DNA of 64,000 nt, taken from Smithella sp. (GTDB taxonomy: Bacteria; Desulfobacterota; Syntrophia; Syntrophales; Smithellaceae). The DNA lies in the NCBI GenBank assembly GCA_017993615.1, contig JAGOMJ010000001.1, positions 25,425 through 89,424 on the forward strand. The letters are read 5' to 3'. The notes under the pieces are model-generated. The model saw only the letters and a list, made by a program, of their open reading frames with translations, was not told where the DNA came from and did not search any database. The position numbers and the translations under genes are program-made. Positions 1 to 64,000 of this stretch are shown here, in pieces (positions within the stretch are counted from its first letter, which is position 1; the number at the start of each line of letters is the position of its first letter).

Positions 1-112
1 TCTTTGTTTCGCTGTGGGACTTTGAAACGCCCTGGTACAGGCAAAACTTTACTTATTAACACGGATCAGTTTTGTCATGATATGAATGATTTCAAAACCG
101 TTACTGTGATCT

Positions 113-2332
113 ATGGAAAATAAACCTGGCAGAAGCATTATTGACGAAAAAGAATTAAGTAAACGACGCCGCGAACGAATTATTATGGTGGTCGTCGGCG
201 TTCTGGCCATTATTGTTACCCTGATGGCCAGTCAGCTGTTCAACAAGGAAAACCTGCCTCTTTCGACGAACATTTTTGTTTACGGCCTGACCAGTATCAA
301 TTTCATTCTCATTGTTCTGTTGATGTTTCTCATTATCAGAAACATTGTCAAACTGTTTTACGAACACCGCCGCGGGGTCATCGGGTCCCGCTTAAGAACA
401 AAACTGGTAGCCGCATTCGTCGGCCTGTCGCTTGTTCCAACCATCCTGCTTTTTTTGTTTGCGATCAATTTTCTTTCTTACAGTATTGATTTCTGGTTCA
501 ACATTAAAATCGGCGATGCATTAAACCGTTCGCTGGAAGTTGCTCAGGTTTATTACCAGCAGATGGAAGAGCATGCCAAGTTCAACGCCCGTCAAATCAG
601 TGCGGATATAACAAAAAACCGCCTTTACGAACAAGATCGTGTTGAATATCTCAAAAGCTTCGTCACGCAACGTCAAAAAAACTACAAAGCGGGGATGGTG
701 GAAACATTTTTCGATTTCCAGCAGGAAAAACTGACGTTTGCCGATGCGGAGGATCCGGATATACTGCCGGTGGATCCCACGCCGAAAATGATGGAAAACA
801 TTTATCTGGGCAAGGAAGAATCGATCATCCATCCGGCGGAAAAGGGCGATGTGATTGTCGGCATCGTGCCGGTATTTTCCTATGCAGTGCCGACGGAAGT
901 CATCGGCCGGGTGTCGGTGAGCTACATGATCCCCAAGGGGTTTGTCGATAAATTAAGAAGCATTGCCGATGCGTCGGAGCAATATCGCAAAATCGAACTG
1001 CTGAAAAAACCCATTAAACTCAATTATATGGTCACGCTGTCGATCGTGACGCTGGTGATCATATTTTTGGCCATCTGGTTCGGTTTGACATTGTCAAAAG
1101 GCATTACCGGCCCTGTGCAGGATCTGGTGCAGGCAACCAACAGAATCACGCAAGGAGACCTGGACACCCGCATTGATATTGACGCGGATGATGAAATAGG
1201 GACGCTGGTGAAATCATTCAATCAAATGACGAAAGATTTGAAAAAGAGTAAAACCAGCCTTGAAGAAGCCAATCTGAATCTGGAACAACGGCGCAAATAC
1301 ATGGAAACCGTGTTGCGCAATGTTTCCGCCGGGGTGATTTCCGTGGATAAAACGGGTATCATTACGACGATCAACCGTGCGGCGGAACACATGTTTGACA
1401 TCCGGTCGGAGAAAATTCTGTTTCGCAATTACCGGGAACTGATGATTCCCGAACACATATCGCTGGTGGATGAATTTCTTCAGGAAATGAAGGAAAAAAA
1501 TGAAAGCGTGCTGGAAAAACAGCTGGAAATCATGCTGCAAGAGAAAGCGCTGACCGTTTTGCTCACGATCACAACCATTCAGGATGAGGAAGGGAATGAT
1601 TCCGGTATCGTCGTTGTTTTCGAGGATTTGACATTGCTGCAAAAAGCGGAGCGCGCTGCGGCATGGCGTGAAGTGGCCCGGCGCATGGCGCATGAAATTA
1701 AAAATCCTCTGACGCCGGTTCAACTCTCCGCACAGCGGCTTCAGCGGAAATATGAAGATAAACTCGGGGAAGACGGTTCCGTGTTCAAAGAATGCACGCA
1801 GACCATTATCGATCAGGTGGAGGTATTGAAAAATCTGGTGAATGAATTCTCGCGTTACGCGAGGATGCCGGTTACCTCGCCGTCTCCCAATGATTTGAAT
1901 GCTGTGGTCTCCGAAGCCGTCTCGCTGTTTCAGGATGCGCATAAAGACATCGTCTTTGATTTGAAAACAGCCGATGGTTTGCCGAAATTCGATCTGGATG
2001 CAGAGCAGATCAACCGAGTCATGATCAATCTTCTGGATAACGCTGTCGCGGCGATGAATAAGAAAAACGGACACATTGAAATCGCCGTCAGTTATGATGA
2101 ACAACATCGCCGTGCTTCTGTTTCCGTCGCCGATGACGGTCCGGGAGTACCTTCCAGCTATAAACGGAAGGTCTTTGAGCCTTATTTTTCCACCAAGAAA
2201 TCGGGAACCGGACTGGGGTTGGCTATTGTCAGTTCGATCATTTCCGATCATCATGGTCAGGTGAATGTCAGCGATAACAGCCCCACGGGAACGATTGTCT
2301 CTTTCCAACTGCCGGTTTCAAAAGCGTCGTGA
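113..2332 (+). CDS. ntrY: NtrY-like sensor histidine kinase (N-terminal TM segments, HAMP, PAS, HisKA, HATPase_c)
   Basis: 739-aa ORF. H-box RRMAHEIKNPLTP and G-boxes DDGPGV / GTGLGLAIV. Followed directly by a sigma54-type response regulator. Confidence 0.8.
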   Translation: MENKPGRSIIDEKELSKRRRERIIMVVVGVLAIIVTLMASQLFNKENLPLSTNIFVYGLTSINFILIVLLMFLIIRNIVKLFYEHRRGVIGSRLRTKLVAAFVGLSLVPTILLFLFAINFLSYSIDFWFNIKIGDALNRSLEVAQVYYQQMEEHAKFNARQISADITKNRLYEQDRVEYLKSFVTQRQKNYKAGMVETFFDFQQEKLTFADAEDPDILPVDPTPKMMENIYLGKEESIIHPAEKGDVIVGIVPVFSYAVPTEVIGRVSVSYMIPKGFVDKLRSIADASEQYRKIELLKKPIKLNYMVTLSIVTLVIIFLAIWFGLTLSKGITGPVQDLVQATNRITQGDLDTRIDIDADDEIGTLVKSFNQMTKDLKKSKTSLEEANLNLEQRRKYMETVLRNVSAGVISVDKTGIITTINRAAEHMFDIRSEKILFRNYRELMIPEHISLVDEFLQEMKEKNESVLEKQLEIMLQEKALTVLLTITTIQDEEGNDSGIVVVFEDLTLLQKAERAAAWREVARRMAHEIKNPLTPVQLSAQRLQRKYEDKLGEDGSVFKECTQTIIDQVEVLKNLVNEFSRYARMPVTSPSPNDLNAVVSEAVSLFQDAHKDIVFDLKTADGLPKFDLDAEQINRVMINLLDNAVAAMNKKNGHIEIAVSYDEQHRRASVSVADDGPGVPSSYKRKVFEPYFSTKKSGTGLGLAIVSSIISDHHGQVNVSDNSPTGTIVSFQLPVSKAS

Positions 2333-2472
2333 GACTCACGTCTGATAAGGCCCGGGCAGCGGAAACAGTCACCGGAAGATTGCGGAACGTCGCAGCGCAT
2401 GTACCCGAAGGCTTGCGTTACGGTTCATTCCCGTGATATATAAAAAAAAGTTTACGCGTAGAAAGAGTGAGC

Positions 2473-3843
2473 ATGAAGGAAACCATTCTTGTTGTTGACG
2501 ATGAAGAAAGCATCTGTCAGTCCCTGAAAGCAATTCTCAGCGATGAGGGGTATCAGGTTCTGGTTGCCGGCAGCGGTGAAGAAGCCGTAAAAGTGGTCGA
2601 AGAGGAGATGCCGAGGCTCGTTCTTCTCGATATCTGGCTTCCGGGGATGGACGGTCTGGACACGCTGAAAGCCATCAAGAAAATCGATGCCCAGACCATG
2701 GTCATTATCATGTCCGGTCACGGGACAATTGAGACAGCCGTGAAAGCGACAAAACTCGGCGCTTTCGATTTTATTGAAAAGCCTCTTTCGCTCGATAAAA
2801 TCATCATCCTGGTCAATAATGCCTTAAGTCTGATCCGTCTTAAAGAAGAAAACATTTTATTAAAACAAAAAGTAACCCATCAGTATGAACTTACCGGAAA
2901 CAGCCCTGTGATCGTGGATCTCAAGGAAATGATAAGCATTGTTGCGCCGACGAATGCCTGGATCCTGATCATGGGTGAAAACGGAACAGGTAAAGAACTG
3001 GTGGCGCGTTCGATTCATCGTTTGAGCCTGAGAGCGGACAAGGATATTGTTGAGGTGAACTGCGCGGCGATTCCGGAAGAACTCATCGAAAGCGAATTAT
3101 TCGGGCACGAAAAAGGCGCCTTCACCGGGGCGACGGAAAAGAAACGCGGGAAATTTGATCTGGCGCACGAAGGCACGATCTTTCTGGATGAAGTTGCCGA
3201 CATGAGTTTGAAGGCGCAGGCCAAAATTTTACGCATTCTGCAGGAGAAAAAATTCGAGCGGGTCGGCGGCAACAGATTGATCGACATGGATGTGCGCGTT
3301 CTGGCCGCAACCAATAAGGATCTGGAAGAGGAAATGAAAGCAGGCCGTTTCCGTCAGGATCTTTATTACCGCCTGCACGTCATTCCGCTGGTTGTTCCGC
3401 CGTTACGCGACAGAAAAGAAGATATTCCGGCGCTGGCTGAAAGGTTTATCCTGGATTTTACCCGGAAGGAAGGTATGGAACCGAAAATACTCAGTGATGA
3501 CGCCATCGAACTGCTGATGAAACATGACTGGCCGGGAAATGTCCGCGAATTGAAAAATATTATTGAACGAATGATTATTCTGACCCCCTCCAACGACATA
3601 ACCGCCAAGGATATTCCGCCGCTCAATACGAAAGAGGCAAAGAGCGTATTTCCCGGTACACCGGTTGCCGCCGCTGATTCTTTCAGGGACGCCAAAATGG
3701 ATTTTGAACGACAGTTTATTCTGAAAAAACTGGAAGAAAACGATGGAAACATTTCCAGAACCGCGGAAGCCATCGGTATGGAACGCAGCAACCTCCATAA
3801 AAAGCTCAGGAGCCTCAATGTGGTCATCAAGGGGGACGCTTAA
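2473..3843 (+). CDS. ntrX: Sigma-54-dependent response regulator (receiver + AAA+ + Fis-type HTH), NtrX/NtrC family
   Basis: Receiver LVVDDEE...LLDIWLPGMDG, Walker A GENGTGKE, GAFTGA motif, C-terminal HTH. ATG at 2473 is preferred over the GTG at 2467 (spacing to AAAGAG). Confidence 0.85.
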   Translation: MKETILVVDDEESICQSLKAILSDEGYQVLVAGSGEEAVKVVEEEMPRLVLLDIWLPGMDGLDTLKAIKKIDAQTMVIIMSGHGTIETAVKATKLGAFDFIEKPLSLDKIIILVNNALSLIRLKEENILLKQKVTHQYELTGNSPVIVDLKEMISIVAPTNAWILIMGENGTGKELVARSIHRLSLRADKDIVEVNCAAIPEELIESELFGHEKGAFTGATEKKRGKFDLAHEGTIFLDEVADMSLKAQAKILRILQEKKFERVGGNRLIDMDVRVLAATNKDLEEEMKAGRFRQDLYYRLHVIPLVVPPLRDRKEDIPALAERFILDFTRKEGMEPKILSDDAIELLMKHDWPGNVRELKNIIERMIILTPSNDITAKDIPPLNTKEAKSVFPGTPVAAADSFRDAKMDFERQFILKKLEENDGNISRTAEAIGMERSNLHKKLRSLNVVIKGDA

Positions 3844-4826
3844 ACCTGTTTTTCGTTGTTGATCTGGTTTTTCATTTCGGAAATTGAAAACTTGTTGAAG
3901 GGTATAAAGATAACGCCCAGCACCACCACAACGATCATGGAAAGAAAATGATAAACGACAGCAAACGAAAGCGCTTCCACTTTTGCCACGTTGAAGAGGC
4001 TTAACCCCAAGACACAGGCAAAGTGCCAGTTGCCGATGAAACCGGGCGCCGTCGGAATGGCTATCCCCACAATCAGAATAATCATTAAAACAAACGAAGC
4101 GATTACCGGAAGATGAAATCCGAAAGCCAGAAAAAGTACATAAATGGCCAGCACGTCCAGCAGCCAGACCGTGACCGAAAGAAAGATCAGATATAAAAGC
4201 AGGTTGATATTCGTGACAATTTGCAACCCGTTGGTGAAGTTGTACAGCAACTCGTCGATTTTATCGGCCAGCCGGCCCGGAAGCATCGCCAGTACTTTGT
4301 TGACCAGTTGAAGGGTTTCTTTCCTGCGCAGGATCATAAAAAGAATAAAACAGAATATCGCCAGCGCCAGCAAAAAGAAAATAATGCTGGAATGGATCAT
4401 CCATGAAGGCAAATCGATGAAAAAGAGAAGAAGGATGGCAATGCCCAGGACGGTAAAGCTGTCCAGAACTCTTTCAATGATAATGGTACCCAGCGCGGAC
4501 GACATTTTTACAGAACTTTTTTGGGAAATTAAATATGGTCTTGCCAGTTCCCCCATCCGTGCCGGGATGGCCGCAATCGCCAGAAAGCCGACCGATGTGA
4601 CCGAGAAAAGGGAGACCTGGTCGATTTTCTCCAGGGGTTGCAGAATAACGCCCCAGCGATAGGACCGCAGATACTGCATTAAAATGATCAGAAAAAGAAA
4701 GAGGATAACGTAGGTGAGTTCAATTTTATTCAGATCATTCAAAACATCCTGCAGACTGATTCCTCTGACGGACAAGTAGACCAGAAGCGCACTGATCAGA
4801 ATGCCAAAGCCGACTTTTTTGTTCAT
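3840..4826 (-). CDS. Lysylphosphatidylglycerol-synthase-TM-like (UPF0104 flippase-like) integral membrane protein
   Basis: 328-aa polytopic hydrophobic ORF whose layout resembles the UPF0104 family. Its stop overlaps the end of the upstream gene. Confidence 0.6.
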   Translation of the reverse strand: MNKKVGFGILISALLVYLSVRGISLQDVLNDLNKIELTYVILFLFLIILMQYLRSYRWGVILQPLEKIDQVSLFSVTSVGFLAIAAIPARMGELARPYLISQKSSVKMSSALGTIIIERVLDSFTVLGIAILLLFFIDLPSWMIHSSIIFFLLALAIFCFILFMILRRKETLQLVNKVLAMLPGRLADKIDELLYNFTNGLQIVTNINLLLYLIFLSVTVWLLDVLAIYVLFLAFGFHLPVIASFVLMIILIVGIAIPTAPGFIGNWHFACVLGLSLFNVAKVEALSFAVVYHFLSMIVVVVLGVIFIPFNKFSISEMKNQINNEKQV

Positions 4827-4857
4827 GAATTTACCCGGCCATTATGCTCACAAGCCA

Positions 4858-5262
4858 TCATTCTTTGACCAGGTTGTCCGCAATTCTGTCGTGTATCAGT
4901 TGAGAAGAAAGCTTGTTTCCAATAACGCCGACGCGAATCGCCACCGTGGTTAGGTTCTTTGCCTTGTACGCAATATCGAATTTGACTTTTTCATCGTTGA
5001 TGATCGTCTGAATGGTTCCCCGGGCGATTTCTTTTTCCGGTGCCACGTCAATGCCGTGCATTCCGGCGATTGTTTTTTCACAGGCCTTCCATACCTGATC
5101 GAACGATTTATTGTAATCCGTTTTGAGTTCTCCGTTGATGTATAAATAGGTGCCGGCTCCCGCACCGGCGGCCGCTCCTCCGACCATCAGCGGTACGCAT
5201 CCGGAAAAAAGGAAAGGGATCAATATGCATGAGATAAAGGATAGAAAAACATTTCTTTTCAT
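4858..5262 (-). CDS. DUF3568-like lipoprotein
   Basis: Signal peptide with lipobox LFSGC, followed by a Gly/Ala-rich stretch. Internal Met (MKRNVF...) chosen as start. Confidence 0.6.
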   Translation of the reverse strand: MKRNVFLSFISCILIPFLFSGCVPLMVGGAAAGAGAGTYLYINGELKTDYNKSFDQVWKACEKTIAGMHGIDVAPEKEIARGTIQTIINDEKVKFDIAYKAKNLTTVAIRVGVIGNKLSSQLIHDRIADNLVKE

Positions 5263-5358
5263 GTGTCTTCCTCCCGTGATTCGTTGGCGGTATTTAAAGC
5301 ACATGTCGTCGGTGATTGCAACGGCAATTATGGGGAAACAGGGGGTGCCGCAGAAAAG

Positions 5359-6423
5359 TCAGCGAGTGGGTTGATTCAGTTTTTCAAACTCGATTAAAAG
5401 TTCTTCCTGCTTTTTACTCAGCGTTGTGGGAATCTCCACACACACTTCGACGATCTGATCGCCGCGTCCGAACCCGCGGATGTGCGGGATGCCTTTGCCC
5501 CTGAGCCTGAAGGTTTTGCCGTTTTGTGTTCCTCTGGGAATTTTCATTTTTTCCTTGCCCTGCAGCGTGGGCACTTCGATGGTGCCCCCGAGCGCCGCCT
5601 GCACAAAGGAGATCGGCGCCCGGCAAATGACGTCATCTCCCGACCTGTTGAAAAACTCGTGCTCTTCCACGTTGATGAAAACATAAAGATCGCCGTCGGG
5701 ACCGCCTTGACTGCCTGTTTCCCCTTCTCCGCGCAGACGCAGACGCGAACCGGTTTCAACACCGGCGGGAATTTTCAATTGAACGGTTTTGATGATCCGA
5801 TCTTTTCCCGTACCCCGGCAGTTTTCGCAGGGGGTCGATATAACCTTGCCATGCCCGTTGCAGTGCGGACAGGTGGAGCTGATGGTAAAAAAGCCGCTGG
5901 ACTGTATCACCTGGCCTCGTCCCCTGCAGGTGCGGCAGATTTCCGGGGAGGACCCGGGCGCCGCTCCTGTGCCCTGACAATGATGGCATGTGGTCAGTTT
6001 TTCCAGATCAATTGCTGTGGTGGTTCCGAAAGCGGCATCCAAAAAAGAGATGGTCAGATCGTAACGCAAATCGGCGCCGGCAGTGGCGTACGAATGAGAC
6101 CGCCCCCGAGCATTGCCGTAACCGAAAACGTCATCAAAGATATTGCTGAAATGAGAAAAAATATCGTCGAACCCGCTGAAGCCCCTGAATCCGGTGCTGT
6201 TTAATCCTTCGTGACCGTAGTGATCGTAAATTTCTCTTTTTTCTCTGTCGCTTAATACTTCGTAGGCTTCGGCGGCTTCTTTAAATCTTTCCTCCGCCTT
6301 TTTATTGCCGGGGTTTCTGTCCGGATGGCACTGCATCGCTATTGCACGGTAGCTTTTTTTTATTTCGTCCTCGGAAGCCGTTCTCGGGACATTCAGTATG
6401 TCGTAATAATCCTTCTTCGTCAT
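5359..6423 (-). CDS. dnaJ: Molecular chaperone DnaJ (J domain, G/F region, four CxxCxGxG zinc-finger repeats)
   Basis: J domain DYYDILNV...HPD. Zinc repeats [32 protein letters not shown]. Confidence 0.93.
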
Positions 6424-6698
6424 GCGCTTTTTAAGTCAACCTCGTTTTGTATTATTTTTTTAAGAGCCTCAATTTCTGTCCTGTTGTCTGTTTTCTGCAT
6501 GGCCTGAAGAGCACGGGAGAAATTTTATTGTTCGATTGGTTTTTCGCCGATTCTTTCCCGGTCTGAGGGTTTTACGTCCATGTGAGGGCTTGGCCATCTG
6601 CTGAAAGAGCAGGACATCTCCGTTGCCAAACGCGACATCTCTGATTTTATGCTTGCGTGTAATTTAACAATCAATTGGCGTTCGTCAATATTCGAATA

Positions 6699-7580
6699 TC
6701 ACCCGACCAATCGTTTCAGGGCCTCCTCGTATTTTTTTCTTGTGTTTTCTATGATTTCCGAAGGGAGTTGCGGCGCGGGCGGCTTCTGGTTCCAGTTAAT
6801 GGAAAGCAGGTAATCCCTTAAGAATTGTTTATCGTAACTTTTTTGCGCATGACCTTCTTTGTATTCGTCGGCCGGCCAGAAACGCGAAGAATCGGGAGTC
6901 AGCAGCTCGTCAATCAACATTAAGTTCCCGTCCAGGAGGCCGAATTCCATTTTCGTGTCGGCAATAATGATTCCTGCCTTCAGCGCCATGGAGGCTGCTC
7001 TCTGATAGATCGCCAGGGAAATATTTATTACGCTGGCGGTCAGTTCGGCTCCGATAATATCTGCCATTTCTTTTCTGCTGATCGGCGAATCATGTTCTCC
7101 CTCCGGCGCTTTGGTTGTCGGCGTAAAAATCGCTTCCGGTAATCGGGAAGATTCTTTCAACCCGGCCGGTAATGTGATGCCGGAGATAGTCCTGTCTCTC
7201 TGATAATCCTTCCAGCCCGAGCCGCTGATATAGCCGCGGACAATACATTCCACCGGAAGGGGTGTGGCTTTTTTTACCAGCATGCTTCTTCCTTCCAGAC
7301 TGTCGCGGTAGGGAGCCGTCTCTGCCGGAAACTCGGCGGGGTTGGTGGAGACAATGTGATGGGGGATGATATCTTTCATTTTTTCAAACCAGAAAGCGGA
7401 CATCTGATTCAGAATCACGCCCTTGCCGGGGACGGGATCCGGCATAATAACGTCAAAAGCGGAAATGCGATCGGTGGTTACAATCAGCATATAATTACCG
7501 ACGGAATAAATATCGCGCACCTTGCCGCGACTGATCAGATTCAGTTCGTGGAAGTCTGTTTTCTGTATGCTTTTTATCAT
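6699..7580 (-). CDS. purC: Phosphoribosylaminoimidazole-succinocarboxamide (SAICAR) synthase
   Basis: 293-aa ORF with GKVRDIY, TDRISAFD and IADTKMEFG motifs. Confidence 0.92.
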   Translation of the reverse strand: MIKSIQKTDFHELNLISRGKVRDIYSVGNYMLIVTTDRISAFDVIMPDPVPGKGVILNQMSAFWFEKMKDIIPHHIVSTNPAEFPAETAPYRDSLEGRSMLVKKATPLPVECIVRGYISGSGWKDYQRDRTISGITLPAGLKESSRLPEAIFTPTTKAPEGEHDSPISRKEMADIIGAELTASVINISLAIYQRAASMALKAGIIIADTKMEFGLLDGNLMLIDELLTPDSSRFWPADEYKEGHAQKSYDKQFLRDYLLSINWNQKPPAPQLPSEIIENTRKKYEEALKRLVG

Positions 7581-7595
7581 AAAAATAAATTCCTT

Positions 7596-8225
7596 TTAGC
7601 GGAAAAATGGATTGTATCTTTTTTCATGTCCGACGGTGGAGGTCGGTGTGCTGCCGTAATTATGTCCGGGCATGACTTTGGTATCATCGGGTAAGGTAAA
7701 TATTTTTTCCCTGACGGCTCTGGATAATTCCTGCCACGAGCCGCCCGGTAAATCCGTTCTGCCGACGGCTTCCACAAAAAGCGTATCTCCGGTAAAGACA
7801 AAGCCGGGCGTGTAAAGACAGATTCCTCCGGGAGAATGCCCCGGTGTATGAATCACCCTGAGTTCGACGTTGCCCGCGGAAAGGATGTCTCCTTCCTTAA
7901 CCAGCCTATCGGCCGGGGGAGATGCTTTTGCGCCGAACATTCTCAAGATCATGGCCGGTGTATGCGTCAGCATTATGGCGTCGTCCTGATGGATGATAAT
8001 TTTCGCGCCCGTTGCTTTCTGCATTTCCGTATTGCCGCTGATGTGATCCACATGGCCGTGCGTATTGACGATATAATTAATCCGCAAATTATTTTTTTGA
8101 GCTTCCGCCACGATGCCTTTAATATTATCCGCCGGATCGATGACCAGTGCGTCTCCCGTTATCGGGTCGCCTACAATATAGGCAAATACCGCCATGGAAC
8201 TGACCTGCATTTGTTTAACGAACAT
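7596..8225 (-). CDS. MBL-fold metallo-hydrolase (glyoxalase II-like)
   Basis: THGHVDH metal motif. Start moved to MFVKQ..., which has GGGAGA 6 nt upstream. Confidence 0.8.
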   Translation of the reverse strand: MFVKQMQVSSMAVFAYIVGDPITGDALVIDPADNIKGIVAEAQKNNLRINYIVNTHGHVDHISGNTEMQKATGAKIIIHQDDAIMLTHTPAMILRMFGAKASPPADRLVKEGDILSAGNVELRVIHTPGHSPGGICLYTPGFVFTGDTLFVEAVGRTDLPGGSWQELSRAVREKIFTLPDDTKVMPGHNYGSTPTSTVGHEKRYNPFFR

Positions 8226-8312
8226 GGCTTGTCTCCCTGGAAAAAAGTGACTGGCTAATAACATTATTTGACGTAAAACGTCAATCGAATTTTATTCTAT
8301 AAATTGTTGAAT

Positions 8313-9656
8313 TTATTGGCGTATGAGTAAGGCTCCGAAGAATCCATCCATGTTGTGTCTGTGCGGAAATGTCCGGAAAAATCCGCTGCTGTCCGTCAAC
8401 GGACGGATGATGGTCGAAGAAGGCTTACCTAAAGAAAATTGATTATTTACCCTTAAAAAATGCTCCACGATATTTTCATTTTCTTCCGGAAGGACCGAGC
8501 AGGTGCAATATATCAGCCGGCCTCCTCGTTTAACGGCAGCGGAGGCCTGTTGCAGAATCTTTTTTTGTTGTGCCGCGAAGGAGAGGATATCGTTTTGCAT
8601 TATGCGCCATTTGATTTCCGGATTGCGGCGCAGCGTTCCCAGTCCGGAGCAGGGTGCATCCACCAGAACACAATCGAATCGTTCCCTGAAGGCATCCGGC
8701 AGACCGGCGCTTACATTGCCGGCCTGCGTTTCGATGATGGTGATTCCCAATCGGATGATTTCCTTTTTCAGCTCAGTGATTTTTTCCTGGTTGCGATCAA
8801 ACGCAAGAATGAAACCTTTGTTTTCAAGAAGGGCCGCCAGATGAGAGGATTTGCCTCCCGCGCCTGCGCATGCATCGAGAATGGATTCATTTCTTTCGGG
8901 ATTGACCAGGCAGGCAATCAACTGCGCCCCTTCATCCTGGATGCGCAGTAATCCTTTGTCGAAAAATTCTGTTTTCTGGATCGGCTTCACGGCGGTGCTT
9001 AAAATGATTCCATTCGGGGAATAGGGGGTGGTTTGGGATTCGAAGCCGGCCGCCGCAAGTTTTTCCTTTAAATCGTTGCGCGATATTTTCAACGTGTTGA
9101 CGCGCAGCGTCAGCGGCGGCAGTGTGTTGTCGGCAGAGCACAGCGCCTTTGTCTCTTGCAGACCGAATGTTTTGATCCATGTCTGAATCATCCACTCCGG
9201 ATGCGAATGAAAGGCGGCCAGGTATTCGACCGGATTTTTCTTCTCGGAAGGAAAGGATAGATTCTGACCGCGGCGCAGAAAGTTTCTTAAAATAGCGTTC
9301 ACCAGCGAACTTTTGTCGGGATTGATTATTTTGGCAATTTCAACCCCTTCATTGACCACGGCAAAATCCGGCAACCGCTCGCTGAATCTGAGCTGATACA
9401 GACTTACGCGCAAAACATTTTTGATGTCTTCTTGCATTTTTGCAAAGTCGCCGCGATACAGTTTTTTCAATAACCAGTCCAGATGACCGCGGAAACGCAG
9501 AACGCCGTAAACAAGATGGGTGAGAAGACGCCCGTCGGGGGTTCCGGATAAATTGTATTTGTCAAGACAATCGTTGATCAATGGACCGGCAAAATCATGG
9601 GCGGCATGGACCTGATTTAAAATCTCGACGGCCTGATGGCGAATAGTTTTCTTCAT
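8313..9656 (-). CDS. rsmB: 16S rRNA (cytosine967-C5)-methyltransferase
   Basis: NusB-like N-terminus, DACAGAGGKS SAM site and DAPCSGLGTLRRNPE catalytic motif. Confidence 0.9.
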   Translation of the reverse strand: MKKTIRHQAVEILNQVHAAHDFAGPLINDCLDKYNLSGTPDGRLLTHLVYGVLRFRGHLDWLLKKLYRGDFAKMQEDIKNVLRVSLYQLRFSERLPDFAVVNEGVEIAKIINPDKSSLVNAILRNFLRRGQNLSFPSEKKNPVEYLAAFHSHPEWMIQTWIKTFGLQETKALCSADNTLPPLTLRVNTLKISRNDLKEKLAAAGFESQTTPYSPNGIILSTAVKPIQKTEFFDKGLLRIQDEGAQLIACLVNPERNESILDACAGAGGKSSHLAALLENKGFILAFDRNQEKITELKKEIIRLGITIIETQAGNVSAGLPDAFRERFDCVLVDAPCSGLGTLRRNPEIKWRIMQNDILSFAAQQKKILQQASAAVKRGGRLIYCTCSVLPEENENIVEHFLRVNNQFSLGKPSSTIIRPLTDSSGFFRTFPHRHNMDGFFGALLIRQ

Positions 9657-10255
9657 GATTCGGGATGGATACCCACCGTGCTTGTATTTTCGGGATGTTT
9701 CCCCCGGACGCTCTGATAAAAATCGCGGATCATGCTCATATCGTGCTCCGGATGCCCGGTCGGGTATATCAGCGGTCCCGTCCCGCCGGTTTTGCGCGCA
9801 TAATCAATAAATGCCAGCTGGATGGGAACCTGCGCTTTGAGCGCGATATAATAAAACCCTGATTTCCAGGCATCCGTTTTGTGGCGGGTGCCTTCCGGCG
9901 CTAAAGCAAGGATGCATTTTTCTTTTTCTTTCAGCAGGGCGGCCATTTGATCGACGATATGGTGACGCGCTGCTCTCTCAACCGGAATGGCTCCCGTCCA
10001 GCTCATCAAAAAGGAAAAAGGACCGCGGAATAATTCTTTCTTCGCAATATACCGGGCGTCGATTTTCAGGGCAAATGCCAGAAGAATTCCATAAAACAAA
10101 TCCCAATTGGAGGTATGCGGCGCGACGATCAGGACGAACTTTGGCTCCCGGGGGATTTTCCCGGATGTTTTCCAGCCCAGCATTTTCAGCAGCAGCAGGG
10201 AGATTCCCCGCAGCAAAGATTTTACGAAAGGCGTGTTAAACATGGTATGGTTCAT
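9653..10255 (-). CDS. 1-acyl-sn-glycerol-3-phosphate acyltransferase family protein
   Basis: HxxxxD motif (HTSNWD) and APEGTR motif. Overlaps the rsmB start by 4 nt. Confidence 0.75.
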   Translation of the reverse strand: MNHTMFNTPFVKSLLRGISLLLLKMLGWKTSGKIPREPKFVLIVAPHTSNWDLFYGILLAFALKIDARYIAKKELFRGPFSFLMSWTGAIPVERAARHHIVDQMAALLKEKEKCILALAPEGTRHKTDAWKSGFYYIALKAQVPIQLAFIDYARKTGGTGPLIYPTGHPEHDMSMIRDFYQSVRGKHPENTSTVGIHPES

Positions 10256-10290
10256 AAAAGCCCCAGGCCTTCTTCATAAAAAATTTTATT

Positions 10291-11229
10291 TCAGCTCAGC
10301 GAGTTTCCAATCTTCAGGTGATAGCCGCGCAGGAAATCAGCAATGGGCATTCTTTTCTTTCCCGCCAGTTGAACGTCTTTTACGATCACATAGCCGTCGG
10401 CGGTTGCGACAGACAAACTGTCGGCTTCGATCGCGCAGATGGTTCCGGGGGGCTGCTGTACGTTTTCATGACGGGCAACCGCACTGAAAATTTTCAGGGG
10501 GAGTCCGTCCATGAATGTGTAGGCGGCAGGCAAAGGGCTCAGCCCCCGAATGAGATTGACAATGTCCGATGCGTTGCTGGTCCAGAGAATTTTTCCCGTT
10601 TCTCTTGTCAACCGCGGTGCGAACGTTACGCCGGAGGTTTCCTGTTTTTGCCGGCTGGCGGTTCCGCTGATCACCTGGTCAATTGTTTGAATCAGCAGCG
10701 CAGCGCCCAGTTTCGCGAGACGATCGTGAAGCTCGCCGAAATTTTCTTCGCAGTCCAGTTGTGATTCTTCCTGCAGAAGAATATCGCCGGAATCCATTCC
10801 TTCGTCCATCAGCATAATCGTGACCCCGGTTTTTTTTTCGCCGTTGATGATCTGCCAGTTGATCGGCGCCGCGCCGCGATACCGGGGCAGCAGGGAAGGG
10901 TGGATATTGAGGCAACCCAGCCGCGGATATTCTATAACCGATTTGGGCAGAATCTGTCCGAACGCCGCAACCGTGATCATGTCCGGATGGAGTTGCTGCA
11001 GCAACTCCATAAAAGACGGATCTTTTACTTTCTCCGGTTGATAAACGTTCAGACCGAATTCCTGAGCCAGAATCTTGACCGGCGAGGCAATTTCTTTCAG
11101 CCCTCTTCCTTTCGGGCGGTCGGGCTGGGTGACAACACCGGCAATCGGATAGCGCTGTCCATGCAGGAGGCGCAAAGCCGGAAGAGCGAATGCGGGCGTG
11201 CCCATAAAAAGAATGCGAGGGTTGGTCAT
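10291..11229 (-). CDS. fmt: Methionyl-tRNA formyltransferase
   Basis: ILFMGTP...VVTQPDRPKGRG and NIHPSLLPRYRGAAPI motifs. Confidence 0.93.
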   Translation of the reverse strand: MTNPRILFMGTPAFALPALRLLHGQRYPIAGVVTQPDRPKGRGLKEIASPVKILAQEFGLNVYQPEKVKDPSFMELLQQLHPDMITVAAFGQILPKSVIEYPRLGCLNIHPSLLPRYRGAAPINWQIINGEKKTGVTIMLMDEGMDSGDILLQEESQLDCEENFGELHDRLAKLGAALLIQTIDQVISGTASRQKQETSGVTFAPRLTRETGKILWTSNASDIVNLIRGLSPLPAAYTFMDGLPLKIFSAVARHENVQQPPGTICAIEADSLSVATADGYVIVKDVQLAGKKRMPIADFLRGYHLKIGNSLS

Positions 11230-11459
11230 CGGGAAAATATCCTTTATTTTTTTAATGTAAACACATATACAAAATCATCGGGATTGCTCTTCCTGTCCGC
11301 ACATGGCGGGATGGCTCAATTGCAAATTTCGATATACGTTGTTTTCGAAATTTTAGTCTCATAATCCCTGCAAGGTGTCAAGGATTACGAATTATTAGGG
11401 GTAAGATTATCATTACTCGCACTAAACATACCCTCGCGAAATTACCGCGGGATTTCCGT

Positions 11460-12608
11460 TTGTTTCTGGCGGCGACCTTTCTGTTTGGCTTTTCGCAGAG
11501 TATTGTTGATTCCACATTCAATAATTTTTTGAATGAAACGTATCTGATCGATAATCTGCAGCGGGGCATTTTGGAAATTCCCCGCGAATTGCCGGGACTT
11601 CTGGTCGTTGCGGTTTCCGCGATTGTATTTTTTCTGTGTTCACGGAGACAGGCAGCGCTGGCCAATCTCCTGTGTGCCTTCGGCATTCTACTCATCGGAT
11701 TTTATTCGCCGAACTTTTCCGTTATGCTGATCTGGCTTTTCATCTTCAGTATCGGACAGCATTTGTTTCTGCCGTTGAACCAGAGCATAGGCATGGAACT
11801 GGCAGTCAAGGGACAAACCGGCAGGAGGCTGGGACAGTTCAGTGCCGTTGCCAATGTGGCAATGATTATCGGCAGCTTCTCCATCTTTGTCGGGTTTCAA
11901 TATTTTGATCTGGACTTCAAGACATCATACTTTGCGGCTTTTCTCGGATTCAGTTCCGTTGCGGTTTTGATCTTCATGATGAAGAAAGACGAACCGGTTC
12001 CCGTGAGGATGAAATTCAACCTGCGCAAGGAATATACGCTTTACTACTGGCTGACCATTTTGTACGGAACACGCAAACAATTGTTTCTGACCTTTGCGCC
12101 CTGGGTGCTGGTAACCGTCTTTCATCAGAAAACGCAGGTGGTGGCAACGCTGCTGACCGTCGGCTGTGTGATCGGCATATTTTTCAAGCCCATGCTCGGT
12201 AAGGCGATCGACAAACTGGGCGAGCGACTGATTCTCGCGTCAGAGGCGGTTATACTCGTTTTTGTCTGCATCGGTTACGGTTTTTCGAAAAGTATTTTTA
12301 CGGAGACCACGGCGCTCTACGCAGTGTTTGTCTGTTACATTGTCGATCAGATGCTGGCGGCGGTATCGATGGCGCGGGCGACGTATCTGCAGAAAATAGC
12401 CGTCAGACCGGAAGATGTTTCGCAAACGCTGACCATGGGCGTCAGTATTGATCATATCTTTTCCATTGGCATAGCGGTGCTCGGCGGTTTTATATGGCTG
12501 AAGTTTGGCTATCAGTATTTATTTTTGACCGGTGCGGTGATTGCCGTGCTGAATTTTTTTTCCGCCTTGCAGATCAAAACAAAAACGGAAAAACTGACGA
12601 CCCCTTAA
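11460..12608 (+). CDS. MFS transporter (start uncertain)
   Basis: About 12 TM segments. The frame stays open upstream (..AKLPRDFRLFLAAT..) without a canonical start codon, so the TTG at 11460 is used. Confidence 0.7.
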   Translation: MFLAATFLFGFSQSIVDSTFNNFLNETYLIDNLQRGILEIPRELPGLLVVAVSAIVFFLCSRRQAALANLLCAFGILLIGFYSPNFSVMLIWLFIFSIGQHLFLPLNQSIGMELAVKGQTGRRLGQFSAVANVAMIIGSFSIFVGFQYFDLDFKTSYFAAFLGFSSVAVLIFMMKKDEPVPVRMKFNLRKEYTLYYWLTILYGTRKQLFLTFAPWVLVTVFHQKTQVVATLLTVGCVIGIFFKPMLGKAIDKLGERLILASEAVILVFVCIGYGFSKSIFTETTALYAVFVCYIVDQMLAAVSMARATYLQKIAVRPEDVSQTLTMGVSIDHIFSIGIAVLGGFIWLKFGYQYLFLTGAVIAVLNFFSALQIKTKTEKLTTP

Positions 12609-12646
12609 TATCAAAGTGGTCAAGAACATTCTGAGGAGATCAACAC

Positions 12647-13153
12647 ATGAAGAAAATAAAAGTAACTGTCAATGATTTAATGCAGCAGAATTATGTTTAT
12701 TATCTTCAGGAGCCGGTCGGGAAAAACTTTCATCCGCAATTTACCCCTGATTTAACGCCAGGAAAAATGCTGGAAATGGGCGTATTCGGCGGAAAATATA
12801 TGACCGATTGCAAGGATGAGTTTCCGAAACGCTGGTTTACTCGCGCGAAGCTTTGTCATGAACGACATGACCCCGATCTGAATTATTTCGGTGTAACCGC
12901 TTCACAGCCTTTATCCGTCTGGCGTGAAAAGGGCTGGATCTATCATGAAGATCCCCGTGGCTGGTTTCAATGGTATTGCCGGTATTATATGGGCCGGCGA
13001 TGTTCCGATGATGAACGGCAGATTAAAAGATGGAAAGCGATGAAGAGACACATTTCTCAAATCAGGAAACATTGTCAAAAAGGCGATATCAACTGCCGTC
13101 CCAGACAAAGGCAGGCGCTGCTGAACTGGGCTTACGATAGCAGAAACATTTAG
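12647..13153 (+). CDS. Hypothetical cytosolic protein, Trp/Cys-rich, family not recognised
   Basis: 168-aa ORF with GAGGAG 7 nt upstream of the ATG. Confidence 0.5.
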   Translation: MKKIKVTVNDLMQQNYVYYLQEPVGKNFHPQFTPDLTPGKMLEMGVFGGKYMTDCKDEFPKRWFTRAKLCHERHDPDLNYFGVTASQPLSVWREKGWIYHEDPRGWFQWYCRYYMGRRCSDDERQIKRWKAMKRHISQIRKHCQKGDINCRPRQRQALLNWAYDSRNI

Positions 13154-13219
13154 GGATCGAGTTGTAATCATTATTTTCACAGACTAAAACGCACAGACCA
13201 TTTCTTTTATGAGGGATAT

Positions 13220-13678
13220 ATGACGGAAACATGGTTACGAATAACCAATCCGGACAATCCGCCGAATGATGCTATGCTGAGTGCATGGATAGGCAATAAA
13301 GCGTACAAGTACTTGCAGCAGGTTACAAAACTCATTGTGGCGCTATATCCCGATGTCTTTGTGCCGGAATGGATCTATGGCGGGAAAAAGCACGGCTGGT
13401 CGCTCCGCTATAAGAAAAGCAAATCGTTTTGCACCTTGATTCCGGAGAAGAGTCGTTTTGCGCTGCTCATTGTTTTCGGTGCACAAGAACGGGCAAACCT
13501 TGAGACCGTCAAAGACAGACTTTCGCAACACACCCGAAGGGACTACGATCGGGCGGCAACGTATCACGACGGGAAATGGCTGCTTCTCCCCGTCGATAAT
13601 GATCAGGTCGTAGAAGATCTGAAAATTCTTCTGGCTGTAAAACGCAAGCCTCTGACGGCGGAATGCATAATCAAATAA
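13220..13678 (+). CDS. DUF3788-like protein
   Basis: 152-aa ORF. The WSLRYKKSKSFCTL region resembles the DUF3788 family (from memory). Confidence 0.5.
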   Translation: MTETWLRITNPDNPPNDAMLSAWIGNKAYKYLQQVTKLIVALYPDVFVPEWIYGGKKHGWSLRYKKSKSFCTLIPEKSRFALLIVFGAQERANLETVKDRLSQHTRRDYDRAATYHDGKWLLLPVDNDQVVEDLKILLAVKRKPLTAECIIK

Positions 13679-13749
13679 CCTGATAAATTATCTTGAGACA
13701 CGTGGTATACCCATGCATGGCTCCTTTGCAATCGCCCGAATTTCTTCCG

Positions 13750-13778
13750 TTGACACAAGTAGTCCCTTTCCCTATACT
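13750..13778 (+). promoter_or_regulatory. Sigma70-type promoter: TTGACA, 17-nt spacer, TATACT
   Basis: Consensus -35 (13750-13755) and near-consensus -10 (13773-13778), about 32 nt upstream of the crotonase ATG. Confidence 0.6.
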
Positions 13779-13810
13779 CCTAACATTACTATCTTAAAGG
13801 AGTACCTTCC

Positions 13811-14593
13811 ATGACGATCAATATTAAAACAGAAGAGCATATTATGCTCATTGAAATCGACCGGCCTCAAAAATACAATGCCATGACGCGCGAAATGTAC
13901 ACGCAGCTCGCTCGGGCCTATTACAGACTGGATCGCGATGATGATTTATGGGTCGGGGTGGTTTATGCCAACGGACCGCATTTTACCTCCGGTCTGGAAC
14001 TGACCGACTGGTCGGATGTCTTTGGCAGCGGAGCGGGTTTCCCGTTGAGCGGAGAAAATGAAATTGATCCTTTTTATATGATGAATGAAGAACGTTGCCG
14101 AAAACCGCTTATTTATGCGGTGCAGGGGTATTGCTTCACATGGGGGCCGGAAGTGATGCTCAACGCGGATATTCGCGTGGCGGCATCCGATACCAAGTTT
14201 GCCATGCTGGAAGTGCGCCGCGGATTTTTCCCGTGCGGTGGCGCAACAATCCGGTTAGCCAGAGATATCGGCTGGTCCAACGCCATGCGCTATCTTTTAA
14301 CCGGCGACCAGTGGAGTGCCGAAGAAGCCTATCGGATGGGGCTGGTTCAGTATGTCACCGAAACCGGCAAGCAACTGGAAAAGGCGATGGAGCTTGCGCG
14401 AAAAGTAGCCAGTGCCGCACCCTTGGGTGTGCGTAACATTTTGCAAAACGCGCGCCTGGCGGAAAGAGAAGGAGAACAGGCGGCGAAAAAGGTTATTTAT
14501 CAGGAAGTATCCAAAGTGATGAAGAGCGAAGATATGAAGGAAGGCCTGCAATCCTTCATCGAACGCCGCGCAGCGGTTTTCAAAGGGAAATGA
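13811..14593 (+). CDS. Enoyl-CoA hydratase/isomerase (crotonase) family protein
   Basis: 260-aa ORF with crotonase-fold length and motifs (YANGPHFTSGLEL, GGATIRL). Confidence 0.85.
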   Translation: MTINIKTEEHIMLIEIDRPQKYNAMTREMYTQLARAYYRLDRDDDLWVGVVYANGPHFTSGLELTDWSDVFGSGAGFPLSGENEIDPFYMMNEERCRKPLIYAVQGYCFTWGPEVMLNADIRVAASDTKFAMLEVRRGFFPCGGATIRLARDIGWSNAMRYLLTGDQWSAEEAYRMGLVQYVTETGKQLEKAMELARKVASAAPLGVRNILQNARLAEREGEQAAKKVIYQEVSKVMKSEDMKEGLQSFIERRAAVFKGK

Positions 14594-14649
14594 TCCATCC
14601 GTTCAATGATGTGATGCGATAACTTCTGAAGAAAATGCGAGGAAGATAA

Positions 14650-15222
14650 ATGGATCCGACTTTTTTTAATGCCGGAGTATTCAAATTTGTTATTCTGCCC
14701 CTGCTGATTTTTTCCACGCGTATCTGCGATGTGACGCTCGATACGTTACGCATTATTTATGTGTCGCGTGGACTAAAATTATTGGCAGCGTCCATCGGAT
14801 TTATTGAAGTTCTGATCTGGTTGTTTGCTATTACTCAAATTTTCAAGAATCTGACAAATCCTATTTACTATGTCGCGTATGCGGGCGGTTTTGCGATGGG
14901 CAATTATGTCGGGATTTTAATTGAAGAAAAAATGGCAGTTGGCACTGTCGTGATCCGAACCATTACACAGAAGGATGCTGGGGTATTAATTAAATGGCTA
15001 AAGGCGGAGGGATATGGCGTTACATACATAGACGCCCAGGGCGCTTTTGGTCCTGTAAAAGTTCTTTTTACAATTGTAAAAAGAAAAGATATTGATCATG
15101 TTCTGGGGATGATCCGCACGTGTAATCCGTTGGCATTTTATACTATTGAAGACATTCGTTCCTCCAGCAAGGGAGTATTCCCGATTGTTAAATCCAGGAA
15201 GAACAGATACAAAGAACCGTAA
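14650..15222 (+). CDS. UPF0316 / DUF2179 membrane protein
   Basis: Three N-terminal TM helices plus a C-terminal DUF2179-like domain. Confidence 0.65.
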   Translation: MDPTFFNAGVFKFVILPLLIFSTRICDVTLDTLRIIYVSRGLKLLAASIGFIEVLIWLFAITQIFKNLTNPIYYVAYAGGFAMGNYVGILIEEKMAVGTVVIRTITQKDAGVLIKWLKAEGYGVTYIDAQGAFGPVKVLFTIVKRKDIDHVLGMIRTCNPLAFYTIEDIRSSSKGVFPIVKSRKNRYKEP

Positions 15223-15297
15223 CAGAAGCGCTGAGAATAAAAGTGTTTAATGTGAAGAAATATTTTCAGAAAAAGTTAGTCGTGAAGGATAGAGTCA

Positions 15298-15501
15298 ATG
15301 GAATGTAAAAAAGAAAAAAATCTCGATAATTGCAATTGCACCTATGAGCCCTGCAGCAGAAAGGGGGCCTGTTGTGACTGCCTGTCTTATCACTTGAAGC
15401 AGAGGCAACTGCCCGCCTGCTGCTTTCCGAAGGACGCGGAAAAAACCTACAACAGGTCTTTTGAATATTTTACCGAACTGGTATCGCAGCGCCGGATATA
15501 A
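15298..15501 (+). CDS. Cys-rich small protein, DUF6485-like
   Basis: 67-aa ORF containing CNCTYEPCSRKGACCDCLSYH. Its 3' end is repeated at 16881-16960. Confidence 0.6.
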   Translation: MECKKEKNLDNCNCTYEPCSRKGACCDCLSYHLKQRQLPACCFPKDAEKTYNRSFEYFTELVSQRRI

Positions 15502-15628
15502 AAAGCATGATGTTCCTGCAAGGGAAGCACGTGAAGTCTTATCGGGAGGCAGGTATTTATGATGCCGCTGACGATGTTTGTTGAAATCGCCGCAATTTTG
15601 AGTTTCACAATCGTGATCTTCACTGGAA

Positions 15629-16624
15629 TTATGACGATAAAATAAACGCAGCCAGGGAAAAGTAAACAATCACTGTGCAGATATCGGCCAGCGCCAGCGT
15701 CAGGGGTCCGGAAGCGACGTGAACGTCAAGTTTTAGTTTGTGCAAGGAATAAGGGAGGCTCACACCCAAAAAACATGCAAAGAGCAACGACGTTAAAATT
15801 CCTGATGAAATTATCAGGCCGGCCGTAAAATCGTTTTTCCATACAACAACGATAAATCCGACAATAAACGCGCAGGCCAAAGCCATTAAAAACGTGCGCG
15901 TCAGTTCCCTTTGCATTGTTTGGAAATACCAGCCGGATTCTGCTTTACTATGATGCATGGAATGAACCGTTATGGCCATGGTCTGCATGGAGACGCTTTC
16001 GCCCAGGCCTAAAACCAGCGTCAGAAAGAAAGCCAAAACCAGGCTTTGCGCCAGCGTGGCCTCGAAAAAACCCACCAGCAGCGCGCAAACAGTGCCGCTG
16101 GTAATGGTAGCCAAAAGCCAGGGGAAGCGATAACGGAAAACGCTCCAGGGCGACTTGTGTCGCACTTCGGAAATTTTAATACCAAGAGTATCAAACACGC
16201 TGTGCACCTGTCCCTGCTCCTCGATATCAATCATTTCCTCGGTAAACACGTTGATATCGATAACCCCCAGCATTTTTTCATGGTCATCAGTGATTGGAAA
16301 CGCCAGATAACGGTGAAAAATAAAAAATTCCAGCGCTTCCACTAAGGTTGCGCTGGCGGGGATTACAACAAGATTTTTTGACATGATTTCTTCAATTTTT
16401 ACATCCAACGGAGACGTCAGGAGTCTTCTTGTCTGGATTGTTCCGACCAAACGGGCTTTGCCATCAAGAACATAAAAATAAAGAATGGTGGATTGTGTCT
16501 GGCAGTTGCGGATACAATCCAATGCCTCACCCACGGTATTGTCGCTATAGATAGACACAAAATCTGTGCTGGCGTGTTTCATCACGGGGTCATTGAGATC
16601 TTCTATTTTTATGGAATGATCCAT
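15629..16624 (-). CDS. MgtE-family divalent-cation transporter (CBS pair + MgtE TM domain, no MgtE_N domain)
   Basis: Tandem CBS region followed by 5 TM segments, with the ESVSMQT and ASGPL..ALADI motifs typical of MgtE. Confidence 0.75.
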   Translation of the reverse strand: MDHSIKIEDLNDPVMKHASTDFVSIYSDNTVGEALDCIRNCQTQSTILYFYVLDGKARLVGTIQTRRLLTSPLDVKIEEIMSKNLVVIPASATLVEALEFFIFHRYLAFPITDDHEKMLGVIDINVFTEEMIDIEEQGQVHSVFDTLGIKISEVRHKSPWSVFRYRFPWLLATITSGTVCALLVGFFEATLAQSLVLAFFLTLVLGLGESVSMQTMAITVHSMHHSKAESGWYFQTMQRELTRTFLMALACAFIVGFIVVVWKNDFTAGLIISSGILTSLLFACFLGVSLPYSLHKLKLDVHVASGPLTLALADICTVIVYFSLAAFILSS

Positions 16625-16880
16625 GCGATGCCTTTCCTGTATAGAATCAGAATAACCTCAATGTTGAATATATACGGCTTTTTTAACTAACACAAACCAT
16701 TTCATTTATCAGATATTAATCATGATTAATACGGCTCATCAGAACGCTGAAGAATGATATAGCTTTTAAGTATAAAATTAAGAAGCGGAAAAGTCCCTGT
16801 GACAATCTTCTGCGCCTTATGGAATTGCATGACAACAGTGACGCTATCGTCTGAGATGGCGAAACGGGGTTGACGATGCT

Positions 16881-16960
16881 CTTTCCCGATGGATGCGGAA
16901 AAAACTTACAACAGGTCTTTTGAATATTTTAGCCAACCGGTATCGCAGCACCGGATGTAG
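16881..16960 (+). pseudogene. Decayed 3' fragment of a second DUF6485-like gene
   Basis: Translates as AEKTYNRSFEYFSQPVSQHRM*, against AEKTYNRSFEYFTELVSQRRI* at 15438-15501. High nucleotide identity by eye over about 70 nt. The upstream part is deleted or frameshifted. Confidence 0.6.
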
Positions 16961-16980
16961 AAAAAAGCCGTTTTCAAATG

Positions 16981-18708
16981 TTATTTCTTTCTTGTTTTTT
17001 TCGAAACCGTTTCGTTCTGTTGAAATGCTTTGTCATATAGAATACGTCGGACGGTTTCTCTGTGTTCAGCAGCCATAACGCAGGCCATCTGATCGGCTGC
17101 CGTGACCACTTCTGACAGGGCAACGCCGACTTCGGCTTCACCGGCCGCAACCACGGTAGCGCCTGCTTGACGCAGAGCGGCTGCGTCACGGAGATGAGCG
17201 CAACGCACCATGATTTGCAAATCAGGATTGAGAAGACGCGCGTTCTTGATGATCTCGGAAGCGTCTTCAATGTCGGTGCTGATAATCAGGCTGCCGGCTG
17301 TTGCGATGCCCGCATCTTCGAGCGTTCCCGGACGCAGAACATCACCGTATATGGCCTTGTATCCCTGGGCGTTCAGTTGGCGAACCGATTTCAGGTTGAG
17401 GTCGATAACCGTGATCTCGTTGCCGCGTTCCGTCAGAAGATTGTGAACGATTTGTCCGATGGGACCGTAGCCGATGAGGATGCAGTGACTGGGATTAACT
17501 GTTTGCGGTTGACTTTTGACCACCGGAAGGGCTTTATTTGTCTTTGAAGACAACCGGCGTGCCCAGCGGTAGACATAAGGATTCAACGCGATCGAGATGA
17601 TGGAGGCGGCGACCAGCGCATTCCATCCGGCATCGTTGATGATTTTGAGTTGAAGAGCGACTGTGCCGAGAATAAAACTGAATTCTCCAACCTGCGAAAA
17701 GGCGGCTCCGATGGGGATAGCCGCAGCCAGAGGCTGGCCAAGCATCCGAACCGTCAAAGCGGCGGCAAGCGGCTTGATAATAACGACCACAAGGAGCACA
17801 GTTGCGATAACGAAAGGCACCTGTATAAGACTCAGCGGATCGAACAGCATCCCGACGGAAACGAAGAAGAGCACTGCAAAAGCGTCGCGCATCGGCAGGG
17901 CGTCGATGCCCGCCCGCGCGGCAAATTCGGAACGCCCCACGGCCAGACCGGCAAGAAAAGCGCCAAGGGCCATCGAAACGCCAAACAGTTTTGCGGAACC
18001 GACGGCAATCCCAACGGCCAGAACCAGCACGGCAAGCGTAAAGAGTTCCCGGGACCGTGTTTTGGCGATGCGTTCCAACGCCCATGGAATAATCCATTTC
18101 CCGAGAACCACGACAATAGCCAACAGTCCGACAATCTTTATTCCGGCCAATCCGAGAACGGCTCCAATGTTCTGATCCATGCTTCTGTCCGGGGAGAAAA
18201 TAATGGGCAGAAGAAGCAGGAGTGCAACGGTGAGAATGTCTTCTACAACGGTCCAGCCGATGGCGATGTGCCCGATCTTGGCGTGCAGATCATGCCATTC
18301 CGTCAGTACCATGGCCATGACTACCGTGCTGGCCACCGAAATAGCCATGCCCAGGATGAATCCGGATGCCCAGTCCCAGCCCATGAAATGCAGCAAGACA
18401 GCCAGGGCGGATGTGGACAAGGTGCTTTGAATCAACGCGCCCGGGACGGCTAAACGCCATACCGCGATCAGTTCACGCAGATGAAAACGTAATCCGATTC
18501 CGAAGAGCAGCAGGATCACGCCGATTTCCGCAAACTGCTCCGCAATGGTCCGGTTGACGACAACACCGGGAGTGAAAGGACCGACGATAATGCCTGCCAG
18601 CAGATAACCGATGATGGGAGATAATTTCAGACGGACGGCGATATATCCGAAGAAAAGAGCGGCAGCAAGTCCAACAGCAAAGGTTATCAGAACGCTCAAT
18701 TCATCCAT
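16981..18708 (-). CDS. CPA2 monovalent cation:proton antiporter with C-terminal RCK/TrkA-N domain (Kef/YbaL-like)
   Basis: 575 aa. About 12 TM segments followed by the Rossmann motif ILIGYGPIGQ. Confidence 0.85.
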   Translation of the reverse strand: MDELSVLITFAVGLAAALFFGYIAVRLKLSPIIGYLLAGIIVGPFTPGVVVNRTIAEQFAEIGVILLLFGIGLRFHLRELIAVWRLAVPGALIQSTLSTSALAVLLHFMGWDWASGFILGMAISVASTVVMAMVLTEWHDLHAKIGHIAIGWTVVEDILTVALLLLLPIIFSPDRSMDQNIGAVLGLAGIKIVGLLAIVVVLGKWIIPWALERIAKTRSRELFTLAVLVLAVGIAVGSAKLFGVSMALGAFLAGLAVGRSEFAARAGIDALPMRDAFAVLFFVSVGMLFDPLSLIQVPFVIATVLLVVVIIKPLAAALTVRMLGQPLAAAIPIGAAFSQVGEFSFILGTVALQLKIINDAGWNALVAASIISIALNPYVYRWARRLSSKTNKALPVVKSQPQTVNPSHCILIGYGPIGQIVHNLLTERGNEITVIDLNLKSVRQLNAQGYKAIYGDVLRPGTLEDAGIATAGSLIISTDIEDASEIIKNARLLNPDLQIMVRCAHLRDAAALRQAGATVVAAGEAEVGVALSEVVTAADQMACVMAAEHRETVRRILYDKAFQQNETVSKKTRKK

Positions 18709-18907
18709 CGCTTATCCCTTTAAGAAAAAATGTTTGAAAAAGACATGATGTTGTTATTTCCCGCATTAGAGGCGTCAATGCTGTGACTGAGAAAAGATAA
18801 AAAAACACTACAATCTAACTATAATAATTTATAAGAAAAATCAATTTTTTTAAGTCGTTATCAAACGGTTTTCTTGTACATACGGCGCGCATCTCCGGAA
18901 ATGTTCA

Positions 18908-18936
18908 TTGACATGCATGGTTATGTTAACTATATT
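18908..18936 (+). promoter_or_regulatory. Sigma70-type promoter: TTGACA, 17-nt spacer, TATATT
   Basis: Lies in the 437-nt AT-rich intergenic region upstream of the usp gene. It would give a leader of about 200 nt. Confidence 0.45.
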
Positions 18937-19145
18937 TGTACAAAAGATGGAATTTGTTCTTCTCATGCACACGCTGCTGCGACGCAATACACATTGATCA
19001 TGATTCATTAGATGGTATAGATCATTTCTCGATTACGATAAAACTTTCGGACCGCGCAGATATCCAGCGATCCCGGTCATTCTTTTAATAAAGCTCTGTT
19101 GACCGCTGAAAAATCTGGAAAGGGCAATAATGAAAGGAGTGATAT

Positions 19146-20078
19146 ATGAAACAATTCAAAAGCATTCTCTATGTCACGGGAGAAAACGGCGATCAGCAAT
19201 CCGCGATTGCGCGCGCCGTGTCACTGGCCGAAAACAATCAGGCTGATTTAACCGTCATCGATGTCATTCCCACGGTGATGGGTGAATATTCCGAAGAAAT
19301 CATGAGTAGCCGGATGCAGTTTTTGGAATCCTTCACCGAACCTTATAATAAACGGTTGGATATTCGAATCAGTGTGGAAACGGGTACGGTTTTTATCGAG
19401 ATCATCCGGGAAGTGCTGCGCAACAAACATAATCTGGTTATTAAGCCGGCGGAGAATCCCGATTTCCTGAAAAGGTTATTCGGAAGCACGGATATTCATT
19501 TGCTGCGCAAATGTCCATGCCCGGTCTGGATTATGAAGTTGCCGGAAAAATCGAATTACAGCTGTATTATGGCGGCTGTTGGTTTTAAGCCGCTGGAAAC
19601 TCCGGAGACGGAAGAAAATCTTAACCGGGAAATTCTCGATTTAGCCAGTTCTCTGGCTCTGTCCGATTTTGCGTCTCTGCATGTGGTTCACGCCTGGGAA
19701 GCATTTGCCGCCCACTACATAAGAAGCCGCGGCGACAAGGAGCACGAAGCCATGGCGGTGTATGTTGAAAAAGAGCGCTCTCTCCATCAGAACGCACTGA
19801 ATGTTCTTATGGAGAAACTGAGCAAACGTGTGGGTGATGATGTTTACCAGGAGCTTTCGCCGAGTCTGCACCTTCTCCAGGGAGATGCACAGAAAATGAT
19901 CGCGGCGTTGGCAGCCAAGCTCCAGGCGGATCTCGTCGTGATGGGCACAATTGCCCGCACCGGTATTTCCGGACTCATCATCGGCAACACTGCGGAAGCT
20001 ATTCTTGACCAACTGGAATGTTCTGTGCTTGCGGTTAAACCGCCCGGATTTGTGACGCCGGTCAAACTTGAAGAATAA
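19146..20078 (+). CDS. Tandem universal stress protein (UspE-like, two Usp domains)
   Basis: 310 aa. GAAAGGAG RBS. C-terminal VVMGTIARTGISGLIIGNTAE motif. Confidence 0.85.
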   Translation: MKQFKSILYVTGENGDQQSAIARAVSLAENNQADLTVIDVIPTVMGEYSEEIMSSRMQFLESFTEPYNKRLDIRISVETGTVFIEIIREVLRNKHNLVIKPAENPDFLKRLFGSTDIHLLRKCPCPVWIMKLPEKSNYSCIMAAVGFKPLETPETEENLNREILDLASSLALSDFASLHVVHAWEAFAAHYIRSRGDKEHEAMAVYVEKERSLHQNALNVLMEKLSKRVGDDVYQELSPSLHLLQGDAQKMIAALAAKLQADLVVMGTIARTGISGLIIGNTAEAILDQLECSVLAVKPPGFVTPVKLEE

Positions 20079-20114
20079 TGCCGGTCCCGTCAGCGGATCC
20101 AGAGGGAGCGCAGA

Positions 20115-20639
20115 TTGAAAAGACTTTCATCGAAAAGCTCATTTTTTATTAAAAGAATATTCCCCCCGCTGTGGTTCGGATGCATCATCTTTTTTGCGCT
20201 GATGGCATTGTCTGCCGAGTCGAAAGGCATTCATGTAGACGATATTCTCATAGTATTGCTTGCCGCTATTTTTATGGTACTGATCGGCTACTTCATCATG
20301 AGGCATCTGGTGTTTGATCTGATAGACGAGGCATACGATGAAGGGGCGTCGCTTCTTTTTAAAAATAACGGGCAATCGGTTCGTGTGGATTTAACCGCCA
20401 TTAAGAACGTCAGCTATACGGTGCTCATCAATCCTCCAAGGGTGACGTTGAGCCTGCGCCATGAGACGCAGTTCGGTGATGAATTGACTTTCTCTCCGTC
20501 CGGCAGTTTCATTCCGTTCAAGAAAAATGAAGAGATTCTGGGACTGATTGACCGCATTGACAGGGCCAGAGGCGGATCAGACAACACTTTACCGATTCAG
20601 GAGGGGCAAATATGCAAAGAAAATTCAACGAACTGTTGA
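20115..20639 (+). CDS. Hypothetical membrane protein (2 TM + soluble domain)
   Basis: TTG start with AGAGGGAG upstream. Family not recognised. Confidence 0.45.
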   Translation: MKRLSSKSSFFIKRIFPPLWFGCIIFFALMALSAESKGIHVDDILIVLLAAIFMVLIGYFIMRHLVFDLIDEAYDEGASLLFKNNGQSVRVDLTAIKNVSYTVLINPPRVTLSLRHETQFGDELTFSPSGSFIPFKKNEEILGLIDRIDRARGGSDNTLPIQEGQICKENSTNC

Positions 20640-21025
20640 TTATCGGTTTGGGCGGAACAATATTTTTCGGTTCATTTTTTGCCGGAGAATATCTGGGCGC
20701 CTCCGAAAGCAACAAAGATAGCTGGTGGACGCCGATGACCATGGCTCTTTCGCTGGATCAAACACGGCCGGAATTCGAACTTTATCTTAAAAAAGAACTG
20801 CTGCAAAAGCACATCGAAAAAGGCACTCTCCTGGTTGCCAATGACGGGGAAAACCTGTCAAAATTGGTTTTGGGTGATATAAAAATCCGGCTCAATAACT
20901 GGAACAAGGTGAAGGCGGAAAAATTAAAATATGCTGTTATAACCGCCTTTTTTTTAGGAGCGAGCATTGCGTTGCTGATCATCGGTTTGATGCGATTTCT
21001 TGCTGATAAAGAAGATGCACAGTAG
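20612..21025 (+). CDS. Hypothetical membrane protein (N- and C-terminal TM)
   Basis: 137-aa ORF overlapping the previous gene by 28 nt. Confidence 0.45.
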   Translation: MQRKFNELLIIGLGGTIFFGSFFAGEYLGASESNKDSWWTPMTMALSLDQTRPEFELYLKKELLQKHIEKGTLLVANDGENLSKLVLGDIKIRLNNWNKVKAEKLKYAVITAFFLGASIALLIIGLMRFLADKEDAQ

Positions 21026-21096
21026 CGGTTGAATCCTTATATGGAGAAACCCAAATTTACGATAATCATTTTTCACAACAAGGCACCTCTCAACCA

Positions 21097-21492
21097 ATGA
21101 AGCTTTTGCGCTATCTGTGGGCATCGCCGTATACTCTCCTGGGATTTTTTTTTGTTCCGCTTGCGTTATTAACGAAGGGCAGGATGAAAACGGTTGACGG
21201 CGTACTCGAAATCCATGGAGGATTTGTTACATGGTTTCTCAAACACGGCTTGCCTGTCCGAGGATATATCGGAGCGTTGACACTGGGACATGTTGTGCTG
21301 GGATACAACGAAAATCTTCTATCTGCGTATCGCCGTCACGAACACGCGCATGTCAAACAATACGAAATGCTTGGGCCGTTATTCCTGCCGGTTTATCTGG
21401 CGGCATCGATCTGGGCGTGGCTCAGAGGCAGAGGGGCATATAAAGGAAATTATCTGGAAAAAAAGGCGAAAGAGCACAGCCGTGAATTTTAA
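21097..21492 (+). CDS. Hypothetical membrane protein with HEHAH motif
   Basis: 131 aa with TM helices flanking RRHEHAHVKQYE. Confidence 0.45.
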   Translation: MKLLRYLWASPYTLLGFFFVPLALLTKGRMKTVDGVLEIHGGFVTWFLKHGLPVRGYIGALTLGHVVLGYNENLLSAYRRHEHAHVKQYEMLGPLFLPVYLAASIWAWLRGRGAYKGNYLEKKAKEHSREF

Positions 21493-21565
21493 AAAACTCT
21501 TTTAAGATGATGTCGGAAAGTGTATTTCCTTTCAGGAATATCTGTGCGGAGAAAATAATTAAACA

Positions 21566-21937
21566 ATGAAAAAAACGGTTAACAAGCAAAATCTGAAAAC
21601 CGAGTTTTATATGTCGGAAAAATGTTACATCACGGAATTATCCAATTCTGCCGACGATCCTGATGTATCCATTGCCCGGGCAAGGGTGGAGCCGGGCGTG
21701 ACAACGCGCAGTCATCGGCTGAAAGGAATTACGGAACGTTATTTTATCATCAGCGGCAGGGGAGCTGTGGAAATCGGAGAACTGCCGCCCCAGGAAGTCA
21801 ACCCCGGCGATATAGTCTTGATTCCGCCCTTATGTCCGCAGCGCATTACCAACATCGGCAAAAACGATTTGATTTTTCTGGCCATCTGCTCGCCGCGTTA
21901 TATGCAGGATGCGTATGAAGATGTCGAAGACTTTTAA
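21566..21937 (+). CDS. Cupin domain protein
   Basis: 123 aa with a short beta-barrel pattern (GDIVLIPP...ITNIG). Confidence 0.7.
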   Translation: MKKTVNKQNLKTEFYMSEKCYITELSNSADDPDVSIARARVEPGVTTRSHRLKGITERYFIISGRGAVEIGELPPQEVNPGDIVLIPPLCPQRITNIGKNDLIFLAICSPRYMQDAYEDVEDF

Positions 21938-21946
21938 CCCTGATGA

Positions 21947-24355
21947 TTACATGAAGCTTTCCGGGTCCACATCCGCCATCATTTTTATTTGCGTGTTTTT
22001 ATTTTTATGCATAACGTCTTTTGCGATCTGATGCAGGGCGTTGATGTCTTTCCCTTTGATCAGCATCTGCCAGCGGAAGCGCCCCCGGAGCTTGGAAAGG
22101 GGAGATTCCGCCGGACCGATAATTTCTACCGTGTTTCCATACCCCGCGCACAGCTTCTTCGCCAGTTTGCCCAGACGTTTGGCTTCCTCAATCAATACGT
22201 CTTTTTTGATCGAAGACAGGCGCAAATTGATGATCCGGCCGAACGGCGGGTATTGCAGATCCAGACGAAATTTTATTTCTTCCCTGTAAAAGGATTTATA
22301 ATCATGGTTTTGAGCGTGCCTCAGCGCATAGTGGTCGGGATTGAACGTTTGAATAATGACTCGGCCGGGTGCGCTTCCCCGTCCTCCTCGTCCGGCGACT
22401 TGCGTGATTAACTGAAACGTTCTTTCGGCGGCGCGGAAATCCGGCATGTTCAGGGAAGTGTCCGCGGAAACAACGCCCACCAGGGTAATGAACGGAAAGT
22501 CGTGTCCTTTGGTGATCATTTGCGTGCCGATGAGAATGTCAATTTCCCTTTTGTCCAGTGCCTGAAGAATTTTTTCCTGAGATCCTTTACGGGTGGTCGT
22601 GTCGGAGTCCATTCTGTCAATCCGGGCGTCAGGAAAGAATTTCTGCACTTCTTTTTCCAGTTTCTGCGTGCCCGTTCCGTAACTTAAAATGCGGCTGCTT
22701 TTGCAGGAAGGGCAAAGCGGCATCGATTGAATCGTATAGTCGCAGTAATGGCATTTGACGATGCCTTCCGCAAGATGATTTTTGAGGGAGACGGCGCAAT
22801 TGGGACAGCGGAAACTATATCCGCAGTCGGCGCAAACTAAAAATGTATCAAACCCGCGCTTGTTGAGAAAAAGCAGAACCTGTTCTTTGTTCCGGACGGT
22901 ATTGTCGATTTGCTCAATCAAACTGTCCGAAAGCACCGGCACTTTTCCCGCTTTCGCCTGCTGTAATTTCATATCAACAATCTCGACGACAGGCATCGGT
23001 TTGTCATCGATTCTTCCGGGAAGTTCCAGATAATGATATTTTTGGGTCTGCGCGTTGAAATACGTATGAATGCTCGGCGTAGCGGAACCGGCGATGACAA
23101 CGGCGGAAGACATTTTTGCCTTCACGACGGCCAGGTCCCGGGCATTATAGCAGAGCCGGTCATCCTGCTTGTAAGAAGTATCGTGTTCTTCATCCACGAT
23201 GATCAATCTCAAATTGGTCAGCGGAGCGAAAAGAGCGGAACGGGTGCCGATTACCAGATGAATGCGACCGCGTCTGATCTGCCGCCACTGGTCATAGCGT
23301 ACGGATTCGGCGATGCCGCTGTGCAGTATTGCAATGCGTTCCCGGTCAAACCGTCCGGCAACCCGCGAAATCAGCTGAGGCGTGAGGGCTATTTCCGGTA
23401 CGAGATACATGGCAGAGCCGCCGGTTTGTAAAACATTTTCAATGGCTTTTAAATAGATTTCCGTTTTCCCGCTGCCGGTTACACCGTGAAGCAGTATGGG
23501 CGTGAAAATATTTTTTTCCAGATAGCGTGAAATCTCTTCCATTGCCGCATTCTGCCGGTCGTTGAGAACGGTTGCGTTTTTATGGCGTCCGATGTGCGAA
23601 TCGAATGAAGCGGTTCGGATTTTCTCCTGTTTCGTCAGATGGATCAGACCTTTATCCAGTAAGGCTTTGAGCACGGCGCCGGTAACGCCGGAACCTTCAA
23701 TCAATTCTCCCCATGATACCGAGCCTTTTGCCTGCATCCATTCGACAAGCATTCGCTGTTTGCCGGTTAATTTGACGTCGGGCAGTTTTTGTTCGTCGAG
23801 CGCAACCATTTTTTCGCTTTGCGGGGACAACGGTTTGCCGTGTTTTTTCTCCAGAGAGACCAATCCCGCCTGCTGAAGTTTTTTTGCCGCCGAAAGAGCG
23901 TTTTTCAGGCCGCTGATTTTCGCGATGCCGGTGAGCGTCGTGCCCCGCGGATGTTGTTTCAGGAACGCCATCAGTGTATTTTGTGCAGGCGTTAAATGCA
24001 GATCGGTTTCCGATATCAGCGGGGTTATCCAGAGAAAATCTTTTTTTTCCGGTCCTGCCGGAATGAGCTCGGCCAGGGTCTTACCCAGCGGATAAATAAA
24101 ATAGCCGGCAATCCATTTGTAAAAGTTCAGGTCGCTTGTATGAAACAGCGGCTCATCGTCAAGCACTTCCGCAACGGATTTGATATTGTTCAGGCCGCAG
24201 GAATGACGGATATCGGTTATGAATCCGGTGCGTTTTTTATTGCCGAAAGGAACAAAGACGCGTTTGCCGACGACAATGCCCTGCTCCAGTTCAGTGGGAA
24301 CTTCATACGTGAAAAGTTTATCCGATGGAATGTTTAAGGCGATTTCTACAAACAT
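21947..24355 (-). CDS. priA: Primosomal protein N' (replication restart helicase PriA)
   Basis: Walker A GVTGSGKTE, DEEH box and a Cys-rich zinc insertion (CADCGYSFRCPNC...CHYC...CPSC). Confidence 0.93.
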   Translation of the reverse strand: MFVEIALNIPSDKLFTYEVPTELEQGIVVGKRVFVPFGNKKRTGFITDIRHSCGLNNIKSVAEVLDDEPLFHTSDLNFYKWIAGYFIYPLGKTLAELIPAGPEKKDFLWITPLISETDLHLTPAQNTLMAFLKQHPRGTTLTGIAKISGLKNALSAAKKLQQAGLVSLEKKHGKPLSPQSEKMVALDEQKLPDVKLTGKQRMLVEWMQAKGSVSWGELIEGSGVTGAVLKALLDKGLIHLTKQEKIRTASFDSHIGRHKNATVLNDRQNAAMEEISRYLEKNIFTPILLHGVTGSGKTEIYLKAIENVLQTGGSAMYLVPEIALTPQLISRVAGRFDRERIAILHSGIAESVRYDQWRQIRRGRIHLVIGTRSALFAPLTNLRLIIVDEEHDTSYKQDDRLCYNARDLAVVKAKMSSAVVIAGSATPSIHTYFNAQTQKYHYLELPGRIDDKPMPVVEIVDMKLQQAKAGKVPVLSDSLIEQIDNTVRNKEQVLLFLNKRGFDTFLVCADCGYSFRCPNCAVSLKNHLAEGIVKCHYCDYTIQSMPLCPSCKSSRILSYGTGTQKLEKEVQKFFPDARIDRMDSDTTTRKGSQEKILQALDKREIDILIGTQMITKGHDFPFITLVGVVSADTSLNMPDFRAAERTFQLITQVAGRGGRGSAPGRVIIQTFNPDHYALRHAQNHDYKSFYREEIKFRLDLQYPPFGRIINLRLSSIKKDVLIEEAKRLGKLAKKLCAGYGNTVEIIGPAESPLSKLRGRFRWQMLIKGKDINALHQIAKDVMHKNKNTQIKMMADVDPESFM

Positions 24356-24480
24356 AACTATTCCATGATGTTCAAAAATATACCGTTAGTAACCAATCCT
24401 GTCCGGAAAATCCATTTTTCTGATACCATCTTTAGTCCAAAAAGGAAATTATTTATCGGTAGCTATAGTTTTAAAAATAA

Positions 24481-24510
24481 AAAAACGCTCCGGTTGGGGA
24501 GCGTTTTTTA
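24481..24510 (-). terminator. Rho-independent terminator after the dksA-like gene
   Basis: AAAAAACGCTCC-GGTT-GGGAGCGTTTTTT. GC-rich stem flanked by A/T runs, 20 nt past the stop codon. Confidence 0.8.
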
Positions 24511-24530
24511 TCAAGCGGAATATTTTAAAT

Positions 24531-24941
24531 TTATTCGCCTTTGAGCTTTTCCATCTTTTCCTGTTTTGTTTTACAATCGATACAGAGGGTCGTGACCGGT
24601 CTTGCCATCAATCTTTTCTCTGATATGGGACCGCCGCAGACTTCGCAGATACCGAAAGTGCCGTCATCGATCCTTTTAATGGCTTCCTGCATTTTCATGA
24701 TCAGTTTGCGTTCTCTGTCCCGGATACGCAATTCAAAATTTCTGTCGGATTCAAGAGACGCCCTGTCGGTGGGATCGGGATAGTTTTCTTTCCCGTTGGT
24801 CATTTCCGAAACAGTTTTGCCGGCTTCGCTAAGCAACTCGTTGATTTTTTGAGTCAGCATGGCTTTGTAAGCCTTCATTTTTTCCTGTTTCTGTTTTACA
24901 TTTGTTTGTTTTTCCAAAATCATCACTCCTTGCAAGAACAA
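24531..24941 (-). CDS. DksA/TraR-family C4 zinc-finger protein (start uncertain)
   Basis: CEVCGGPI...CIDC zinc finger preceded by a coiled-coil region. Several candidate starts lie within the first 25 codons. Confidence 0.8.
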   Translation of the reverse strand: MFLQGVMILEKQTNVKQKQEKMKAYKAMLTQKINELLSEAGKTVSEMTNGKENYPDPTDRASLESDRNFELRIRDRERKLIMKMQEAIKRIDDGTFGICEVCGGPISEKRLMARPVTTLCIDCKTKQEKMEKLKGE

Positions 24942-25046
24942 CTTGGCCGTAAAATCTACATGATGAAAATTTATTTGTAAAGAGAAATTTTTATCCGCAG
25001 TTTTTTTCAGGCAATATGCCTCAATTCAATGATAGTATGAATAAAA

Positions 25047-25541
25047 TCAATCCTTTTGGTTTTGCGGACCATAAACCTGCAGGATTTTTTCCACAATGTT
25101 GGTTGTGGATTTGCCCTGCACTTCGGGAATAATGACAACTTTGCCTTTCCATTTCTTAACTTCTTCGCGGCCGACAACTTTTTCTTCCGGCCAATCTCCT
25201 CCCTTGATCAGGATGTCCGGCTTCAGGAATTTGATGACGTTCAGAGGCGTTAACTCATCAAATATTGTAATAAAATCGATGAAATCAAGTGCGGCAAGGA
25301 TTTCCGCTCTTTCTGTTGCCGGAACGAGAGGTCTTTTTTCTCCTTTGATGGCTCTGACTGATGAATCGCTGTTTAAAGCCAGAACCAGCACATCGCCGGT
25401 TTTGCTTGCTTCGCGCAGGTAGCGGACATGACCGACATGCAGAATATCAAAACATCCGTTAGTGAAAGCGATTTTCCTTCCTTTTTGCCGCAGTGTATCC
25501 AGCTTTCTTTGCAGGGTTGTCCTGTCTAAAATTTTATTCAT
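25047..25541 (-). CDS. D-glycero-beta-D-manno-heptose-1-phosphate adenylyltransferase-like cytidylyltransferase (RfaE domain II type)
   Basis: FTNGCFDILHVGHVRYL motif. Internal Met chosen so that the gene does not overlap comF. Confidence 0.8.
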   Translation of the reverse strand: MNKILDRTTLQRKLDTLRQKGRKIAFTNGCFDILHVGHVRYLREASKTGDVLVLALNSDSSVRAIKGEKRPLVPATERAEILAALDFIDFITIFDELTPLNVIKFLKPDILIKGGDWPEEKVVGREEVKKWKGKVVIIPEVQGKSTTNIVEKILQVYGPQNQKD

Positions 25542-25558
25542 TACCGCTCCTTTACGTT

Positions 25559-26302
25559 TTAAAATGAGACATGTTGTAACACTCTGGCCAGGGTCAATAC
25601 GGAAACTTTTTTTGCTCCGGCCTTCATCAGGGTTTTGGAACATTCATTAACGGTGGCGCCGGTAGTAAAGACGTCGTCGATGAGCAGGATATTGCGTCCG
25701 GCAATTGTTTTTATCCCTCTGACTTCAAAAGCTCCTCTGATATTTATCTTTCTTTCTTGTTTATTCGACTGAGTCTGGGTTGACGTAAATCTGTGCCGTT
25801 TCAACACCAAGAAGTCAACAGGAATTTGTTTTCTCTTCGCCAGACGGCGGGCCAGAATAAGCGATTGATTGAACCCTCTTTCGCGCAGTCTTTTAACATG
25901 CAGAGGAACGGGAACAATCAGCGAATAATCGTCAAAAGCAATGTCCGGAAAAGGATAATCGGCCATGAAATCCGCCAGAATTTCCCCTGTAGCGATATCC
26001 CGTTTGTATTTAAATTGATGAATCGCGTCGAGGATCACCGCTTCGTAACAAAAGACGGCCCTCGCTTGAGAAAAATAAGGCTGTTTCTTCAGACAATCTT
26101 CGCACAGATGGTTCTCCGCCGGACTGCCGGGAAAGGTTGTGCCGCAAACGGGACAGATGCTGCCGGCAATAAAATGGACGTGTTTAGCGCAATCCCGACA
26201 AAAAATCTGATTCTTCACGGACGGGATGATTTCAGCGCATCCCAGACATTGAGGCGGAAAAATTACTTGGCTTAAATCATTGAACGCTTCAGCCAGATTC
26301 AT
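25559..26302 (-). CDS. ComF-family phosphoribosyltransferase protein
   Basis: N-terminal double CxxC zinc ribbon plus the PRTase motif ILLIDDVFTTGAT. Confidence 0.85.
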   Translation of the reverse strand: MNLAEAFNDLSQVIFPPQCLGCAEIIPSVKNQIFCRDCAKHVHFIAGSICPVCGTTFPGSPAENHLCEDCLKKQPYFSQARAVFCYEAVILDAIHQFKYKRDIATGEILADFMADYPFPDIAFDDYSLIVPVPLHVKRLRERGFNQSLILARRLAKRKQIPVDFLVLKRHRFTSTQTQSNKQERKINIRGAFEVRGIKTIAGRNILLIDDVFTTGATVNECSKTLMKAGAKKVSVLTLARVLQHVSF

Positions 26303-26775
26303 GCCATTTCTCTGCTTAACCTTTTTATTTCCTTTTTGTTCTCGTCAACCTGCATCCGGGGAGCATCCCAGAGATTTTCAAGATCGTAAAACGTTCTGAA
26401 CGGTTCATAAAAAACGGAAATGACAACGTCGTCGTAATCCAGCAGAACCCATTGGCCGTTGGCTTCGCCTTCGACGCCCAGAGGTCTGATGTCCGCTTTT
26501 TTCAGGAATAATTGAATGGCCTGGGCGATAGCCTGGACTTCCCTCTCCGACGTTCCGCTGCAGATGATCATGTAATCTGTGAAAGCTGAAAGTTTGCTTA
26601 AATTTAAAACAATGATGTCTTTTGCTTTTTTTTGTAATACAGCGTTAATACACAAAATCAGGCGTTCTCTGGTCACGTTTTTCTTTGCTGGCAAATAAAC
26701 CTCCTGTCCGGCACTGAATTTTCCGAATATATGCCACAAATGACGGAAAATGACAACTTTGCTGTTTTTTTGCAT
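26299..26775 (-). CDS. rsfS: Ribosome silencing factor RsfS (the N-terminal extension is probably not translated)
   Basis: KKAKDIIVLNL, DYMIICSG and WVLLDYDDVV motifs. Confidence 0.8.
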   Translation of the reverse strand: MQKNSKVVIFRHLWHIFGKFSAGQEVYLPAKKNVTRERLILCINAVLQKKAKDIIVLNLSKLSAFTDYMIICSGTSEREVQAIAQAIQLFLKKADIRPLGVEGEANGQWVLLDYDDVVISVFYEPFRTFYDLENLWDAPRMQVDENKKEIKRLSREMA

Positions 26776-26935
26776 GAAGATTATAAAAAATCGTCATGGG
26801 GTATTCAGGACAGTTTCTGTTTTCTTTGCACATGTTTTTACACAGGATGAACCCCTTGCGTCCGATTCGAGAAACAGGCCCTGACGTTGTTTATGAAACA
26901 ATATTTACCCGTTTAAAGCAGTTTCTGCTTTCGTG

Positions 26936-27085
26936 TTAAGAATCGGTTGATGTTTTTTCTTTCTTTCTGTCCTCGACCGGACAGCCGGGTTTCATTCAGG
27001 TGGATACACCCAATTTAGGCAAGAGCCATCCCTGCAACAAAAACCATACCGCAACAATGACGGCCAATATCAAAAAATCATTCAT
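26936..27085 (-). CDS. Candidate 49-aa membrane-anchored selenopeptide (absent from the ORF track)
   Basis: MNDFLILAVIVAVWFLLQGWLLPKLGVST-U-MKPGCPVEDRKKEKTSTDS. In-frame TGA at 26996-26998. Starts 21 nt after the trxA stop. A SECIS-like hairpin follows the TGA, and a hairpin follows the stop codon. Confidence 0.45.
26969..26982 (-). promoter_or_regulatory. SECIS-like hairpin
   Basis: RNA GUCC-GGUCGA-GGAC. GGUC lies at +21..+24 counted from the U of UGA. Confidence 0.4.
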
Positions 27086-27106
27086 TTCCTTTGCCCCCTG
27101 GTGTTA

Positions 27107-27439
27107 TCAGTGGATATGCCGTTTAATCATATCGGCTAGTTTATCCTTCGAGGACAAACCGATCGACGTGTCCTTTACCGTTCCCCCTTTCATGACCAGC
27201 AGTGTCGGGATGCTTTTGATACCGAATTGACTCGCGGTTTGAGGATTGTCATCCACGTTAACCTTCACAATGTCTATCCGGTCGCCGTATTCTCCGGCCA
27301 GTTCCTCCAGAATCGGGCCGATCGCACGGCAAGGTCCGCACCACGGCGCCCAGAAATCCACTAAAACCAGCTTGTCATTTTTTAAAACGGTTTTTTCGAA
27401 ATCACCGTCACCGGCATGCTTGATGTCCTGCTTATTCAT
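27107..27439 (-). CDS. trxA: Thioredoxin
   Basis: 110 aa with WAPWCGPC active site. Confidence 0.93.
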   Translation of the reverse strand: MNKQDIKHAGDGDFEKTVLKNDKLVLVDFWAPWCGPCRAIGPILEELAGEYGDRIDIVKVNVDDNPQTASQFGIKSIPTLLVMKGGTVKDTSIGLSSKDKLADMIKRHIH

Positions 27440-27544
27440 TTGCTCCCCTCCCTTGATATAAAAGTATTTGATTTATCAATCCGCAATTGTTAAATATTCG
27501 TATATTCATAATCGCAAGCATATGTCCCGGTTTGTGGAATGTCA

Positions 27545-27558
27545 TTGATCTGAATCAA
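27545..27558. promoter_or_regulatory. FNR/CRP-family box TTGAT-CTGA-ATCAA
   Basis: Perfect match to TTGAT-N4-ATCAA (extended palindrome CATTGA-N6-TCAATG), 20 nt upstream of the Crp/Fnr regulator ATG. Confidence 0.55.
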
Positions 27559-27578
27559 TGTGGAGAAAAATATTTGCC

Positions 27579-28259
27579 ATGGAACTTCTTAAACAAATAC
27601 AGAACTTTGGGCTGTTTCAAGGCCTGTCGGCGGAGAACTTGAAACTCATGGCATCGCAGGCGTTGCATAAAAAATTCAAACAGGGTGATTTGCTGATCGG
27701 GGAGGAAGATCCCATCCGGGCGTTTTACGTGGTGACCGCCGGGCAGTTAAAGCTTTACAAAAGTTCATCCGAGGGCAGGGAACAGACGTTATCGCTTTTA
27801 AAACCGGGAGATCCTTTCGGTCTTTGTACAGCCTTTGCCACGGAAAGCTTTCCCGCCAATGCCATGGCTATTGAAAAAAGCGCAGTATTGATTATTCCGG
27901 GAGAATTGATGGAGAATGTCGCTAAAAAAGAACCGGTGCTGCTTCTCAACATCATTCAAATACTTTCCCAGCGCCTCAAGGAATCCATGACGCTGATCGA
28001 ATCGCTTTCGCTGAAGGAAATACCGGCAAGGCTGTCAACCTACATTCTTGACGCACTTTCAAGGACGTCAGAAGACAAGAGAAACAAACTGGAATTAACC
28101 ATATCCCACCGGGAATTATCCAAGATGCTTGGCGCAACGCCCGAGGCGCTTTCCCGTGCGTTCAAGAAAATGAGCAACGATAAAATTCTGAAGGTCGAGG
28201 GACGCGTCATTACCGTTTTGAACAGGGAAGAGATGAAAACGCTGGCCGAGGGCGATTAA
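27579..28259 (+). CDS. Crp/Fnr-family transcriptional regulator
   Basis: cNMP-binding-like beta-barrel plus C-terminal HTH (ISHRELSKMLGATPEALSRAFKKM). No N-terminal Cys cluster. Confidence 0.85.
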   Translation: MELLKQIQNFGLFQGLSAENLKLMASQALHKKFKQGDLLIGEEDPIRAFYVVTAGQLKLYKSSSEGREQTLSLLKPGDPFGLCTAFATESFPANAMAIEKSAVLIIPGELMENVAKKEPVLLLNIIQILSQRLKESMTLIESLSLKEIPARLSTYILDALSRTSEDKRNKLELTISHRELSKMLGATPEALSRAFKKMSNDKILKVEGRVITVLNREEMKTLAEGD

Positions 28260-28292
28260 GTTATTCCAGTGCTAAACATTGATGATCCGGGG

Positions 28293-29042
28293 TTATCTCA
28301 AATCCTCCAGAGCGATCGTACTGCCTGCGCCGAGACGAATGAAATGCTCTCCGTATTTGCGGGCGAAGAGCTCGCGGGCATTAGGACCGCTGCAGTGAGA
28401 GGCGGCCGCGTAACGGACGCCGAGTTCCCGGAACCGGGCGATGATTTTCAAAATGTCTTCGTCAGCATTGTCGAGCAAATGAAAACCTCCCATGACCAGG
28501 GCCAGTGCATCATCCGGTAAAATACGCTTCGCGGTTTCGGCAATATGCACGATGCCCGGATGCGCACATCCGGTAATCACGACGGTTCCCGCCTGCGTTT
28601 TCAGAAGGGCGCTCTGTTCCCGGATCAGGGCCTCCATGTCGCCGGTACTGTGCAGACCGGTGATCACTTCTCGTGCTTCATTTATGTCAATCACTTCTGC
28701 GCCGTAGCGCTTCATATCTTCTTTGAAGCGGGCGGAAAACGAATGAGGCAGACAAATCCGGAGATTTCGTTTTTCTTTCAGAATATAATAGATGCCTCCG
28801 GTATGATCCCAATGCTGGTGAGAGATCATCAGAAGATCAAGCGATGCCGGATCAATGCCCAGCTTTGCCATATTTGCCGCCAGGACAAGACCATCGCCGC
28901 CGGTATCAAAAAGGATGTTTTGCCCTTCATGCTGGATCAGACAGGAAAATCCCCACGAGCTCTCCAGATCATCCCGGCTTGAATAATTGTCACAGATCAC
29001 GGTGATGAAAGGATCTTTTACCGATGAGCGGACGTTTTTCAT
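28293..29042 (-). CDS. MBL-fold metallo-hydrolase (same subfamily as 47250-48200)
   Basis: SHQHWDHTGG, GCAHPGI, GGFHL and HCSG motifs. Start MKNVRS.. forms an ATGA overlap with the upstream gene. Confidence 0.75.
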   Translation of the reverse strand: MKNVRSSVKDPFITVICDNYSSRDDLESSWGFSCLIQHEGQNILFDTGGDGLVLAANMAKLGIDPASLDLLMISHQHWDHTGGIYYILKEKRNLRICLPHSFSARFKEDMKRYGAEVIDINEAREVITGLHSTGDMEALIREQSALLKTQAGTVVITGCAHPGIVHIAETAKRILPDDALALVMGGFHLLDNADEDILKIIARFRELGVRYAAASHCSGPNARELFARKYGEHFIRLGAGSTIALEDLR

Positions 29043-29890
29043 GACACGTTCTCCTTTCTTATAGAGTTTCCACCTGTAGAACTGCCAATATTTTTGATGT
29101 CGTCTAACATATTGCGCATGCCTTCTGTATCCGGAAGTGCCTCCTTGATGCGTTGGAGCAGGAGGCGATCCTCTGCCAGCTTTCGCGTGGGTGCGTAATT
29201 CATATCGTAAAACCACGATGCGAGCATCACTACACAATCTGTTACCGTACGCAAACGACTGACGGAAACCGTTCTGGTGTTCAATATCTCTTCCATGATG
29301 CCGGGGCTTATGTTCCGGTCCAGACGAATGTGGGGCAGCATATCCGGAAGCTCTCGAAAGCCGTTGCCCGCGATGGCTTTCAGGACCAGATCCATGATAT
29401 CGAGTTTATCAGCATCCCGGATCAATTGCAGCAGACAGTCAGCCTTAGCGGGAAAATGATCGGAGATATCTGAAACTTTCTTATTGTGACATTCTACGGC
29501 ACAAAGGAGGCAATTCCAATCGTCTGCGTCAAAATGCGTCCGCATTCCTTCGGTTTCGAGAATCCGGTATCCTTCCGTGCCGTGATCGATTGTTTCGGCG
29601 TCATGGAAAGATCCGTAACGGACGAACTGGGAAAAACGTCCGATATCGTGGATCAGTCCGCATCCTTCGGCCAAAAGAATTTCCTTCAGTGTCCTCTTCA
29701 GTTCCTGCGCTATCAGGCGAGCGTTTTCGGAGACTCGTAAACTATGCAGGTATTTCAGTTCCAGCGCGGCAGGCAAAGTACCCTGTTTGTCGCGATGGCG
29801 GTTTACATACCGCTCAAACCCTTCCGCAACAAACGCGCCGGGGTCGTTTTCGTCCGCCTTCAGGAGACTCAATGGGCCGGCCTCACTCAT
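29039..29890 (-). CDS. HD-domain phosphohydrolase
   Basis: HSLRV ... LIHDIGR (H..HD) motifs. Confidence 0.75.
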   Translation of the reverse strand: MSEAGPLSLLKADENDPGAFVAEGFERYVNRHRDKQGTLPAALELKYLHSLRVSENARLIAQELKRTLKEILLAEGCGLIHDIGRFSQFVRYGSFHDAETIDHGTEGYRILETEGMRTHFDADDWNCLLCAVECHNKKVSDISDHFPAKADCLLQLIRDADKLDIMDLVLKAIAGNGFRELPDMLPHIRLDRNISPGIMEEILNTRTVSVSRLRTVTDCVVMLASWFYDMNYAPTRKLAEDRLLLQRIKEALPDTEGMRNMLDDIKNIGSSTGGNSIRKENVS

Positions 29891-30315
29891 TTCTTCTTAC
29901 CTATGGCATAGTTGCGCAGGGCTTTATGAAACGTGTTGGCAGCAAGCAGCGCACAATGTTCCGACTCTTTGGGCATGCCGCCCAAATGTTCTAGAATGGA
30001 ACTCTGATTGATTCGAATGCATTCCCTCACAGAATTGCCCTTCGCCATGACGGTCGCTGCCGATCCGGCTGCATGGGACGTCATACATCCGTCGGTGGTA
30101 TAGGCAATATCCTCGATTTTGTCATTTCTTATCCTGAGAAACATCTCCATCGTATCCCCGCACGGTCCCGTTATTTTGGCGTAGCCGTCAGGTTTTGTCA
30201 GCGTTCCGCAGTGTCTCGGATTGTTTCCGTAATCGACAACTTTATCGGAAAGACCGCCTGTTATTTTCTTCATAAGATAATCAATCATTTCCTGTTTAAT
30301 TTGCTCTTCGTCCAC
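29887..30315 (-). CDS. NifU-N/IscU-like Fe-S scaffold protein
   Basis: GPCGDTM, DGCMTS and EHCALLA Cys motifs. Confidence 0.8.
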   Translation of the reverse strand: MDEEQIKQEMIDYLMKKITGGLSDKVVDYGNNPRHCGTLTKPDGYAKITGPCGDTMEMFLRIRNDKIEDIAYTTDGCMTSHAAGSAATVMAKGNSVRECIRINQSSILEHLGGMPKESEHCALLAANTFHKALRNYAIGKKK

Positions 30316-30380
30316 CCTGTTGCTCCTTGTTGCTCATTCAGACAGAATAAATAAAAAACTCGCGGCTTATATCTCGCGAT

Positions 30381-30779
30381 CTAAAGAATTTGTTTGCCGG
30401 CATCGGGGCCGCTCCTGACCGCATACACGGCAGTAATTTTGCACACAATGGCCGATTTTGGTTTCAGTGTGTCCTTGATGCCGTGAACCCATTCGACGTT
30501 TTGTCTAAAGATGTCATCGTCGGTGTGGATAGTAATATCGGCCTTAATTTGAAAACCGCCTTTTTCCGCCCACCACGACAGTGCAATTTTAGGATTGCTC
30601 TTCAGATTATTCAGTGTTTTGCTAAAATATTGATCGGAAATCAGCAGTGTTTCGCCATCCATAAATTTGAATGCGCCAATCGGAACGACGTTGGGTGTGC
30701 CGTCCTTTGCCGCCGTTGCTAGATAAGCAATTTTTGCAGCTTTCAGACTTTCCTTAATCTCTTCCGTAACGTTTACCAT
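30381..30779 (-). CDS. Pyridoxamine-5'-phosphate-oxidase-family FMN-binding protein
   Basis: Split-barrel-type sequence (IAYLATAAKDGTPNVVPIG). Start MVNVTEE with GGAGGT upstream. Confidence 0.7.
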   Translation of the reverse strand: MVNVTEEIKESLKAAKIAYLATAAKDGTPNVVPIGAFKFMDGETLLISDQYFSKTLNNLKSNPKIALSWWAEKGGFQIKADITIHTDDDIFRQNVEWVHGIKDTLKPKSAIVCKITAVYAVRSGPDAGKQIL

Positions 30780-31101
30780 CAATTTTACCTCCAAATGAAG
30801 TGAAGTGGGTGACGAAATCAAACTGTTGTGCTGTCTTGTTCTCCCGTGTAAAAAACCCTTCCACGGTCGTTGATTATCATAAAATAACCCGGTAGAGAAA
30901 CAAAACTTCATCGGGTGTCCGCCGGTGCCAAAGAGGACTTTGTTTTTGCCCGTCTGGCTTGACGGAGAGTTGATTCCATCAATAAACGATTTGCCATGAA
31001 AAGGAAATTGTGTAATAATATTAAATTATGATGCAGTTCATTCATCACGATGGTTCCGCAATAAAAATGCAGTTACAATTATGACTGTCGGGAGGTTATG
31101 C

Positions 31102-31665
31102 ATGTCCAATGTAGAAAAAGTCAAAGGGACAATGCTCATTGATCAGGTTCGCATGATCAGGGGGAATAAGGATAAAGATTGGCGCAATTATCTGACGTCT
31201 GAAGACTGGGCAATCGTCAAGGGGATGGTTATGCCGGCCTCATGGTATCCTGTCGAAACATATAAGCGATGCGGACGGGCTGTTTTTCAGGTTCTTGCGG
31301 GCGGCAATACGGATATTGTGCGTTTGAGGGGCAAAATGCGCGGGAAAGAGTTGTTTGAGACAACCTACAAGCACCTCCTGATGGAACGCTATCCGATGAA
31401 CGCTCTTAGTTCCTTTGTGAACCTTTACGGACAGCTTTTTATGCCCAATCCGCTGGGATTCAAAAAAATGACGGATAAGCATGCGCACGTATCATACGAG
31501 TACGAAGACAAAAATGACCCCGGTAATTTACCGTTTTGTTATCAATTAATGGGACATTTTGATTCACTGATTGAAATGACGGGAGGCGCTGACGTTAAAA
31601 TAGAGTTTGCAAAAAAAATGTGGGAAGGCGCCAGCGAAACGGTTTTTGATATTCAATGGCAGTAG
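31102..31665 (+). CDS. Hypothetical protein, DUF2378/HNOB-like fold suspected (paralogue 1)
   Basis: 187 aa with GGGAGG RBS. Architecture is similar to the next gene. Confidence 0.45.
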   Translation: MSNVEKVKGTMLIDQVRMIRGNKDKDWRNYLTSEDWAIVKGMVMPASWYPVETYKRCGRAVFQVLAGGNTDIVRLRGKMRGKELFETTYKHLLMERYPMNALSSFVNLYGQLFMPNPLGFKKMTDKHAHVSYEYEDKNDPGNLPFCYQLMGHFDSLIEMTGGADVKIEFAKKMWEGASETVFDIQWQ

Positions 31666-31716
31666 CGTTTTTTAGAAGACTTTAAATCAGAAAACATATC
31701 TTCCGGAGGTTTTGAA

Positions 31717-32277
31717 ATGAATGTAAAAGGCATCATTTTTAATACAGGAAAATCAACAATCATTAAAGTATTCGGTCAGGGGCCCTGGGATGCGTTTATG
31801 ACCAAACTGGTGGCTAAAGACAAATTTTTCGGGAATGTAATCATGTCCGTCACGCCCATTCCGCTGGATAAATTCATTTTTTTCCTGGATGAACTGGTCA
31901 AGGAATTTTTCAACAACGATATGATGCAGTACGTGACCTTCGGCAAAGTGGCCGCCCAGTTCGCGCTGTCGCCGGACGGTCTGTACAAATCATATCTGCT
32001 GACCAAAGATACCAAACAATTCGTCGAATCGGTTATGCCCAAGTTCTGGTCGACCTATTTTGACGAAGGCACGGTGACCACGAAATATGAGAACAATATC
32101 ACCCACCTCAAAATCACAGGTCTCAATTTCAGACATAATTATTTCGAATACCTGATCATGGGATTTTTTCAGAAATCGCTCAAAATGTTCGGGAAGAAAA
32201 ACGTTCCCAAACGGATCAGAAGCCGCGCATCGGGCGATGACGATGTTTATTTCCAGTTTGAATTAAAAGATTCTTAA
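31717..32277 (+). CDS. Hypothetical protein, DUF2378/HNOB-like fold suspected (paralogue 2)
   Basis: 186 aa. The N-terminal MNVKGIIFN is reminiscent of HNOB-type domains, but no YxSxR haem motif is present. Confidence 0.45.
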   Translation: MNVKGIIFNTGKSTIIKVFGQGPWDAFMTKLVAKDKFFGNVIMSVTPIPLDKFIFFLDELVKEFFNNDMMQYVTFGKVAAQFALSPDGLYKSYLLTKDTKQFVESVMPKFWSTYFDEGTVTTKYENNITHLKITGLNFRHNYFEYLIMGFFQKSLKMFGKKNVPKRIRSRASGDDDVYFQFELKDS

Positions 32278-32454
32278 CGGGTTGTTTTGAAACTTCGATC
32301 AACGCAAAAAGCGGTGCATCCCGCATTGTAGAGTATCCATCATTTGCCGTTCTGATCGGACCGCGTGAAATTACAAGCGGTCTGACCGGAAACCCGAGGG
32401 ACGTTTTTTGATGCTGTTGATGTGTCGTATAAAGCAAACACAACAAATTGCTCT

Positions 32455-33300
32455 TTAGATATAGTTGTGCAGGCTGGTTAGAAAATTCACACCCAGATAA
32501 GTAAATAAAACAGACACGAACCCGACAATCGTCATCATGGCCATGCGCCGGCCGCGCCAGCCGCGGACAAAGCGGGCATGCAGCATAATGGCGTAGATAA
32601 GCCACGTGATCAGGGACCATATCTCTTTGGGATCCCAGCTCCAGTATGAGCCCCAGGCATAGTGCGCCCAGACGGAACCGGTGATAATCCCCATGGCCAG
32701 AAAAATAAATCCGAGTGATGTGCTCTGATAGATCAGAACATCCAGTGTGTTCAGCACGGAAGAATTTTCCTTCGGATGAGACGCAGGGTTGGTTTCTCTT
32801 GTTTCTTTTTTTTCCGTCCAGAGATAAAGGAGTCCGCAGCCGAAAGCAACCGTGAAGGCGGCATAACCCATAAAGCAGGTTAAAACATGAGTCGTCAGCC
32901 AGTTGCTTTGCAGCGCGGGAATCAGCGGTTCGATGCTGTGATCGACCCCCGGTGCGATGGAAGCGTAAGCCATGACAAAAAAAGCCACCGGGACGACAAA
33001 CGTGCCGAGAATTCTGCTTTTGATCCGCCACTCAATGGCCAGATAGAGCATTATGATGGACCAGGCGAAGAAAACCAGAGACTCATACAAATTGGTAATC
33101 GGCACGTGTCCGAATCCCAGGTCGTAGGAAGCTCTCCATCGCAACATCATGGCCAGCGTGTGCGCGAAAAGTCCCAGCCACGCCAGCAAGGATGCCGCGT
33201 ATCCCCAGAATTCTTTTTTCAAAATCATTCTGAACAGATAAAAAACAAAGGAAGCAAAATAAATAAACGTCACGTAACTTAAAATCAGCGTGTGGTTCAT
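32455..33300 (-). CDS. ccsA: Cytochrome c biogenesis protein CcsA/ResC (System II)
   Basis: Trp-rich WAHYAWGSYWSWDPKE (WWD-type) motif. ATGA overlap with ccsB. Confidence 0.9.
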   Translation of the reverse strand: MNHTLILSYVTFIYFASFVFYLFRMILKKEFWGYAASLLAWLGLFAHTLAMMLRWRASYDLGFGHVPITNLYESLVFFAWSIIMLYLAIEWRIKSRILGTFVVPVAFFVMAYASIAPGVDHSIEPLIPALQSNWLTTHVLTCFMGYAAFTVAFGCGLLYLWTEKKETRETNPASHPKENSSVLNTLDVLIYQSTSLGFIFLAMGIITGSVWAHYAWGSYWSWDPKEIWSLITWLIYAIMLHARFVRGWRGRRMAMMTIVGFVSVLFTYLGVNFLTSLHNYI

Positions 33301-34634
33301 GCCGCCAGCTCCTTTTCCATCCATGCGCACAAATCATCAAGTCGCCTCTGCAACGCTTCGTTATAACGATGACTGCGCCCGGCCACGCGGATTCTGACGC
33401 CTGCCGGATCCTGTTCCAGCAGAAACCAGATACGCCGATACGCAATGAAAAAGATGACCATCATGCCGGCGATCAGAATCAATCCGCCGGCCAGAACAAA
33501 CGGGACACCCGGATCGCGGACAACCTGTAACCCGGTGTAATATTTTCCTTCAATCCCCCGGAGAGAAAAAACCAGGGGTTTGAAAAGGCCCGGATTAAAA
33601 AGAGGGACGGCGGAAAATAAGCCGGGGTTTACATCCGCGATATCCTGAATATGCTGAAACACCCAGAACTGGATATTTCTCTTGTCCGTTTCAATATTTA
33701 GTTTTACGGCCGGACCGAACTGCATCATATTTTCTTCCACGCGCAAAACGGTGGCCTTTGCCTTCTGAACGGGAAGATCAAACGTGTCTCCCTGTCCTGC
33801 TGAGATTTCCGGGCTCTCCGCTCCGGCGTTGCTGTATGTCAGACGGGCTCTGCTTTTTTCAGAGACACCGTAGCTTGCCTGATAAAAACGCAGGCCGTCA
33901 AACGATAGCGGATGATTGACCAGCACAGAACCCTGACGCACGACCTGTCCATTTTTGATGAAACTTAACTCCGATCGATAGGTTTTTGGGACTCCTGTGT
34001 CATAAAATTCCACAACAAATTTGTCGCATCGAACGGAAAAATCAAGCGGGTGTTCACCCTCGCCATTCCGCAGCTGGATAATGTTTGTTTCTTCGCCTTC
34101 GGAAAGTCTGAGATCCGCCTCAAGACCGAACACTGAGCCGATCACCATGCCCGCAATAATCATCAAAACGCCAAGATGGACAACGTAAACGCCGAACAGG
34201 GATAGGCGCCCCGATTCGCGATAAAGCATTTTCCCCTTTTCCAGCTTTGTTTCTTTAACCGAAAATAGTTTCGATTTGAGAAGAGATTCGACCGCGCGGC
34301 TGACGGTTTCCATCTTTTTATCCGTCACGATTATCCGGTTTGGAGCAAGATTTTCAAACAGCCCGGAAGGTGGCGGGAAAGAGGGCGTCTTGTATTGTTT
34401 TATGGCGAAAGGAATTCGTTGGATGGAGCAAACCATCAGATTCAGTGAGAAAAGCCCCATCAACACATAAAACATTTTGGAATGATAAAGGTCATTGAGC
34501 CAGAGCCATTCGGAATCCATTCTCTGCGGCGGCACCAGCGTGGCCACAATAAAGATCACCACCATGAAAAAAAGCAAAACGATGGCAAGTTTGACGGAAG
34601 CAAGAAAAGACCAGATGAAATTCGCTTTTTTCAA
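33297..34634 (-). CDS. ccsB: Cytochrome c biogenesis protein CcsB/ResB (System II)
   Basis: 445 aa with ResB-like topology: N-terminal TM segments, a large periplasmic loop and a C-terminal TM. Coupled to ccsA. Confidence 0.85.
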   Translation of the reverse strand: MKKANFIWSFLASVKLAIVLLFFMVVIFIVATLVPPQRMDSEWLWLNDLYHSKMFYVLMGLFSLNLMVCSIQRIPFAIKQYKTPSFPPPSGLFENLAPNRIIVTDKKMETVSRAVESLLKSKLFSVKETKLEKGKMLYRESGRLSLFGVYVVHLGVLMIIAGMVIGSVFGLEADLRLSEGEETNIIQLRNGEGEHPLDFSVRCDKFVVEFYDTGVPKTYRSELSFIKNGQVVRQGSVLVNHPLSFDGLRFYQASYGVSEKSRARLTYSNAGAESPEISAGQGDTFDLPVQKAKATVLRVEENMMQFGPAVKLNIETDKRNIQFWVFQHIQDIADVNPGLFSAVPLFNPGLFKPLVFSLRGIEGKYYTGLQVVRDPGVPFVLAGGLILIAGMMVIFFIAYRRIWFLLEQDPAGVRIRVAGRSHRYNEALQRRLDDLCAWMEKELAA

Positions 34635-34825
34635 TGGTTTCTGCCCTTAAAGAAAAGAAAATTTTTCCAGAAAACTTAACATCTAATGTGCTTTCTGTCA
34701 AAGAGTACCTTGCTCAGACAGCCCGGACGAACTTCTTGACAAAACAACCGGTTTACCTTATCGTTTAATTGTCTTTCAGTGTTTTATTGATGTGATTGTC
34801 GCAGCAATTCAACAAGGAAAATGAT

Positions 34826-36091
34826 ATGGCCGATTCCGGCAAAAAGCGGTTCCTCCCACATATCAAATCTGCCTTTGAACGCGTCTTATCCGGTGGATGG
34901 ATTTATCTCTTGTTTGTCGGCCTGTTCGGTATTTTTCTTCTCATAGGAATTGGTGCCGGGATTCATGCGTTGTTTATCGCCGGCAGCCGTCATGCCTACG
35001 CGACATCACGGGAAATTCCCGTTGCCATTCTGATTGCCACGTATGTTTTTTTTGTTGTCGCTTCAACGGGGCTTTGTCTGGTGTCGTCACTGGGACATGT
35101 CTTCGGCGTGGAAAACTTCCTGCCCCTGGCGAAACGTTGTGTTTACCTGGCGATCATTACCATTCTTTCCGGATTCCTGGTGATCGGCCTGGAAATTGAA
35201 AATCCTTTCCGCATGGCGATATACAACGTTATTTCGCCCAACTTCTCTTCCAATATCTGGTGGATGGGAACCCTGTACGGGTTTGCCGTCGTTTTTCTGA
35301 CGATTGAATTCATTCTTCTGTTTAATGAAGCGCACCACCATAAAGCTGTCATTGCCGGTTTCCTCGGCGTCATTACGGAAGTCGCCGCCAACAGCAACCT
35401 GGGCGGTGTTTTCGCGATGATGCATGGGCGCCCTTACTGGTACGGCCCTTATTTCCCCGTTTATTTTATTTTATCCGCCCTTATTACGGGCTGCGCTTTT
35501 ATTCTGTTTTTCTTTTTTCTCGCCCACAAAGCGGTCAACAAAAAACCATTCATGGAATCGACGCAAACCGCTCTGAAAGCCGTATCGAAACTGACGCTGC
35601 TTTTGCTGGCCGTCATGATGATCTTCACCGCGTGGAAGGTTTTGACGACCTCCGTTGGCAGTCCTGCCGCCGCCGCCGCGTTGAGCGTGTTAACTGAAGG
35701 ACCCTATTCATTCAACTTCTGGACCATTGAAATCCTTGTCGGAATGGTCATTCCTTTTGTTTTAATTCTGGCATCAAGAGGCAGGAATCTGACGGTCATG
35801 TTCATCGCCGCCGTCATGATGATTTTCAGCCTTTTCTTCACCCGTCTGGATATGGTGGTTGTCGGACAGATTGTCCCGCAATATTTTGAAGTGGGTGTTG
35901 TGGAATATTCCAAATTGCATACCTATTCTCCGAGCATTCACGAAATCCTTGTGGTGCTGGGAGGGATAAGTTTCTGCCTGCTGGCATTTTTGCTGGGTGA
36001 AAAAGTATTTTCCGGTTTCGCAGATTCACCGCAGACCGACATCATGAAAGAAAAAACAACGGACGTTGCCGGAGTGGAAGAACTGACATGA
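34826..36091 (+). CDS. NrfD/PsrC-family polytopic quinol-interacting membrane subunit
   Basis: About 10 TM segments. 4-nt overlap with the downstream NrfC-like gene. ATG at 34826 is preferred to the TTG at 34796. Confidence 0.8.
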   Translation: MADSGKKRFLPHIKSAFERVLSGGWIYLLFVGLFGIFLLIGIGAGIHALFIAGSRHAYATSREIPVAILIATYVFFVVASTGLCLVSSLGHVFGVENFLPLAKRCVYLAIITILSGFLVIGLEIENPFRMAIYNVISPNFSSNIWWMGTLYGFAVVFLTIEFILLFNEAHHHKAVIAGFLGVITEVAANSNLGGVFAMMHGRPYWYGPYFPVYFILSALITGCAFILFFFFLAHKAVNKKPFMESTQTALKAVSKLTLLLLAVMMIFTAWKVLTTSVGSPAAAAALSVLTEGPYSFNFWTIEILVGMVIPFVLILASRGRNLTVMFIAAVMMIFSLFFTRLDMVVVGQIVPQYFEVGVVEYSKLHTYSPSIHEILVVLGGISFCLLAFLLGEKVFSGFADSPQTDIMKEKTTDVAGVEELT

Positions 36092-36825
36092 CGGATAAGG
36101 CGAGCCATAAAAATATTCCGGAATCTCCGCTTGATGCTGAACGGCGGGCATTTCTGAAAATCGGTCTGAAAATTACCGGCGTGCTCGCCGGCGGCTCAAT
36201 ATTGTCTTTAGTCTCCAACATCAACAAGGCTTATTCTCTTGATCTTTTTCGGGAGAAATACCCTTATAAACCTCATTACGCGATGGTGTTAAGACAGGAC
36301 CGCTGCATTGATTGCGAAAAATGCATGAAAGCCTGTATTGAAACCAATCATGTTCCGGATTACGGCTGGCGGACAAAGATTTTAAAACGCGACCTTTCGT
36401 CGGCGCTTGATCAGAAATGGGAATTTATTCCCATCCTCTGCAATCAATGCAACAATCCTCCGTGCGTGCGCACCTGCCCGACGACGGCGACGTATAAGGA
36501 TAAGACCAACGGCATCGTGCAGATGAACAACAAAAAATGCATCGGGTGCAAATCCTGTATTATGGCCTGCCCCTACGATGCCCGCTATTATAATGAAGAA
36601 AAAGGTGCCATTGATAAATGCGATTTCTGTTTTGAGTCCAGGCTGTCCAAAGGCATTAATACCCCGGCCTGCGTTGAAGCCTGTCCCTCGGATGTCCGTA
36701 TTTTCGGAGATTTGTCGGATCCGTCCAGCAGAGTGTTTCAACTTGTTCACCAGTTGCAAAGACCTGTGTGGGTGCTGCGGCAGGAGATCGGTGCGAAACC
36801 GAATATTTTTTATATGAAGGGTTGA
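36088..36825 (+). CDS. NrfC/HybA-type 4x[4Fe-4S] ferredoxin subunit with Tat signal
   Basis: Twin-arginine ERRAFLKIG. Four Cys clusters: CIDCEKCMKAC, CNQCNNPPCVRTC, CIGCKSCIMAC, CDFC...CVEAC. Confidence 0.88.
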   Translation: MTDKASHKNIPESPLDAERRAFLKIGLKITGVLAGGSILSLVSNINKAYSLDLFREKYPYKPHYAMVLRQDRCIDCEKCMKACIETNHVPDYGWRTKILKRDLSSALDQKWEFIPILCNQCNNPPCVRTCPTTATYKDKTNGIVQMNNKKCIGCKSCIMACPYDARYYNEEKGAIDKCDFCFESRLSKGINTPACVEACPSDVRIFGDLSDPSSRVFQLVHQLQRPVWVLRQEIGAKPNIFYMKG

Positions 36826-36835
36826 TGATTCAGCA

Positions 36836-38647
36836 ATGAAAAGAAATCTTGTTCTTATAATTCTTCTCGCTCTTTTCTGCATCGCCAATGTCGGTTCTAC
36901 CGGAAAAAGCAGTTTTTCCGACGGCGGTGGCATTCTGTATACGCAGCCGGTGAAATCCGTTATTTTCCGCCATCAGCATCATGTGGATGTAAAAAAAATA
37001 AGTTGTGAGAAATGCCACAGCGGCTTGTTTGAAATGCAGGCTTTGCTTGCCCAGGAGAAAAAGGATTTTATTATGGATTCTCTCTACAAGGGCAGGTACT
37101 GCGGCGCGTGTCATAACGGCAAAGACGCTTTTGCATCCGATAAACAGTGCGCCAGATGCCATGTCCGCATCAGCGAAAAAGATGTGGGGCACGTGAAAGG
37201 TAAAGCCAAGCCATACAAAGCGCCTGTTTACAGTACGGTGGCCACTTTGGGAAAAGACCAGCGGAAGGTCCCGTTCAACCACGAAAAGCATGCGTCGCTG
37301 AATTGCATGGATTGTCATTCGAAACTTTTTCAAATCAGAAAAGGATCAACCAAGATTGCCCTGGAAACGCATCAGTCGCAAAAATATTGCTTTAACTGTC
37401 ACAACGGGAAAAAAGAGTTTTCCTGGAACAATTGTACAAAATGCCATCAGAACTGGAAGGATATTAAACCGTACGGTATTCTGACGGCAAGAGCCGACAG
37501 AGGAAGCTGTGTTGCCTGCCACACCAATCCGGATGAAATGAAATCGCTCGTCAAGCCGCCCGAAATAGGCGGCGAGGCCGAGGGGTGAGCTGGCGCTCCT
37601 CCCCCGGTCCGGGCGGAAGAATACTACAAAGGTTATCTGGTCGATAAAGGAATGATCGGCAAGGAGTTCCATCTTTCGATGGATTGCATTGCCTGTCATC
37701 AAGGCAACAAGCTCGCAAAAACAAAGGAGAAAGCTCATCAAGGACGTATCGCCAGACCGTCCGACAATCTTAAAACCTGCGGCATCTGTCATATAACAGC
37801 CGGACAAAATTACGCCAAGGCCCTTCATTATACGAGCCTGGGCCAGCGCGAAGGCGTCAAACACCGGTTTTCTGCGGCAGAATTGAAAACGTTTGATCAG
37901 AAAGTTTTTGAAAAATCATGCCGATCCTGTCACGCTTCCTGCGGAAGCTGCCACGTCAAATCGCCGCCTGTCGGCGGCATCACCACCGGCCTTCTCCAGG
38001 GCCATAAATTTGTGAAGAAAAACGAAGGCAAAACCTGTGCTTCATGTCACGGTGGAAGAGTATATCCCGAATTTACCGGTGAATACGGCGGCACCCCTGA
38101 TGTCCACTACCAGAAGGGCATGATGTGCAATGACTGCCACAACAAACAGGAAATGCACGGCGACGGCAAATTATATAAATCAAAAAATGATGTCAAAGAC
38201 CGCCCGAAATGCCTGTCCTGCCATCAGGATAAAGGCAATCAGGTCGCGCACACCATTCATAAGGATAAAGTCAGCTGTCAGGGCTGCCATTCTTCCGGCC
38301 AATATCGCCAGTGTTATAGCTGTCATGCCGTGCATGGGTCAAAGGCCGAGCCCGGCTTTATCCTGGGGCTGAATCCGCGTGACCGCAAGACCTTGACAAC
38401 CCTCAGGGTCATACCTACTATAAGAAGTACATTTGAGCCTAACGGAATAAAAATGGAGAATTTTGATGCTCTGCCCAATTACTGGAATTCGCCGGTGCAC
38501 AACATTAAAAAGCGAACAAACAGGACACGCTCCTGCGATGCATGCCATGTGAATAAAGAAGGTTTCCTGAAACCTGAAGGGCTGATTAAAGACGGATCTA
38601 AAGAAAATGAGAAACTAATTTATGACATTAAACCAATAAGCAAATAA
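36836..38647 (+). CDS. Candidate selenocysteine-containing 17-haem c-type cytochrome (7-haem N-part including two c7-like trihaem repeats, U251, 10-haem C-part)
   Basis: Track ORFs 36836-37588 and 37652-38647 share one frame and are separated only by the TGA at 37586-37588. There is one Sec signal peptide, at the N-terminus only. 17 CxxCH motifs. A SECIS-like hairpin lies downstream of the TGA. Confidence 0.6.
37599..37616 (+). promoter_or_regulatory. SECIS-like GC-rich hairpin
   Basis: CCC-CGGUCC-GGG with extra flanking pairs. GGUC lies at +21..+24 from the U of UGA, the same spacing as in the Prx gene. Confidence 0.4.
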
Positions 38648-38663
38648 AAACAGGAGGATCTTT

Positions 38664-39590
38664 ATGAAAAGAATGAGGTTTTTGAAAGTGTTGTTGGTAT
38701 CCCTGTTGATTTTACTGCCGGCAGCCGTGCTGGCGCAGGGACTCAGCCCTATTGTTTCGACAGATGATTTAGCCAAAATTGTAAAGGATCCCAACGTCAT
38801 TGTCATTGATATCCGCAAGGTTGAAGATTATAAAGCGGGGCATATTCCCGGCGCGATAGGGGTGTTTTATAATAATTGGGCACCGGGCATGGGCGGCTTA
38901 AAAAATGAAATGCCGGCAGATGATGATTTAATGGACCTTCTTACCGATAACGGCATTCAACCCGACTCAACGGTCGTCGTTTACGGCACTACAGGAACTC
39001 CGCCTGATCGTGTGGATGTGACCCGCGTGGCCTGGGCTTTGAAATACGCAGGCGTCCAGAAGGTATCTGTACTGAGCGGCGGATTTGAGAAATGGGCGGT
39101 GCGCGAGAAAAAAGAAGTTTCTACAGAGATTACCAAGCCCAAGACCAAAGATTACAAAGGTAAAATCAATAAAGCCATTCTGGTTAACAAGGATTACGTG
39201 AAAAATCACGTCGGAAAAGCGATGATCGTTGACGCACGGGAACCGGCATTCTTTAAAGGCGAACAGAAACTTCCTTTCGTGGCCAAAGCCGGTCGAGTCA
39301 AGAATTCGGTCAATCTGCCCACCATTCAGGTTTTCGACAAATATCCCCCCGGCGAGCATATGGAGCCCTGCTGCTGGACATATAAAGATGTCGCCACGCT
39401 CAAAAACATTGCTTCAGGTGTCGTTGGCAGTGACATCGACAAGGAAATCATTGTCTATTGCGACACCGGGAAAGTTGCCAGTGCCTGGTGGTTCATTTTA
39501 AGTGATGTGATGGGTTTCAAAAATGTGAAAATTTATGACGGTTCCATGGAAGAATGGATGAATGATGCAAGCGCTCCGACGGAACCGTAA
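38664..39590 (+). CDS. Exported tandem-rhodanese sulfurtransferase
   Basis: Signal peptide LLPAAVLAQG. Two rhodanese domains. Active-site loop VYCDTGKVAS. Confidence 0.85.
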   Translation: MKRMRFLKVLLVSLLILLPAAVLAQGLSPIVSTDDLAKIVKDPNVIVIDIRKVEDYKAGHIPGAIGVFYNNWAPGMGGLKNEMPADDDLMDLLTDNGIQPDSTVVVYGTTGTPPDRVDVTRVAWALKYAGVQKVSVLSGGFEKWAVREKKEVSTEITKPKTKDYKGKINKAILVNKDYVKNHVGKAMIVDAREPAFFKGEQKLPFVAKAGRVKNSVNLPTIQVFDKYPPGEHMEPCCWTYKDVATLKNIASGVVGSDIDKEIIVYCDTGKVASAWWFILSDVMGFKNVKIYDGSMEEWMNDASAPTEP

Positions 39591-39610
39591 AGCATAAAGA
39601 ACATCATGAA

Positions 39611-39647
39611 AAAAAGCAGCCCCATCGTTTTATGGGGCTGCTTTTCT
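39611..39647. terminator. Bidirectional rho-independent terminator
   Basis: AAAAA-AGCAGCCCCAT-cgtttt-ATGGGGCTGCT-TTTC, between the convergent rhodanese genes. Confidence 0.85.
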
Positions 39648-39668
39648 ATTGAACGTTAAACAGACTTT

Positions 39669-40592
39669 CTATTTAGGCGTGACGTTGGCGTCGGCGTTTT
39701 TTGTAATCGGTGCCTGAGGATCCTGCATCCATTCCTGCATGGCGCCATCGTATAGACGGACGTTTTTATAGCCGAGGACTTCCACCAGAATATAAGACCA
39801 GATCGGGCAGCACTGACCGATGTCGCAATAGGTTATAATTTCTTTTTCCTTATCCCTGCCGATAGCGGCTTCGGAAATCGCCGCGAGTTCTTCCGTGGTT
39901 TTAAATGTTTTGTCAGGATTAAAGGCGCAGGAAGTCGGCATGTTAAAAGCTCCCGGGATTCGTCCCATCATGGGAATACAATCCATCTTTTTCTCGCCGG
40001 TAAAGAACTCTCGTTCTCTCACATCCAGCATAATAGCCTTGCCCAGCCGTTCTTTAACGTAATCTTTGTCGGCAAATCTCGCTCTTGAGTAGAGGCCTTT
40101 GAATGGTTTTGCTTTTGCGTGCATGATCTCCTGCGAAAGCGGTTTCTTTTCAGTAATCCATTTATTCATCCCGCCGTTAAGAACGGCTACATTTTTTATT
40201 CCTGCGTATTGCAGGGTGCAGGCGACACGGGCGCTTTGATAACTCAGCCGCGGCGTATCCATGCAACCGGTGACGACAATCCGCGAGTCAAACCCGATTC
40301 CGAAGTAGCCTATGGTATCATCCAGGTCATCCGTTTCGGGGATCTCCGTAAAAAGACCGTCTTTCTGGTATGCCCATGATCTGTAAAACGCGTTTAGCGC
40401 GCCGGGAATGTGTCCCTCTCGGTAATCCTCAACTCGGCGAACATCCAGGATAATCAATTTCGGATTCTTCAAATTTGCCAAAAGCCAGTCGGTGGATACA
40501 ATCGGCTCGATGTCACGGGTTTGACCGGCTATCGGCAATAAAAGGATAAAAAGAAGGATCGTAAGGAGCTTGGACAAAGCATGATTTTTCAT
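39669..40592 (-). CDS. Exported tandem-rhodanese sulfurtransferase (paralogue)
   Basis: Start MKNHALSK with AAGGAG 8 nt upstream. Signal peptide present. Active-site loop TYCDIGQCCP. Confidence 0.85.
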   Translation of the reverse strand: MKNHALSKLLTILLFILLLPIAGQTRDIEPIVSTDWLLANLKNPKLIILDVRRVEDYREGHIPGALNAFYRSWAYQKDGLFTEIPETDDLDDTIGYFGIGFDSRIVVTGCMDTPRLSYQSARVACTLQYAGIKNVAVLNGGMNKWITEKKPLSQEIMHAKAKPFKGLYSRARFADKDYVKERLGKAIMLDVREREFFTGEKKMDCIPMMGRIPGAFNMPTSCAFNPDKTFKTTEELAAISEAAIGRDKEKEIITYCDIGQCCPIWSYILVEVLGYKNVRLYDGAMQEWMQDPQAPITKNADANVTPK

Positions 40593-40725
40593 ATGGCAAT
40601 CTCCTTTGAATGTTGTATTACACATCTTAAAACGGATGTATACATAGTATACCACTAATTCTTTATTGAGACAGCCGAATATTTCAGACCGCAGAATACA
40701 AGCCCTATTTCATACTATTTTTATC

Positions 40726-41271
40726 TTACCGAATATGACGGTCTATTTCCCCCATCAGCGTCTGCGTCTGATCGGGCAACAGCGCGAATCCCATGTCATT
40801 CCTGTAAATGATGTTCATTTTTTTATCGACAATCACATACACGCGTTTGGAAAGGGGCAAAAGCCAGTGGTCGGCGTCGTAGAGCTTGGCGATTTTGCCT
40901 TTTTCATCCACCAGCAGAGTCATGTTTTTCAGGCTGTGCTTGGCTATAAACTTGCGGTGCGATTCGGCCGAATCCCGCGACAGGCCGAGAATTTTGATTT
41001 TTTTGGCTTTGTATTTTTTAATATTTTGTTGAAACTCAACAAACTGGCGGATTCAAAGCTTGGTGTCGTCTTTGGGATAGAAAGCCAGTACCACGGCGCG
41101 ATGATTTTTGACAGCATTGCTGAGTTTCCATATGTTGCCCTTTTGATCGGACAATGTAAAATCAGGGGCTACCTGGCCGGAAACCGGGGAGGCGTTTTTT
41201 GCCCCTGTTGAAGCACAGGCTGACAATATAAAGAACACCAGCACAAAAAAAACGAATTTTGTTATTCGCAT
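40726..41271 (-). CDS. Candidate Sec-containing BCP-like peroxiredoxin lipoprotein (U73 at the peroxidatic position)
   Basis: Track ORFs 41053-41328 and 40726-40923 are in one frame, joined by the TGA at 41053-41055: AFYPKDDTKL-U-IRQFVEF...ILGLSRDS. Lipobox ILSAC. GGAGGG RBS before MRITKF. Confidence 0.65.
41025..41043 (-). promoter_or_regulatory. SECIS-like hairpin
   Basis: RNA UUUGUUGA-GUU-UCAACAAA: perfect 8-bp stem starting at +13 from the U of UGA, with GU in the loop. Confidence 0.45.
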
Positions 41272-41339
41272 ATAGCCCTCCGATAAAGGTATGGACGGCG
41301 GGCGGTTCAAAAATAACCGCCCGCCCATCTTAGTAAAGA

Positions 41340-41951
41340 TTAATCGTCAAACGCCATTTTGGTTTTCCAAACTTCCCAGACCTTGCCTACCAGATCGGGG
41401 CCGGGTTTGAGCGTCGGCTTGCCGGGTTTCCAACCGGAGGGCGTGGCTTCGGCGCCTTTGGTTTTGCGCACGTGTTGGAAGGCCTGAATTTGACGGATGC
41501 TTTCCATGACGTTGCGTCCGACCGGCGGCGTCAACACTTCAAAGCCCTGAATGATGCCATCGGGGTCGATGATGAACCGGCCGCGGGCTTCCACGCCGGC
41601 ATCCTGAAGGTAAACGCCAAAGATGTCTCCGACCTTGCCGCCGCCGTCGGAGAGCATGGGGAAGGGGATGCCGCCTTTGACCATTTTGGAAAGTTCATGA
41701 TCATCCCACATTTTGTGGACAAAGACGCTGTCCACACTCATGGATAAAACTTCAACGCCGAGTTTTTTGAATTCGGGATATTTCTCGCCGACCGACGAGA
41801 TTTCGGTTGCTCAGACGAAGGTGAAGTCGCCCGGATAAAAACACAGGACAACCCATCTCCCCAGATAATCGGAGAGCTTCAGATTGATGAATTTCCCCTT
41901 GTGATACGCGGGCGCCGTGAAGTCCGGCGCTTTTTTCCCTACAGTGACCAT
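41340..41951 (-). CDS. Sec-containing AhpC/Prx1-type peroxiredoxin (U47 replaces the peroxidatic Cys)
   Basis: Track ORFs 41811-42065 and 41340-41741 are in one frame, joined by the TGA at 41811-41813: [23 protein letters not shown] lies before [11 protein letters not shown]. Confidence 0.8.
41783..41800 (-). promoter_or_regulatory. SECIS-like hairpin
   Basis: RNA UCUCGUC-GGUC-GGCGAGA: 7-bp stem and GGUC tetraloop at +21..+24, resembling the fdhF apical loop. Confidence 0.6.
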
Positions 41952-42085
41952 GCTTTTGACCTCCTTGACAGGTGTTGGTTGAGACGTTTCTTTCTTCGCA
42001 TCCGGTTTTTCGCCGACCGGTCCGCCGGTGGGTCTGGCACAGCCGGCCTTGATTTCTTCAGCCATAGATGATTCCCTCCTTTGTT

Positions 42086-42400
42086 TTATTTTTTTGATTT
42101 CTTCATTTTCGCGATTTCTTCCTCCACTTCCTCAGCGCCTTCCGCATAGAATTTTCCTTCATCGGGGGCCAGTTCATGAAGCAATCTTAAAAACTCTCCG
42201 GCGTGAACGCGTTCCTCGTCGGCAATGTCCCCGAGGACCTCGATGGCCAGCTTGTTGTCGGTTGATTCCGCGAGCTGCATATAAAGTTGGATGGCTTCAT
42301 ATTCTGCCGCCACCATAAAGCGAATGGCTCTGATCAGTTCTTCTTTGGTCAGTTTCCTGTCCTTCTTCAACCCTGAAAAAGGTGTTCCAAACTCCGGCAT
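42086..42400 (-). CDS. Small ferritin-like/rubrerythrin-family protein (EncFtn-like sequence, no encapsulin nearby)
   Basis: [10 protein letters not shown] ... [11 protein letters not shown] di-iron-type ExxH pattern. 20 nt upstream of the Prx gene. Confidence 0.65.
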
Positions 42401-42463
42401 GGTATCATCCCCCTTTCCTGTTATTATTATAGGTTAATTTCCTGATGCAGTAACGATAATTTA

Positions 42464-42484
42464 TGACATCATTTTGTGATGTCA
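42464..42484. promoter_or_regulatory. Inverted repeat TGACATCA-N5-TGATGTCA (candidate operator)
   Basis: Perfect 8-bp arms, 64-84 nt upstream of the ferritin-like ATG. No U-tract, so it is unlikely to be a terminator. Confidence 0.4.
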
Positions 42485-42509
42485 ATTTCTGCCCTTATTT
42501 TTTTGATAT

Positions 42510-44210
42510 TTACTTCTCCCTCGGGAACGGCCAAGCCATAATGCCGCCTTCCATCACTTTGACGTTTTTCCAGCCGTTGCCTTCCAGTGCCAGCGCCGCC
42601 TCATAACCGCGCAGTGAAATCTTGCAGTATAAGATGATTTCGCGATTTTTATCCTCCGGCAGCTCCTTGAGGCGCTTACGGATCGCGCCGAGCGGTATCA
42701 ACGTCTCACCGATGCCTAAACGCATCTCTTCGAATTCCTCCGGTCCGCGTGTATCAATCAGGAATGGTTTCTCTCCGGCCCGTATTTTATCATAAACCTC
42801 TTTACAACTGATACCTTTCATTCTGCCTTTCATTTTATTCTGCATGATGTGCGCCGTGGCGATAAAATGATCAATGGCCAGAGAGAAGGGCGGCGCGTAG
42901 GGAAGATCGGCGTTAATCAGGTCTTCCACGGTCATTTTCCCCTGAATGGCCATGGCCCACTGGGCAATTTGCTTGGCGACGTTTCCCGGACCGATGCATT
43001 GTGCGCCGAGGATACGGCCGGTTTTTTGCTCCGCCACCAGTTTAGTGACCAGAAGCTTGCCTTCCATAAAGCCCGGTTTGTCGGGACTGGCGTTGATGAC
43101 CGTTATGATGTCGGAATAGCCCAGGCGTTTGGCCATTGTTTCCGAAAGGCCGGTGGAGCCCGCCCCGTAATCGAACACTTTGCAGATGCCGGTTTGAATC
43201 GTTCCCGGGAAAGTGACGCTGTTGCCGGAAGCGGCGTTTTCTCCCGCTATTCTTCCCTGGAGATTGGCCAGATCGCCGTAAGGCGCGTGGACTTTTTTGC
43301 CGGTGATGCGGTTGAGGGTTTCCACGCAGTCGCCCACGGCGTAAATGTCCGGGTCGGAGGTCTGCATGTATTCATTGACTTCAACGCCGCCAAGCTCGCC
43401 GATTTTCAACCCGGCTTCTTTGGCCAGTGTGACGTTGGGACGGACACCGATGGCTATAACGGCCAGCTCGCAGGGAAGCTCCGTTCCGTTTTGCAGTTTC
43501 ACCGCTGTGAGTTTTCCGTTTTCACCCAGGAAAGCGGCTATGCCGTTTTCGGTGATGATGTTGGCGCCTTTGCTCCGCACATGGTTTTCCACCAGCTTGG
43601 CCAGTTCCCAGTCCAAAAACGTCAGCAGTTGAGGAAGCAGTTCAATGACGGTGATTTCAATACCCGCCAGTTGCAGCGCTTCGCAGGTTTCGATACCGAT
43701 GAGTCCGCCGCCGATGACCACGGCCTTTTTGATTTTGCCTTCATCGCGGACGTTACGCAGAAAATCGGCGTCCTTCATGGATTGTAATGTGGTAATGCCC
43801 TGGAGATCTGTGCCCGGAACCGGCGGCATTCGGGGAACGGCGCCGGTGGCGATAACGAGTTTGTCATACGTCAGGGTGCCGGTTTCTCCGGAAACCGTAT
43901 TTTTGAAGGAAACGGAACGGTTTTTCGTGTCGATGTTAGTGACTTCGGTGTTGACCTTCGCTTCGATATCTTTGGCGTTGAGGTAAAACATCGGATTGCG
44001 CACGACGCCCGCGGGCGTGCAAAGTAGCGCGTTGCGGTCGTTAAAAAAACCTCCGACGTAATACGGGTAGCCGCAGGACGCCATGGAAAGGTCGGCTTCC
44101 TTCTGGATAATGATCACTTCCGCGTCGTTGTCAATGCGCCGGGCTTTCGCCGCTGCTTTGGGACCGGCAGCCGAACCTCCGATAACAATGATTCGTTTTC
44201 TCTGAGCCAT
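42510..44210 (-). CDS. CoA-disulfide reductase / NADH-dependent persulfide reductase-like flavoprotein with C-terminal rhodanese domain
   Basis: GGSAAG FAD site, redox Cys in SMASCGYPYY, second Rossmann motif VVIGGGLIG, C-terminal rhodanese loop LYCKISLRG. Confidence 0.85.
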   Translation of the reverse strand: MAQRKRIIVIGGSAAGPKAAAKARRIDNDAEVIIIQKEADLSMASCGYPYYVGGFFNDRNALLCTPAGVVRNPMFYLNAKDIEAKVNTEVTNIDTKNRSVSFKNTVSGETGTLTYDKLVIATGAVPRMPPVPGTDLQGITTLQSMKDADFLRNVRDEGKIKKAVVIGGGLIGIETCEALQLAGIEITVIELLPQLLTFLDWELAKLVENHVRSKGANIITENGIAAFLGENGKLTAVKLQNGTELPCELAVIAIGVRPNVTLAKEAGLKIGELGGVEVNEYMQTSDPDIYAVGDCVETLNRITGKKVHAPYGDLANLQGRIAGENAASGNSVTFPGTIQTGICKVFDYGAGSTGLSETMAKRLGYSDIITVINASPDKPGFMEGKLLVTKLVAEQKTGRILGAQCIGPGNVAKQIAQWAMAIQGKMTVEDLINADLPYAPPFSLAIDHFIATAHIMQNKMKGRMKGISCKEVYDKIRAGEKPFLIDTRGPEEFEEMRLGIGETLIPLGAIRKRLKELPEDKNREIILYCKISLRGYEAALALEGNGWKNVKVMEGGIMAWPFPREK

Positions 44211-44312
44211 AGTTTTATCCTCCGATTTTTAAAAGTGACCTGAACATAAAAGGTCGCTTCCATAAATTTGATTCTCTCAGTGAAAAAATAGCAATTATCG
44301 GCAGCCGTTGCA

Positions 44313-44326
44313 TTGACTTAAATCAA
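44313..44326. promoter_or_regulatory. FNR/CRP-family box TTGAC-TTAA-ATCAA
   Basis: Extended palindrome GCATTGA-N6-TCAATGC, about 100 nt upstream of the 42510-44210 gene. Half-sites match the box at 27545. Confidence 0.5.
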
Positions 44327-44459
44327 TGCGGATAATTATTTTCAGAGTCCGTATATTTTGAGCCGGCCGGCATCAGACCTTATGGAACATACATGGCAAC
44401 GACCTCATCCGCAGCATAAATTACCCCGCCGGCGATTAGCTGTGATTTAATAATAACTT

Positions 44460-45653
44460 TTACGATGATGCGGGCGATATTTCAGCATCAACGTGCCTCA
44501 ACGGAAGCGTGGGATGTTTTATGAAAGCCCTGATGAAAAGGGGAATCCTTCGGGATAACGGTTTGGTGATCGTATCCCCGTAGGCTTTCAGCAACTCATC
44601 CGGCATGTAGTGAAGCTTTATTCCCGCAATTCTGTTGGTGAAGGAGAGCGTGATAAAACATCCGGGGCAGTTGACGGCCATATCTTTCATTCCGGTTTCC
44701 TTCACTTCTTTGTATTTTTTCCACTGTTCCTTGAAGAGACTTTTCGGAAGATTAAGGGTCCGGAGAACGCTCACGGCCCCGCAGGAAAGGTTGCACTCTC
44801 CATGATGGGGGAGTTCCACTATATCGGCGCCCGCTGATTTGTAAACGGCGCGAAGGTCGCGGGCAAAGCCGTCACCCAGTTCGCTGACATAACATGATTC
44901 ATGGAGGGTCGTCTTTAGTTTCAACGGTTGTTTTACTGTGATCTTGCCGGATTCTCTTTTTTCATTCAGCCATTCATACAGGGAAATCAATTTGAATGGC
45001 AATTCCCTGCCGTATACATTTTTCAGTATATTGGATAGATAGTTGTAGCAGGATCCGCAGTAGCAAACCATTCTCTCGATATTCAATTTCTCAAAAGCTT
45101 TCAGGGTTTTTTCAATCGTTTCGGTGTAGGCTTTCCATGAACCGAGACGGTATGCAAGCTCACCACAACAGAGATCCGGCGGCCCGAATTTCGGCAGTTC
45201 CTGTAAAACAGCGGAGTTTTCAATATCGAAACAACTTATTCTGCCGATGCATCCGACCCACAGAATTTCTTTTGAAGGCGGTGGAATTTCCGACCATTTT
45301 TTCAATATGGATTGTTCCTCCCTGGAAAGCATGGCATAAATATCCTTCCACATTGACATTTTCATGCCGTTGAAGAGATAGGGGTAGACAGCGGATATCT
45401 TTCCTTTCTTCTTCCTGTTCTCCATGAACTTCTCCAGAATAAATTCATGAAGTCTTAACCCCTCGGGGCAATAATTATTGCAACTGAAGCAGAACGTGCA
45501 TTCCCTGAAAATTTTTTCCGAGTAACCGGTTTTCAATAATCCGGTCATTTCAGCAACGGCCTCGGGCTTGTCCATGTGCATCACGGGACATTGGACAAGA
45601 CATTCACCGCACGTCGTACATTTATTCCAATCCGATAATTTGGCATATGACAT
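44460..45653 (-). CDS. HdrD/GlcF-like Fe-S protein (2x[4Fe-4S] + CCG domains)
   Basis: CTTCGECLVQCP and CTFCFSCNNYCP clusters, followed by Cys-rich CCG-type repeats (DLCCGE, CPGC). Confidence 0.75.
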   Translation of the reverse strand: MSYAKLSDWNKCTTCGECLVQCPVMHMDKPEAVAEMTGLLKTGYSEKIFRECTFCFSCNNYCPEGLRLHEFILEKFMENRKKKGKISAVYPYLFNGMKMSMWKDIYAMLSREEQSILKKWSEIPPPSKEILWVGCIGRISCFDIENSAVLQELPKFGPPDLCCGELAYRLGSWKAYTETIEKTLKAFEKLNIERMVCYCGSCYNYLSNILKNVYGRELPFKLISLYEWLNEKRESGKITVKQPLKLKTTLHESCYVSELGDGFARDLRAVYKSAGADIVELPHHGECNLSCGAVSVLRTLNLPKSLFKEQWKKYKEVKETGMKDMAVNCPGCFITLSFTNRIAGIKLHYMPDELLKAYGDTITKPLSRRIPLFIRAFIKHPTLPLRHVDAEISPASS

Positions 45654-45672
45654 AATACATGTTCCCCCTTTT

Positions 45673-46407
45673 CTATCTGAATTGACGAATAACCCATTCA
45701 AGTTTCTGGATACGCGCCGCAGACCATGCAAAAAATTTTTGCCAGAGCCCGGCGCTTTTTATCTCATGCGTCGAATGCGTGTTTCGATCTTCTTTGTGTG
45801 AGTGTAATTCTTTTAATAACGGCAGTAAATGCAGATTATTGCTCCGTTCATGGATAATGTGCCATACGCAATTTATTTGCGGATCGAGCGCGCATTTCAA
45901 GTTTGATTCTGAATAGGATTTGCAGGGGCCGTATTTGCTTTTTGCGGGACATTCGCTCAACGGACAGATTCCAGCGGTGCAGGTTAGCACGCAATGTCCG
46001 CAGCTTCTGCAGAGGCTATGTGCAATAACCGGATCGCTGCTGGAAACTGCGGCGCTTCCCACGGAATCCAGCACATTGATTACAGGCAAATCCGGCCGAC
46101 AGCTATTCGCTGATTTTATTCCCGCCGCGCAACTCAAAACGATCAATGCATCACACTTTTCGAGGGCCTTTTTGTTGGCCCTCAACGCCTGACGCATTAT
46201 TTCTTCGGGACAAGCGGCAAGAATGACTTTGTCCAGTTTGATCTGTTTGTGATTTTTCAGCAGATGCGCTTTCAGAACTTCCACGCCGGTCTTGCCGCCC
46301 GTGTAGGAAAGATTGGCGCATGTTCCACAACTCAGAATGCCGAATGTTTTATAATCTTTTAGTATGAGATTAATTTCCGGCTCCGGTTTCCAAATGGTTT
46401 TATTCAT
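45673..46407 (-). CDS. MTHFR_C-like (MetV-type) Cys-rich protein
   Basis: CRSCGHCVLTCTAGICPLSECPAKSKYGPC resembles the methylene-THF reductase C-terminal domain. Confidence 0.55.
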   Translation of the reverse strand: MNKTIWKPEPEINLILKDYKTFGILSCGTCANLSYTGGKTGVEVLKAHLLKNHKQIKLDKVILAACPEEIMRQALRANKKALEKCDALIVLSCAAGIKSANSCRPDLPVINVLDSVGSAAVSSSDPVIAHSLCRSCGHCVLTCTAGICPLSECPAKSKYGPCKSYSESNLKCALDPQINCVWHIIHERSNNLHLLPLLKELHSHKEDRNTHSTHEIKSAGLWQKFFAWSAARIQKLEWVIRQFR

Positions 46408-46462
46408 TGTTTACCGTATCCTGACTGTGAAAAGCGTATTGTATATCGGGGCTTGGGATCTG

Positions 46463-46945
46463 CTATTCTTTTAAATGGTCCGGCATCAGGGCTTCCGGCA
46501 CCTGAATGGCAACGACTTCGCCGGTGGCGCATATCTGGCCGCCGGCAATCAGCCTCGATTCGATAACGACTTTGCGCCTTTTGATCTCCTTGACTTTCCC
46601 CCGTATTTCTATCGGTCCGCCAAGCGGTGTGGGCAAAAGATAGTTTACGTGCAAAGAGGCGGTCAGAAAACGAATCGGCGGCAGGGTATCCATCTCGCGG
46701 TTTTCAGAGCAGTATTTGGCCGCCGCCGCTGTGCCAGTGGAATGGCAATCGATCAGCGACGCAATCAGACCGCCGTAAGCCATTCCGGGAATAGCCATGT
46801 AGCGGGGATCCGGTTGATAAACACAGACGGATTCTTCTCCGTCCCAGTAGCTTTTGATTTGCAGACCGTGTTCGTTGAGGCGACCGCAGCCGTAACAGTG
46901 GCTTAAATCGTCGGGATAGTAGTCCTGAAACGCTTTTTGCTTCAT
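46463..46945 (-). CDS. PaaI/hotdog-fold thioesterase
   Basis: CYGCG zinc-type N-terminus plus hotdog core (YGGLIASLIDCH). Confidence 0.7.
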   Translation of the reverse strand: MKQKAFQDYYPDDLSHCYGCGRLNEHGLQIKSYWDGEESVCVYQPDPRYMAIPGMAYGGLIASLIDCHSTGTAAAAKYCSENREMDTLPPIRFLTASLHVNYLLPTPLGGPIEIRGKVKEIKRRKVVIESRLIAGGQICATGEVVAIQVPEALMPDHLKE

Positions 46946-46978
46946 AAAAACCCCTTTTTTATACAAGAAATTTTATAT

Positions 46979-47233
46979 TTACAATCGAGAGGACAGAAAA
47001 GCATGCATTTTTTGCGCGTCTGTTGCAATATCAACATGCACGTGTTCATTGTCAAAGATGACATTGGTTGAACTTCTGAAATTATACGGCAATGCCTCGA
47101 CGGCATCGATTGTGTAAATTTTTACATCCAGAATGGTCTCAAATTTTGTTTTCATCTCTTCAGCTACACCTATAGCCTTCTTGCAGCTTATTCAGCCCGG
47201 ATTTCCGCTATGAAAAACCAGTAATGTCTTCAT
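46979..47233 (-). CDS. Candidate 84-aa thioredoxin-fold selenoprotein with UxxC motif (absent from the ORF track)
   Basis: MKTLLVFHSGNPG-U-ISCKKAIGVAEEMKTKF...; TGA at 47192-47194. Fills an otherwise empty 304-nt gap in a tightly packed operon. Layout resembles small Thioredoxin_3 proteins (GxGCxxC near the N-terminus). Confidence 0.55.
47163..47176 (-). promoter_or_regulatory. SECIS-like hairpin
   Basis: RNA GCUA-UAGGUG-UAGC with GGU in the loop (+25..+27). An outer AGCU/AGCU helix is also possible. Confidence 0.35.
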
Positions 47234-47249
47234 GATAGTCCCCTTTATG

Positions 47250-48200
47250 TTAATTAAATGTCAATTTTGTTCCGGCCATATTCAAAATAAATTGTTCGGG
47301 CATTTGCTTTTCCATCTCCATAATGGCTTTGCGTCCCGTGCAGTGTGTCGGAATGATATAAGCCGGGTTGATTTTCTTGAATTCCTGCGTGGTGCGATCA
47401 ATAATCGGTTCAAAAAACGGCCCGGATAGATGGAATCCGCCCATCACTGCGTGAATTTTATTAATACCGGTAACTTTCATCGCGTGATGAACCGTATTAA
47501 TGATTCCGGAATGCGCACAACCGGAAAGGATAATCAACCCTTTGTTTTTCAGATTCATGACAATAGAGGTGTCGTCTTCGATGGCATCCCAAACTTCCTT
47601 TCCGTCTTGCTGGCAATGAGGAAGCGGCCATCCCGTTTCGAAATCCGTGCTACGGGGAATTTCGCCCAGAAAAAGAATCGTATCTTCCAGTAAAAGATAT
47701 GGTTTTTCAGTTTCCACCACGGTGAGACCCGCGGCTTTAACCATTTCCCGCGTCAATTCCGGAAAATTGATTTTTAATTCCTCTCCGAATTTGAGATAAC
47801 GCGGCGATTTAAACGCGGACGGATGCACGGCGAAAGGGATATTCTTTTTACCGGTCATGGTGACGAGTTTTGCCATGCCACCCGTATGGTCACTATGTCC
47901 GTGGGAAAGAGCGGCTGCCTCGACCTGTGTCATATCAACGTTAAGCGTTTCCGCATTTTGCGCCGCACCGTTTTCCGAAAAACCGAAGTCAAGCAGCAGC
48001 GTATGCGTTTTGTTTCCGAGAGTTGTTTGGACGAGTGCGGAAAAACCGTGCTCAGCCAACACGGAAGCCCGGATTTCTCCTTCTTTTAAAGGATTGGCTC
48101 GCGTGACAACAGCGTTGCTGTCCATCGCGGTAATTTCAATGTAGTTATCCTGTAATGTCAGGATTTCAACCCTATCAACTGCTTTTAAAGCTGTTGTCAT
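47250..48200 (-). CDS. MBL-fold metallo-hydrolase (paralogue of 28293-29042)
   Basis: SHGHSDHTGG, GCAHSGI, GGFHL and HCTG motifs. Confidence 0.75.
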   Translation of the reverse strand: MTTALKAVDRVEILTLQDNYIEITAMDSNAVVTRANPLKEGEIRASVLAEHGFSALVQTTLGNKTHTLLLDFGFSENGAAQNAETLNVDMTQVEAAALSHGHSDHTGGMAKLVTMTGKKNIPFAVHPSAFKSPRYLKFGEELKINFPELTREMVKAAGLTVVETEKPYLLLEDTILFLGEIPRSTDFETGWPLPHCQQDGKEVWDAIEDDTSIVMNLKNKGLIILSGCAHSGIINTVHHAMKVTGINKIHAVMGGFHLSGPFFEPIIDRTTQEFKKINPAYIIPTHCTGRKAIMEMEKQMPEQFILNMAGTKLTFN

Positions 48201-48220
48201 GATACCAATCCTCCTTTGAT

Positions 48221-48559
48221 TTAGTGATCGCAGAGATTGTCTCCGACTTGCAATGAACCGGCAAAAAAATCCGTAATCAGTTTTTCCGGTGTTTCGACCG
48301 GAGCACCGACTACGACCTGAATGCCCTGCTCGGCAAACAACTGTTGGGCTCGTTGACCCATGCCGCCGGCAATAATCATATTAGCACCTTGTTTGGCCAG
48401 CCATGGCGGCAAAAGTCCCGGTTCATGAGGCGGCGCGGCAATGTCTTCACGTTTGATGATTTTTTTAGTTTGGTCTTCGATTTCGATGATAGCAAAACTC
48501 GCGCAGTGACCGAAATGCGCTGTAAGTTTTCCTTCGGCTAACGGTATGGCTATTTTCAT
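48221..48559 (-). CDS. NifX/NifB-C-like (dinitrogenase FeMo-cofactor-binding domain) protein
   Basis: MKIAIP...HFGHC...GGMG pattern typical of this family. Confidence 0.75.
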   Translation of the reverse strand: MKIAIPLAEGKLTAHFGHCASFAIIEIEDQTKKIIKREDIAAPPHEPGLLPPWLAKQGANMIIAGGMGQRAQQLFAEQGIQVVVGAPVETPEKLITDFFAGSLQVGDNLCDH

Positions 48560-48571
48560 GATTCATTCTCC

Positions 48572-49483
48572 TTATGAGTTTAATATTTTTGTCTTATCCA
48601 AGTCTTTTGTAATTTCATCAATGATTTTTTGCATGATTTCCCCTGTGGGCGTTTTCGATGAATGATAAATAAAAACCTTACCCGAGTCGCCGGACTGTGC
48701 GATTGCCGGATCCATGGGAATAGCGCCAAGAAAAGGCACATTCATGTCCGTTGAGATTTTCTTGCCGCCGCCGGTGGGCAGAATCTGTGTAATTTCACCG
48801 CATTTCGGACACGCAAAACCGCTCATGTTTTCGATGACGCCGACCACCGGTACGTCAAGACGCTTGCAAAAGCTGATAGATTTGCGCACGTCCACTGCGG
48901 CGACTTTCTGCGGTGTGGTGACAATAATTGCGCCGTCCAGCGGCTGAATCAACTGGCACAACGACAGGGGTTCATCACCTGTGCCCGGAGGAGCGTCAAC
49001 AATTAAGTAATCCAGATCGCCCCAATGCACATCCGTCAGGAATTGTTTGATAACACCCATTTTCATCGGACCGCGCCAGATGACAGCGTCATCGGGATTC
49101 TGCAACAAAAACCCCAGAGACATTATTTTCAGGCCACCGAATTCAACCGGAAACAATCCGTCGGGGCCGCCTTTGAGAGTTTCATTTTCCAGTCCCAGCA
49201 TGGTGGGTACGCTGGGACCGTGAATATCCACGTCCAGCAAACCGACTCGCAGACCGTTTAATGCCAGCGCGGTGGCCAGATTGACCGCAACGGTGCTTTT
49301 ACCGACGCCGCCCTTGCCGGAAAGCACGACGATTTTTTTCTGAATGCGGCAGAGCGTCGCCTGCAATTTGCGGCGATCAGCGTATTCTTCAGGACTTTCA
49401 TCCTTTTTCTGTTTTTTAGCCGCGCAGTCGGAATCGCCGCACGTATCACATGTTTTTTTTTCTTCCACTATTATATCCTCCAT
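48572..49483 (-). CDS. Mrp/NBP35/ApbC-family Fe-S cluster carrier ATPase
   Basis: Deviant Walker A SGKGGVGKST, CPKC motif and an N-terminal Cys-rich tail. Confidence 0.88.
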   Translation of the reverse strand: MEDIIVEEKKTCDTCGDSDCAAKKQKKDESPEEYADRRKLQATLCRIQKKIVVLSGKGGVGKSTVAVNLATALALNGLRVGLLDVDIHGPSVPTMLGLENETLKGGPDGLFPVEFGGLKIMSLGFLLQNPDDAVIWRGPMKMGVIKQFLTDVHWGDLDYLIVDAPPGTGDEPLSLCQLIQPLDGAIIVTTPQKVAAVDVRKSISFCKRLDVPVVGVIENMSGFACPKCGEITQILPTGGGKKISTDMNVPFLGAIPMDPAIAQSGDSGKVFIYHSSKTPTGEIMQKIIDEITKDLDKTKILNS

Positions 49484-49488
49484 TTATT

Positions 49489-49872
49489 TTATTGATTAAG
49501 ATAATCTTCACAAGCCGCTTTTAACGTATTGGTCGCCAGAAGCGCGCAGTGTTCGTGATCTTCGGGAAGTCCGTCAAGAACATTGAGAACATCCTTTTGA
49601 CTTATTGCTTGGGCTTCCTCAATCGATTTTCCCTCGGCCATACAGGTTGTCATGCTGCCGCAGGCACGCGAAGGATCACAGCCATCGGTGATAAAAGAGA
49701 CTTTCCTGATTTTGCCTTCTTCAACCAGAATCCAGAACTCCATGGTGTCGCCGCAGGGTCCGGTAATTCTCGCGTGTCCGCTAAAAGAATCCATCGGTCC
49801 CATATTATGAGGCGAATCGGCATGTTTTTTTGCCGTGGCATAAGTTTCGTCCAGATTTACTAACTCACTCAT
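49489..49872 (-). CDS. NifU-N/IscU-like Fe-S scaffold protein
   Basis: GPCGDTM, DGCDPS and EHCALLA motifs. Confidence 0.8.
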   Translation of the reverse strand: MSELVNLDETYATAKKHADSPHNMGPMDSFSGHARITGPCGDTMEFWILVEEGKIRKVSFITDGCDPSRACGSMTTCMAEGKSIEEAQAISQKDVLNVLDGLPEDHEHCALLATNTLKAACEDYLNQ

Positions 49873-49883
49873 TATTTACCTTC

Positions 49884-50774
49884 TTATACCTCCCGAAGAT
49901 TAAGATTTTTCCAGAGTTGTTGAATATCATCGCCGCTTGGGGCATCGATTTCAACAACCGATTTTTTCTGTATTTGCGCCTGTGTGACGGCATTGTCGTA
50001 GCGAATCCGTCCGGCAATTCGCGCGCCTAATCCCGCAGCATTTTCTTCAATACGCTCAGTCATGTCGGGATTGATATCCCATTTGTTGACGCACACAGCT
50101 GCTGGAATTTGAAAATGACGGGTAAGGCCCAGCACCCTTTCCAGATCGTGTTCGCCCGAAACTGTTGGTTCCGTGACCACCAGAACCTGCGAAGCACCGG
50201 TCACCGAGGCAATAACCGGACAGCCGATGCCGGGAGGACCATCCACAATAATCAATTCACAATTTTCTTTTTCCGCGATGGCGCGGGCTTCCCGCCGCAC
50301 GGTGGAAACCAATTTGCCGGAGTTTTCAGCGGCCACCCCCAGACGCGCGTGAACCATCGGCCCCAGACGCGTATCGGAGACAAACCACTTGCCGCAGTTG
50401 CAATCCGGGAAATCAATCGCTTTTTCCGGGCACATTTCCACGCAAACTTTGCAGCCCTCACAGGCAACGGGATCCACGGCAAATAAAAGCTCTCCCTGAA
50501 AATTCTGCTTACTGTGAATGGCATTAAAGCGGCAAACGTCTTTACAAATACCGCAGCTGATACAGTCGGTTTGACGGATAACAGCTTCATGACCGCTGAT
50601 AAATTCGTGTTCTTCCTTGATTTGCGGTGTCAGGACTAAATGCAAGTCGGCCGCATCCACATCGCAATCACAGATCACCGAACGCTTTGCCAGCGCTACC
50701 AGTGATGCCGTAACGCTTGTTTTCCCCGTACCTCCTTTTCCGCTGATTATTACCAATTCCTTCATGGCCATCAT
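49884..50774 (-). CDS. MinD/ParA-superfamily P-loop ATPase with inserted 2x[4Fe-4S] ferredoxin domain
   Basis: SGKGGTGKTS P-loop plus CISCGICKDVC and CEGCKVCVEMCP. Confidence 0.85.
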   Translation of the reverse strand: MMAMKELVIISGKGGTGKTSVTASLVALAKRSVICDCDVDAADLHLVLTPQIKEEHEFISGHEAVIRQTDCISCGICKDVCRFNAIHSKQNFQGELLFAVDPVACEGCKVCVEMCPEKAIDFPDCNCGKWFVSDTRLGPMVHARLGVAAENSGKLVSTVRREARAIAEKENCELIIVDGPPGIGCPVIASVTGASQVLVVTEPTVSGEHDLERVLGLTRHFQIPAAVCVNKWDINPDMTERIEENAAGLGARIAGRIRYDNAVTQAQIQKKSVVEIDAPSGDDIQQLWKNLNLREV

Positions 50775-51406
50775 TCCTCAATATCCGGCGATAGGTTTGT
50801 TCTGCCGGCCACAAGCATGTCCTGCAAGTCGCTTTGATGTTCTCTTACAGTGAATCCGCGTTCGACCAGGATGGTCTTCATCTCCGCCAGGGTGCCGCCG
50901 CTGACGTCGTGGTATCTTCCTTCGCGCTCGTGAATCCTGTCCAATATCGCGAGTCCCTTTTCGTTAAAATCGCTCAACACGATTTTACCATCCGGCGATA
51001 GAAGTCGTGTGAATTCATCACAGACCTTGCGGATAGAGGAAAGGTGATGAATCATGTTCACGGCGAAAATCACATCAAAAAAACCGTCGTTACAGGGGAT
51101 GGATTCAACATCGGCGATGAGGAAAGTCACCTGCGACTGAAATCCATAATACATCAGGTTGAGCAGGGCGAATCTCTGTTCCGCTACGGAAATATCCAAA
51201 GAGAAAAATTTATATCCTGCCTGCGCCAGAGCAAGCGTGAAATAGCCCTTGCCCGTACCGGCTTCCAGAATGTTGCCCGCTACAGGCAACGATTTTTCAA
51301 TGATAAAAGAACGCTCCAGATCGATATTGTATCCGAATGTCCGGTAAAGCGCGACACGTTTCTGATATTTTATGTGATTTTCGATAATGTCCTTTTGCAT
51401 CGTCAA
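50771..51406 (-). CDS. Class I SAM-dependent methyltransferase
   Basis: ILEAGTGKGYF (motif I) and DVIFAVNMIHH. Confidence 0.8.
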   Translation of the reverse strand: MTMQKDIIENHIKYQKRVALYRTFGYNIDLERSFIIEKSLPVAGNILEAGTGKGYFTLALAQAGYKFFSLDISVAEQRFALLNLMYYGFQSQVTFLIADVESIPCNDGFFDVIFAVNMIHHLSSIRKVCDEFTRLLSPDGKIVLSDFNEKGLAILDRIHEREGRYHDVSGGTLAEMKTILVERGFTVREHQSDLQDMLVAGRTNLSPDIEE

Positions 51407-51415
51407 TCCTTCATC

Positions 51416-52366
51416 TTATTTTCTTTCCGCTATCTTGTAAAACAAGCCTTGTTCGGCGCGCATTGCAATGATGAGCCGCTTATCTAAAAGACTTTTCAGC
51501 TTTTTGGCCACGTCGTGCGGATGCAATCCCATCCCGGTACTGATTCCCTCGAGTGTGCATGGTCTTCTGGCCAGAAGATCCAGAATGTCTTTGTCTGAGG
51601 ATTCCACCCCATTTATTCCGGAAAGATCAGAGGATGTTGCGTTTTGGAGAATGTCGACCGGACATAAAAACAAACGGGCAAGTTTCTGCAATTGTCTGAC
51701 GTCAACGGGATGGGCAAAATCTTCATAGGCTGGACGGCTCACGGTATTAATTTGAACTTTTTCGATATGAATTTTATTGACCCATGCCGCCATTTCTTTT
51801 ACTTCTTCCGCCATACCGTTAATTCCCGAAAGCAGGAGAATTTCCAGCCAGATGTGTCCTGTAAATTGTTTTGAAAAATCAATCAGCCCCTGAATCACTC
51901 GTTCGAAAGAAATATCTTTGTGCGGACGATTGACGTATTGGAAAAGTTGCTCATTGCCGGCATCCAGCGAAGGAATGACGATATCCGCCTTCATCAATGA
52001 TTGGCGGACCTCCGGCAGATAAAGCAGAGACCCGTTGGTCAGAACGGCTACCGGAATGTTCGTCCTTTCTTTTATCTTACCGATGATTTCACCGATGGAT
52101 GCGTGCAGGGTTGGTTCTCCCGAACCGGCAACGGTGATGTAATTGCATTCAAACTTCGTTAATAACTTTTCTTCGATTTCCGACAACACATCAGCCAAAG
52201 GAACATAATCGAGCCTTACGGTCGTTTTATTTGTCGTTTTTCCCAGTTGACAGTAGATACAATCATACGTGCAGGTTTTATACGGCACGATGTCCACTCC
52301 CAGCGACTTTCCTAACCTGCGGGACGGGACAGGACCATAGACATATTGATAGACTCTTTCTGACAT
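51416..52366 (-). CDS. Radical SAM protein (COG0731-like)
   Basis: YGPVPSRRLGKSLGVD...CTYDCIYCQ (CxxxCxxC). Starts 2 nt after the upstream stop codon. Confidence 0.85.
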   Translation of the reverse strand: MSERVYQYVYGPVPSRRLGKSLGVDIVPYKTCTYDCIYCQLGKTTNKTTVRLDYVPLADVLSEIEEKLLTKFECNYITVAGSGEPTLHASIGEIIGKIKERTNIPVAVLTNGSLLYLPEVRQSLMKADIVIPSLDAGNEQLFQYVNRPHKDISFERVIQGLIDFSKQFTGHIWLEILLLSGINGMAEEVKEMAAWVNKIHIEKVQINTVSRPAYEDFAHPVDVRQLQKLARLFLCPVDILQNATSSDLSGINGVESSDKDILDLLARRPCTLEGISTGMGLHPHDVAKKLKSLLDKRLIIAMRAEQGLFYKIAERK

Positions 52367-52367
52367 T

Positions 52368-52625
52368 TTAATCTCCACAAGGGGCTTGACCGCATCGTTG
52401 CTTTGCACCGCAACAGGTTGTTCCCGTTTCTTCAAAGGAACAGCTTTTTGCAGTGTCGCGCATACTGACACCGGCTGACTTCATAATAAAACCACTGCCG
52501 CCGCTAACGATTCTTTGTACGTCAGCTCTACATTCGGGACATATCCTGATAGGCGCATCTTTCATGCTTTGTTGCCTTTCAAAACGTAGACCGCACTTGC
52601 TGCATTCATATTCATAAGTCGGCAT
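52368..52625 (-). CDS. FmdB-family zinc-ribbon protein with Cys-rich C-terminal tail
   Basis: MPTYEYECSKCG...CPEC, then the tail SCSFEETGTTCCGAKQRCGQAPCGD. Confidence 0.8.
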   Translation of the reverse strand: MPTYEYECSKCGLRFERQQSMKDAPIRICPECRADVQRIVSGGSGFIMKSAGVSMRDTAKSCSFEETGTTCCGAKQRCGQAPCGD

Positions 52626-52631
52626 TTGTTC

Positions 52632-53474
52632 TTATCCTTTCTTTTTCGAATTGGCAATTTTCTCTAAAAGATTTTCAAAACGTTCCCGGTATTGAGGCAG
52701 GGCATCCACCATCAGAATTCCCCGTGAATAATTTTCCGCAATTTGCCGGTCATCGGGAATTTCCATCAGAATGGGAACGTTTTCCTTTCGACAGAATTCA
52801 TGAACGCGGTTATCACCGCTCCCCATTCGATTGACAAGAACGCCAAAGGGCAGATTCAACTCTCTGACCATATCCACCGCCAGCGATAAATCGTGCAAAC
52901 CGAAAGGCGTCGGTTCCGTTACCAGTAGAACAAAATCCGAATCCCTGATCGCGGCAATAACCGGACAGGATGTGCCGGGCGGGGCATCTAAAATAGCCGG
53001 AGCATCAACCGGCAACGTATTTTTTACGGCGCGGATAAGCGGTGGAGCCAACGCCACGCCAACATTTAGTTTTCCCGTAACCAGCGTGATATTCTCCGTG
53101 CGCGACGTTTCAACAACACCGATACGCCTGTTTTTTTCACTGATGGCCTTAGTGGGACAGACCAGCGTGCACCCGCCGCAGCCGTGGCACATTTCCGGAA
53201 ACACAAGCGGCGTTGTTCCAAAAGTGACAATGGCGGAGAACTGGCAGATTTTCGCACACTCACCGCAGCCGTTGCAGAGTTCTTCATTGACATCCGGCAC
53301 GGGGAGGCCGATGGTTTTTTCAGAATGCCCCGATGTTTTTAAAAATAAGTGGGCATTGGGTTCTTCCACGTCGCAGTCCGCAAGACACACATCTCTCTTA
53401 AAGACACGCGCCAGATTGACGCTGACCGTGGTTTTTCCGGTCCCTCCTTTTCCTGATGCAACGGCCAGCTTCAT
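52632..53474 (-). CDS. MinD/ParA-superfamily P-loop ATPase with inserted ferredoxin domain (second copy)
   Basis: SGKGGTGKTT P-loop plus CNGCGECAKIC and CHGCGGCTLVCP. Confidence 0.85.
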   Translation of the reverse strand: MKLAVASGKGGTGKTTVSVNLARVFKRDVCLADCDVEEPNAHLFLKTSGHSEKTIGLPVPDVNEELCNGCGECAKICQFSAIVTFGTTPLVFPEMCHGCGGCTLVCPTKAISEKNRRIGVVETSRTENITLVTGKLNVGVALAPPLIRAVKNTLPVDAPAILDAPPGTSCPVIAAIRDSDFVLLVTEPTPFGLHDLSLAVDMVRELNLPFGVLVNRMGSGDNRVHEFCRKENVPILMEIPDDRQIAENYSRGILMVDALPQYRERFENLLEKIANSKKKG

Positions 53475-54085
53475 AGGATTTTACTCTCCTTTGGGTTGAT
53501 CCAGAGCAGAGGGAAAACGATATCGCTGGTGCAGCAGGGAACCCATACCGCCAGAAATAAAAAAAACGCGATCAGTATGGTGGTAACTACATCAACGGAC
53601 GTACCCAACGCCATTAAAACGTGAAATAAGGAAGCCCATGTACTCAGAAGCACATGTCCCGCATGGGGAATTCTGGTATGCGATATGACAAACCCTAAAG
53701 CGATGCCGGCCAGCGCCAGAGGGTTCACCAGCCACCATTTTTCAATGAAGCCCAGATGAACGCCCCGATGCGGGAGTTCCAGCAGCCATTCCCCGATGTA
53801 GGGAATAAACGAATCGCTGAATGTGGCAATGCCGATTGAGCCGATATAACCGATTATGATGATTTGCAAGATATTGCCGCGCGAATGCATTCTATACATG
53901 GCAGTGGTAACCAGGGCGCTCAGCAAAACGTGTAACGGATGCATTGTCCAGAAAAGCCCGGAGGAAAACTCCCGCGGCACCTGAAACTGGATGAATGCAG
54001 CCATAATGACGATCCCGGTTACTGTACCGAACATTGTGAACGGTGCATGCAATTTAAGCTCTTGCGCAATCATGCCCGCTTTCAT
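53471..54085 (-). CDS. Hypothetical 6-TM membrane protein with repeated H..HVLLS motif
   Basis: AGGAG lies 9 nt before MKAGMIAQ. Contains HPLHVLLSALVTT and HAGHVLLSTWASL. The long N-terminal extension in the ORF track overlaps the TrmO-like gene and is rejected. Confidence 0.55.
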   Translation of the reverse strand: MKAGMIAQELKLHAPFTMFGTVTGIVIMAAFIQFQVPREFSSGLFWTMHPLHVLLSALVTTAMYRMHSRGNILQIIIIGYIGSIGIATFSDSFIPYIGEWLLELPHRGVHLGFIEKWWLVNPLALAGIALGFVISHTRIPHAGHVLLSTWASLFHVLMALGTSVDVVTTILIAFFLFLAVWVPCCTSDIVFPLLWINPKESKIL

Positions 54086-54224
54086 AGGGCAACTCCTGAA
54101 GAGAAACCAGATATGACAAAACAGTTTGTGGCCGCGTTCAATCCAATAAAAAATCCTGCATGACGGCTTTTGGCAAAATATTCGGTCTGACGAACAAAAC
54201 AGGTTATGCCTTCCGACGGCATTT

Positions 54225-54716
54225 TCATGAACGGTACCCTCGTTTTCCCCTTTTTGCTGCTGTGGATTCATCCACCTCATCCTGCCAGCCGTTTTTCCGG
54301 ATATCATGCAGATCGAATTTTGCCGTATAGGGCTTGATGTCCAAAAGCGGAGTTCCGTCGAGAATGTCAATTCCATCCACATAAAGGATATTGTCCTCTA
54401 TACGGATGAGTTCTACAACGCTAAGCCCAAGAGGATTGGGACGACCCGGCGCGCGTGTGGAAAATATTCCCCGCTCCACGTCCTGCAGAAACGGTTTGAC
54501 TTTCAGTTGAACAAGCGGCGCCTGATGAAAATGATAGATCAGGTAAACGTGGGAGAAGCCGTCCAGATCGCTTAATCCAGATATATATTTTTCAAACACT
54601 TCAATGCGTCCCTTGCAACCGCAAGCGTAAACCGGCTGAATCGGTGTTTTTTCGGCAACCGTGTGTTCACTGTGAATGATTCCAATCGGATGATATATGA
54701 TTTGTCGGTTTATCAT
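54225..54716 (-). CDS. TsaA/TrmO-like (YaeB family) SAM-dependent methyltransferase
   Basis: PIGIIHSE...TPIQP...FSHVYLIYHFH...RPNPLG motifs. Confidence 0.8.
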   Translation of the reverse strand: MINRQIIYHPIGIIHSEHTVAEKTPIQPVYACGCKGRIEVFEKYISGLSDLDGFSHVYLIYHFHQAPLVQLKVKPFLQDVERGIFSTRAPGRPNPLGLSVVELIRIEDNILYVDGIDILDGTPLLDIKPYTAKFDLHDIRKNGWQDEVDESTAAKRGKRGYRS

Positions 54717-55075
54717 ACCCAGTGTCCATCCACATCGGCCGATTTGGCCTCGGTTAACGTGCCTTCACGATATTGTTCCAGAGCCTCGCTGACCGTAGCG
54801 GCGGATGTATTGTATATCCTGATGCCTGCCGCCTGAAGCGTCCGGAAGGCTTTGGGCCCGCAGTGTCCTGTAATCAGCGCTTTTACGCCAAGGCGGGCGA
54901 TGTTTTGTGCCGATTGAATGCCGGCTCCCTGCGCCGCGTTAAGATTCTGTTCATTATCAACAATTTCGAAGGTATTCGCAGCCTGATCATAGATTAGAAA
55001 TTTCGGCGCCCGTCCGAATCTGCTGTCCAGAGGAGCATTCAAGTCTACGCCCGATGTTGTCAATGCAATTTTCAT
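54713..55075 (-). CDS. NifX/NifB-C-like protein
   Basis: MKIALT...RFGRAP...GHCGPKA pattern. Confidence 0.75.
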   Translation of the reverse strand: MKIALTTSGVDLNAPLDSRFGRAPKFLIYDQAANTFEIVDNEQNLNAAQGAGIQSAQNIARLGVKALITGHCGPKAFRTLQAAGIRIYNTSAATVSEALEQYREGTLTEAKSADVDGHWV

Positions 55076-55111
55076 TAAAAAAATTCTCCTTTGATAACTT
55101 TTTCATAGAGA

Positions 55112-55174
55112 GCAGTGACGGCGCTAAGCGGTGACTTGCGCGCCATCACTGCAATGCATAGATAAGCTCTATGC
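55112..55174 (-). other. Two tandem stem-loops in the intergenic spacer
   Basis: First: 13-bp stem with one mismatch (GCAGTGACGGCGC / GCGCCATCACTGC). Second: 7-bp stem (GCATAGA / TCTATGC). No U-tract follows either. Confidence 0.5.
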
Positions 55175-55191
55175 GGGCTTCGCAAAAGAGG

Positions 55192-55566
55192 CTAATTATT
55201 TTGCGTATCTGTCTTTAGCTCGTCCAACCGTTTTTTAATGGCGTCTAATTCCCTCTGCAGAAATTCAGCCTGCGTTCTGAGAGCCTGTTGTTCCTCATGG
55301 GGATCAGGAGGGACAACCGCGGCGGAGTATTCATCGGTTCGTCGCCATCCCGGTATTGCAGCGGCATAAAAACGGTTGCCAAAGCCGAATCCACCGCCAC
55401 GGCCACCTCGGCCGCCAAAACCGGCGCCACGTCCGAAACCTGCTCCAAAACGTCTTGCCGGAATATGATTCATATAACCGGGCGCTCCGAAACCTGCGCA
55501 ATATCCGGCTCCTCTACCTGTCATCGGTCCCATTCCAATGGGGCCTGTTGCATCTCCTCTTGGCAT
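55192..55566 (-). CDS. DUF5320-like Gly/Arg-rich protein with C-terminal coiled coil
   Basis: MPRGDATGPIGMGPMTGRGAGYC followed by GFGRGAGFGGRGGRGGGFGFG. Confidence 0.7.
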   Translation of the reverse strand: MPRGDATGPIGMGPMTGRGAGYCAGFGAPGYMNHIPARRFGAGFGRGAGFGGRGGRGGGFGFGNRFYAAAIPGWRRTDEYSAAVVPPDPHEEQQALRTQAEFLQRELDAIKKRLDELKTDTQNN

Positions 55567-55588
55567 AATGAAGACCTCCTTTTTTTAG

Positions 55589-55828
55589 TTATTCCCGAAT
55601 CATGGTTGAACCGCACTGCGGGCACTTGACTTGCGTGCAGGGAATTCCCCTATCATGCGGTTGACGGTTACCGCATTTCGGGCATAGACAGTTGCCCAAA
55701 GCTCCGCCCGCCTTCATCCCTCCCATGCGTCCTCGGCCACCGCCGCCGCGTCCTCGGCCCATACCGGAACCGGAACCTTGGCTCATACCGCCGCCCGTTC
55801 CTCTTGGATTTCTATTATTTGTATTCAT
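55589..55828 (-). CDS. Gly/Arg-rich small protein with C-terminal zinc ribbon
   Basis: GRGRGGGGRGRMGG followed by CPKCG...CPQCG. Confidence 0.6.
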   Translation of the reverse strand: MNTNNRNPRGTGGGMSQGSGSGMGRGRGGGGRGRMGGMKAGGALGNCLCPKCGNRQPHDRGIPCTQVKCPQCGSTMIRE

Positions 55829-55857
55829 GATGTTTTCTCCCTTTTGGCGTCTCTTTT

Positions 55858-56406
55858 TTAGAAAACGAAAACTGCCGCCGCCAGTACCGTGGTATAGTCT
55901 TTTGTTTTCAAAACCGTCGATTGCGTTGTATTTCTCGTTCCGACGATTTTACCGCTGATTTTAAACAGTTCCTTTTTCTCGTCCCAGCTTTCATCAATGT
56001 TGAAATCAATCCCCAGCGTGGATGCCAGCATCGCTGCGGCCAAATCTTCCGCATAGTCTCCGGTCTGTTTTTCGTTATAACCGAACGAATGATGCTCGCT
56101 GATATAACCGTACGTTTTCTTATCCATGGGAATCGCACAGCCGACGGACGCCGAAATCAAACGGCGCGGCTCGTTGCTGCAGCAGCGGCTCATAACGCAG
56201 AAGGTGATGGCGCCGGGTCTGAGCTTTTTCAGTCCTTCGGTGCGTGAAATAATGCGGCAGCCCGGCGGAAGAATGCTCGAAACCTGAACAAGGTTGCATT
56301 TTTCAATGCCCGCGTCACGCAGCGCCAGCTCAAAAGAATGAAGCTGTTCGCGATGCGTGCCCACGCCTTTGGTAAAGAATATTTCTTTGGGGATGTACTG
56401 GTTCAC
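55858..56406 (-). CDS. pdaD: Pyruvoyl-dependent arginine decarboxylase
   Basis: 182 aa with the LVQVSSILPPGC self-cleavage region. Confidence 0.8.
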   Translation of the reverse strand: MNQYIPKEIFFTKGVGTHREQLHSFELALRDAGIEKCNLVQVSSILPPGCRIISRTEGLKKLRPGAITFCVMSRCCSNEPRRLISASVGCAIPMDKKTYGYISEHHSFGYNEKQTGDYAEDLAAAMLASTLGIDFNIDESWDEKKELFKISGKIVGTRNTTQSTVLKTKDYTTVLAAAVFVF

Positions 56407-56445
56407 TGTCTTGTCTCCTTTTCTGCAATGATTATTTTCGGGTCT

Positions 56446-56838
56446 TTATCTGCTGCGGTAACGCATACCGCGCTGTTTGCAAAATCCTGCGCCCATCGCT
56501 CTTCTCCGGCAGCCGGGCAAAGAGAACACAGGCAATCCCAGCGTGTTGTTCCGGTAGGCGGTTATAATGGCATGGACCTCTCCCCTGACAAAGGGATGAA
56601 CGATGATTCCCTGGGCCATAATCAACGCCTGCATAGGACGGGAAATGGCGCCGCAAATTAGAACATCGACGCCCCGATTTTTTAGTTCAGCCGCACGCCC
56701 GGCAGGATCCGTCGCGACGAATTTCTGCAATGTTCTTTTATCAGGATTCGCCGTGTCTGCTTCAACAATTAAAAGTTGCTCCGCGGAATCGAAAACCGTG
56801 GAAATGCAATCCTTAAATACCGACAGTGCCAGCTTCAT
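56446..56838 (-). CDS. NifX/NifB-C-like protein with basic Cys-containing tail
   Basis: MKLALS...VLICGAISRP pattern. Confidence 0.65.
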   Translation of the reverse strand: MKLALSVFKDCISTVFDSAEQLLIVEADTANPDKRTLQKFVATDPAGRAAELKNRGVDVLICGAISRPMQALIMAQGIIVHPFVRGEVHAIITAYRNNTLGLPVFSLPGCRRRAMGAGFCKQRGMRYRSR

Positions 56839-56876
56839 TAATGCTCCTTAGGATGAAATACCTATAGAACATTCAT

Positions 56877-56893
56877 AGCAAAATCAATGCCAG
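56877..56893 (-). promoter_or_regulatory. Sigma-54 (-24/-12) promoter CTGGCAT-TGATT-TTGCT
   Basis: On the minus strand the GG and GC elements have the correct 12-nt register. About 40 nt upstream of the 56838 start and directly downstream of the sigma54 activator gene. Confidence 0.6.
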
Positions 56894-57011
56894 AAGGTGT
56901 TTTTAAAATTTAGTGTTTGATTACAGGTTATTGGAAATGACGGTTATTCGCTTCCATGAAAAATAAGTAGCGTTAATGCAACGATAGTTGCAAAAAGTCG
57001 CAGGAATGCGA

Positions 57012-58382
57012 CTACAGAGGGAATTGCCCCGGAAGGGTAATGCCGAGTGCTTTGATTTTTCTGTAAAGGGTGCTTTTATGAATGCCCAGTTGCCTTGCCG
57101 TTTCCCGGCAATTCCAGTTGTTTTTTTGAAGAGCGTTGATGAGCCAGGCCGCTTCCACGTCACGAAGAGAGGACGCATCGGTTCTGATTTTCTGGGGCGG
57201 AGACGCAAAAAGAGATTCCGGTAGATGCTTTTTTTCAATCCGGCCTTCTTTGCAGAAGATGAAGGCGCGTTCGATAATGTTGGCCAGTTCCCGGATATTG
57301 CCCGGGTAAGTGTAAGCCATCAGAACGGACAGTGCTTCCTGACTGACGCCTTCAATCTCTTTTTTTTGCAGAAGATCAAAGCGGCTGATAAAGTGATCAA
57401 TCAACAGTGGAATATCTTCCATGCGTTCCCTCAGCGGGGGAAGGGTGATTTTGAAGACATTGATGCGGTAAAACAAATCTTCCCGGAAACGGCCCTGTCT
57501 GACCAGATCCTCGAGATTTTTATTGGTTGCCGCGATCACACGGACATTGTGCTCAACGCTTTGTGTTGCGCCCAGCGGTTCATAGGTTTTTTCCTGCAGG
57601 ACGCGCAGGAGCTTAACTTGCATGGCGGGGGTGATTTCTCCGATTTCGTCGAGCAATAACGTTCCGTTTTCTGCCAGTTTAAAACGGCCGGGCTTGTCTT
57701 TTTTCGCGTCGGTAAACGCCCCCGCTTTATAGCCGAACAGTTCCGACTCCAGAAGTGTATCCGGCAGGGCGCTGCAATTTACCGCGACAAAGGACGTTTT
57801 GCGGCGCGGACTCAGGTTGTGGATGGCCCGGGCGATCAGCTCTTTGCCGGTTCCGCTTTCGCCTTCGATCAGCACCGTACTGCCGCCTGCCGCAATATCG
57901 GGCAGGATATCGAACAACTGCAGCATTTTATGATTCTTGGAAAGAATATCGGCAAAGTTGTATTTCTGTAAAACCGCCTTGCGTAAATCTTCTTCGACGC
58001 TGATGTCCCGGAATGTTTCCACCGCTCCCAGCAATTTTCCCTTTTGATCGCGCAGGAGCGCCGTGGAAATACTGACGGGAAGTTTGTGCCCTTCCGCGTT
58101 GATGATGGCTACTTTTTTATTGATGATCTGCTCGCCCGTTTTCATTGTCTTGCGCAGGCAGCAGTCTTTTTCGCAAATATCCGCTTTTAAAACATCCTTG
58201 CAGCGTTGGCCGATGGCTTCCTCCCGGGGAACCCCGGTTATTTTTTCAGCGGCACGGTTGAAAGACGTGATCAGCCAGTCCTGGTCTACCGTGAAAACGC
58301 CGTCGGCGATCGAATCCAGAATAATATCCTGTTTGGTTCCGATATCCGGCGATCCCTGTTTTAAAGGCATCTTTTTTTTCAT
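57012..58382 (-). CDS. PAS-domain sigma-54-dependent transcriptional activator
   Basis: PAS N-terminus, GESGTGKE Walker A, GAFTDA (GAFTGA variant), ESELFGY, C-terminal Fis-type HTH. Confidence 0.9.
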
Positions 58383-58410
58383 GTCTGTTTTCCGATGACG
58401 GGTGTCGGAT

Positions 58411-58767
58411 TTAGTGACAGCCGTGTTCGTGCTGGGTGCAGGAAATTCCCGAATCTTTCAGTGTGCCGGCAAGCCAGCTTTCCGTAACTGTCTTCACGTT
58501 TCCGGAACAGCCGCGCAGAACATCAATGCCATGGCTGTTCAACACATTGACGGCGCCCTGTCCCATATTGCCGGCCAGCATCAGCTTGACGCCCTTTGCA
58601 GCCAGCACTTCGGCGATGTTGGATTTACACCCGCAGCCGGCGGGTGAAGAAACCTTTTCCTCCTCGACAATTTTCTTTTCCTGGTCAATGGTGAAAACCG
58701 TAAAATACTCACAGTGTCCAAAGTGTTCATCAATCTGATTCTGATAAGAGGGTAAAGCAATTTTCAT
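58411..58767 (-). CDS. NifX/NifB-C-like protein
   Basis: MKIALPS...HFGHC...AGNMGQGA pattern. Confidence 0.75.
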   Translation of the reverse strand: MKIALPSYQNQIDEHFGHCEYFTVFTIDQEKKIVEEEKVSSPAGCGCKSNIAEVLAAKGVKLMLAGNMGQGAVNVLNSHGIDVLRGCSGNVKTVTESWLAGTLKDSGISCTQHEHGCH

Positions 58768-58827
58768 ACATATCTCCTTGCAAAGCATTTTTCATTTATT
58801 CCTGCGTTTTGAATGTTCGCGGGTTTT

Positions 58828-59121
58828 CTATTCATCAAAATCGAAGTCGCCGCCGATTCTTAATGCTTTTCCGTTGATCAGCACATCGGCGATCTTTTTG
58901 TGTGCGACGTCTATGATTCTGCCGAAGGTTTGACGTGAAATGTTCATCTTTTCGGCGGCTTGTTTCTGATACAAATGTTCGTAGTCGGCAAGACGAACCG
59001 CCTCGAATTCGTCCATATTCAGAACAATTTCTTCGAGCTCCATGGAGGGTATTCCCCTGGGCTTGAAGTATTTCTTGTCGGGCGCACCCATGATGTGACG
59101 GTGGCATTTCGGCCGGGGCAT
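58828..59121 (-). CDS. DUF134 (UPF0251) putative DNA-binding protein
   Basis: MPRPKCHR...FKPRGIP...EAVRLADYE...QAAEKMNISRQTFGRI. Confidence 0.8.
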   Translation of the reverse strand: MPRPKCHRHIMGAPDKKYFKPRGIPSMELEEIVLNMDEFEAVRLADYEHLYQKQAAEKMNISRQTFGRIIDVAHKKIADVLINGKALRIGGDFDFDE

Positions 59122-59377
59122 TGTTTGTATGAACTCCTTTTGTTAGAATATAAGCATATGCTCAAAACTTGTCAAGGGTTAAAATTTCCTCGTAACCGTA
59201 TTTAAAGTCGTTAACGCGAGTTTTAGAAAAGATAATCGTTGGAGGAATTCCTACTGCCCGATACCATTTCGCTTCTTCCGGTGACCGTAAGAGGACATTT
59301 GATTGTTGTGAAAAAAAAACGGCTGTGGTAACTTCTTGCGCAATTCGATTTTTCAAAGCGCACAAGGGTGTTTTTTC

Positions 59378-60166
59378 ATGCAGAAGCATATCAGCAACGT
59401 TCACGTGCACATGCCTTATTCTCTTTTACCGAAGTATTTGAAGATCATTCTTCAGAACAAACTGAATCTGGAAATATACTTTCATCACCAGATTCTGAAT
59501 CGTCTGGATAAATCTCGATGCATGGAAACGGCAAAGATTCTTGAAAGCGAGGGATTGAAAATAACGTTTCATGCGCCTTTTGTGGACTTACGGCCGGGGG
59601 CCCTGGATGAGACGATCCGCCGGGCCAGCATTGACCGCATCAGGCAGGTTTTTGATCTGGCACCCTATTTTCATCCCCTGAAAATTGTCTGTCATGCGTC
59701 TTTTGACGACCGTTACTATGTTTATGGCGACGATTTATGGCTAGAGAGCAGCCTCAAAACCTGGAAGGAGTTCATCGGGCTGGCGGACGATCACCGGACC
59801 ATCATTGCGCTGGAAAATGTTTACGAAAAAAATCCCGTGATATTGGGCAAGCTTTTCCGATCTCTGGCGTCCGACAGAATTTGTTTTTGTTTCGATACGG
59901 GCCATTTTAATGTGTTTTCCTGCGAACCGTTGAATGTCTGGTTCGATGAACTGGGAAGGTATACGGGGCATTTGCATCTGCATGACAATTTCGGATGGCA
60001 GGACGAGCATCTTTCTGTCGGGCACGGCACGTTTCCCTTTGCGGAGTTGATGCAGTACATCAGAAATATGAAGAAAAAACCGACGGTCACGCTGGAGGCG
60101 CATAATCAGAAAAATCTTTGGGCATCGCTCGATCATGTCAAACGAATGGATTTCCCCGGTGTTTGA
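59378..60166 (+). CDS. Xylose-isomerase-like TIM-barrel (sugar phosphate isomerase/epimerase) protein
   Basis: ALENV..., CFDTGHF and HLHDN motifs. Confidence 0.75.
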   Translation: MQKHISNVHVHMPYSLLPKYLKIILQNKLNLEIYFHHQILNRLDKSRCMETAKILESEGLKITFHAPFVDLRPGALDETIRRASIDRIRQVFDLAPYFHPLKIVCHASFDDRYYVYGDDLWLESSLKTWKEFIGLADDHRTIIALENVYEKNPVILGKLFRSLASDRICFCFDTGHFNVFSCEPLNVWFDELGRYTGHLHLHDNFGWQDEHLSVGHGTFPFAELMQYIRNMKKKPTVTLEAHNQKNLWASLDHVKRMDFPGV

Positions 60167-60196
60167 AGATAAGACGGACTGTGTTGGGGGAGTATT

Positions 60197-61171
60197 GTGC
60201 TGAGGTATGTCTTAAAAAGAACATTGTTCATGATTCCGCTGTTGATCGGGATTACCCTGATCTGTTTTTTCGTCATGCGTCTGGCGCCGGGTTCTCCCAC
60301 GGATTTGCAGACGGAGATGAATCCGAAGGCATCCCAGGAAAGCAAAGAGCGGTTGAATGCGCTGTATGAACTGGATAAGCCGATTTATGTGCAATACGGA
60401 TCATGGCTGAAGAAGATCAGCCGCGGCGACCTGGGCGTATCCTTCTCGTCCGATCACCGTCCGGTGGCCGACAAGATCATGGAGCGGCTGCCCATTACCA
60501 TCCTGATCAATTTTTTATCGCTGGTGATCATCCTTGCTGTCGCGGTGCCGATCGGCGTGTTGTCCGCCGTCCACCAGGACTCGCTTTTCGATAAGGTGAC
60601 CACCGTGCTGGTGTTTATCGGTTTTGCGGTGCCCACGTTCTGGCTGGCCCTGCTGCTGATGATTTTTTTCGGAATCCATCTGGGCTGGCTGCCGATTTCC
60701 GGTCTGCGCTCGCTCAATTACGAATATCTGAATGTCTGGAATCAGTTGATCGATCTGGCCAAACATCTGGTTTTGCCGGTTTTCGTGTCAGCGTTCGGCG
60801 GATTGGCCGGTCTGTCGCGTTATATGCGGGCGAATATGCTGGAGGTGATTCGGCAGGATTATATTATGACCGCGCGCGCCAAGGGATTGAGTGAAAGGGA
60901 TGTCATTTACCGGCACGCCCTGCACAACGCGCTACTGCCGGCCATCACTATTTTGGGGCTTTCCATTCCCGGTCTCATTGGCGGCAGCGTTATCTTTGAA
61001 ACAATTTTTGCCATTCCGGGCATGGGACAGCTTTTTTACATGTCGGTCATGGCAAGAGATTATCCGACCATTATGGGAATTTTGCTGATCGGCGCTATTC
61101 TGACGCTGGTGGGTAATCTGATTGCCGATGTGTCGTACGCGGTGGCGGACCCGCGTATCAGAATATCCTAA
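60197..61171 (+). CDS. ABC transporter permease, oligopeptide/dipeptide type (OppB/DppB-like)
   Basis: [17 protein letters not shown]-terminus and the EAA-loop region [22 protein letters not shown]. Confidence 0.88.
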
Positions 61172-61184
61172 AAGGGCTGAAAAG

Positions 61185-62012
61185 ATGACGGCATGGACAG
61201 CCATCTATAAAAACAAACTGATGTTGACCGGCGGCGGACTGGTTCTGGCGCTTTTGATCGTTTCCATTCTGGCGCCGTGGCTGTCTCCCTATGATCCGGG
61301 ACAAATCGATTTGAACAATGTGCTGGCAGCTCCTTCTATGGAGCATCTTTTCGGAACGGATCAACTGGGGCGGGATGTTCTTTCGCGGATGATCTGGGGT
61401 GCCAGAATTTCTTTAAAAGTCGGTTTTGTGGCGACGGGGTTGGCCATTCTCGTCGGCACGTTTCTGGGAGCATTGTCGGGATATTACGGCGGCTGGATCG
61501 ATTCGGTCATCATGCGGTTTGTGGATATCATGCTCTGTTTCCCCACGTTCTTTCTGATTCTGGCGGTCATTGCTTTGCTGGAGCCGTCCATCTGGAATAT
61601 TATGATCATTATCGGACTGACCGGCTGGATGGGCGTAACAAGGCTGGTCCGGGCGGATTTTATTTCGTTGCGGGAAAGGGATTTTGTCCAGGCCGCCAGA
61701 GCGATAGGCGCCGGGGATGCGCGGATTATTTTTCTTCATATCCTTCCCAACGCGATGGCGTCGATTCTGGTTGCGGCGACGTTGGGGATTGCGGGGGCGA
61801 TCCTCACCGAATCGGCCCTGAGTTTTCTGGGTATCGGTGTGCAGCCGCCCACCCCCAGCTGGGGCAATATTCTGACGGCCGGCAAGGATAATATCGACAT
61901 CGCCTGGTGGCTGTCGCTTTATCCGGGCCTGGCCATTCTGACGACCGTTGTCGGTTACAATCTTCTGGGGGAAGGCATCAGGGATCTGCTCGATCCCCGT
62001 TTAAAAAAATAA
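61185..62012 (+). CDS. ABC transporter permease, oligopeptide/dipeptide type (OppC/DppC-like)
   Basis: LGTDQLGRDVLSRMIWG and ARAIGAGDARIIFLHILPN motifs. Confidence 0.88.
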   Translation: MTAWTAIYKNKLMLTGGGLVLALLIVSILAPWLSPYDPGQIDLNNVLAAPSMEHLFGTDQLGRDVLSRMIWGARISLKVGFVATGLAILVGTFLGALSGYYGGWIDSVIMRFVDIMLCFPTFFLILAVIALLEPSIWNIMIIIGLTGWMGVTRLVRADFISLRERDFVQAARAIGAGDARIIFLHILPNAMASILVAATLGIAGAILTESALSFLGIGVQPPTPSWGNILTAGKDNIDIAWWLSLYPGLAILTTVVGYNLLGEGIRDLLDPRLKK

Positions 62013-62105
62013 AACCGGGGCCTTGTCAACCGGTTCATTCTTGATAAAAGGACGAAAATATAATAATAACCTCTCAACGACCTATACGTAAGGAGAAGAA
62101 ACCAT

Positions 62106-62273
62106 ATGCCCAACAGAGTCAATGCAGAATCCATCAGTGACGATAAACGCATCCTGAAGCGCAAGCTGATGCAGGGCGAAATATCCGAAAAGGATATACA
62201 GGCTCTAATAAAGAAGCTTCCCGATGTTTCCGAAAACGCCGAGGAAGTTCGCCTGGATGATGACAAAAAATAG
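62106..62273 (+). CDS. Hypothetical 55-aa acidic/basic small protein (not in the ORF track)
   Basis: AAGGAG lies 10 nt upstream. Sequence MPNRVNAESISDDKRILKRKLMQGEISEKDIQALIKKLPDVSENAEEVRLDDDKK. Confidence 0.35.
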   Translation: MPNRVNAESISDDKRILKRKLMQGEISEKDIQALIKKLPDVSENAEEVRLDDDKK

Positions 62274-62279
62274 TATTTT

Positions 62280-63059
62280 ATGCTGATTGATTCCCATGCT
62301 CATCTGGAAATGAAGGAGTTTGATGCGGACCGTGATGACGTCATTAGCCGCGCCCGAAGCGAGGGCGTAGATTTTATTGTCACGGTCGGAACCAATCTCC
62401 GGTTGAGCAGCAGAGCCGTCGCGCTTGCCGAACAATACGAAAACATCTTTGCCACCGTCGGCATTCATCCCCACGATGTCGCCAAAGCCGGTGAGGACAC
62501 CCTGGATGCTTTAAAGCAACTTGTTCTGACTCATAAAAAAATCGTCGCCTATGGTGAAATCGGACTTGATTATTTCCGGAATATTTCACGTCAGGAAATA
62601 CAAGTCGAGATGTTCGGGCAGCAGCTGGACTTGGTGAAGGAACTGAATCTGCCGGTTGTGATTCATGATCGTGAAGCGCATCGTCAATCGCTGGATATGA
62701 TTCAGGCCTCCGGTGTGCGTCGCGGCGTCTTTCACTGTTTTTCCGGGGATTATGACATGGCCAGAAAATGCATCGACCTCGGATTCTACATCTCCATCCC
62801 CGGTGTGGTCACCTTTGACAAATCCGGGAAAATTCGCGATGTCGTCGAACGGGTTCCGCTTTCCTCCCTGTTACTGGAAACGGACGCGCCGTATCTGACG
62901 CCGGTTCCGAACCGCGGCAAAAGAAACGAACCCGCCTTTATCGTCCATACGGCGAAAGCGGTGGCCGCCATAAAAAAAATATCATGGGAAGACGTGGCGG
63001 CGCAAACGTCTGTTAACACGATCAATCTCTTCGGTCTGAAGATGATCCGTAACGTTTAG
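62280..63059 (+). CDS. tatD: TatD-family metal-dependent hydrolase
   Basis: [26 protein letters not shown] and ETDAPYL motifs. Confidence 0.9.
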
Positions 63060-63079
63060 TTTTTTACGGAGCCCCGTTC

Positions 63080-63775
63080 ATGAAGAAACAATTTAAAGCC
63101 GTGGTTTTGTTAAGCGGCGGTCTTGATTCCGCCACAACCCTGGCGATCGCCCGCGACAGGGGATTTGAAATTTACGCGTTGAGTTTCCGCTACGGCCAGC
63201 GGCACGCGGTGGAAATGAAAGCTGCCCGGCGTATTGCACGAAAAAACAAGGTCGCCGGACACCTGATCCTGAATATGGATTTACGCAAAATCGGAGGATC
63301 GGCCCTGACGGCGGATATTCATGTGCCCAAGAATCAAACAGGCTCGGTGCTGAAAAGGAAAATTCCGGTGACCTATGTTCCGGCGCGCAACACGATATTT
63401 CTTGCCTACGCGCTGGCCTGGGCGGAAGTGATCGGCAGTCATGATATCTTTATCGGGGTCAATGCTCTGGATTACAGCGGTTATCCGGATTGTCGTCCCC
63501 GGTACATTGCCGCATTTCGAAAGCTGGCCAATCTGGCAACGAAGGCGGGGGTTGAAGGAAAACAAAAACTGGCCATTCACGCTCCGCTCATTAAAATGAG
63601 CAAGGCGGAGATTATTAAAAAGGGCATGGACCTTGGCGTGGATTACAGTCTGACGCACAGTTGTTATGATCCGTCGCCATCGGGAGAGCCGTGCGGTGAA
63701 TGCGATTCCTGTCTGCTGCGATTGAAAGGGTTTCGTGAAGCCGGATTGAAAGATCCGCTGAAATATTGCCGGTAA
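63080..63775 (+). CDS. queC: 7-cyano-7-deazaguanine synthase
   Basis: [14 protein letters not shown]-loop and C-terminal Cys cluster CYDPS..CGECDSC. Confidence 0.92.
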
Positions 63776-63785
63776 GGGGCTGGTC

Positions 63786-64000
63786 TTGGGTTATCGAATC
63801 AAAGAGATATTTTATTCCATTCAGGGCGAGGGATTTTATACGGGACGGCCTGCGGTTCTCTGCCGTTTTTCGGGGTGTAATCTATGGTCGGGGAAAGCAT
63901 CCGACCGCGAAAAAGCGGTTTGCCGGTTCTGCGATACGGACTTTGTCGGTTGCGACGGCCCGGAGGGCGGGATTTTTCAAACCCCTGAAGCATTAACCGA
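63786..64000 (+). CDS. queE: 7-carboxy-7-deazaguanine synthase (5' part, runs off the window)
   Basis: TTG start. [30 protein letters not shown]...CRFCDT, in a frame not reported in the ORF track. Confidence 0.8.

What the first reader, a model, noticed from the sequence alone, without database searches (positions are those of the whole stretch)
36836..38647. One in-frame UGA fuses a 7-haem and a 10-haem ORF into a 603-aa, 17-haem candidate selenocysteine cytochrome
What the sequence shows:
- ORFs 36836-37588 and 37652-38647 are in the same frame. The only interruption is the TGA at 37586-37588, and the 21 codons between the two calls are open.
- The downstream ORF would begin MIGKEFHLSMDCIACH. 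It has no signal peptide, and its only purine-rich tract directly abuts the ATG.
- A GC-rich hairpin after the TGA carries GGUC at +21..+24 from the U of UGA. That spacing matches exactly the peroxiredoxin gene at 41811, where U clearly replaces the catalytic Cys.

What follows from established knowledge: c-type haem attachment requires export, so ten CxxCH motifs could not mature in a stand-alone product without a signal peptide. In the E. coli fdhF SECIS the critical G23/U24 sit in an equivalent apical loop.

What is unusual: the Sec context PPEIGGEAEG-U-AGAPPPV is a Gly/Pro linker between two multihaem modules, not a CxxU/UxxC redox motif. This hints at a substrate-carrying or haem/metal-ligating selenol.
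Basis: partly seen in the sequence, partly recalled or inferred. Interest (0 to 1): 0.92.

Follow-up and report, generated by a model that had tools for sequence, protein, structure and literature searches.

The report
Unannotated selenocysteine multihaem cytochrome family
The in-frame UGA is almost certainly a selenocysteine codon inside a widespread 11-haem periplasmic cytochrome that annotation pipelines cut in two; here it is fused to six extra haems, and it sits in an operon that suggests reduction of sulfur (or selenium) compounds.

Summary
ORFs 36836-37588 and 37652-38647 share one frame, broken only by TGA 37586-37588.

Evidence for recoding:
- 79 of 80 species-level relatives (Smithella/Syntrophales MAGs, 58-89% identity) carry TGA at exactly this codon, in the motif GEG-U-AGAPPPV(K/R)AEE.
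- Amino acids are conserved straight across the stop.
- A 6-bp hairpin at +15..+32, with GU in its loop, is held by strong synonymous-site constraint.
- Three distant relatives have TGA at the same site with hairpins of unrelated sequence.
- Other relatives carry Cys there and lack the hairpin.
- TGA ends the two genes directly upstream, so decoding is site-specific.

The conserved unit is an 11-haem core that spans the UGA (haem 7 plus the ten downstream haems). In 65 of 80 relatives this core follows its own signal peptide. The window's lineage has fused a c7-type hexahaem module to it.

A tandem rhodanese gene follows in about 68 of 80 loci, and NrfD/NrfC precede it here. I infer a quinol-fed periplasmic reductase of sulfane sulfur or polysulfide.

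The family matches no NCBIfam model, is absent from a 2026 selenoproteome review, and is unrelated to MccSep. Selenium incorporation and substrate are untested.

The parts
34796..36091 (+). NrfD-type integral membrane subunit, the putative quinol-interacting subunit. It ends in TGA, overlapping the next gene's start as ATGA.
   Evidence: Pfam PF03916 NrfD scores 77.8 bits against a cut-off of 25.8. Stop codon TGA confirmed. The gene is conserved directly upstream in long-form loci L001-L015.
36088..36825 (+). NrfC/DsrO/TtrB-like 4x[4Fe-4S] ferredoxin subunit with a twin-arginine leader (ERRAFLK). It ends in TGA.
   Evidence: Pfam Fer4_11 E = 2.5e-25. NCBIfam NrfC, TtrB and DsrO hits at 176-185 bits, all below the equivalog cut-offs. 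Stop codon TGA confirmed.
36836..38647 (+). One gene for a 603-aa, 17-haem periplasmic cytochrome c with Sec (U) at residue 251.
   Evidence: for the reading frame and motifs. for TGA at the same codon in 79 of 80 relatives.
36836..36907 (+). Sec-type signal peptide (MKRNLVLIILLALFCIANVGSTGK..). The cleavage site is not determined.
   Evidence: Read directly from the translation. The segment is conserved in L001-L015.
36941..37450 (+). N-terminal module of two c7-type trihaem domains (haems 1-6), of the GSU1996 'nanowire' type. In most relatives this is a separate gene.
   Evidence: PDB 3ov0 E = 1.8e-36 over residues 39-205. NCBIfam TIGR04257 scores 132 bits against a cut-off of 40. A separate NrfD-NrfC-c7 gene set is present in short-form loci.
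37508..37522 (+). CVACH: haem 7 of the protein, which is haem 1 of the conserved 11-haem core.
   Evidence: In 65 short-form relatives this CxxCH directly follows the signal peptide and precedes the UGA.
37586..37588 (+). In-frame UGA, the proposed selenocysteine codon (U251; U27 in core numbering).
   Evidence: TGA at this codon in 79 of 80 relatives. Also TGA at the homologous site in three distant relatives, L089-L091. Cys occupies the aligned column in 14 distant representatives.
37600..37617 (+). SECIS-like hairpin UCCCCC-GGUCC-GGG(C)GGA at +15..+32, with the loop GGUCC at 37606-37610.
   Evidence: 91.7% of stem cells are paired across 76 distinct sequences, with compensatory changes in L032, L055 and L056. 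Synonymous sites in the stem are nearly frozen. The hairpin is decayed or absent in the Arg, Tyr and Cys forms.
37589..38644 (+). C-terminal 352 residues carrying haems 8-17 (core haems 2-11). Gene callers report this part as a stand-alone 'cytochrome c3 family protein'.
   Evidence: All of the 120 best database hits listed are this part only, and their called start codons differ from one another.
38664..39590 (+). Periplasmic tandem-domain rhodanese (signal peptide; active-site loop CDTGKVAS), the last gene of the operon.
   Evidence: Pfam PF00581 E = 4.5e-35 with two domains. A rhodanese gene lies next to the cytochrome in about 68 of 80 loci, and also beside Cys-type relatives in L085 and L087.
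39669..40655 (-). Second periplasmic tandem rhodanese, convergent with the operon.
   Evidence: Pfam PF00581 E = 5.9e-33. Orthologues lie near the locus in L001, L003-L005 and L007, and directly upstream of the cytochrome in L040, L041, L053, L058 and L076.
32455..34634 (-). System II cytochrome c biogenesis genes (CcsB and a ResB-like gene), divergent from the operon.
   Evidence: NCBIfam TIGR03144 CcsB scores 275.6 bits against a cut-off of 187.6. The pair is syntenic in L001-L008, L010 and L013.

Best explanation
Positions 36836-38647 are one gene for an exported c-type cytochrome. UGA 37586-37588 is decoded as selenocysteine with the help of a SECIS hairpin at +15..+32.

The conserved functional unit is an 11-haem core that spans the UGA: one CxxCH, a Gly/Glu/Pro-rich loop carrying U, then ten more CxxCH. 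In this Smithella-like lineage a c7-type hexahaem cytochrome has been fused to the N-terminus of that core. Elsewhere that cytochrome is a separate gene next to NrfD and NrfC.

Shown here:
- the recoding signal and its conservation;
- the two architectures, the 11-haem short form and the 17-haem fused form;
- the operon NrfD-NrfC-cytochrome-rhodanese.

Inferred (about 0.45 probability):
- Electrons pass from menaquinol through NrfD and NrfC to the c7 module and then to the 11-haem core.
- The selenolate sits on a flexible loop and attacks sulfane sulfur, either polysulfide or the persulfide on the partner rhodanese.
- The resulting Se-S adduct is reduced by the haems and released as sulfide.
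- The complex would therefore be a molybdenum-free periplasmic sulfur/polysulfide (possibly selenite) reductase. It would be analogous in logic to MccSep/ExtKL with ExtH in Geobacter, but it is not related to it.
For: Recoding:
- TGA sits at the identical codon in 79 of 80 species-level relatives.
- The peptide ...GEG-U-AGAPPPV(K/R)AEE.YKGY is conserved on both sides of the stop, and no conserved start codon follows it.
- In 65 relatives the upstream ORF is only about 55 aa (signal peptide plus one haem) and the downstream part has no signal peptide. Neither part makes sense alone.
- Hairpin: 91.7% of stem cells are paired, with compensatory U-A (L032) and G-C swaps (L055, L056).
- Third-position entropy is 1.4-2.0 bits at fourfold sites outside the stem and 0-0.3 bits at stem sites: CCT in 77/80, position 3 of codon +8 is G in 80/80, position 3 of codon +9 is G in 79/80.
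- Distant relatives L089-L091 carry TGA at the homologous site. Their hairpins have unrelated sequences but the same position. GU is at +21/+22 in the loops of L089 and L091; L090's loop, at about +23..+27, has no GU.
- Cys occupies the column in 14 distant representatives, and L084 (TGT) has no hairpin.
- The hairpin is decayed in the Tyr form (L082) and weakened in the Arg form (L060).
- TGA is a real stop for NrfD, NrfC and ResB in the window, and for 8 of the relatives' own cytochrome genes.
- Two peroxiredoxin genes within 4 kb have UGA at the catalytic Cys position, so the organism decodes Sec.
- The related Syntrophus aciditrophicus has 19 selenoproteins including SelD (PMC1794560).

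Function:
- A rhodanese gene is adjacent in about 68 of 80 loci, and also next to Cys-type relatives L085 and L087.
- NrfD and NrfC lie directly upstream here, and an NrfD-NrfC-c7 set lies nearby in short-form loci.
- There is a precedent: MccSep is a Sec multihaem polysulfide reductase encoded in a cluster with the rhodanese ExtH (PMC13510729, PMC5877670).
- The U site falls in a low-confidence loop of the AlphaFold model (pLDDT below 50 for residues 50-61 of P0010), consistent with a flexible loop.
Against: - No selA, selB, selD or tRNA-Sec was found in the window. Sec competence is inferred from neighbouring UGA genes and from the lineage.
- No selenium or protein data exist.
- As a single sequence the hairpin is not energetically exceptional, and Rfam finds nothing. 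Rfam also misses the two peroxiredoxin controls.
- The close non-Sec relatives carry W, S, R, Y or A rather than Cys. This is unusual for a catalytic Sec. They sit in different, multi-cytochrome contexts.
- The Syntrophales clade has no conserved partner Cys, so the MccSep mechanism cannot simply be transferred.
- The substrate is inferred only from gene neighbourhood. Syntrophales are not known as sulfur respirers.
Confidence: 0.8

Rival explanations
1. Sec is real, but the protein is an electron-transfer cytochrome (for example extracellular or interspecies electron transfer in syntrophs) rather than a sulfur-compound reductase. In this reading Sec has a non-catalytic role, for example as a haem ligand tuning redox potential, or as a selenium-dependent translational checkpoint.
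For: - The nearest Pfam and NCBIfam resemblances, all weak, are to electron-transfer cytochromes (MtrC/MtrF domain, DmsE, ExtM, ExtN).
- The N-terminal module is of the 'nanowire' c7 type.
- Non-Sec relatives tolerate W, S, R, Y or A at the site and lie in multi-cytochrome clusters.
Against: - The near-universal adjacent rhodanese extends to distant Cys-type members.
- The NrfCD module is typical of terminal reductases.
- Maintaining Sec over deep divergence, and its replacement by Cys in other clades, is the usual signature of a redox-active residue.
Confidence: 0.2
2. Programmed stop-codon read-through without selenium: UGA is read by a near-cognate tRNA (Trp). This would give both a short and a long product.
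For: Trp occupies the site in several relatives (P0010, P0093, P0132, P0147, P0154). TGG is one substitution away from TGA.
Against: - A hairpin at the canonical SECIS distance, with GU in its loop, is maintained by synonymous constraint and recurs with unrelated sequence in distant clades.
- Cys forms exist.
- In the short form, a terminated product would be a 55-aa fragment of no evident use.
- Clear Sec genes lie next door.
Confidence: 0.04
3. The TGA is a genuine stop. There are two genes: a 7-haem cytochrome and a separate 10-haem protein starting at 37652.
For: Gene callers and NCBI annotation call the C-part alone as 'cytochrome c3 family protein'. An ATG with an adjacent AAAGGA exists at 37652.
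Against: - The 21 codons before that ATG are conserved as protein, beginning immediately after the TGA.
- Called starts differ between relatives.
- The C-part has no signal peptide, yet ten CxxCH motifs need export.
- Relatives with a sense codon at the site are continuous through it.
Confidence: 0.02
4. Sequencing or assembly error, or a pseudogene.
For: None specific. The data come from metagenome-type assemblies.
Against: The same TGA occurs in 79 independent species-level assemblies and in three distant metagenome contigs, with intact frames on both sides.
Confidence: 0.01

Closest known systems
MccSep (ExtKL, GSU2937-2936) of Geobacter sulfurreducens, a Sec-containing pentahaem polysulfide reductase (Sci Adv 2026, PMC13510729)
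   Same: - It is a periplasmic multihaem cytochrome c split by annotation at an in-frame UGA.
- A SECIS-like hairpin lies within 30 nt of the UGA.
- Sec/Cys variation occurs across the family.
- It is encoded in a cluster with a rhodanese (ExtH), further multihaem cytochromes and a quinol-oxidising membrane module (PMC5877670).
- Sec sits on a mobile loop.
   Different: - There is no sequence relationship: the NCBIfam ExtKL model NF040886 gives no hit at E <= 0.001.
- The core has 11 haems (17 here) rather than 5.
- Sec lies near the N-terminus between haems 1 and 2, not in a C-terminal Ig-like domain.
- The motif is GEG-U-AGAPPPV, not DG-U-P.
- The Syntrophales clade has no conserved extra Cys that could form a His/Cys-ligated active-site haem.
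- The membrane module is NrfCD rather than Rieske/cytochrome b.
Octahaem tetrathionate reductase (OTR, PDB 1sp3; TIGR04315, some members annotated as selenoproteins)
   Same: It is a multihaem cytochrome acting on sulfur compounds. It is the only structural neighbour found. The 2026 review lists Sec-containing members of this family (PMC13188914).
   Different: The Foldseek match is not significant (E = 0.19, TM 0.37). There is no TIGR04315 hit. Haem number and Sec position differ.
NrfABCD and MccABCD-type respiratory systems (a multihaem catalytic subunit fed by NrfC/NrfD-like quinol dehydrogenase subunits)
   Same: The operon logic matches: a periplasmic multihaem cytochrome as the terminal enzyme, with a Tat-exported 4x[4Fe-4S] protein and an NrfD-family membrane protein.
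   Different: The cytochrome is not homologous to NrfA or MccA; only marginal local hits to octahaem nitrite reductases were found, at E about 3e-3. It uses Sec, and it has an obligatory-looking rhodanese partner.
GSU1996-type c7 polymer ('nanowire') cytochromes (PDB 3ov0; TIGR04257)
   Same: Residues 36-205 of the window protein are two c7-type trihaem domains.
   Different: This applies to the fused N-terminal module only, which contains no Sec.
Mammalian thioredoxin reductase C-terminal Gly-Cys-Sec-Gly arm (recalled from memory)
   Same: A selenolate sits on a flexible Gly-rich segment near a fixed redox centre. Distant family members have GGC-U-GG and GEC-U-SG.
   Different: The protein is unrelated (flavoprotein versus cytochrome). 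The window's clade lacks the vicinal Cys. This is an analogy only.

Membership tests
Bacterial selenoprotein gene (SelB/SECIS-dependent UGA recoding) | An in-frame UGA conserved at the same codon among orthologues, with coding conservation on both sides | tested here: met
   79 of 80 species-level relatives plus 3 distant contigs. The peptide is conserved across the stop.
Bacterial selenoprotein gene (SelB/SECIS-dependent UGA recoding) | A stem-loop immediately downstream, with the apical loop about 16-37 nt from the UGA and G (usually GU) in the loop. These criteria are recalled from bSECISearch and from E. coli fdhF. | tested here: met
   Stem at +15..+32 and loop at +21..+26 with G22 U23 invariant. 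Pairing is 91.7% with compensatory changes. Synonymous sites in the stem are constrained. Hairpins of unrelated sequence occupy the same position in L089-L091. The single-sequence energy is not significant.
Bacterial selenoprotein gene (SelB/SECIS-dependent UGA recoding) | Homologues with Cys aligned to the UGA | tested here: met
   14 representatives at about 28-39% identity have Cys (GEGCGG-type), for example L084 with TGT. The close non-Sec relatives have W, S, R, Y or A instead.
Bacterial selenoprotein gene (SelB/SECIS-dependent UGA recoding) | selA, selB, selD and tRNA-Sec present in the genome | tested here: inconclusive
   The window holds no tRNA, and none of the 10 large ORFs scanned is a sel gene. 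Indirect support: two UGA-peroxiredoxin genes in the window, and a Sec-rich lineage (PMC1794560). The rest of the genome was not available.
Bacterial selenoprotein gene (SelB/SECIS-dependent UGA recoding) | Selenium physically present in the protein | not testable with these tools
   Needs 75Se labelling or mass spectrometry.
MccSep/ExtKL family (NF040886) | Sequence membership: five conserved CxxCH motifs plus a C-terminal Ig-like domain carrying Sec | tested here: not met
   No NF040886 hit at E <= 0.001 for the window protein, P0010 or P0130. The core has 11 CxxCH motifs, and Sec lies between haems 1 and 2.
MccSep/ExtKL family (NF040886) | A strictly conserved non-motif Cys that ligates the active-site haem next to Sec | tested here: not met
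   No conserved Cys outside the CxxCH motifs in 83 aligned core sequences. A vicinal Cys occurs only in some distant members.
Tetrathionate reductase family octahaem cytochrome (TIGR04315 / PDB 1sp3) | Match to the family model or fold | tested here: not met
   No TIGR04315 hit. Foldseek E = 0.19, TM 0.37.
c7-type trihaem domain cytochromes (TIGR04257; GSU1996) | Domain model above its cut-off (applies to the N-terminal module only) | tested here: met
   132.1 bits against a cut-off of 40, two stretches. PDB 3ov0 E = 1.8e-36.
NrfCD-type quinol dehydrogenase module | An NrfD-family membrane protein plus a Tat-exported 4x[4Fe-4S] protein in the same operon | tested here: met
   PF03916 at 77.8 bits and PF13247 at 89 bits, both above their cut-offs. 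An RRAFLK motif is visible in the translation. The NCBIfam equivalogs NrfC, TtrB and DsrO are all below their cut-offs, so the specific subtype is undefined.

The most novel reading that the evidence does not exclude
The selenolate of U251 is an axial ligand of one of the c-type haems, giving a natural His/Sec-ligated haem. It would be the selenium counterpart of the His/Cys haems of TsdA, DsrJ, SoxAX and MccSep, and would act as the redox-switchable catalytic centre that accepts sulfane sulfur from the rhodanese.

The evidence does not exclude this reading:
- The core has 11 CxxCH motifs but only 9 conserved non-motif His, so two haems lack a conserved distal His.
- Residues found at this column in other clades include the ligand-competent Cys, His, Met and Tyr.
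- The loop is unresolved in a haem-free AlphaFold model.

Against it, W, A, S, R, G, L and E also occur at this column.
Probability: 0.15. Interest if true: 0.9.

Novelty: new variant of a known kind. Interest (0 to 1): 0.72.

Why it matters
Annotation:
- Sec-containing multihaem cytochromes were first shown biochemically in 2026 (MccSep).
- This is a second, unrelated and apparently much larger-haem family. It is present in most sampled Syntrophales species and in distant lineages.
- Current pipelines systematically truncate it to a signal-less 'cytochrome c3 family protein'.
- It is absent from NCBIfam and from the 2026 selenoproteome compilation. Correcting this changes the predicted respiratory inventory of Smithella and Syntrophus-type syntrophs that dominate methanogenic digesters and hydrocarbon-degrading consortia.

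Biology:
- If the inferred function holds, these syntrophs have a molybdenum-free, selenium-dependent periplasmic route from the quinone pool to sulfane sulfur. That would be an alternative electron sink relevant to cryptic sulfur cycling and to the selenium demand of anaerobic digesters.

Mechanism:
- The family offers a natural series at one site (Sec, Cys-Sec, Cys, Cys-Cys, Trp and others) for asking what selenium adds to haem-based chalcogen chemistry.

Tried and rejected
- Rfam at gathering threshold on the whole window and at E <= 10 around the site found no SECIS family. The same scan also missed the two clear peroxiredoxin Sec sites, so this negative is uninformative.
- Single-sequence folding gave non-significant z-scores. 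I dropped thermodynamics as evidence and used comparative data instead.
- ARAGORN found no tRNA in the window.
- An NCBIfam scan of ten large ORFs found no sel genes. They are a histidine kinase, sigma-54 regulators, RsmB, PriA, DnaJ and others.
- A PDB sequence search explained only the N-terminal c7 module. The 11-haem core gave only marginal local hits to octahaem nitrite reductases.
- An AlphaFold model of the non-Sec relative P0010 (pLDDT 80.5) searched with Foldseek against the PDB found nothing significant; the best hit was OTR 1sp3 at E = 0.19. The MccSep structure may post-date that PDB copy, so structural similarity to it could not be tested.
- I considered and rejected membership of the ExtKL/MccSep, OTR, DmsE, ExtM, ExtN and HmcA families. 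All were absent or far below their cut-offs.
- I considered a reassigned genetic code and rejected it, because TGA terminates NrfD, NrfC and ResB here.
- Six literature searches found no description of this family.
Full report
**1. The observation**

- ORF 36836-37588 (250 aa) ends with TGA at 37586-37588. The same frame continues open for 21 codons to the ATG at 37652 and on to TAA at 38645-38647.
- The read-through product is 603 aa with 7 + 10 CxxCH motifs.
- The upstream part has a signal peptide. The downstream call (MIGKEF...) has none, and its only purine tract (AAAGGA) touches the ATG.
- Numbering the U of UGA as +1, GGUC lies at +21..+24 in the loop of a short GC-rich hairpin at 37600-37617. 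The peroxiredoxin gene on the minus strand (FTFV-U-ATEI; TGA at 41811-41813) has GGUC at the same offsets.
- The description is therefore accurate.
- Taken alone, the hairpin is not energetically unusual: z = +0.55 for 71 nt and -0.36 for 40 nt.

**2. Comparative evidence that the UGA is translated**

*Database hits.*
- A search with the read-through protein returned 549 relatives. All 120 best hits listed cover only the C-terminal part, about 345 aa.
- Their called start codons fall at different places inside the stretch that follows the TGA: MPPPVKAEEYY..., MKAEDYYKGY..., MYKGYVVD..., MDKDLIGK....
- A few 407-420-aa relatives are continuous through the site. They have their own signal peptide, one CxxCH and then the same peptide, for example P0010 ...CITCHTDAEKLKSLVKPPEIGGEGEG-W-AGAPPPVKAEEYY.

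*Genomic loci.*
- I fetched 80 loci, one per GTDB species, all Smithella, Syntrophaceae or Syntrophales MAGs at 58-89% identity.
- 79 of them have TGA at exactly the homologous codon, within ...GEG-[TGA]-AGAPPPV(K/R)AEE.YKGY. Only L060 has CGA.
- The codons flanking the TGA are among the most conserved of the region at the amino-acid level.

*Site-specific decoding.*
- TGA is an ordinary stop in these organisms. It ends NrfD, NrfC and ResB in the window and 8 of the relatives' own cytochrome genes.

**3. Architecture: the Sec is inside an 11-haem core, not between modules**

- The upstream reading frame comes in two forms.
  - In the window and L001-L015 it is 250-255 aa with 7 haems.
  - In the other 65 loci it is about 55 aa, consisting of a signal peptide and one CxxCH.
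- The conserved unit is therefore haem 1, then the U-loop, then ten haems. The window's haem 7 (CVACH, 37508-37522) belongs with the ten downstream haems.
- Residues 36-205 of the window protein are two c7-type trihaem domains: PDB 3ov0 (GSU1996) E = 1.8e-36, and TIGR04257 at 132 bits against a cut-off of 40.
- In many short-form loci a separate NrfD-NrfC-c7-type cytochrome gene set lies 2-6 kb away (L016, L031, L036, L037, L052, L054, L059, L070; NrfD and NrfC alone are seen in L076). In the long-form loci NrfD and NrfC sit directly upstream, and the c7 module is fused to the core.
- The 17-haem protein is thus a lineage-specific gene fusion of two partners of one electron-transfer chain.

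**4. The RNA element**

*Shape and pairing.*
- In 80 aligned Sec-type sequences the stem U15-A32, C16-G31, C17-G30, G18-C29, C19-G28, C20-G27 closes a six-base loop N-G-U-N-N-N.
- 91.7% of stem cells pair. There are compensatory changes at two pairs: U-A in L032 and G-C in L055 and L056.
- The window's clade has C18 and uses a register with C29 bulged and the loop GGUCC.

*Synonymous-site constraint.* Because the stem lies in conserved codons, the sharper test is at synonymous sites.

| Site | Location | Third-position entropy or usage |
|---|---|---|
| Ala+1, Gly+2, Ala+3, Gly+15 | outside the stem | 1.4-2.0 bits |
| Pro+4 | stem | CCT in 77/80 |
| Codon +8 | stem | position 3 is G in 80/80 (CGG, AAG, AGG, ACG, TCG) |
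| Codon +9 | stem | position 3 is G in 79/80 |
| Glu+10 | stem | GAA in 70/80 |

*Non-Sec relatives.*
- The stem is weakened in L060 (Arg) and decayed in L082 (Tyr, TAC).
- It is absent in L084 (Cys, TGT).
- It is still intact in L081 (Ser, TCA, one substitution from TGA).

*Distant relatives.* Three much more distant relatives (31-39% identity to P0010) were fetched because their database entries begin MP.LE.WEKV... with no signal peptide. All three have an in-frame TGA at the homologous site, preceded by a signal peptide or another domain and one CxxCH:
- L089: ...QGEC-U-SGALPLLEEWEKV
- L090: ...EEGGDG-U-GGDVPELEAWEKV
- L091: ...KGGC-U-GGEVPESPAHEKV

Each is followed by a hairpin of unrelated sequence at the same place. 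In L089 and L091 the apical loop carries GU at +21/+22. In L090 the loop lies at about +23..+27 and has no GU. This is structural conservation with sequence turnover across the family.

**5. Sec/Cys pairing**

- In an alignment of 50%-identity representatives found with P0010, the column aligned to U holds Cys in 14 representatives. The motifs are GEGCGG, ESCGG, GECCGG and the like.
- The column holds Trp in about 6. His, Met, Tyr, Ala, Ser, Gly, Leu and Glu occur in others.
- About 26-30 further representatives start right after the site. They are presumably Sec forms cut by gene callers; all three that I tested were.
- The family therefore shows the usual Sec/Cys alternation.
- It also shows an unusual number of lineages in which the residue was replaced by something that cannot do thiol chemistry. 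The two such replacements whose genomic context I examined, L081 (Ser) and L082 (Tyr), lie in different, multi-cytochrome gene clusters.

**6. Does the organism decode Sec?**

- The window holds no tRNA gene, and none of the ten large ORFs scanned is a sel gene.
- Within 4 kb there are two further genes with UGA at the catalytic Cys of peroxiredoxin-type proteins. One is a 2-Cys Prx (FTFV-U-ATEI). The other is a BCP-like protein (PKDDTKL-U). Each has a hairpin with G at +21.
- Both belong to selenoprotein families reported in Syntrophus aciditrophicus, which has 19 selenoproteins including SelD (PMC1794560).
- Sec competence is thus well supported indirectly, but was not shown for this genome.

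**7. What it probably does**

*Operon.*
- The operon is NrfD (34796-36091), NrfC-like (36088-36825, overlapping the NrfD stop as ATGA), the cytochrome (36836-38647) and a tandem rhodanese with a signal peptide (38664-39590, with GGAGG upstream).
- A second periplasmic rhodanese converges on it at 39669-40655. CcsB and ResB cytochrome-maturation genes lie divergently upstream.

*Rhodanese association.*
- A rhodanese gene is adjacent to the cytochrome in about 68 of 80 relatives.
- It is also adjacent in two of four distant Cys-type relatives examined. L085 reads ArsR - cytochrome - cytochrome b - rhodanese. L087 reads MarR - cytochrome - tandem rhodanese.

*Inference.*
- A multihaem cytochrome combined with an NrfCD-type module is the layout of terminal periplasmic reductases such as NrfABCD and MccABCD (established knowledge).
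- Rhodaneses carry sulfane sulfur as persulfides.
- MccSep of Geobacter sets a precedent. It is a Sec-containing multihaem cytochrome that reduces polysulfide and, less well, selenite. It is encoded in a cluster with the rhodanese ExtH, larger cytochromes and a quinol-oxidising module (PMC13510729; PMC5877670).
- I therefore infer this path: quinol, then NrfD/NrfC, then the c7 module, then the 11-haem core. The selenolate on a flexible loop attacks polysulfide or rhodanese persulfide sulfur, and the haems reduce the Se-S adduct.
- The AlphaFold model has pLDDT below 50 for exactly the GGEGEG-W-AGAPP loop of P0010, which fits a flexible loop.
- The GGC-U-GG and GEC-U-SG variants recall the Gly-Cys-Sec-Gly arm of thioredoxin reductase (from memory).
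- This functional part is inference. I give it about 0.45.

**8. What it is not**

- *Not MccSep.* The NCBIfam ExtKL model gives no hit. The haem number, Sec position and motif all differ. The 83 aligned core sequences contain no conserved Cys outside CxxCH that could provide MccSep's His/Cys haem.
- *Not an OTR.* There is no TIGR04315 hit, and Foldseek against 1sp3 gives E = 0.19.
- *Not curated.* No NCBIfam model reaches its cut-off on the core. The 2026 review of prokaryotic selenoproteins lists only ExtKL, the GSU2204 family and the TIGR04315 family among cytochrome-related entries. NCBI names the truncated C-part 'cytochrome c3 family protein'. Six full-text searches found no description.

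**9. An open point**

- The core has 11 CxxCH motifs but only nine conserved non-motif histidines: core H55, H77, H107, H166, H200, H217, H248, H251 and H331.
- Two haems therefore have a non-His or vacant distal position.
- Whether Sec occupies one of them cannot be decided without a haem-containing structure.

**10. Verdict**

- Sec recoding is strongly supported (about 0.9).
- The '7 + 10' reading is refined to a c7 hexahaem module fused to an 11-haem Sec core.
- Function as a rhodanese-assisted sulfur/polysulfide (or selenite) reductase is plausible but untested.
- Novelty: a new, unannotated and widespread family within the very recently established class of Sec-containing multihaem cytochromes.

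Noticed in passing
window 41340-42065 (-), TGA at 41811-41813: A 2-Cys peroxiredoxin with UGA at the peroxidatic Cys position ([14 protein letters not shown]). Its downstream hairpin has GGUC at +21..+24. Gene callers would split it into ORFs of 84 and 133 aa.
   Followed up: partly
window 40726-41328 (-), TGA at 41053-41055: A BCP-like or Prx-like thiol:disulfide oxidoreductase with UGA at the PxxxTxxC position (FYPKDDTKL-U-IRQ). It has a lipoprotein-like leader (..FFILSAC..) and an AU-rich hairpin with the loop GUU at +21..+23. This is a third candidate selenoprotein gene within 5 kb.
   Followed up: partly
window 42510-44210 (-): A CoA-disulfide-reductase-like flavoprotein fused to a C-terminal rhodanese domain (TIGR03385 at 365 bits, below the cut-off of 578.8). 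It is a Cys form of a family that the 2026 review lists as having Sec members. Together with the small ferritin-like ORF at 42086-42400, which I did not check against any family library, and the two Prx genes, it forms a thiol/persulfide-stress cluster beside the cytochrome operon.
   Followed up: no
L091:451-2328: In a distant relative, the part upstream of the UGA is a CarboxypepD_reg-like domain fused to the one-haem segment. The Sec motif there is GGC-U-GG, resembling the Gly-Cys-Sec-Gly of thioredoxin reductase. This is a second, independent N-terminal fusion to the same 11-haem core.
   Followed up: partly
L081:6001-7251: The homologue P0014 has TCA (Ser) in place of TGA, yet the SECIS-like hairpin is still intact. 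This is either a very recent loss of Sec or a base-call error in that assembly. Its neighbours are large MtrC-like cytochromes rather than a rhodanese.
   Followed up: partly
L016, L031, L036, L037, L052, L054, L059, L070 (2-6 kb from the cytochrome): Short-form loci carry a separate NrfD-NrfC-c7-type polyhaem cytochrome gene set. The window's clade has the c7 gene fused to the Sec cytochrome. This is a clean example of gene fusion marking a functional partnership.
   Followed up: partly
L044, L052, L059 (+1.1 to +3.7 kb from the UGA): In these Sec-type loci, about 2.6 kb between the cytochrome and NrfD did not match either window rhodanese. What replaces the rhodanese there was not examined.
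   Followed up: no
window 37583-37585 and the homologous codon in relatives: The Gly codon immediately 5' of the UGA is GGG in 74 of 80 relatives (third-position entropy 0.5 bit). This suggests a constraint on the 5' context of the recoded stop as well as on the hairpin.
   Followed up: no

Follow-up and report, generated by a model that had tools for sequence, protein, structure and literature searches.

Does the apparent gap between a gene for an MBL-fold hydrolase and a gene for a hotdog thioesterase, within the 64,000-nucleotide stretch of Smithella DNA analysed here (the window), hold a gene that is read through a UGA codon, and if it does, what kind of protein would it encode? The gap measures 304 nt, as an earlier reading made without database searches (the sequence-only reading) had reported, when it is taken from the end of the MBL gene at 47250 to the hotdog ATG at 46945, and 283 nt when it is taken to the listed TTG start of the hotdog gene at 46966. 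It looks empty because the standard ORF list holds only the 58-aa 3' part of the gene that lies in it (46979-47155). The accompanying statement that all gaps between neighbouring genes are below 35 nt was overstated, as there are others of 55 nt (46407-46463) and 249 nt (44210-44460).

On the minus strand, positions 46979-47233 form a single frame of 255 nt (84 codons and a TAA stop), which runs ATG (47233-47231) MKTLLVFHSGNPG-TGA(47194-47192)-ISCKKAIGVAEEMKTKFETILDVKIYTIDAVEALPYNFRSSTNVIFDNEHVHVDIATDAQKMHAFLSSRL-TAA(46981-46979) and contains just one in-frame TGA, at codon 14. The frame is borne out by reading of the sequence, and its translation is identical to that given by the sequence-only reading. 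The TGA (47192-47194, minus strand), the presumptive Sec codon U14, is kept in homologues and aligns with the nucleophilic Cys32 of thioredoxin. The G-U-I-S-C (UxxC) motif claimed for the protein is present as G13 U14 I15 S16 C17; Cys17, the resolving residue of this U-x-x-C centre, is encoded by TGC at 47183-47185, aligns with thioredoxin Cys35 and is Cys in every Sec form without exception. A Shine-Dalgarno-like AAGGGGA is found on the same strand at 47239-47245, 6 nt 5' of the ATG at 47233. Taken alone, such an observation in one sequence does not rise above chance level and it is the comparative evidence that decides; on that evidence, we are highly confident that this is a Sec-containing TsoX gene.

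Family membership is clear. With U replaced by C, the protein matches the NCBIfam model NF045809, ‘HSGNPxU motif (seleno)protein TsoX’ (PF26315 is the Pfam equivalent), with 126.1 bits against a cutoff of 52 and an E-value of 4.7e-37, residues 3-82 covering positions 2-81 of a profile 82 positions long. The window protein reads H8 S9 G10 N11 P12 G13 U14 I15 S16 C17 across the motif, and H-S-G-N-P-x-U is kept in the 12 Sec forms compared. The homologues are collinear with the window protein along its entire length, the precomputed annotation of every one of them is PF26315 TsoX, and the 58-aa public ORF also carries the tag PF26315:TsoX. At 50% identity, the family is a small one of 78 clusters in a set of 1.84 billion representatives, mostly truncated calls. 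Membership of Pfam Thioredoxin_3, the family to which the layout had first been likened, did not hold up, there being no match to PF13192 at E up to 10, and the Pfam scan returned Glrx-like PF05768 alone, below threshold (14.5 bits, cutoff 26), in a copy of Pfam older than PF26315. The MJ0307-family thioredoxin model (TIGR00411) was likewise rejected, at 13.2 bits against a cutoff of 92.75. Other small UxxC/CxxC selenoprotein families resemble TsoX in their small size, in database calls that are cut at the UGA and in a distant similarity to MJ0307, but they are different families: NF047660 reaches 13.7 bits against a cutoff of 105 and NF040730 is absent among the matches.

Judged by these matches, the gene belongs to a family that has been published and modelled before, and is not of a new kind. 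A 2026 review (PMC13188914) credits TsoX to Haft & Tolstoy 2025 (mSystems 10:e0141724); the family takes its name from a position beside the three-selenoprotein operon TsoA/TsoB/TsoC. Novelty is therefore low, the family having been published in 2025, and the picture of bacterial selenoproteomes is unchanged by the find. Our literature search yielded just unrelated uses of the name TsoX, and in the literature covered, where the 2026 review is the source on the family, there is no experimental evidence for it. The window protein shares with the family the full-length match above cutoff, the HSGNPxU motif, the UxxC centre, a single Sec, a length of about 84 residues and a host that is a deltaproteobacterial-type anaerobe. 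It differs in setting, as the gene lies here between MBL-fold and hotdog thioesterase genes in an ORP-like Fe-S/redox array. Neither the TsoA motif (LULAxC) nor the TsoC motif (NEPxGxxU) occurs in the six frames of the 64-kb window with TGA read as U. TsoB in the Tso system is a rhodanese/DsbD protein with a UxxxxU motif, and matches to this motif in the window are confined to non-coding frames; among ten neighbour genes there is no match to the models NF045695 (TsoA), NF045694 (TsoB) or NF045708 (TsoC). As the window holds no TsoA or TsoC motif, the protein is filed as TsoX and the locus is not filed as a Tso system, the window-wide test being motif-based and the operon possibly sitting elsewhere in the genome.

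What would such a protein look like? A structure was modelled with AF2, from an alignment of 15 sequences, for a full-length homologue (P0001) that is 75% identical and carries W at the Sec position. The model (pLDDT 94.3, pTM 0.83) has the topology b1(2-8) a1(15-30) b2(35-41) a2(45-50) b3(56-60) b4(63-65) a3(73-83), a b-a-b-a-b-b-a fold in which helix 1 bears the redox pair at its N-terminus. The best 50 Foldseek matches in the PDB are overwhelmingly thioredoxins or fusions and complexes that contain thioredoxin, with E-values from 4e-4, TM scores of 0.60-0.73 and a probability of 1.00. Similarity to thioredoxins by sequence comparison is not significant (E 0.076-1.1), the best match being 1nho, the small thioredoxin MTH895. 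Of the claim that the gene encodes a thioredoxin-fold protein, therefore, the fold and the placement of UxxC at the N-terminus of helix 1 stood, in the AF2 model and the Foldseek comparison, and the assignment to the Thioredoxin_3 family fell.

The profile alignment is collinear with thioredoxin. With Cys17 aligned to Cys35, Sec14 falls at the position of the attacking Cys32, and Y-N-F-R-S-S-T stands opposite Y-G-I-R-G-I-P-T, an alignment (YNFRS-ST/YGIRGIPT) that puts an invariant Ser55 in place of the cis-proline, opposite Pro76. The cis-Pro loop is a hallmark of redox-active thioredoxin-fold proteins. Its counterpart in TsoX begins with codons 51-56 (N-F-R-S-S-T; 47066-47083, minus strand), where F52, S55 and T56 are invariant across homologues and R53 and S54 nearly so, and it continues as the invariant S55 T56 N57 V58, with no proline. 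As modelled, TsoX thus counts as a thioredoxin in its fold and in where its active site lies, yet as an atypical one that is without the cis-Pro hallmark. It resembles the MJ0307/MTH895 small thioredoxins (PF13192, TIGR00411, 1nho), which are also about 85 residues long, have the minimal b-a-b-a-b-b-a fold and carry a redox pair straight after strand 1, where helix 1 begins; TsoX differs from them in having Sec for the first Cys, HSGNPx instead of G-x-G or W, Ser for the cis-Pro and no significant sequence similarity. With the E. coli TrxA-type thioredoxin (WCGPC) it shares the fold and the use of the Cys32/Cys35 positions, here U14/C17, and the fusions of its relatives to thioredoxin reductase (TrxR) imply a common reductase, whereas it is without the N-terminal b-a extension, is without cis-Pro76 and has Sec. 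The window also has, at 27107-27439 on the minus strand, a separate gene for a WCGPC thioredoxin of the canonical kind.

These fusions bear on function. In three relatives (P0080, P0084 and P0089) the TsoX domain is joined to a TrxR-like flavoprotein, and the one that was scanned, P0084, exceeds the cutoff of the thioredoxin-disulfide reductase model TIGR01292 (343.45 bits) with a score of 369.6 bits. In the DNA of a fusion locus, L015, the frame extends upstream as MFKTVVRLTVVHSGDPN-U-KPC-E-MALD, so that the fused TsoX domain carries HSGDPN-U-KPC; thus extended, the domain scores 106.8 bits on NF045809. Since the frame continues upstream through U, the TrxR fusion would itself be a Sec protein clipped by the gene caller. 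By the Rosetta-stone argument TsoX would be fed electrons by a TrxR-type enzyme, as thioredoxin is, and the fusions of relatives suggest a thioredoxin-like role.

The product of the window gene would then have the minimal thioredoxin topology b1-a1-b2-a2-b3-b4-a3, helix 1 starting at U14-I-S-C17 and Sec taking the position of the attacking Cys32. It probably acts as a thioredoxin-like electron carrier that cycles between a selenol/thiol form and an intramolecular selenenylsulfide, being reduced by a TrxR-type flavoprotein and passing the electrons on to partner proteins; both the reductase and the targets are putative. We consider it probable that a real TsoX selenoprotein gene, with a likely thioredoxin-like electron carrier as its product, is the best explanation of the locus. 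For the selenol/thiol electron-carrier mechanism itself we lean only moderately in favour. The confident thioredoxin fold, the Sec at the attacking position, the loss of the cis-Pro and the fusions to TrxR and to an ArsM-type domain may be useful for a first biochemistry of TsoX.

The alternative that survives best accepts a real TsoX selenoprotein and differs over what it does. It may be a binder or carrier of metals, metalloids or chalcogens rather than a disulfide reductant, its cargo being for example As, Hg, Cu, Mo, Se, persulfide sulfur or an Fe-S cluster, and its ligands Sec14, Cys17 and perhaps His8. The cis-Pro loop of thiol-disulfide oxidoreductases is, as described, replaced by an invariant polar loop (Ser-Ser-Thr-Asn), and His8 of the HSGNPxU motif is invariant; both would suit such a role. 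A comparable case has been made by the authors of the family name, who proposed heavy-metal roles for other small UxxC/CU selenoproteins such as SaoT (bioRxiv 10.1101/2022.07.06.499078). One relative (P0070) combines the TsoX domain with an ArsM-type arsenite methyltransferase domain. ArsM enzymes also require a disulfide reductant, so this fusion is compatible with either reading. In another relative (P0048, 92.5 bits) the U and C positions are occupied by Ser and Tyr, which suits neither role well.

The surroundings of the window gene also bear on this alternative. On the same strand, TsoX is preceded by genes for a sigma-54 activator, a NifX-like protein, a radical SAM protein, a DVU_1556-type methyltransferase, a MinD/Fer4 protein, a NifU-like protein, MrpORP, a second NifX-like protein and the MBL-fold hydrolase, and is followed by hotdog, DUF5981, CCG protein, CoADR-rhodanese, rubrerythrin-like, PrxU, second peroxiredoxin-like and rhodanese genes. 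The NifU-like, MrpORP, NifX-like, MinD/Fer4 and CoADR-rhodanese neighbours suggest trafficking of metalloclusters or sulfur. The neighbourhood, however, is not conserved beyond close relatives: the order MBL-TsoX-hotdog is shared with the close relative L008 only, and what distant loci have in common is limited to ABC ATPases of a generic kind and a single hotdog gene at a distance of 2.5 kb. As no neighbour is conserved across distant loci, gene context does not fix the partner of TsoX; in the window it is suggestive, yet not conserved. Fusion to a genuine thioredoxin reductase, on the other hand, points to electron transfer, and a role as binder or carrier is in our view unlikely.

A related idea, which we also regard as rather doubtful, is that TsoX represents a distinct design of Sec active site built on a thioredoxin scaffold, in which His8-x5-Sec14-x2-Cys17 faces the invariant R-S-S-T-N loop and may handle a persulfide, selenide, metalloid or metallocluster intermediate. 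Were this so, the protein could be tied to the ORP-like Fe-S/NifX/Mrp array and to the CoADR-rhodanese and PrxU genes around it, and the TsoX-TrxR and TsoX-ArsM fusions that contain Sec would point to the physiological source of its electrons and to one sink for them.

The electron-carrier reading and these alternatives all take the UGA to be decoded, and for this the comparison of homologous genes provides evidence. TGA stands at the identical codon in 12 of 12 genes for Sec forms, namely the window gene, six loci from GTDB species representatives and five metagenome contigs. The six GTDB loci are from Syntrophorhabdus, Geobacteraceae, Desulfarculia, Desulfococcaceae, Desulfobacteraceae and an unclassified proteobacterial MAG, and all of them read M-x-E-L-x-V-F-H-S-G-N-P-x in frame 5' of the TGA. 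Gene callers gave W at the Sec column to four of the five metagenome homologues, the DNA being TGA in all. In one further gene (P0041/L013) the column holds TGT, the peptide reading HSGSPT-C-TSC and scoring 110 bits on NF045809, which by alignment forms a classical Sec/Cys pair with the TGA genes. Homologues thus align through the UGA, as 12 Sec forms and one Cys form, and the frame is conserved with the synonymous pattern expected of a translated one. Over codons 6-12 (V-F-H-S-G-N-P), pairwise codon differences among seven full-length genes are synonymous in 66 cases and non-synonymous in 11, so that the peptide 5' of the ‘stop’ is under purifying selection; selection is purifying on both sides of the UGA.

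Each of the full-length homologues examined carries AGGAGG, AAGGAG or GGAG as a Shine-Dalgarno sequence at the corresponding place 5' of the upstream ATG. Many also have an ATG directly 3' of the TGA, which explains the database entries of 70-72 aa. Such an internal start fails as a model for the window gene and for L008, L016, L017 and L018, as residue 15 has no start codon there (ATA in the window, GTA in L008, CAG in L016, CGG in L017 and GTA in L018), and for the same reason Cys17 would be lost from any internally started product of those five genes.

The sequence-only reading had also pointed to a hairpin with GGU in its loop 3' of the UGA, and this is present at 47177-47162 as GGCUAU-AGGU-GUAGCU, a candidate upper hairpin of a bacterial SECIS (bSECIS) with 6 bp and a 4-nt loop, AGGU, that is the consensus fold of the 12 genes. 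The rules for a bSECIS call for an apical loop of 3-9 nt, an upper stem of 4-16 bp, a G in the first two loop positions, a distance from UGA to loop of 16-37 nt and an MFE of -7.5 kcal/mol or lower (PMC13188914). The window hairpin starts 14 nt 3' of the UGA, has 20 nt from UGA to loop and a G at loop position 2, and so agrees with the rules for loop, stem and spacing. Its energy is borderline against the rule of -7.5 kcal/mol, with -4.5 for the core, -7.3 for 51 nt (an alternative fold) and -8.7 for 66 nt; homologues mostly lie between -9 and -13 kcal/mol (range -5.6 to -13.0). The single-sequence fold of the 66 nt of the window is no better than that of shuffled sequences (z = 0.09). Being thermodynamically unremarkable alone, the hairpin acquires significance only via comparison with homologues. 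There, a SECIS-like hairpin stands at a conserved offset in the 12 Sec forms, always in columns 18-33 after the UGA and always with a loop AGGY. A scan of 40000-49000 with Rfam gave no model matching the hairpin, and the sub-threshold matches to CRISPR-DR53 and SAM-Chlorobi in that region are taken as chance. A lower helix, which RNAfold draws for several homologues between columns 7-10 and 40-43, is paired in just 64.6% and was rejected.

Pairing in the upper stem is kept in 98.6% of cells, and four of its six pairs never vary. The variable ones change from G-C to G-U in the window, where the hairpin is closed by this G-U pair, and in compensatory fashion from U-A to C-G in L017; in L016 the stem is three pairs longer through the coupled changes K19L and E25N. 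Formal covariation is weak, as it consists of one event and shuffled alignments reach its score in 61 of 500 trials. The codons are more informative. Ala20 (GCT), Ile21 (the rare ATA) and Val23 (GTA) each use one codon in the first seven genes compared, and among all 12 genes L017 alone departs at codons 20, 21 and 23, with its compensatory pair, whereas other invariant residues with 3- to 6-fold degeneracy use 3-4 codons. To judge from these genes, the freezing of synonymous sites is a stronger signal of the hairpin than covariation is. The codons for A-I-G-V-A (GCN AUH GGN GUN GCN) are, however, palindromic and force four of the six pairs, so that constraints on RNA and on protein are confounded and not fully separable. 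The Cys form L013 shows synonymous changes in four of the five AIGVA codons and its stem still pairs (C-G), for which reason it is no clean control for a relaxed constraint (n = 1).

Translation would accordingly start at the ATG at 47233, Sec would be inserted at the UGA at 47194-47192, presumably with the in-frame hairpin at 47177-47162 acting as bSECIS for SelB and Sec-tRNA, and translation would end at the TAA at 46979.

Against this Sec-containing gene may be set the reading in which the UGA does end translation, the product being the 58-aa ORF from Met27 (46979-47155) and the 13 upstream codons a leader peptide or untranslated. This is what every public call of the exact sequence amounts to, and it accords with a hairpin that is statistically unremarkable alone, but of the confidently predicted fold the 58-aa product would miss strand b1 and half of helix a1, along with the U/C centre. 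Moreover, the upstream VFHSGNP is kept, its changes being mostly synonymous, 12 lineages have the TGA at one and the same codon where another has a Cys codon, and a Shine-Dalgarno sequence precedes the upstream ATG; a true stop is thus very improbable. Least credible of all, and effectively refuted already, are a pseudogene formed by nonsense mutation of a thioredoxin-like gene and a UGA read as Trp or Gly, for which some callers’ W or G at the Sec position of homologues might speak, since the same ‘mutation’ would recur in 12 divergent lineages above an intact downstream frame, and since 20 of the 66 long ORFs in the window end at TGA in the usual way, which indicates a standard code with recoding at a specific site.

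Does the organism use Sec at all? The 64-kb window has no tRNA and no signature motifs of SelA, SelB or SelD. It does have two further genes that appear to be UGA-recoded, both about 5 kb from TsoX. One (41340-42065, minus strand) encodes a PrxU peroxiredoxin that scores 416 bits on NF040737 (cutoff 270); its TGA (41813-41811) takes the place of the peroxidatic Cys, and a clean hairpin lies 13 nt 3' of it. The other, at 40726-41271 on the same strand, encodes a BCP/PrxQ-like lipoprotein, is interrupted by UGA and reads AFYPKDDTKL-U-IRQ. An NCBI MAG record gives PrxU 241 residues and the second peroxiredoxin-like protein 181, which are the read-through lengths, and other callers split both. Given these two genes, the host most likely decodes Sec. 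The automatic filter for read-through ORFs misses TsoX itself and so is no sure guide to how many selenoprotein genes the window contains. The case also confirms that a UGA-recoded gene missed by automatic pipelines can be picked up by reading the letters alone.

The exact sequence of the gene occurs in the NCBI MAGs GCA_035380885.1 and GCA_035410385.1 and in JGI metagenomes. In these public records the 58-aa fragment is called everywhere, and this fragment of TsoX lacks the active site. RNA and DNA runs that hold the exact sequence come from biogas fermenters, anaerobic digesters and sludge. A scan for promoters and terminators gave counts within chance, with none between the MBL, TsoX and hotdog genes, and the gaps of 16 nt and about 33 nt that separate these genes fit their co-transcription. 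Metatranscriptome coverage is thin; one contig (47148-47298) spans the 3' end of the MBL gene, the ATG, the UGA and the hairpin.

TsoX domains also occur joined to other enzymes. On a contig of ENA assembly ERZ24794671 (L015, positions 180-1424), and likewise in two homologous proteins from the representative search (P0080 and P0089), a Sec-containing TsoX domain is fused to a TrxR-type flavoprotein. In the L015 protein the TsoX domain, with the motif VVHSGDPN-U-KPC, is N-terminal and is followed by a genuine thioredoxin-disulfide reductase scoring above the TIGR01292 cutoff; the gene caller had placed the start 3' of the UGA. This is a natural fusion of a thioredoxin-like protein to a thioredoxin reductase, and the thioredoxin-like half is a selenoprotein. 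A different fusion from the representative search, P0070 (269 aa), joins a TsoX domain to an ArsM-type arsenite methyltransferase domain resembling those of the ArsM/AhpD and ArsM/DUF2284 selenoprotein families (~268 bits against these models, below their full-length cutoffs). Its annotated start, too, probably lies after a putative unrecognised UGA.

In one family member, P0048 (103 aa, 92.5 bits), Sec is replaced by Ser and Cys by Tyr (FHSENFA-S-IS-Y). This redox-dead variant fits poorly with a reductase role and also with a metal-binding one.

TsoX is not the only selenoprotein gene of the window to have been hidden. A PrxU-type peroxiredoxin gene at 41340-42065 (-) is a second; it scores 416 bits on NF040737, where the cutoff is 270. 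Its TGA at 41813-41811 (-) is in the position of the peroxidatic Cys, and a hairpin with a GGUC loop lies 13 nt downstream of the UGA. Some callers break the gene into pieces of 84 and 133 aa; NCBI's MAG record gives 241 aa. The BCP/PrxQ-like gene at 40726-41271 (-) is a third candidate. Here too the TGA (41055-41053) stands where the peroxidatic Cys would be (AFYPKDDTKL-U-IRQ). The family scores are under their cutoffs (PrxQ, 68 bits), and at -5.9 kcal/mol the hairpin is a weak one. The protein carries a lipoprotein-type signal peptide, and NCBI's record has a 181-aa read-through product.

In public records that carry this exact sequence (NCBI GCA_035380885.1 and GCA_035410385.1; JGI 3300010351 and 3300029440; L009-L012), TsoX is annotated solely as a 58-aa fragment (PF26315). 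The NCBI record with this fragment nevertheless reads through the neighbouring peroxiredoxin genes, so selenoprotein correction within it is uneven.

The window also encodes a canonical WCGPC thioredoxin (27107-27439, -), and TsoX therefore supplements the housekeeping thioredoxin rather than replacing it. Elsewhere, the MrpORP model (NF041136, 365 positions) is spread over two adjoining genes at 48221-49483 (-), one for an Mrp/ApbC ATPase and one for a NifX-like protein with a Nitro_FeMo-Co domain. The ATPase gene (48572-49483, -) covers positions 2-256 of the profile, the NifX-like gene (48221-48559, -) positions 265-364. Taken with the genes for NifU-like, MinD/Fer4 and sigma-54 activator proteins, this arrangement resembles a Desulfovibrio-type ORP cluster.

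Follow-up and report, generated by a model that had tools for sequence, protein, structure and literature searches.

Previous studies of Desulfovibrio have described an ORP (orange protein) system in which Orp3, Orp4, Orp5, Orp8 and Orp9 form a physical complex (PMC6345978) and the orp genes are controlled by sigma-54, OrpR and IHF (PMC3897727). The PAS domain of OrpR is a [4Fe-4S] redox sensor, and in D. vulgaris the OrpR regulon consists of the orp operons only, Orp3, Orp4 and Orp8 are purified together, and all three have MrpORP as an in vivo partner (PMC8359166). In vitro, MrpORP passes Fe-S to Orp3-Orp4-Orp8 (PMC6345978). According to work cited in PMC6345978, ORP homologues carry a Mo-Cu-sulfide cluster. 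The system has been suggested to act in cell division or positioning, itself an unproven idea.

The window analysed here is a 64-kb stretch of DNA from a Smithella-like bacterium (Syntrophales). It holds a row of 19 consecutive minus-strand ORFs that spans 12 kb (59121 down to 47250; all features below are on the minus strand), and we consider it likely that this row is an enlarged ORP gene cluster arranged as two transcription units.

Correspondence with the Desulfovibrio ORP system

As judged by homology, the core of the row corresponds to the Desulfovibrio ORP system: an OrpR-type activator, an ORP homologue, two MinD-ferredoxin ATPases, a DUF5320 protein and a split MrpORP. Since the row is an enlarged form of the Desulfovibrio cluster, it belongs to a known, poorly understood system and not to a new one. 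The preliminary description had called the gene set uncharacterised, which its core, studied in published work, is not. Both the homologies and the gene order are demonstrated by comparison with related loci. For example, the core order in Oleidesulfovibrio locus L316 is the same as in the Smithella row, and in Nitratidesulfovibrio locus L133 a Gly-rich protein and then two MinD-ferredoxin genes come after the activator, whose gene lies beside the published OrpR site. In a set of 45 loci drawn from many phyla, the genes 3' of the activator include NifX2 in 35, ORP in 26, the MinD-ferredoxin pair in 24, DUF5320 in 23 and Mrp in 19; the core genes are strongly co-conserved.

Much of the composition first reported for the row was borne out. 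The 19 genes are indeed consecutive and co-directional, and Pfam backs DUF134, Nitro_FeMo-Co (NifX-like), Mrp/NBP35, NifU_N, Radical_SAM, class I methyltransferase, TrmO_N, MBL and PvlArgDC (pdaD) among their products, in agreement with the IscU-like and Mrp/NBP35 carriers, the methyltransferase, and the TrmO-like, MBL and DUF134 proteins named earlier. Likewise, the two reported P-loop ATPases with ferredoxin inserts were recovered as two CbiA/ParA proteins (Pfam), each with two Cx2Cx2Cx3C ferredoxin motifs, and the reported lack of nitrogenase, hydrogenase and CODH structural genes agrees with a domain search that found no such domain in any of the 19 proteins. The count of five NifX-like proteins has to be lowered, as only four match the NifX-like Pfam family (58411-58788, 56446-56838, 54713-55075 and 48221-48559). 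The suggestion of metal-cofactor maturation stands insofar as the row encodes metal-cluster proteins together with components for delivering Fe-S to them, but an assembly line for an unidentified client is not shown.

Promoters, regulators and transcription

Gaps mostly under 40 nt and several ATGA overlaps had been taken to indicate a super-operon. Three overlaps were confirmed (54713-54716, 53471-53474 and 50771-50774), but three gaps are longer than 100 nt, namely 173 nt between the activator and NifX2, 116 nt between DUF5320 and NifX3, and ~140 nt between TrmO and the six-helix membrane (6-TM) protein gene, with the ATG at 54085 as start of the latter. Because the 173-nt gap contains a sigma-54 promoter, the row is better read as two transcription units than as one super-operon. 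The cluster is probably more than one operon, with a sigma-70-like promoter for DUF134-NifX1-activator and a sigma-54 promoter for the other 16 genes.

Unit 1 would start at the sigma-70-type promoter ahead of DUF134 (TTGACA-17-TATATT, 59147..59175; 11 of 12 consensus positions) and encode DUF134, a Di-Nase-type NifX-like protein and the activator. The DUF134 protein (58828..59121, 97 aa) is a putative HTH DNA-binding protein (Pfam DUF134, 85.5 bits, besides weak sigma-70 region 4/HTH matches) and a probable autoregulator with its operator within the promoter spacer. The candidate operator is the dyad TGAGCATATGCTTA (59151-59164), which is TGAGCA-NN-TGCTCA with one mismatch and the sole such site in the window; of 28 regions upstream of DUF134 genes, 11 contain a comparable dyad (at most two mismatches), where shuffled sequences yield 0.49 on average and 3 at most. 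At 19 of 36 ORP-gene loci of other lineages the DUF134 gene adjoins ORP/MinD-ferredoxin genes, usually directly 5' of a NifX-like gene. NifX-like protein 1 (58411..58788; Pfam Nitro_FeMo-Co, 83.2 bits) carries HFGHCE, has a C-terminus rich in Cys and His, and scores 73 bits against the C-terminal domain of NCBIfam MrpORP.

The largest gene of the row (57012..58382), and its organising regulator, was left out of the preliminary description. It encodes an OrpR-type sigma-54 enhancer-binding protein of 456 aa with PAS, sigma-54-interaction AAA+ and Fis-type HTH domains (Pfam; 226 bits to Sigma54_activat), which is 54% identical to the activator adjoining the published OrpR site in Nitratidesulfovibrio. 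Cysteines C61, C70 and C74 of the PAS domain (C-x8-C-x3-C) are invariant in 81/81 aligned relatives and align with C52, C61 and C65 of a Nitratidesulfovibrio OrpR, while GAFTDA in the AAA+ domain is found in 71/81; the PAS Cys triad and GAFTDA have both been described for OrpR (PMC8359166, PMC4641369). If it works as D. vulgaris OrpR does, the activator would hold a redox-sensitive [4Fe-4S] cluster on the three PAS cysteines and bind the palindromes at 56977-57012; low redox potential would be required for it to open the sigma-54 promoter (56877-56892) and so drive the remaining 16 genes. We infer this redox gating, the redox sensing itself being carried over from Desulfovibrio.

The predicted sigma-54 promoter, TGGCATTGATTTTGCT (56877..56892), lies 38 nt 5' of the NifX2 start codon and has one mismatch to TGGCAC-N5-TTGCW. 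Promoters with 9 or more of 11 positions matched were found in 41 of 53 activator-NifX2 gaps (shuffle mean 1.0, maximum 5) and once on the opposite strand. Across many phyla, the layout is seen again 3' of the sampled relatives of the activator. As candidate upstream activating sequences, to which the activator would bind, we take two neighbouring palindromes, GTCGCA-N4-TGCGAC (56997-57012) and TGCAAC-N4-GTTGCA (56977-56992), with four half-sites at 10-bp spacing; the perfect palindrome occurs once in the window. Related YGCA-N3-5-TGCR dyads, often paired ~32 nt apart, are present 100-150 nt 5' of the -24 element in 30/52 related loci; both the promoter and the palindromes are shown to be conserved. 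The palindromes do not share the sequence of the D. vulgaris site GGGCGYRTTTTGCGCCC, and no strict IHF consensus was found between them and the promoter.

Transcription of the locus in digesters is demonstrated by metatranscriptome contigs of at least 99% identity, which are assembled, of low depth and possibly in part DNA. One contig covers activator-NifX1-DUF134 (57633-58965), and others join NifX2-pdaD, DUF5320-ORP, 6-TM-MinD1, MinD1-ZnR-rSAM, MinD2-NifU-Mrp and Mrp-NifX4-MBL. Internal promoters or processing may be present at the 116-nt and 140-nt gaps, and unit 1 may be read through into unit 2; no contig covers 56640-57028, a coverage gap that does not prove a transcript boundary. Two units remain the favoured arrangement.

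The proposed ORP complex and its Fe-S supply

The ORP complex proper would consist of an Orp7-like NifX, an Orp5-like DUF5320 protein, ORP and two MinD-type ATPases with ferredoxin inserts. The genes most likely specify a strictly anaerobic, ATP-dependent, self-maturing metalloprotein complex, its formation and metal content being extrapolated from Desulfovibrio.

The divergent NifX-like protein 2 (56446..56838; Pfam Nitro_FeMo-Co, 34.4 bits, cut-off 26.3) has a homologue first after the activator in 35/45 loci, including that of Oleidesulfovibrio; from its position and its weak NifX match it would correspond to Orp7, the first gene after orpR. The Orp5-like DUF5320 protein (55192..55566; Pfam, 108.6 bits), also missing from the preliminary description, has an N-terminal motif that matches the small Gly-rich protein encoded in Nitratidesulfovibrio between the OrpR site and the MinD-ferredoxin pair. 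A structured intercistronic RNA (55076..55191; -45.3 kcal/mol, z = -5.1 against shuffles) is predicted to pair the NifX3 ribosome-binding site into a helix. It has no match in Rfam, and loci L012 and L004 have strong hairpins of different sequence at the same place. The Orp8-like, NifX-fold ORP homologue (NifX3, 54713..55075) has D. gigas ORP as its best solved-structure match (2WFB, E = 4e-21, full length). MinD-type ATPase 1 (52632..53474, Orp4-like) has a GKGGTGKT motif, and its Pfam domains and two Cx2Cx2Cx3C motifs point to a 2x[4Fe-4S] ferredoxin insert, as do the domains and motifs of MinD-type ATPase 2 (49884..50774, Orp3-like); they share 41% and 45% identity with the first and second MinD-ferredoxin genes of Nitratidesulfovibrio, respectively.

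For Fe-S the complex would have a supply of its own: an IscU-like scaffold, plus MrpORP in the form of two proteins, one the P-loop carrier and the other the Di-Nase protein. The IscU/NifU-N-like scaffold (49489..49872; Pfam NifU_N, 85 bits) has six cysteines, three of them, read by eye, in the IscU ligand contexts GPCGD, DGC and HC, and a homologue in 9/45 related loci. MrpORP is encoded by two genes in the Smithella row as opposed to a single reading frame in Oleidesulfovibrio. The P-loop half (48572..49483; Mrp/NBP35 Fe-S carrier, Pfam ParA (NUBPL) 343 bits) has a CPKC motif and an N-terminal Cys cluster and matches positions 2-256 of NCBIfam NF041136 at 383.9 bits, and the Di-Nase half (NifX-like protein 4, 48221..48559) matches positions 265-364 at 131.7 bits, each alone scoring below the MrpORP cut-off of 450 bits. 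The latter has HFGHC, PPHEPG and a terminal CDH, motifs described for MrpORP's Di-Nase domain (PMC6345978).

Accessory genes

Interleaved in unit 2 are what we infer to be accessory modules: an FmdB zinc ribbon with a radical SAM enzyme and a methyltransferase, and TrmO-like, His-rich membrane, MBL and pdaD proteins. Among the extra genes, those for the IscU-like protein, the radical SAM enzyme with its FmdB zinc ribbon, and the TrmO-like and MBL proteins are also found in other phyla; pdaD and the 6-TM gene are lineage-specific extras. The pyruvoyl-dependent arginine decarboxylase gene pdaD (55858..56406; Pfam PvlArgDC, 209 bits) lies, in varying positions, within the cluster at 5/7 Syntrophales loci and 0/38 other-lineage loci, and its earlier description as an odd passenger is apt.

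An ATGA overlap is predicted to couple the 6-TM gene (53471..54085) to that of MinD-ferredoxin 1. The 6-TM product was rightly described as His-rich (10 His in 204 aa, six long helices in the model). The protein belongs to no Pfam or NCBIfam family, its model (pLDDT 80.8) has no PDB fold match (best E-value 1.1), and its 7565 homologues are every one named "hypothetical". Seven His and a CC pair are invariant. The TrmO/TsaA-like SAM-binding protein (54225..54716; TIGR00104, 119 bits against a cut-off of 93) appears to be translationally coupled to the ORP gene, again through an ATGA overlap; ORP-TrmO adjacency also occurs in loci L002, L005, L012 and L073, and in L069 TrmO comes after DUF5320, two genes past ORP.

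Two small zinc-ribbon proteins were also absent from the earlier gene list. The gene at 55589..55828 encodes one with a Gly/Arg-rich N-terminus and six Cys in a C-terminal ribbon, which matches no Pfam or NCBIfam family; its motif CxCPxCG...PC...CPxCG..MTR(E/Q) is kept across phyla, and some relatives have the MPRGDGTGP N-terminus of DUF5320. The FmdB-type protein (52368..52625; TIGR02605, 64.8 bits) has a Cys-rich tail, TCCG-x3-RC-x4-C, kept across Syntrophales, NC10, Zixibacteria and Nitrospirota, and, among 11 cluster loci carrying its gene, 8 have it directly 5' of that for the radical SAM enzyme.

The radical SAM enzyme (51416..52366; Pfam Radical_SAM) has one CxxxCxxC and a C-terminal winged-helix domain. 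Its earlier COG0731 label is a loose fit: JGI names homologues "wyosine synthetase (radical SAM)", but the protein scores 33 bits against the TYW1 model (cut-off 318), and every NCBIfam equivalog is far below cut-off. Its model (pLDDT 80.9) matches generic radical SAM folds only (PFL activase, NifB and viperin; TM ~0.5), and one relative has a methyltransferase domain fused. The class I SAM methyltransferase (50771..51406; Pfam Methyltransf_11/25/23) is likewise below cut-off for all NCBIfam equivalogs. The last gene of the row (47250..48200) encodes an MBL-fold protein with a weak Pfam Lactamase_B match, PDB relatives in 2P4Z (E = 2e-19) and TM1679 (E = 8e-17), and a homologue in 12/45 related loci.

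Gene content and relationship of the core to the ORP system

ORF listing together with Pfam and NCBIfam scans established 19 consecutive genes on the minus strand (59121-47250; numbered here in transcription order). The cluster is a real, well-conserved feature, and what a preliminary description had presented as an uncharacterised gene set is an expanded variant of the already known orange protein (ORP) system. The genes listed in that description were mostly right, except that Pfam gives four NifX-like proteins instead of five and that the activator, DUF5320 and both zinc-ribbon proteins had been missed. Its account of short gaps and overlaps likewise stands in part, with three ATGA overlaps confirmed alongside three gaps longer than 100 nt (173, 116 and ~140 nt).

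The connection to ORP was reached via the literature on sigma-54 regulons of sulfate reducers, the first ORP operon study reportedly being that of Fievet et al. in 2011; our literature search found no functional papers on ORP after 2021. In Desulfovibrio vulgaris Hildenborough the ORP genes (DVU2103-DVU2109) are laid out as orp3-orp4-orp5 and orp7-orp8-orp9 with orpR in between, Orp3 and Orp4 being MinD-like proteins with two ferredoxin motifs and Orp8 a homologue of the Mo-Cu-sulfide-binding orange protein (PMC6345978, PMC8359166, PMC3897727, PMC4641369). Orp9 (MrpORP) consists of an Mrp/NBP35 domain and a fused Di-Nase (NifX-like) domain with the motifs HFGHC, PPHxPG and a terminal CDH (PMC6345978). 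OrpR is a sigma-54 activator whose PAS residues C52/C61/C65 hold a redox-sensitive [4Fe-4S] cluster and whose site is GGGCGYRTTTTGCGCCC (PMC8359166, PMC3897727, PMC4641369), and GAFTDA is the deviant AAA+ motif given for DVU2106 (PMC8359166, PMC4641369).

The homology of the window's core genes to these proteins is evident from several matches. NifX-like 3 (gene 8, 54713-55075) has as its best solved match the D. gigas ORP (2WFB; E = 4e-21, residues 2-109 against 6-114). The Mrp/NBP35 gene (gene 17, 48572-49483) matches the NCBIfam MrpORP model NF041136 over positions 2-256 with 383.9 bits, and NifX-like 4 (gene 18, 48221-48559), which has HFGHC, PPHxPG and the terminal CDH, matches it over positions 265-364 with 131.7 bits, neither half alone attaining the cut-off of 450 bits. 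Because two adjacent genes match this model in register, MrpORP is split in the window; its CXXC and Di-Nase motifs are present across the two genes. The activator (gene 3, 57012-58382; 456 aa, with PAS, sigma-54 AAA+ and Fis-HTH domains) carries GAFTDA, and its C61/C70/C74, spaced C-x8-C-x3-C as in OrpR, are invariant in 81 of 81 aligned relatives. These cysteines align with C52/C61/C65 of a Nitratidesulfovibrio protein (locus L133, numbered from its Met) that is 54% identical to the window activator. Downstream of the L133 activator come a sigma-54 promoter, the gene for a Gly-rich protein with the DUF5320 N-terminus, and two MinD-ferredoxin genes. The two MinD-ferredoxin proteins of the window (gene 11, 52632-53474, and gene 15, 49884-50774; ORF listing and Pfam), which each combine a deviant Walker A motif, GKGGTGKT, with two Cx2Cx2Cx3C motifs, are 41% and 45% identical to this pair, and DUF5320 (gene 7, 55192-55566; Pfam, 108.6 bits) shares 61% identity over its N-terminal 23 residues with the protein that occupies the Orp5 position in L133. 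It should be noted that L133, which holds half a cluster, came from a genome scan with the published OrpR site in which most of the 120 matches are due to chance, and that a further genome scan with a fragment of the L133 activator yielded sigma-54 activators of a generic kind and none of the Desulfovibrio orp loci.

Some smaller features of the core were also recorded. Extra cysteines lie ~20 residues past Walker A in both MinD-ferredoxin proteins (C30-x3-C34 in the first, C35-x-C37 in the second), a position that we take to recall the dimer-interface metal sites of related P-loop ATPases. The Gly-rich zinc-ribbon protein (gene 6, 55589-55828; ORF listing) has a conserved six-Cys C-terminus, and it and DUF5320 appear related, since it starts, in other phyla, with the DUF5320 motif MPRGDGTGP.

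Promoters, candidate binding sites and transcription

Two transcription units are favoured over the single super-operon that had been proposed, with a sigma-54 promoter inside the 173-nt gap after the activator. The first unit would comprise DUF134 (gene 1, 58828-59121), NifX-like 1 (gene 2, 58411-58788) and the activator, and the second the other 16 genes, beginning with NifX-like 2 (gene 4, 56446-56838; a weak match), all four being assigned from ORF listing with Pfam and NCBIfam. The sigma-54 promoter (TGGCATTGATTTTGCT, 56877-56892) departs from the consensus at one position and is 38 nt ahead of the NifX-like 2 start. Promoters agreeing at no fewer than 9 of 11 positions are present in 41 of 53 related gaps, compared with a mean of 1.0 and a maximum of 5 in shuffled sequences and with 1 on the opposite strand. 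Upstream, at 56997-57012, is a perfect palindrome, GTCGCA-N4-TGCGAC (GTCGCAGGAATGCGAC), which is unique within the 64-kb window; a second one, TGCAAC-N4-GTTGCA (TGCAACTATCGTTGCA), at 56977-56992 makes with it four half-sites at 10-bp spacing, the two together (56977-57012) lying 85-120 nt upstream of the -24 element. They do not match the D. vulgaris consensus GGGCGYRTTTTGCGCCC, with which the inner CGCA...TGCG core alone is shared. The sequence of the candidate activator site varies with lineage among related loci, in which YGCA-N3-5-TGCR dyads occur 100-150 nt upstream and are often paired ~32 nt apart. The strict IHF consensus WATCAANNNNTTR was not found between the activator site and the sigma-54 promoter; a near match (AATCAAACACTAA, 56910-56922) has 9 nt in common with the reverse complement of the IHF site of D. 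vulgaris orp2.

The locus is transcribed in digesters, as metatranscriptome contigs of at least 99% identity were found for much of it. One contig (57633-58965) runs from the activator interior through NifX-like 1 into DUF134, and others bridge NifX-like 2 to pdaD, DUF5320 to ORP, the six-helix membrane protein (6-TM) to MinD-ferredoxin 1, MinD-ferredoxin 1 through FmdB to the radical SAM gene, MinD-ferredoxin 2 through NifU-like to Mrp, and Mrp through NifX-like 4 to the MBL gene. None of them covers 56640-57028. This coverage fits two transcription units weakly, the contigs being of low depth, with possible DNA carry-over and with 5' ends that are usually under-covered. A scan for intrinsic terminators returned weak 5-bp stems and no convincing site after any gene, MBL included.

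To the homology, synteny, promoter conservation and transcription observed here, a mechanism may be added by analogy with Desulfovibrio, from which everything biochemical (the complex, the Mo-Cu-sulfide cluster of ORP and redox control) is carried over. At low redox potential the Fe-S-loaded activator would open the sigma-54 promoter, and the operon would then supply the ORP complex, the IscU-like scaffold and split MrpORP as presumed Fe-S loaders, and the accessory proteins.

DUF134 may represent a further layer of control. Among 36 loci surveyed around relatives of the D. gigas ORP, 19 have DUF134 beside ORP, MinD-ferredoxin or NifX genes, mostly without an OrpR-type gene nearby, and in those loci DUF134 is usually directly upstream of a NifX-like gene. 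In the window lineage it heads the activator's own unit, behind a promoter with 11 of 12 consensus positions (TTGACA-17-TATATT) whose spacer holds the dyad TGAGCATATGCTTA (59151-59164). TGAGCA/TGCTCA dyads with up to two mismatches lie upstream of 11 of 28 DUF134 genes (shuffles: mean 0.49, maximum 3). Our inference is that ORP-type clusters have in DUF134 a second transcription factor, probably autoregulated via this candidate operator dyad. A literature search returned nothing relevant linking DUF134, UPF0251, COG1149 or DUF5320 to ORP.

Separately, the 116-nt gap between DUF5320 and ORP (55076-55191, minus strand) is computed to form a very stable fold (-45.3 kcal/mol, z = -5.1), which includes a 13-bp GC hairpin and also pairs the ribosome-binding site of ORP. 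Hairpins of other sequence occur at the equivalent place in two relatives (L012 and L004). An Rfam search of the region gave no family, with one chance snoRNA match well below the gathering threshold.

Distribution and comparison with known clusters

The closest relatives of the activator are from uncultured Smithella and other Syntrophales (up to 81% identical), and NCBI lists 6-TM and radical SAM homologues under Smithella or Smithellaceae. Related clusters extend far beyond the Desulfovibrio group. When the window proteins were mapped onto 80 loci around activator relatives (~115 loci were sampled in all), the set spanned Planctomycetota, Zixibacteria, KSB1, Omnitrophota, NC10, Verrucomicrobiota, Leptospiraceae and others, and related clusters were also seen in Holophaga. 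The order activator, NifX-like 2, ORP with DUF5320, MinD-ferredoxin pair, Mrp, NifX-like 4 is conserved in this set. Genes were counted in those 45 loci whose sequence extends 8 kb or more past the activator, and the counts are lower bounds because of the tblastn limits used (E <= 1e-5, at least 50% coverage). NifX-like 2 was detected in 35 of these 45 loci, ORP in 26, the MinD-ferredoxin pair in 24, DUF5320 in 23, Mrp in 19 and NifX-like 4 in 18. The accessory genes were found less often: MBL in 12/45, radical SAM in 11/45, NifU-like in 9/45, FmdB, the Gly-rich zinc-ribbon gene and pdaD in 5/45 each, TrmO-like in 4/45, the methyltransferase in 2/45 and the 6-TM gene in 1/45.

The window and D. 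vulgaris clusters agree in several respects: the activator has the three PAS cysteines and GAFTDA, a palindrome lies upstream of the sigma-54 promoter, the first gene past the regulator is NifX-like, and both encode ORP, a pair of paralogous MinD-ferredoxin ATPases, a Gly-rich small protein and an Mrp plus Di-Nase Fe-S carrier. They differ in that the D. vulgaris system forms two divergent operons, whereas all window genes are co-directional, with MrpORP in two genes, a palindrome of different sequence, a DUF134-NifX pair ahead of the regulator, and ~10 more genes interleaved (pdaD, two zinc ribbons, TrmO-like, 6-TM, radical SAM, methyltransferase, IscU-like and MBL). An Oleidesulfovibrio locus (L316; the genus includes D. 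alaskensis G20) has the core in the direction and order of the window, with an activator, a NifX-like 2 homologue, ORP, a Gly-rich protein, two MinD-ferredoxin genes and MrpORP, but differs from the window in its fused MrpORP ending in CDH, its longer activator (584 aa) and its complete lack of the window's accessory genes. Its palindromes come near the D. vulgaris motif, agreeing with it at 15 of 17 positions. Clusters led by DUF134 in Desulfovibrionaceae, Desulfobacterales and Holophaga (L282-L309) resemble the window in having DUF134, a NifX-like gene, two MinD-ferredoxin genes and another NifX-like gene, with the TGAGCA/TGCTCA dyad at the DUF134 promoter; they mostly have no adjacent OrpR-type gene, whereas in the window DUF134 heads the regulator unit and not the structural genes. 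The host also differs, the window belonging to a syntroph-like member of the Syntrophales and D. vulgaris being a sulfate reducer. Strict anaerobes widely carry the ORP system, the expression of which is tightly redox-controlled in Desulfovibrio; the window puts it in a syntroph-like lineage common in anaerobic digesters.

Accessory genes and possible roles of the cluster

Leads that the Desulfovibrio models do not offer come from the recurring accessory genes (IscU-like, radical SAM with FmdB, TrmO-like and MBL) and from the DUF134 linkage with its candidate operator. The radical SAM protein (gene 13, 51416-52366; ORF listing and Pfam) belongs to a family of at least 8000 homologues labelled 'wyosine synthetase' at JGI. 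The COG0731-type assignment first made for it is loose at best, the TYW1 model TIGR03972 giving 33.4 bits against a cut-off of 318, and identification as TYW1, MoaA or NifB failed with all three models. Its predicted structure (pLDDT 80.9) consists of a radical SAM core of generic type and a C-terminal winged helix, and its matches in the PDB (PFL activase, NifB, viperin) reach only TM ~0.5. A NifB-like enzyme was rejected, as there is no TIGR01290 match, a single CxxxCxxC motif, and generic fold similarity alone. The gene for the FmdB zinc ribbon (gene 12, 52368-52625; ORF listing and NCBIfam) immediately precedes the radical SAM gene in 8 of the 11 loci carrying FmdB, and the protein may be a metal-binding peptide or a radical SAM substrate. 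The FmdB tail, C-S-L-E-x-T-G-x-T-C-C-G-x3-R-C-x4-C, is kept across phyla (L002, L005, L007, L012, L027, L032, L292). The next gene in the window encodes a class I methyltransferase (gene 14, 50771-51406; ORF listing and Pfam). In a close relative, L317, the radical SAM protein is fused to a methyltransferase domain and a separate methyltransferase gene comes next; the fused protein (P0006; 529 aa) comes from a 76%-identical relative, and L317 and L318 are both close relatives.

The TrmO-like protein (gene 9, 54225-54716) is assigned to the TrmO/TsaA family of tRNA m6t6A37 methyltransferases by model (TIGR00104, 119.3 bits against a cut-off of 93.25); its gene is coupled to that of ORP, and its substrate may be tRNA or something else. 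A 48-aa ORF (54085-54228, minus strand) that has no family match overlaps its stop via ATGA; this ORF, which may be a remnant or a small gene, sits where relatives carry an ARMT1-like gene. The NifU-N-like protein (gene 16, 49489-49872; NifU_N, 85 bits) has six cysteines, of which three read as lying in IscU ligand contexts; Pfam gave no cysteine desulfurase domain among the 19 proteins, and the cluster therefore falls short of a full ISC-type set. The His-rich 6-TM protein (gene 10, 53471-54085; ORF listing) is one of ~7500 proteins that are all annotated as hypothetical and carry no Pfam domain, with seven His and a CC pair invariant among close relatives. A HupE/UreJ-like or other transporter identity was discarded, no family match and no PDB fold match being obtained. 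The last gene encodes an MBL-fold protein (gene 19, 47250-48200; ORF listing and Pfam). After its stop, 46979-47233 (minus strand) holds a 13-codon ORF (MKTLLVFHSGNPG*) and a 58-aa ORF, which may be gene remnants; a precomputed PF26315 TsoX label on the latter was not reproduced by the Pfam scan.

These features allow for a possible peptide- or cluster-tailoring module. It is very unlikely, in our estimate, that the accessory genes form a pathway of their own to a new organically modified metallocofactor, carried by NifX-fold proteins and used by the MinD-ferredoxin ATPases, with DUF134 and its NifX partner as a second, cluster-sensing regulator. Such a pathway would combine the FmdB zinc ribbon and the radical SAM protein with the stand-alone methyltransferase, the TrmO-like protein and the IscU-like scaffold, and would act on either a metal-sulfur cluster or a small peptide rich in Cys. 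Should the accessory module indeed carry out a modification of this kind, it would be a pointer to the cargo of the complex. Failing that, the result is a useful correction of annotation, with the genes to be named after the ORP cluster and not as nitrogenase cofactor, MinD or wyosine proteins.

Of the alternatives, the one that survives best, although we consider it only a possibility, is a mosaic operon in which the ORP core alone is the functional unit and pdaD, the TrmO-like, methyltransferase, MBL and 6-TM genes and the radical SAM/FmdB pair merely share a strong anaerobic promoter. Accessory content differs greatly among loci, and L317 has other insertions: an ARMT1-like gene (between TrmO and 6-TM), a peroxiredoxin gene (replacing NifX-like 1), and C_GCAxxG_C_C and MiaB-like genes (between the activator and NifX-like 2). 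For pdaD (gene 5, 55858-56406; ORF listing with Pfam and NCBIfam) such a status was suspected from the start and is borne out: it is regarded as a lineage-specific passenger because it is confined to Syntrophales loci, and its position inside the cluster shifts. However, the radical SAM, NifU-like, MBL and TrmO-like genes recur in-cluster in distant phyla (Planctomycetota, Omnitrophota, Zixibacteria), and several accessory genes are ATGA-coupled to core genes.

NifX-fold proteins carry cofactor precursors during nitrogenase maturation, and with this precedent the cluster could be read as building or tailoring a metal-sulfur cofactor for an enzyme encoded elsewhere, the builders being the NifX-fold proteins, the IscU-like scaffold, Mrp, the radical SAM enzyme and the methyltransferases. 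Scaffold and carrier types are indeed plentiful, the radical SAM gene recurs with its FmdB partner (11 of 45 loci for radical SAM), a relative has it fused to a methyltransferase, and NifB is among the top fold matches. We nevertheless regard this reading as unlikely. No linked client gene was found in any of the ~115 loci, and Pfam scans of the 19 proteins agreed with the preliminary description in finding no nif structural domains. The resemblance to nitrogenase maturation (NifB, NifX, NafY) extends to the NifX-fold (Nitro_FeMo-Co) domain and a radical SAM gene in the cluster, whereas nifHDK and nifEN are absent, and the radical SAM protein, with its single CxxxCxxC motif, has neither the NifB auxiliary-cluster ligands nor a NifB-model match, its similarity to NifB (TM 0.47) being no better than that to PFL activase or viperin. 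In D. vulgaris, moreover, Orp3, Orp4 and Orp8 are purified together, and MrpORP, their interaction partner in vivo, itself loads Orp3-Orp4-Orp8 (PMC6345978), while the OrpR regulon consists of the orp operons alone (PMC8359166). The expanded ORP system is thus preferred here; for the ORP system itself, the Desulfovibrio authors propose that there may be a link to cell division (among PMC6345978, PMC8359166, PMC3897727 and PMC4641369).

Quite unlikely, finally, is a role in metal-sulfide handling or storage, in which thiometallate or iron-sulfide species arising in a sulfidic cytoplasm would be bound up by the NifX-fold proteins and transported or discarded by the MinD-type ATPases together with the His-rich membrane protein: precedents, as cited in PMC6345978, are the non-covalent [S2MoS2CuS2MoS2] cluster of ORP homologues and the Pyrococcus protein IssA, of the family of the Di-Nase domain, which binds and stores thioferrate, and the 6-TM gene is translationally coupled to a MinD-ferredoxin gene, and the window has a sulfur-metabolism island at 33-44 kb, 3-14 kb downstream of where the cluster ends, but the membrane protein, which has no detectable transporter fold, was found by tblastn in the closest relatives only (1/45 loci, plus L012 and L317/L318), the window's NifX-like proteins appear from their sequences to have no IssA cationic tail, and the literature examined gives no ORP phenotype in metal tolerance. 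The island (33297-44210) has electron-transfer as well as sulfur genes; its products are ResB-like and NrfD-like proteins, two multihaem cytochromes c and a 4Fe-4S dicluster protein, together with three rhodanese-containing proteins, of which two are tandem rhodaneses and one is a fusion with a pyridine-nucleotide-disulfide oxidoreductase. Between it and the cluster, just downstream of the thioesterase gene that follows the latter, is a pair of genes (44460-46407, minus strand) for an HdrD-like CCG/4Fe-4S protein and a DUF5981 protein (methylene-tetrahydrofolate-reductase C-terminal-like domain).
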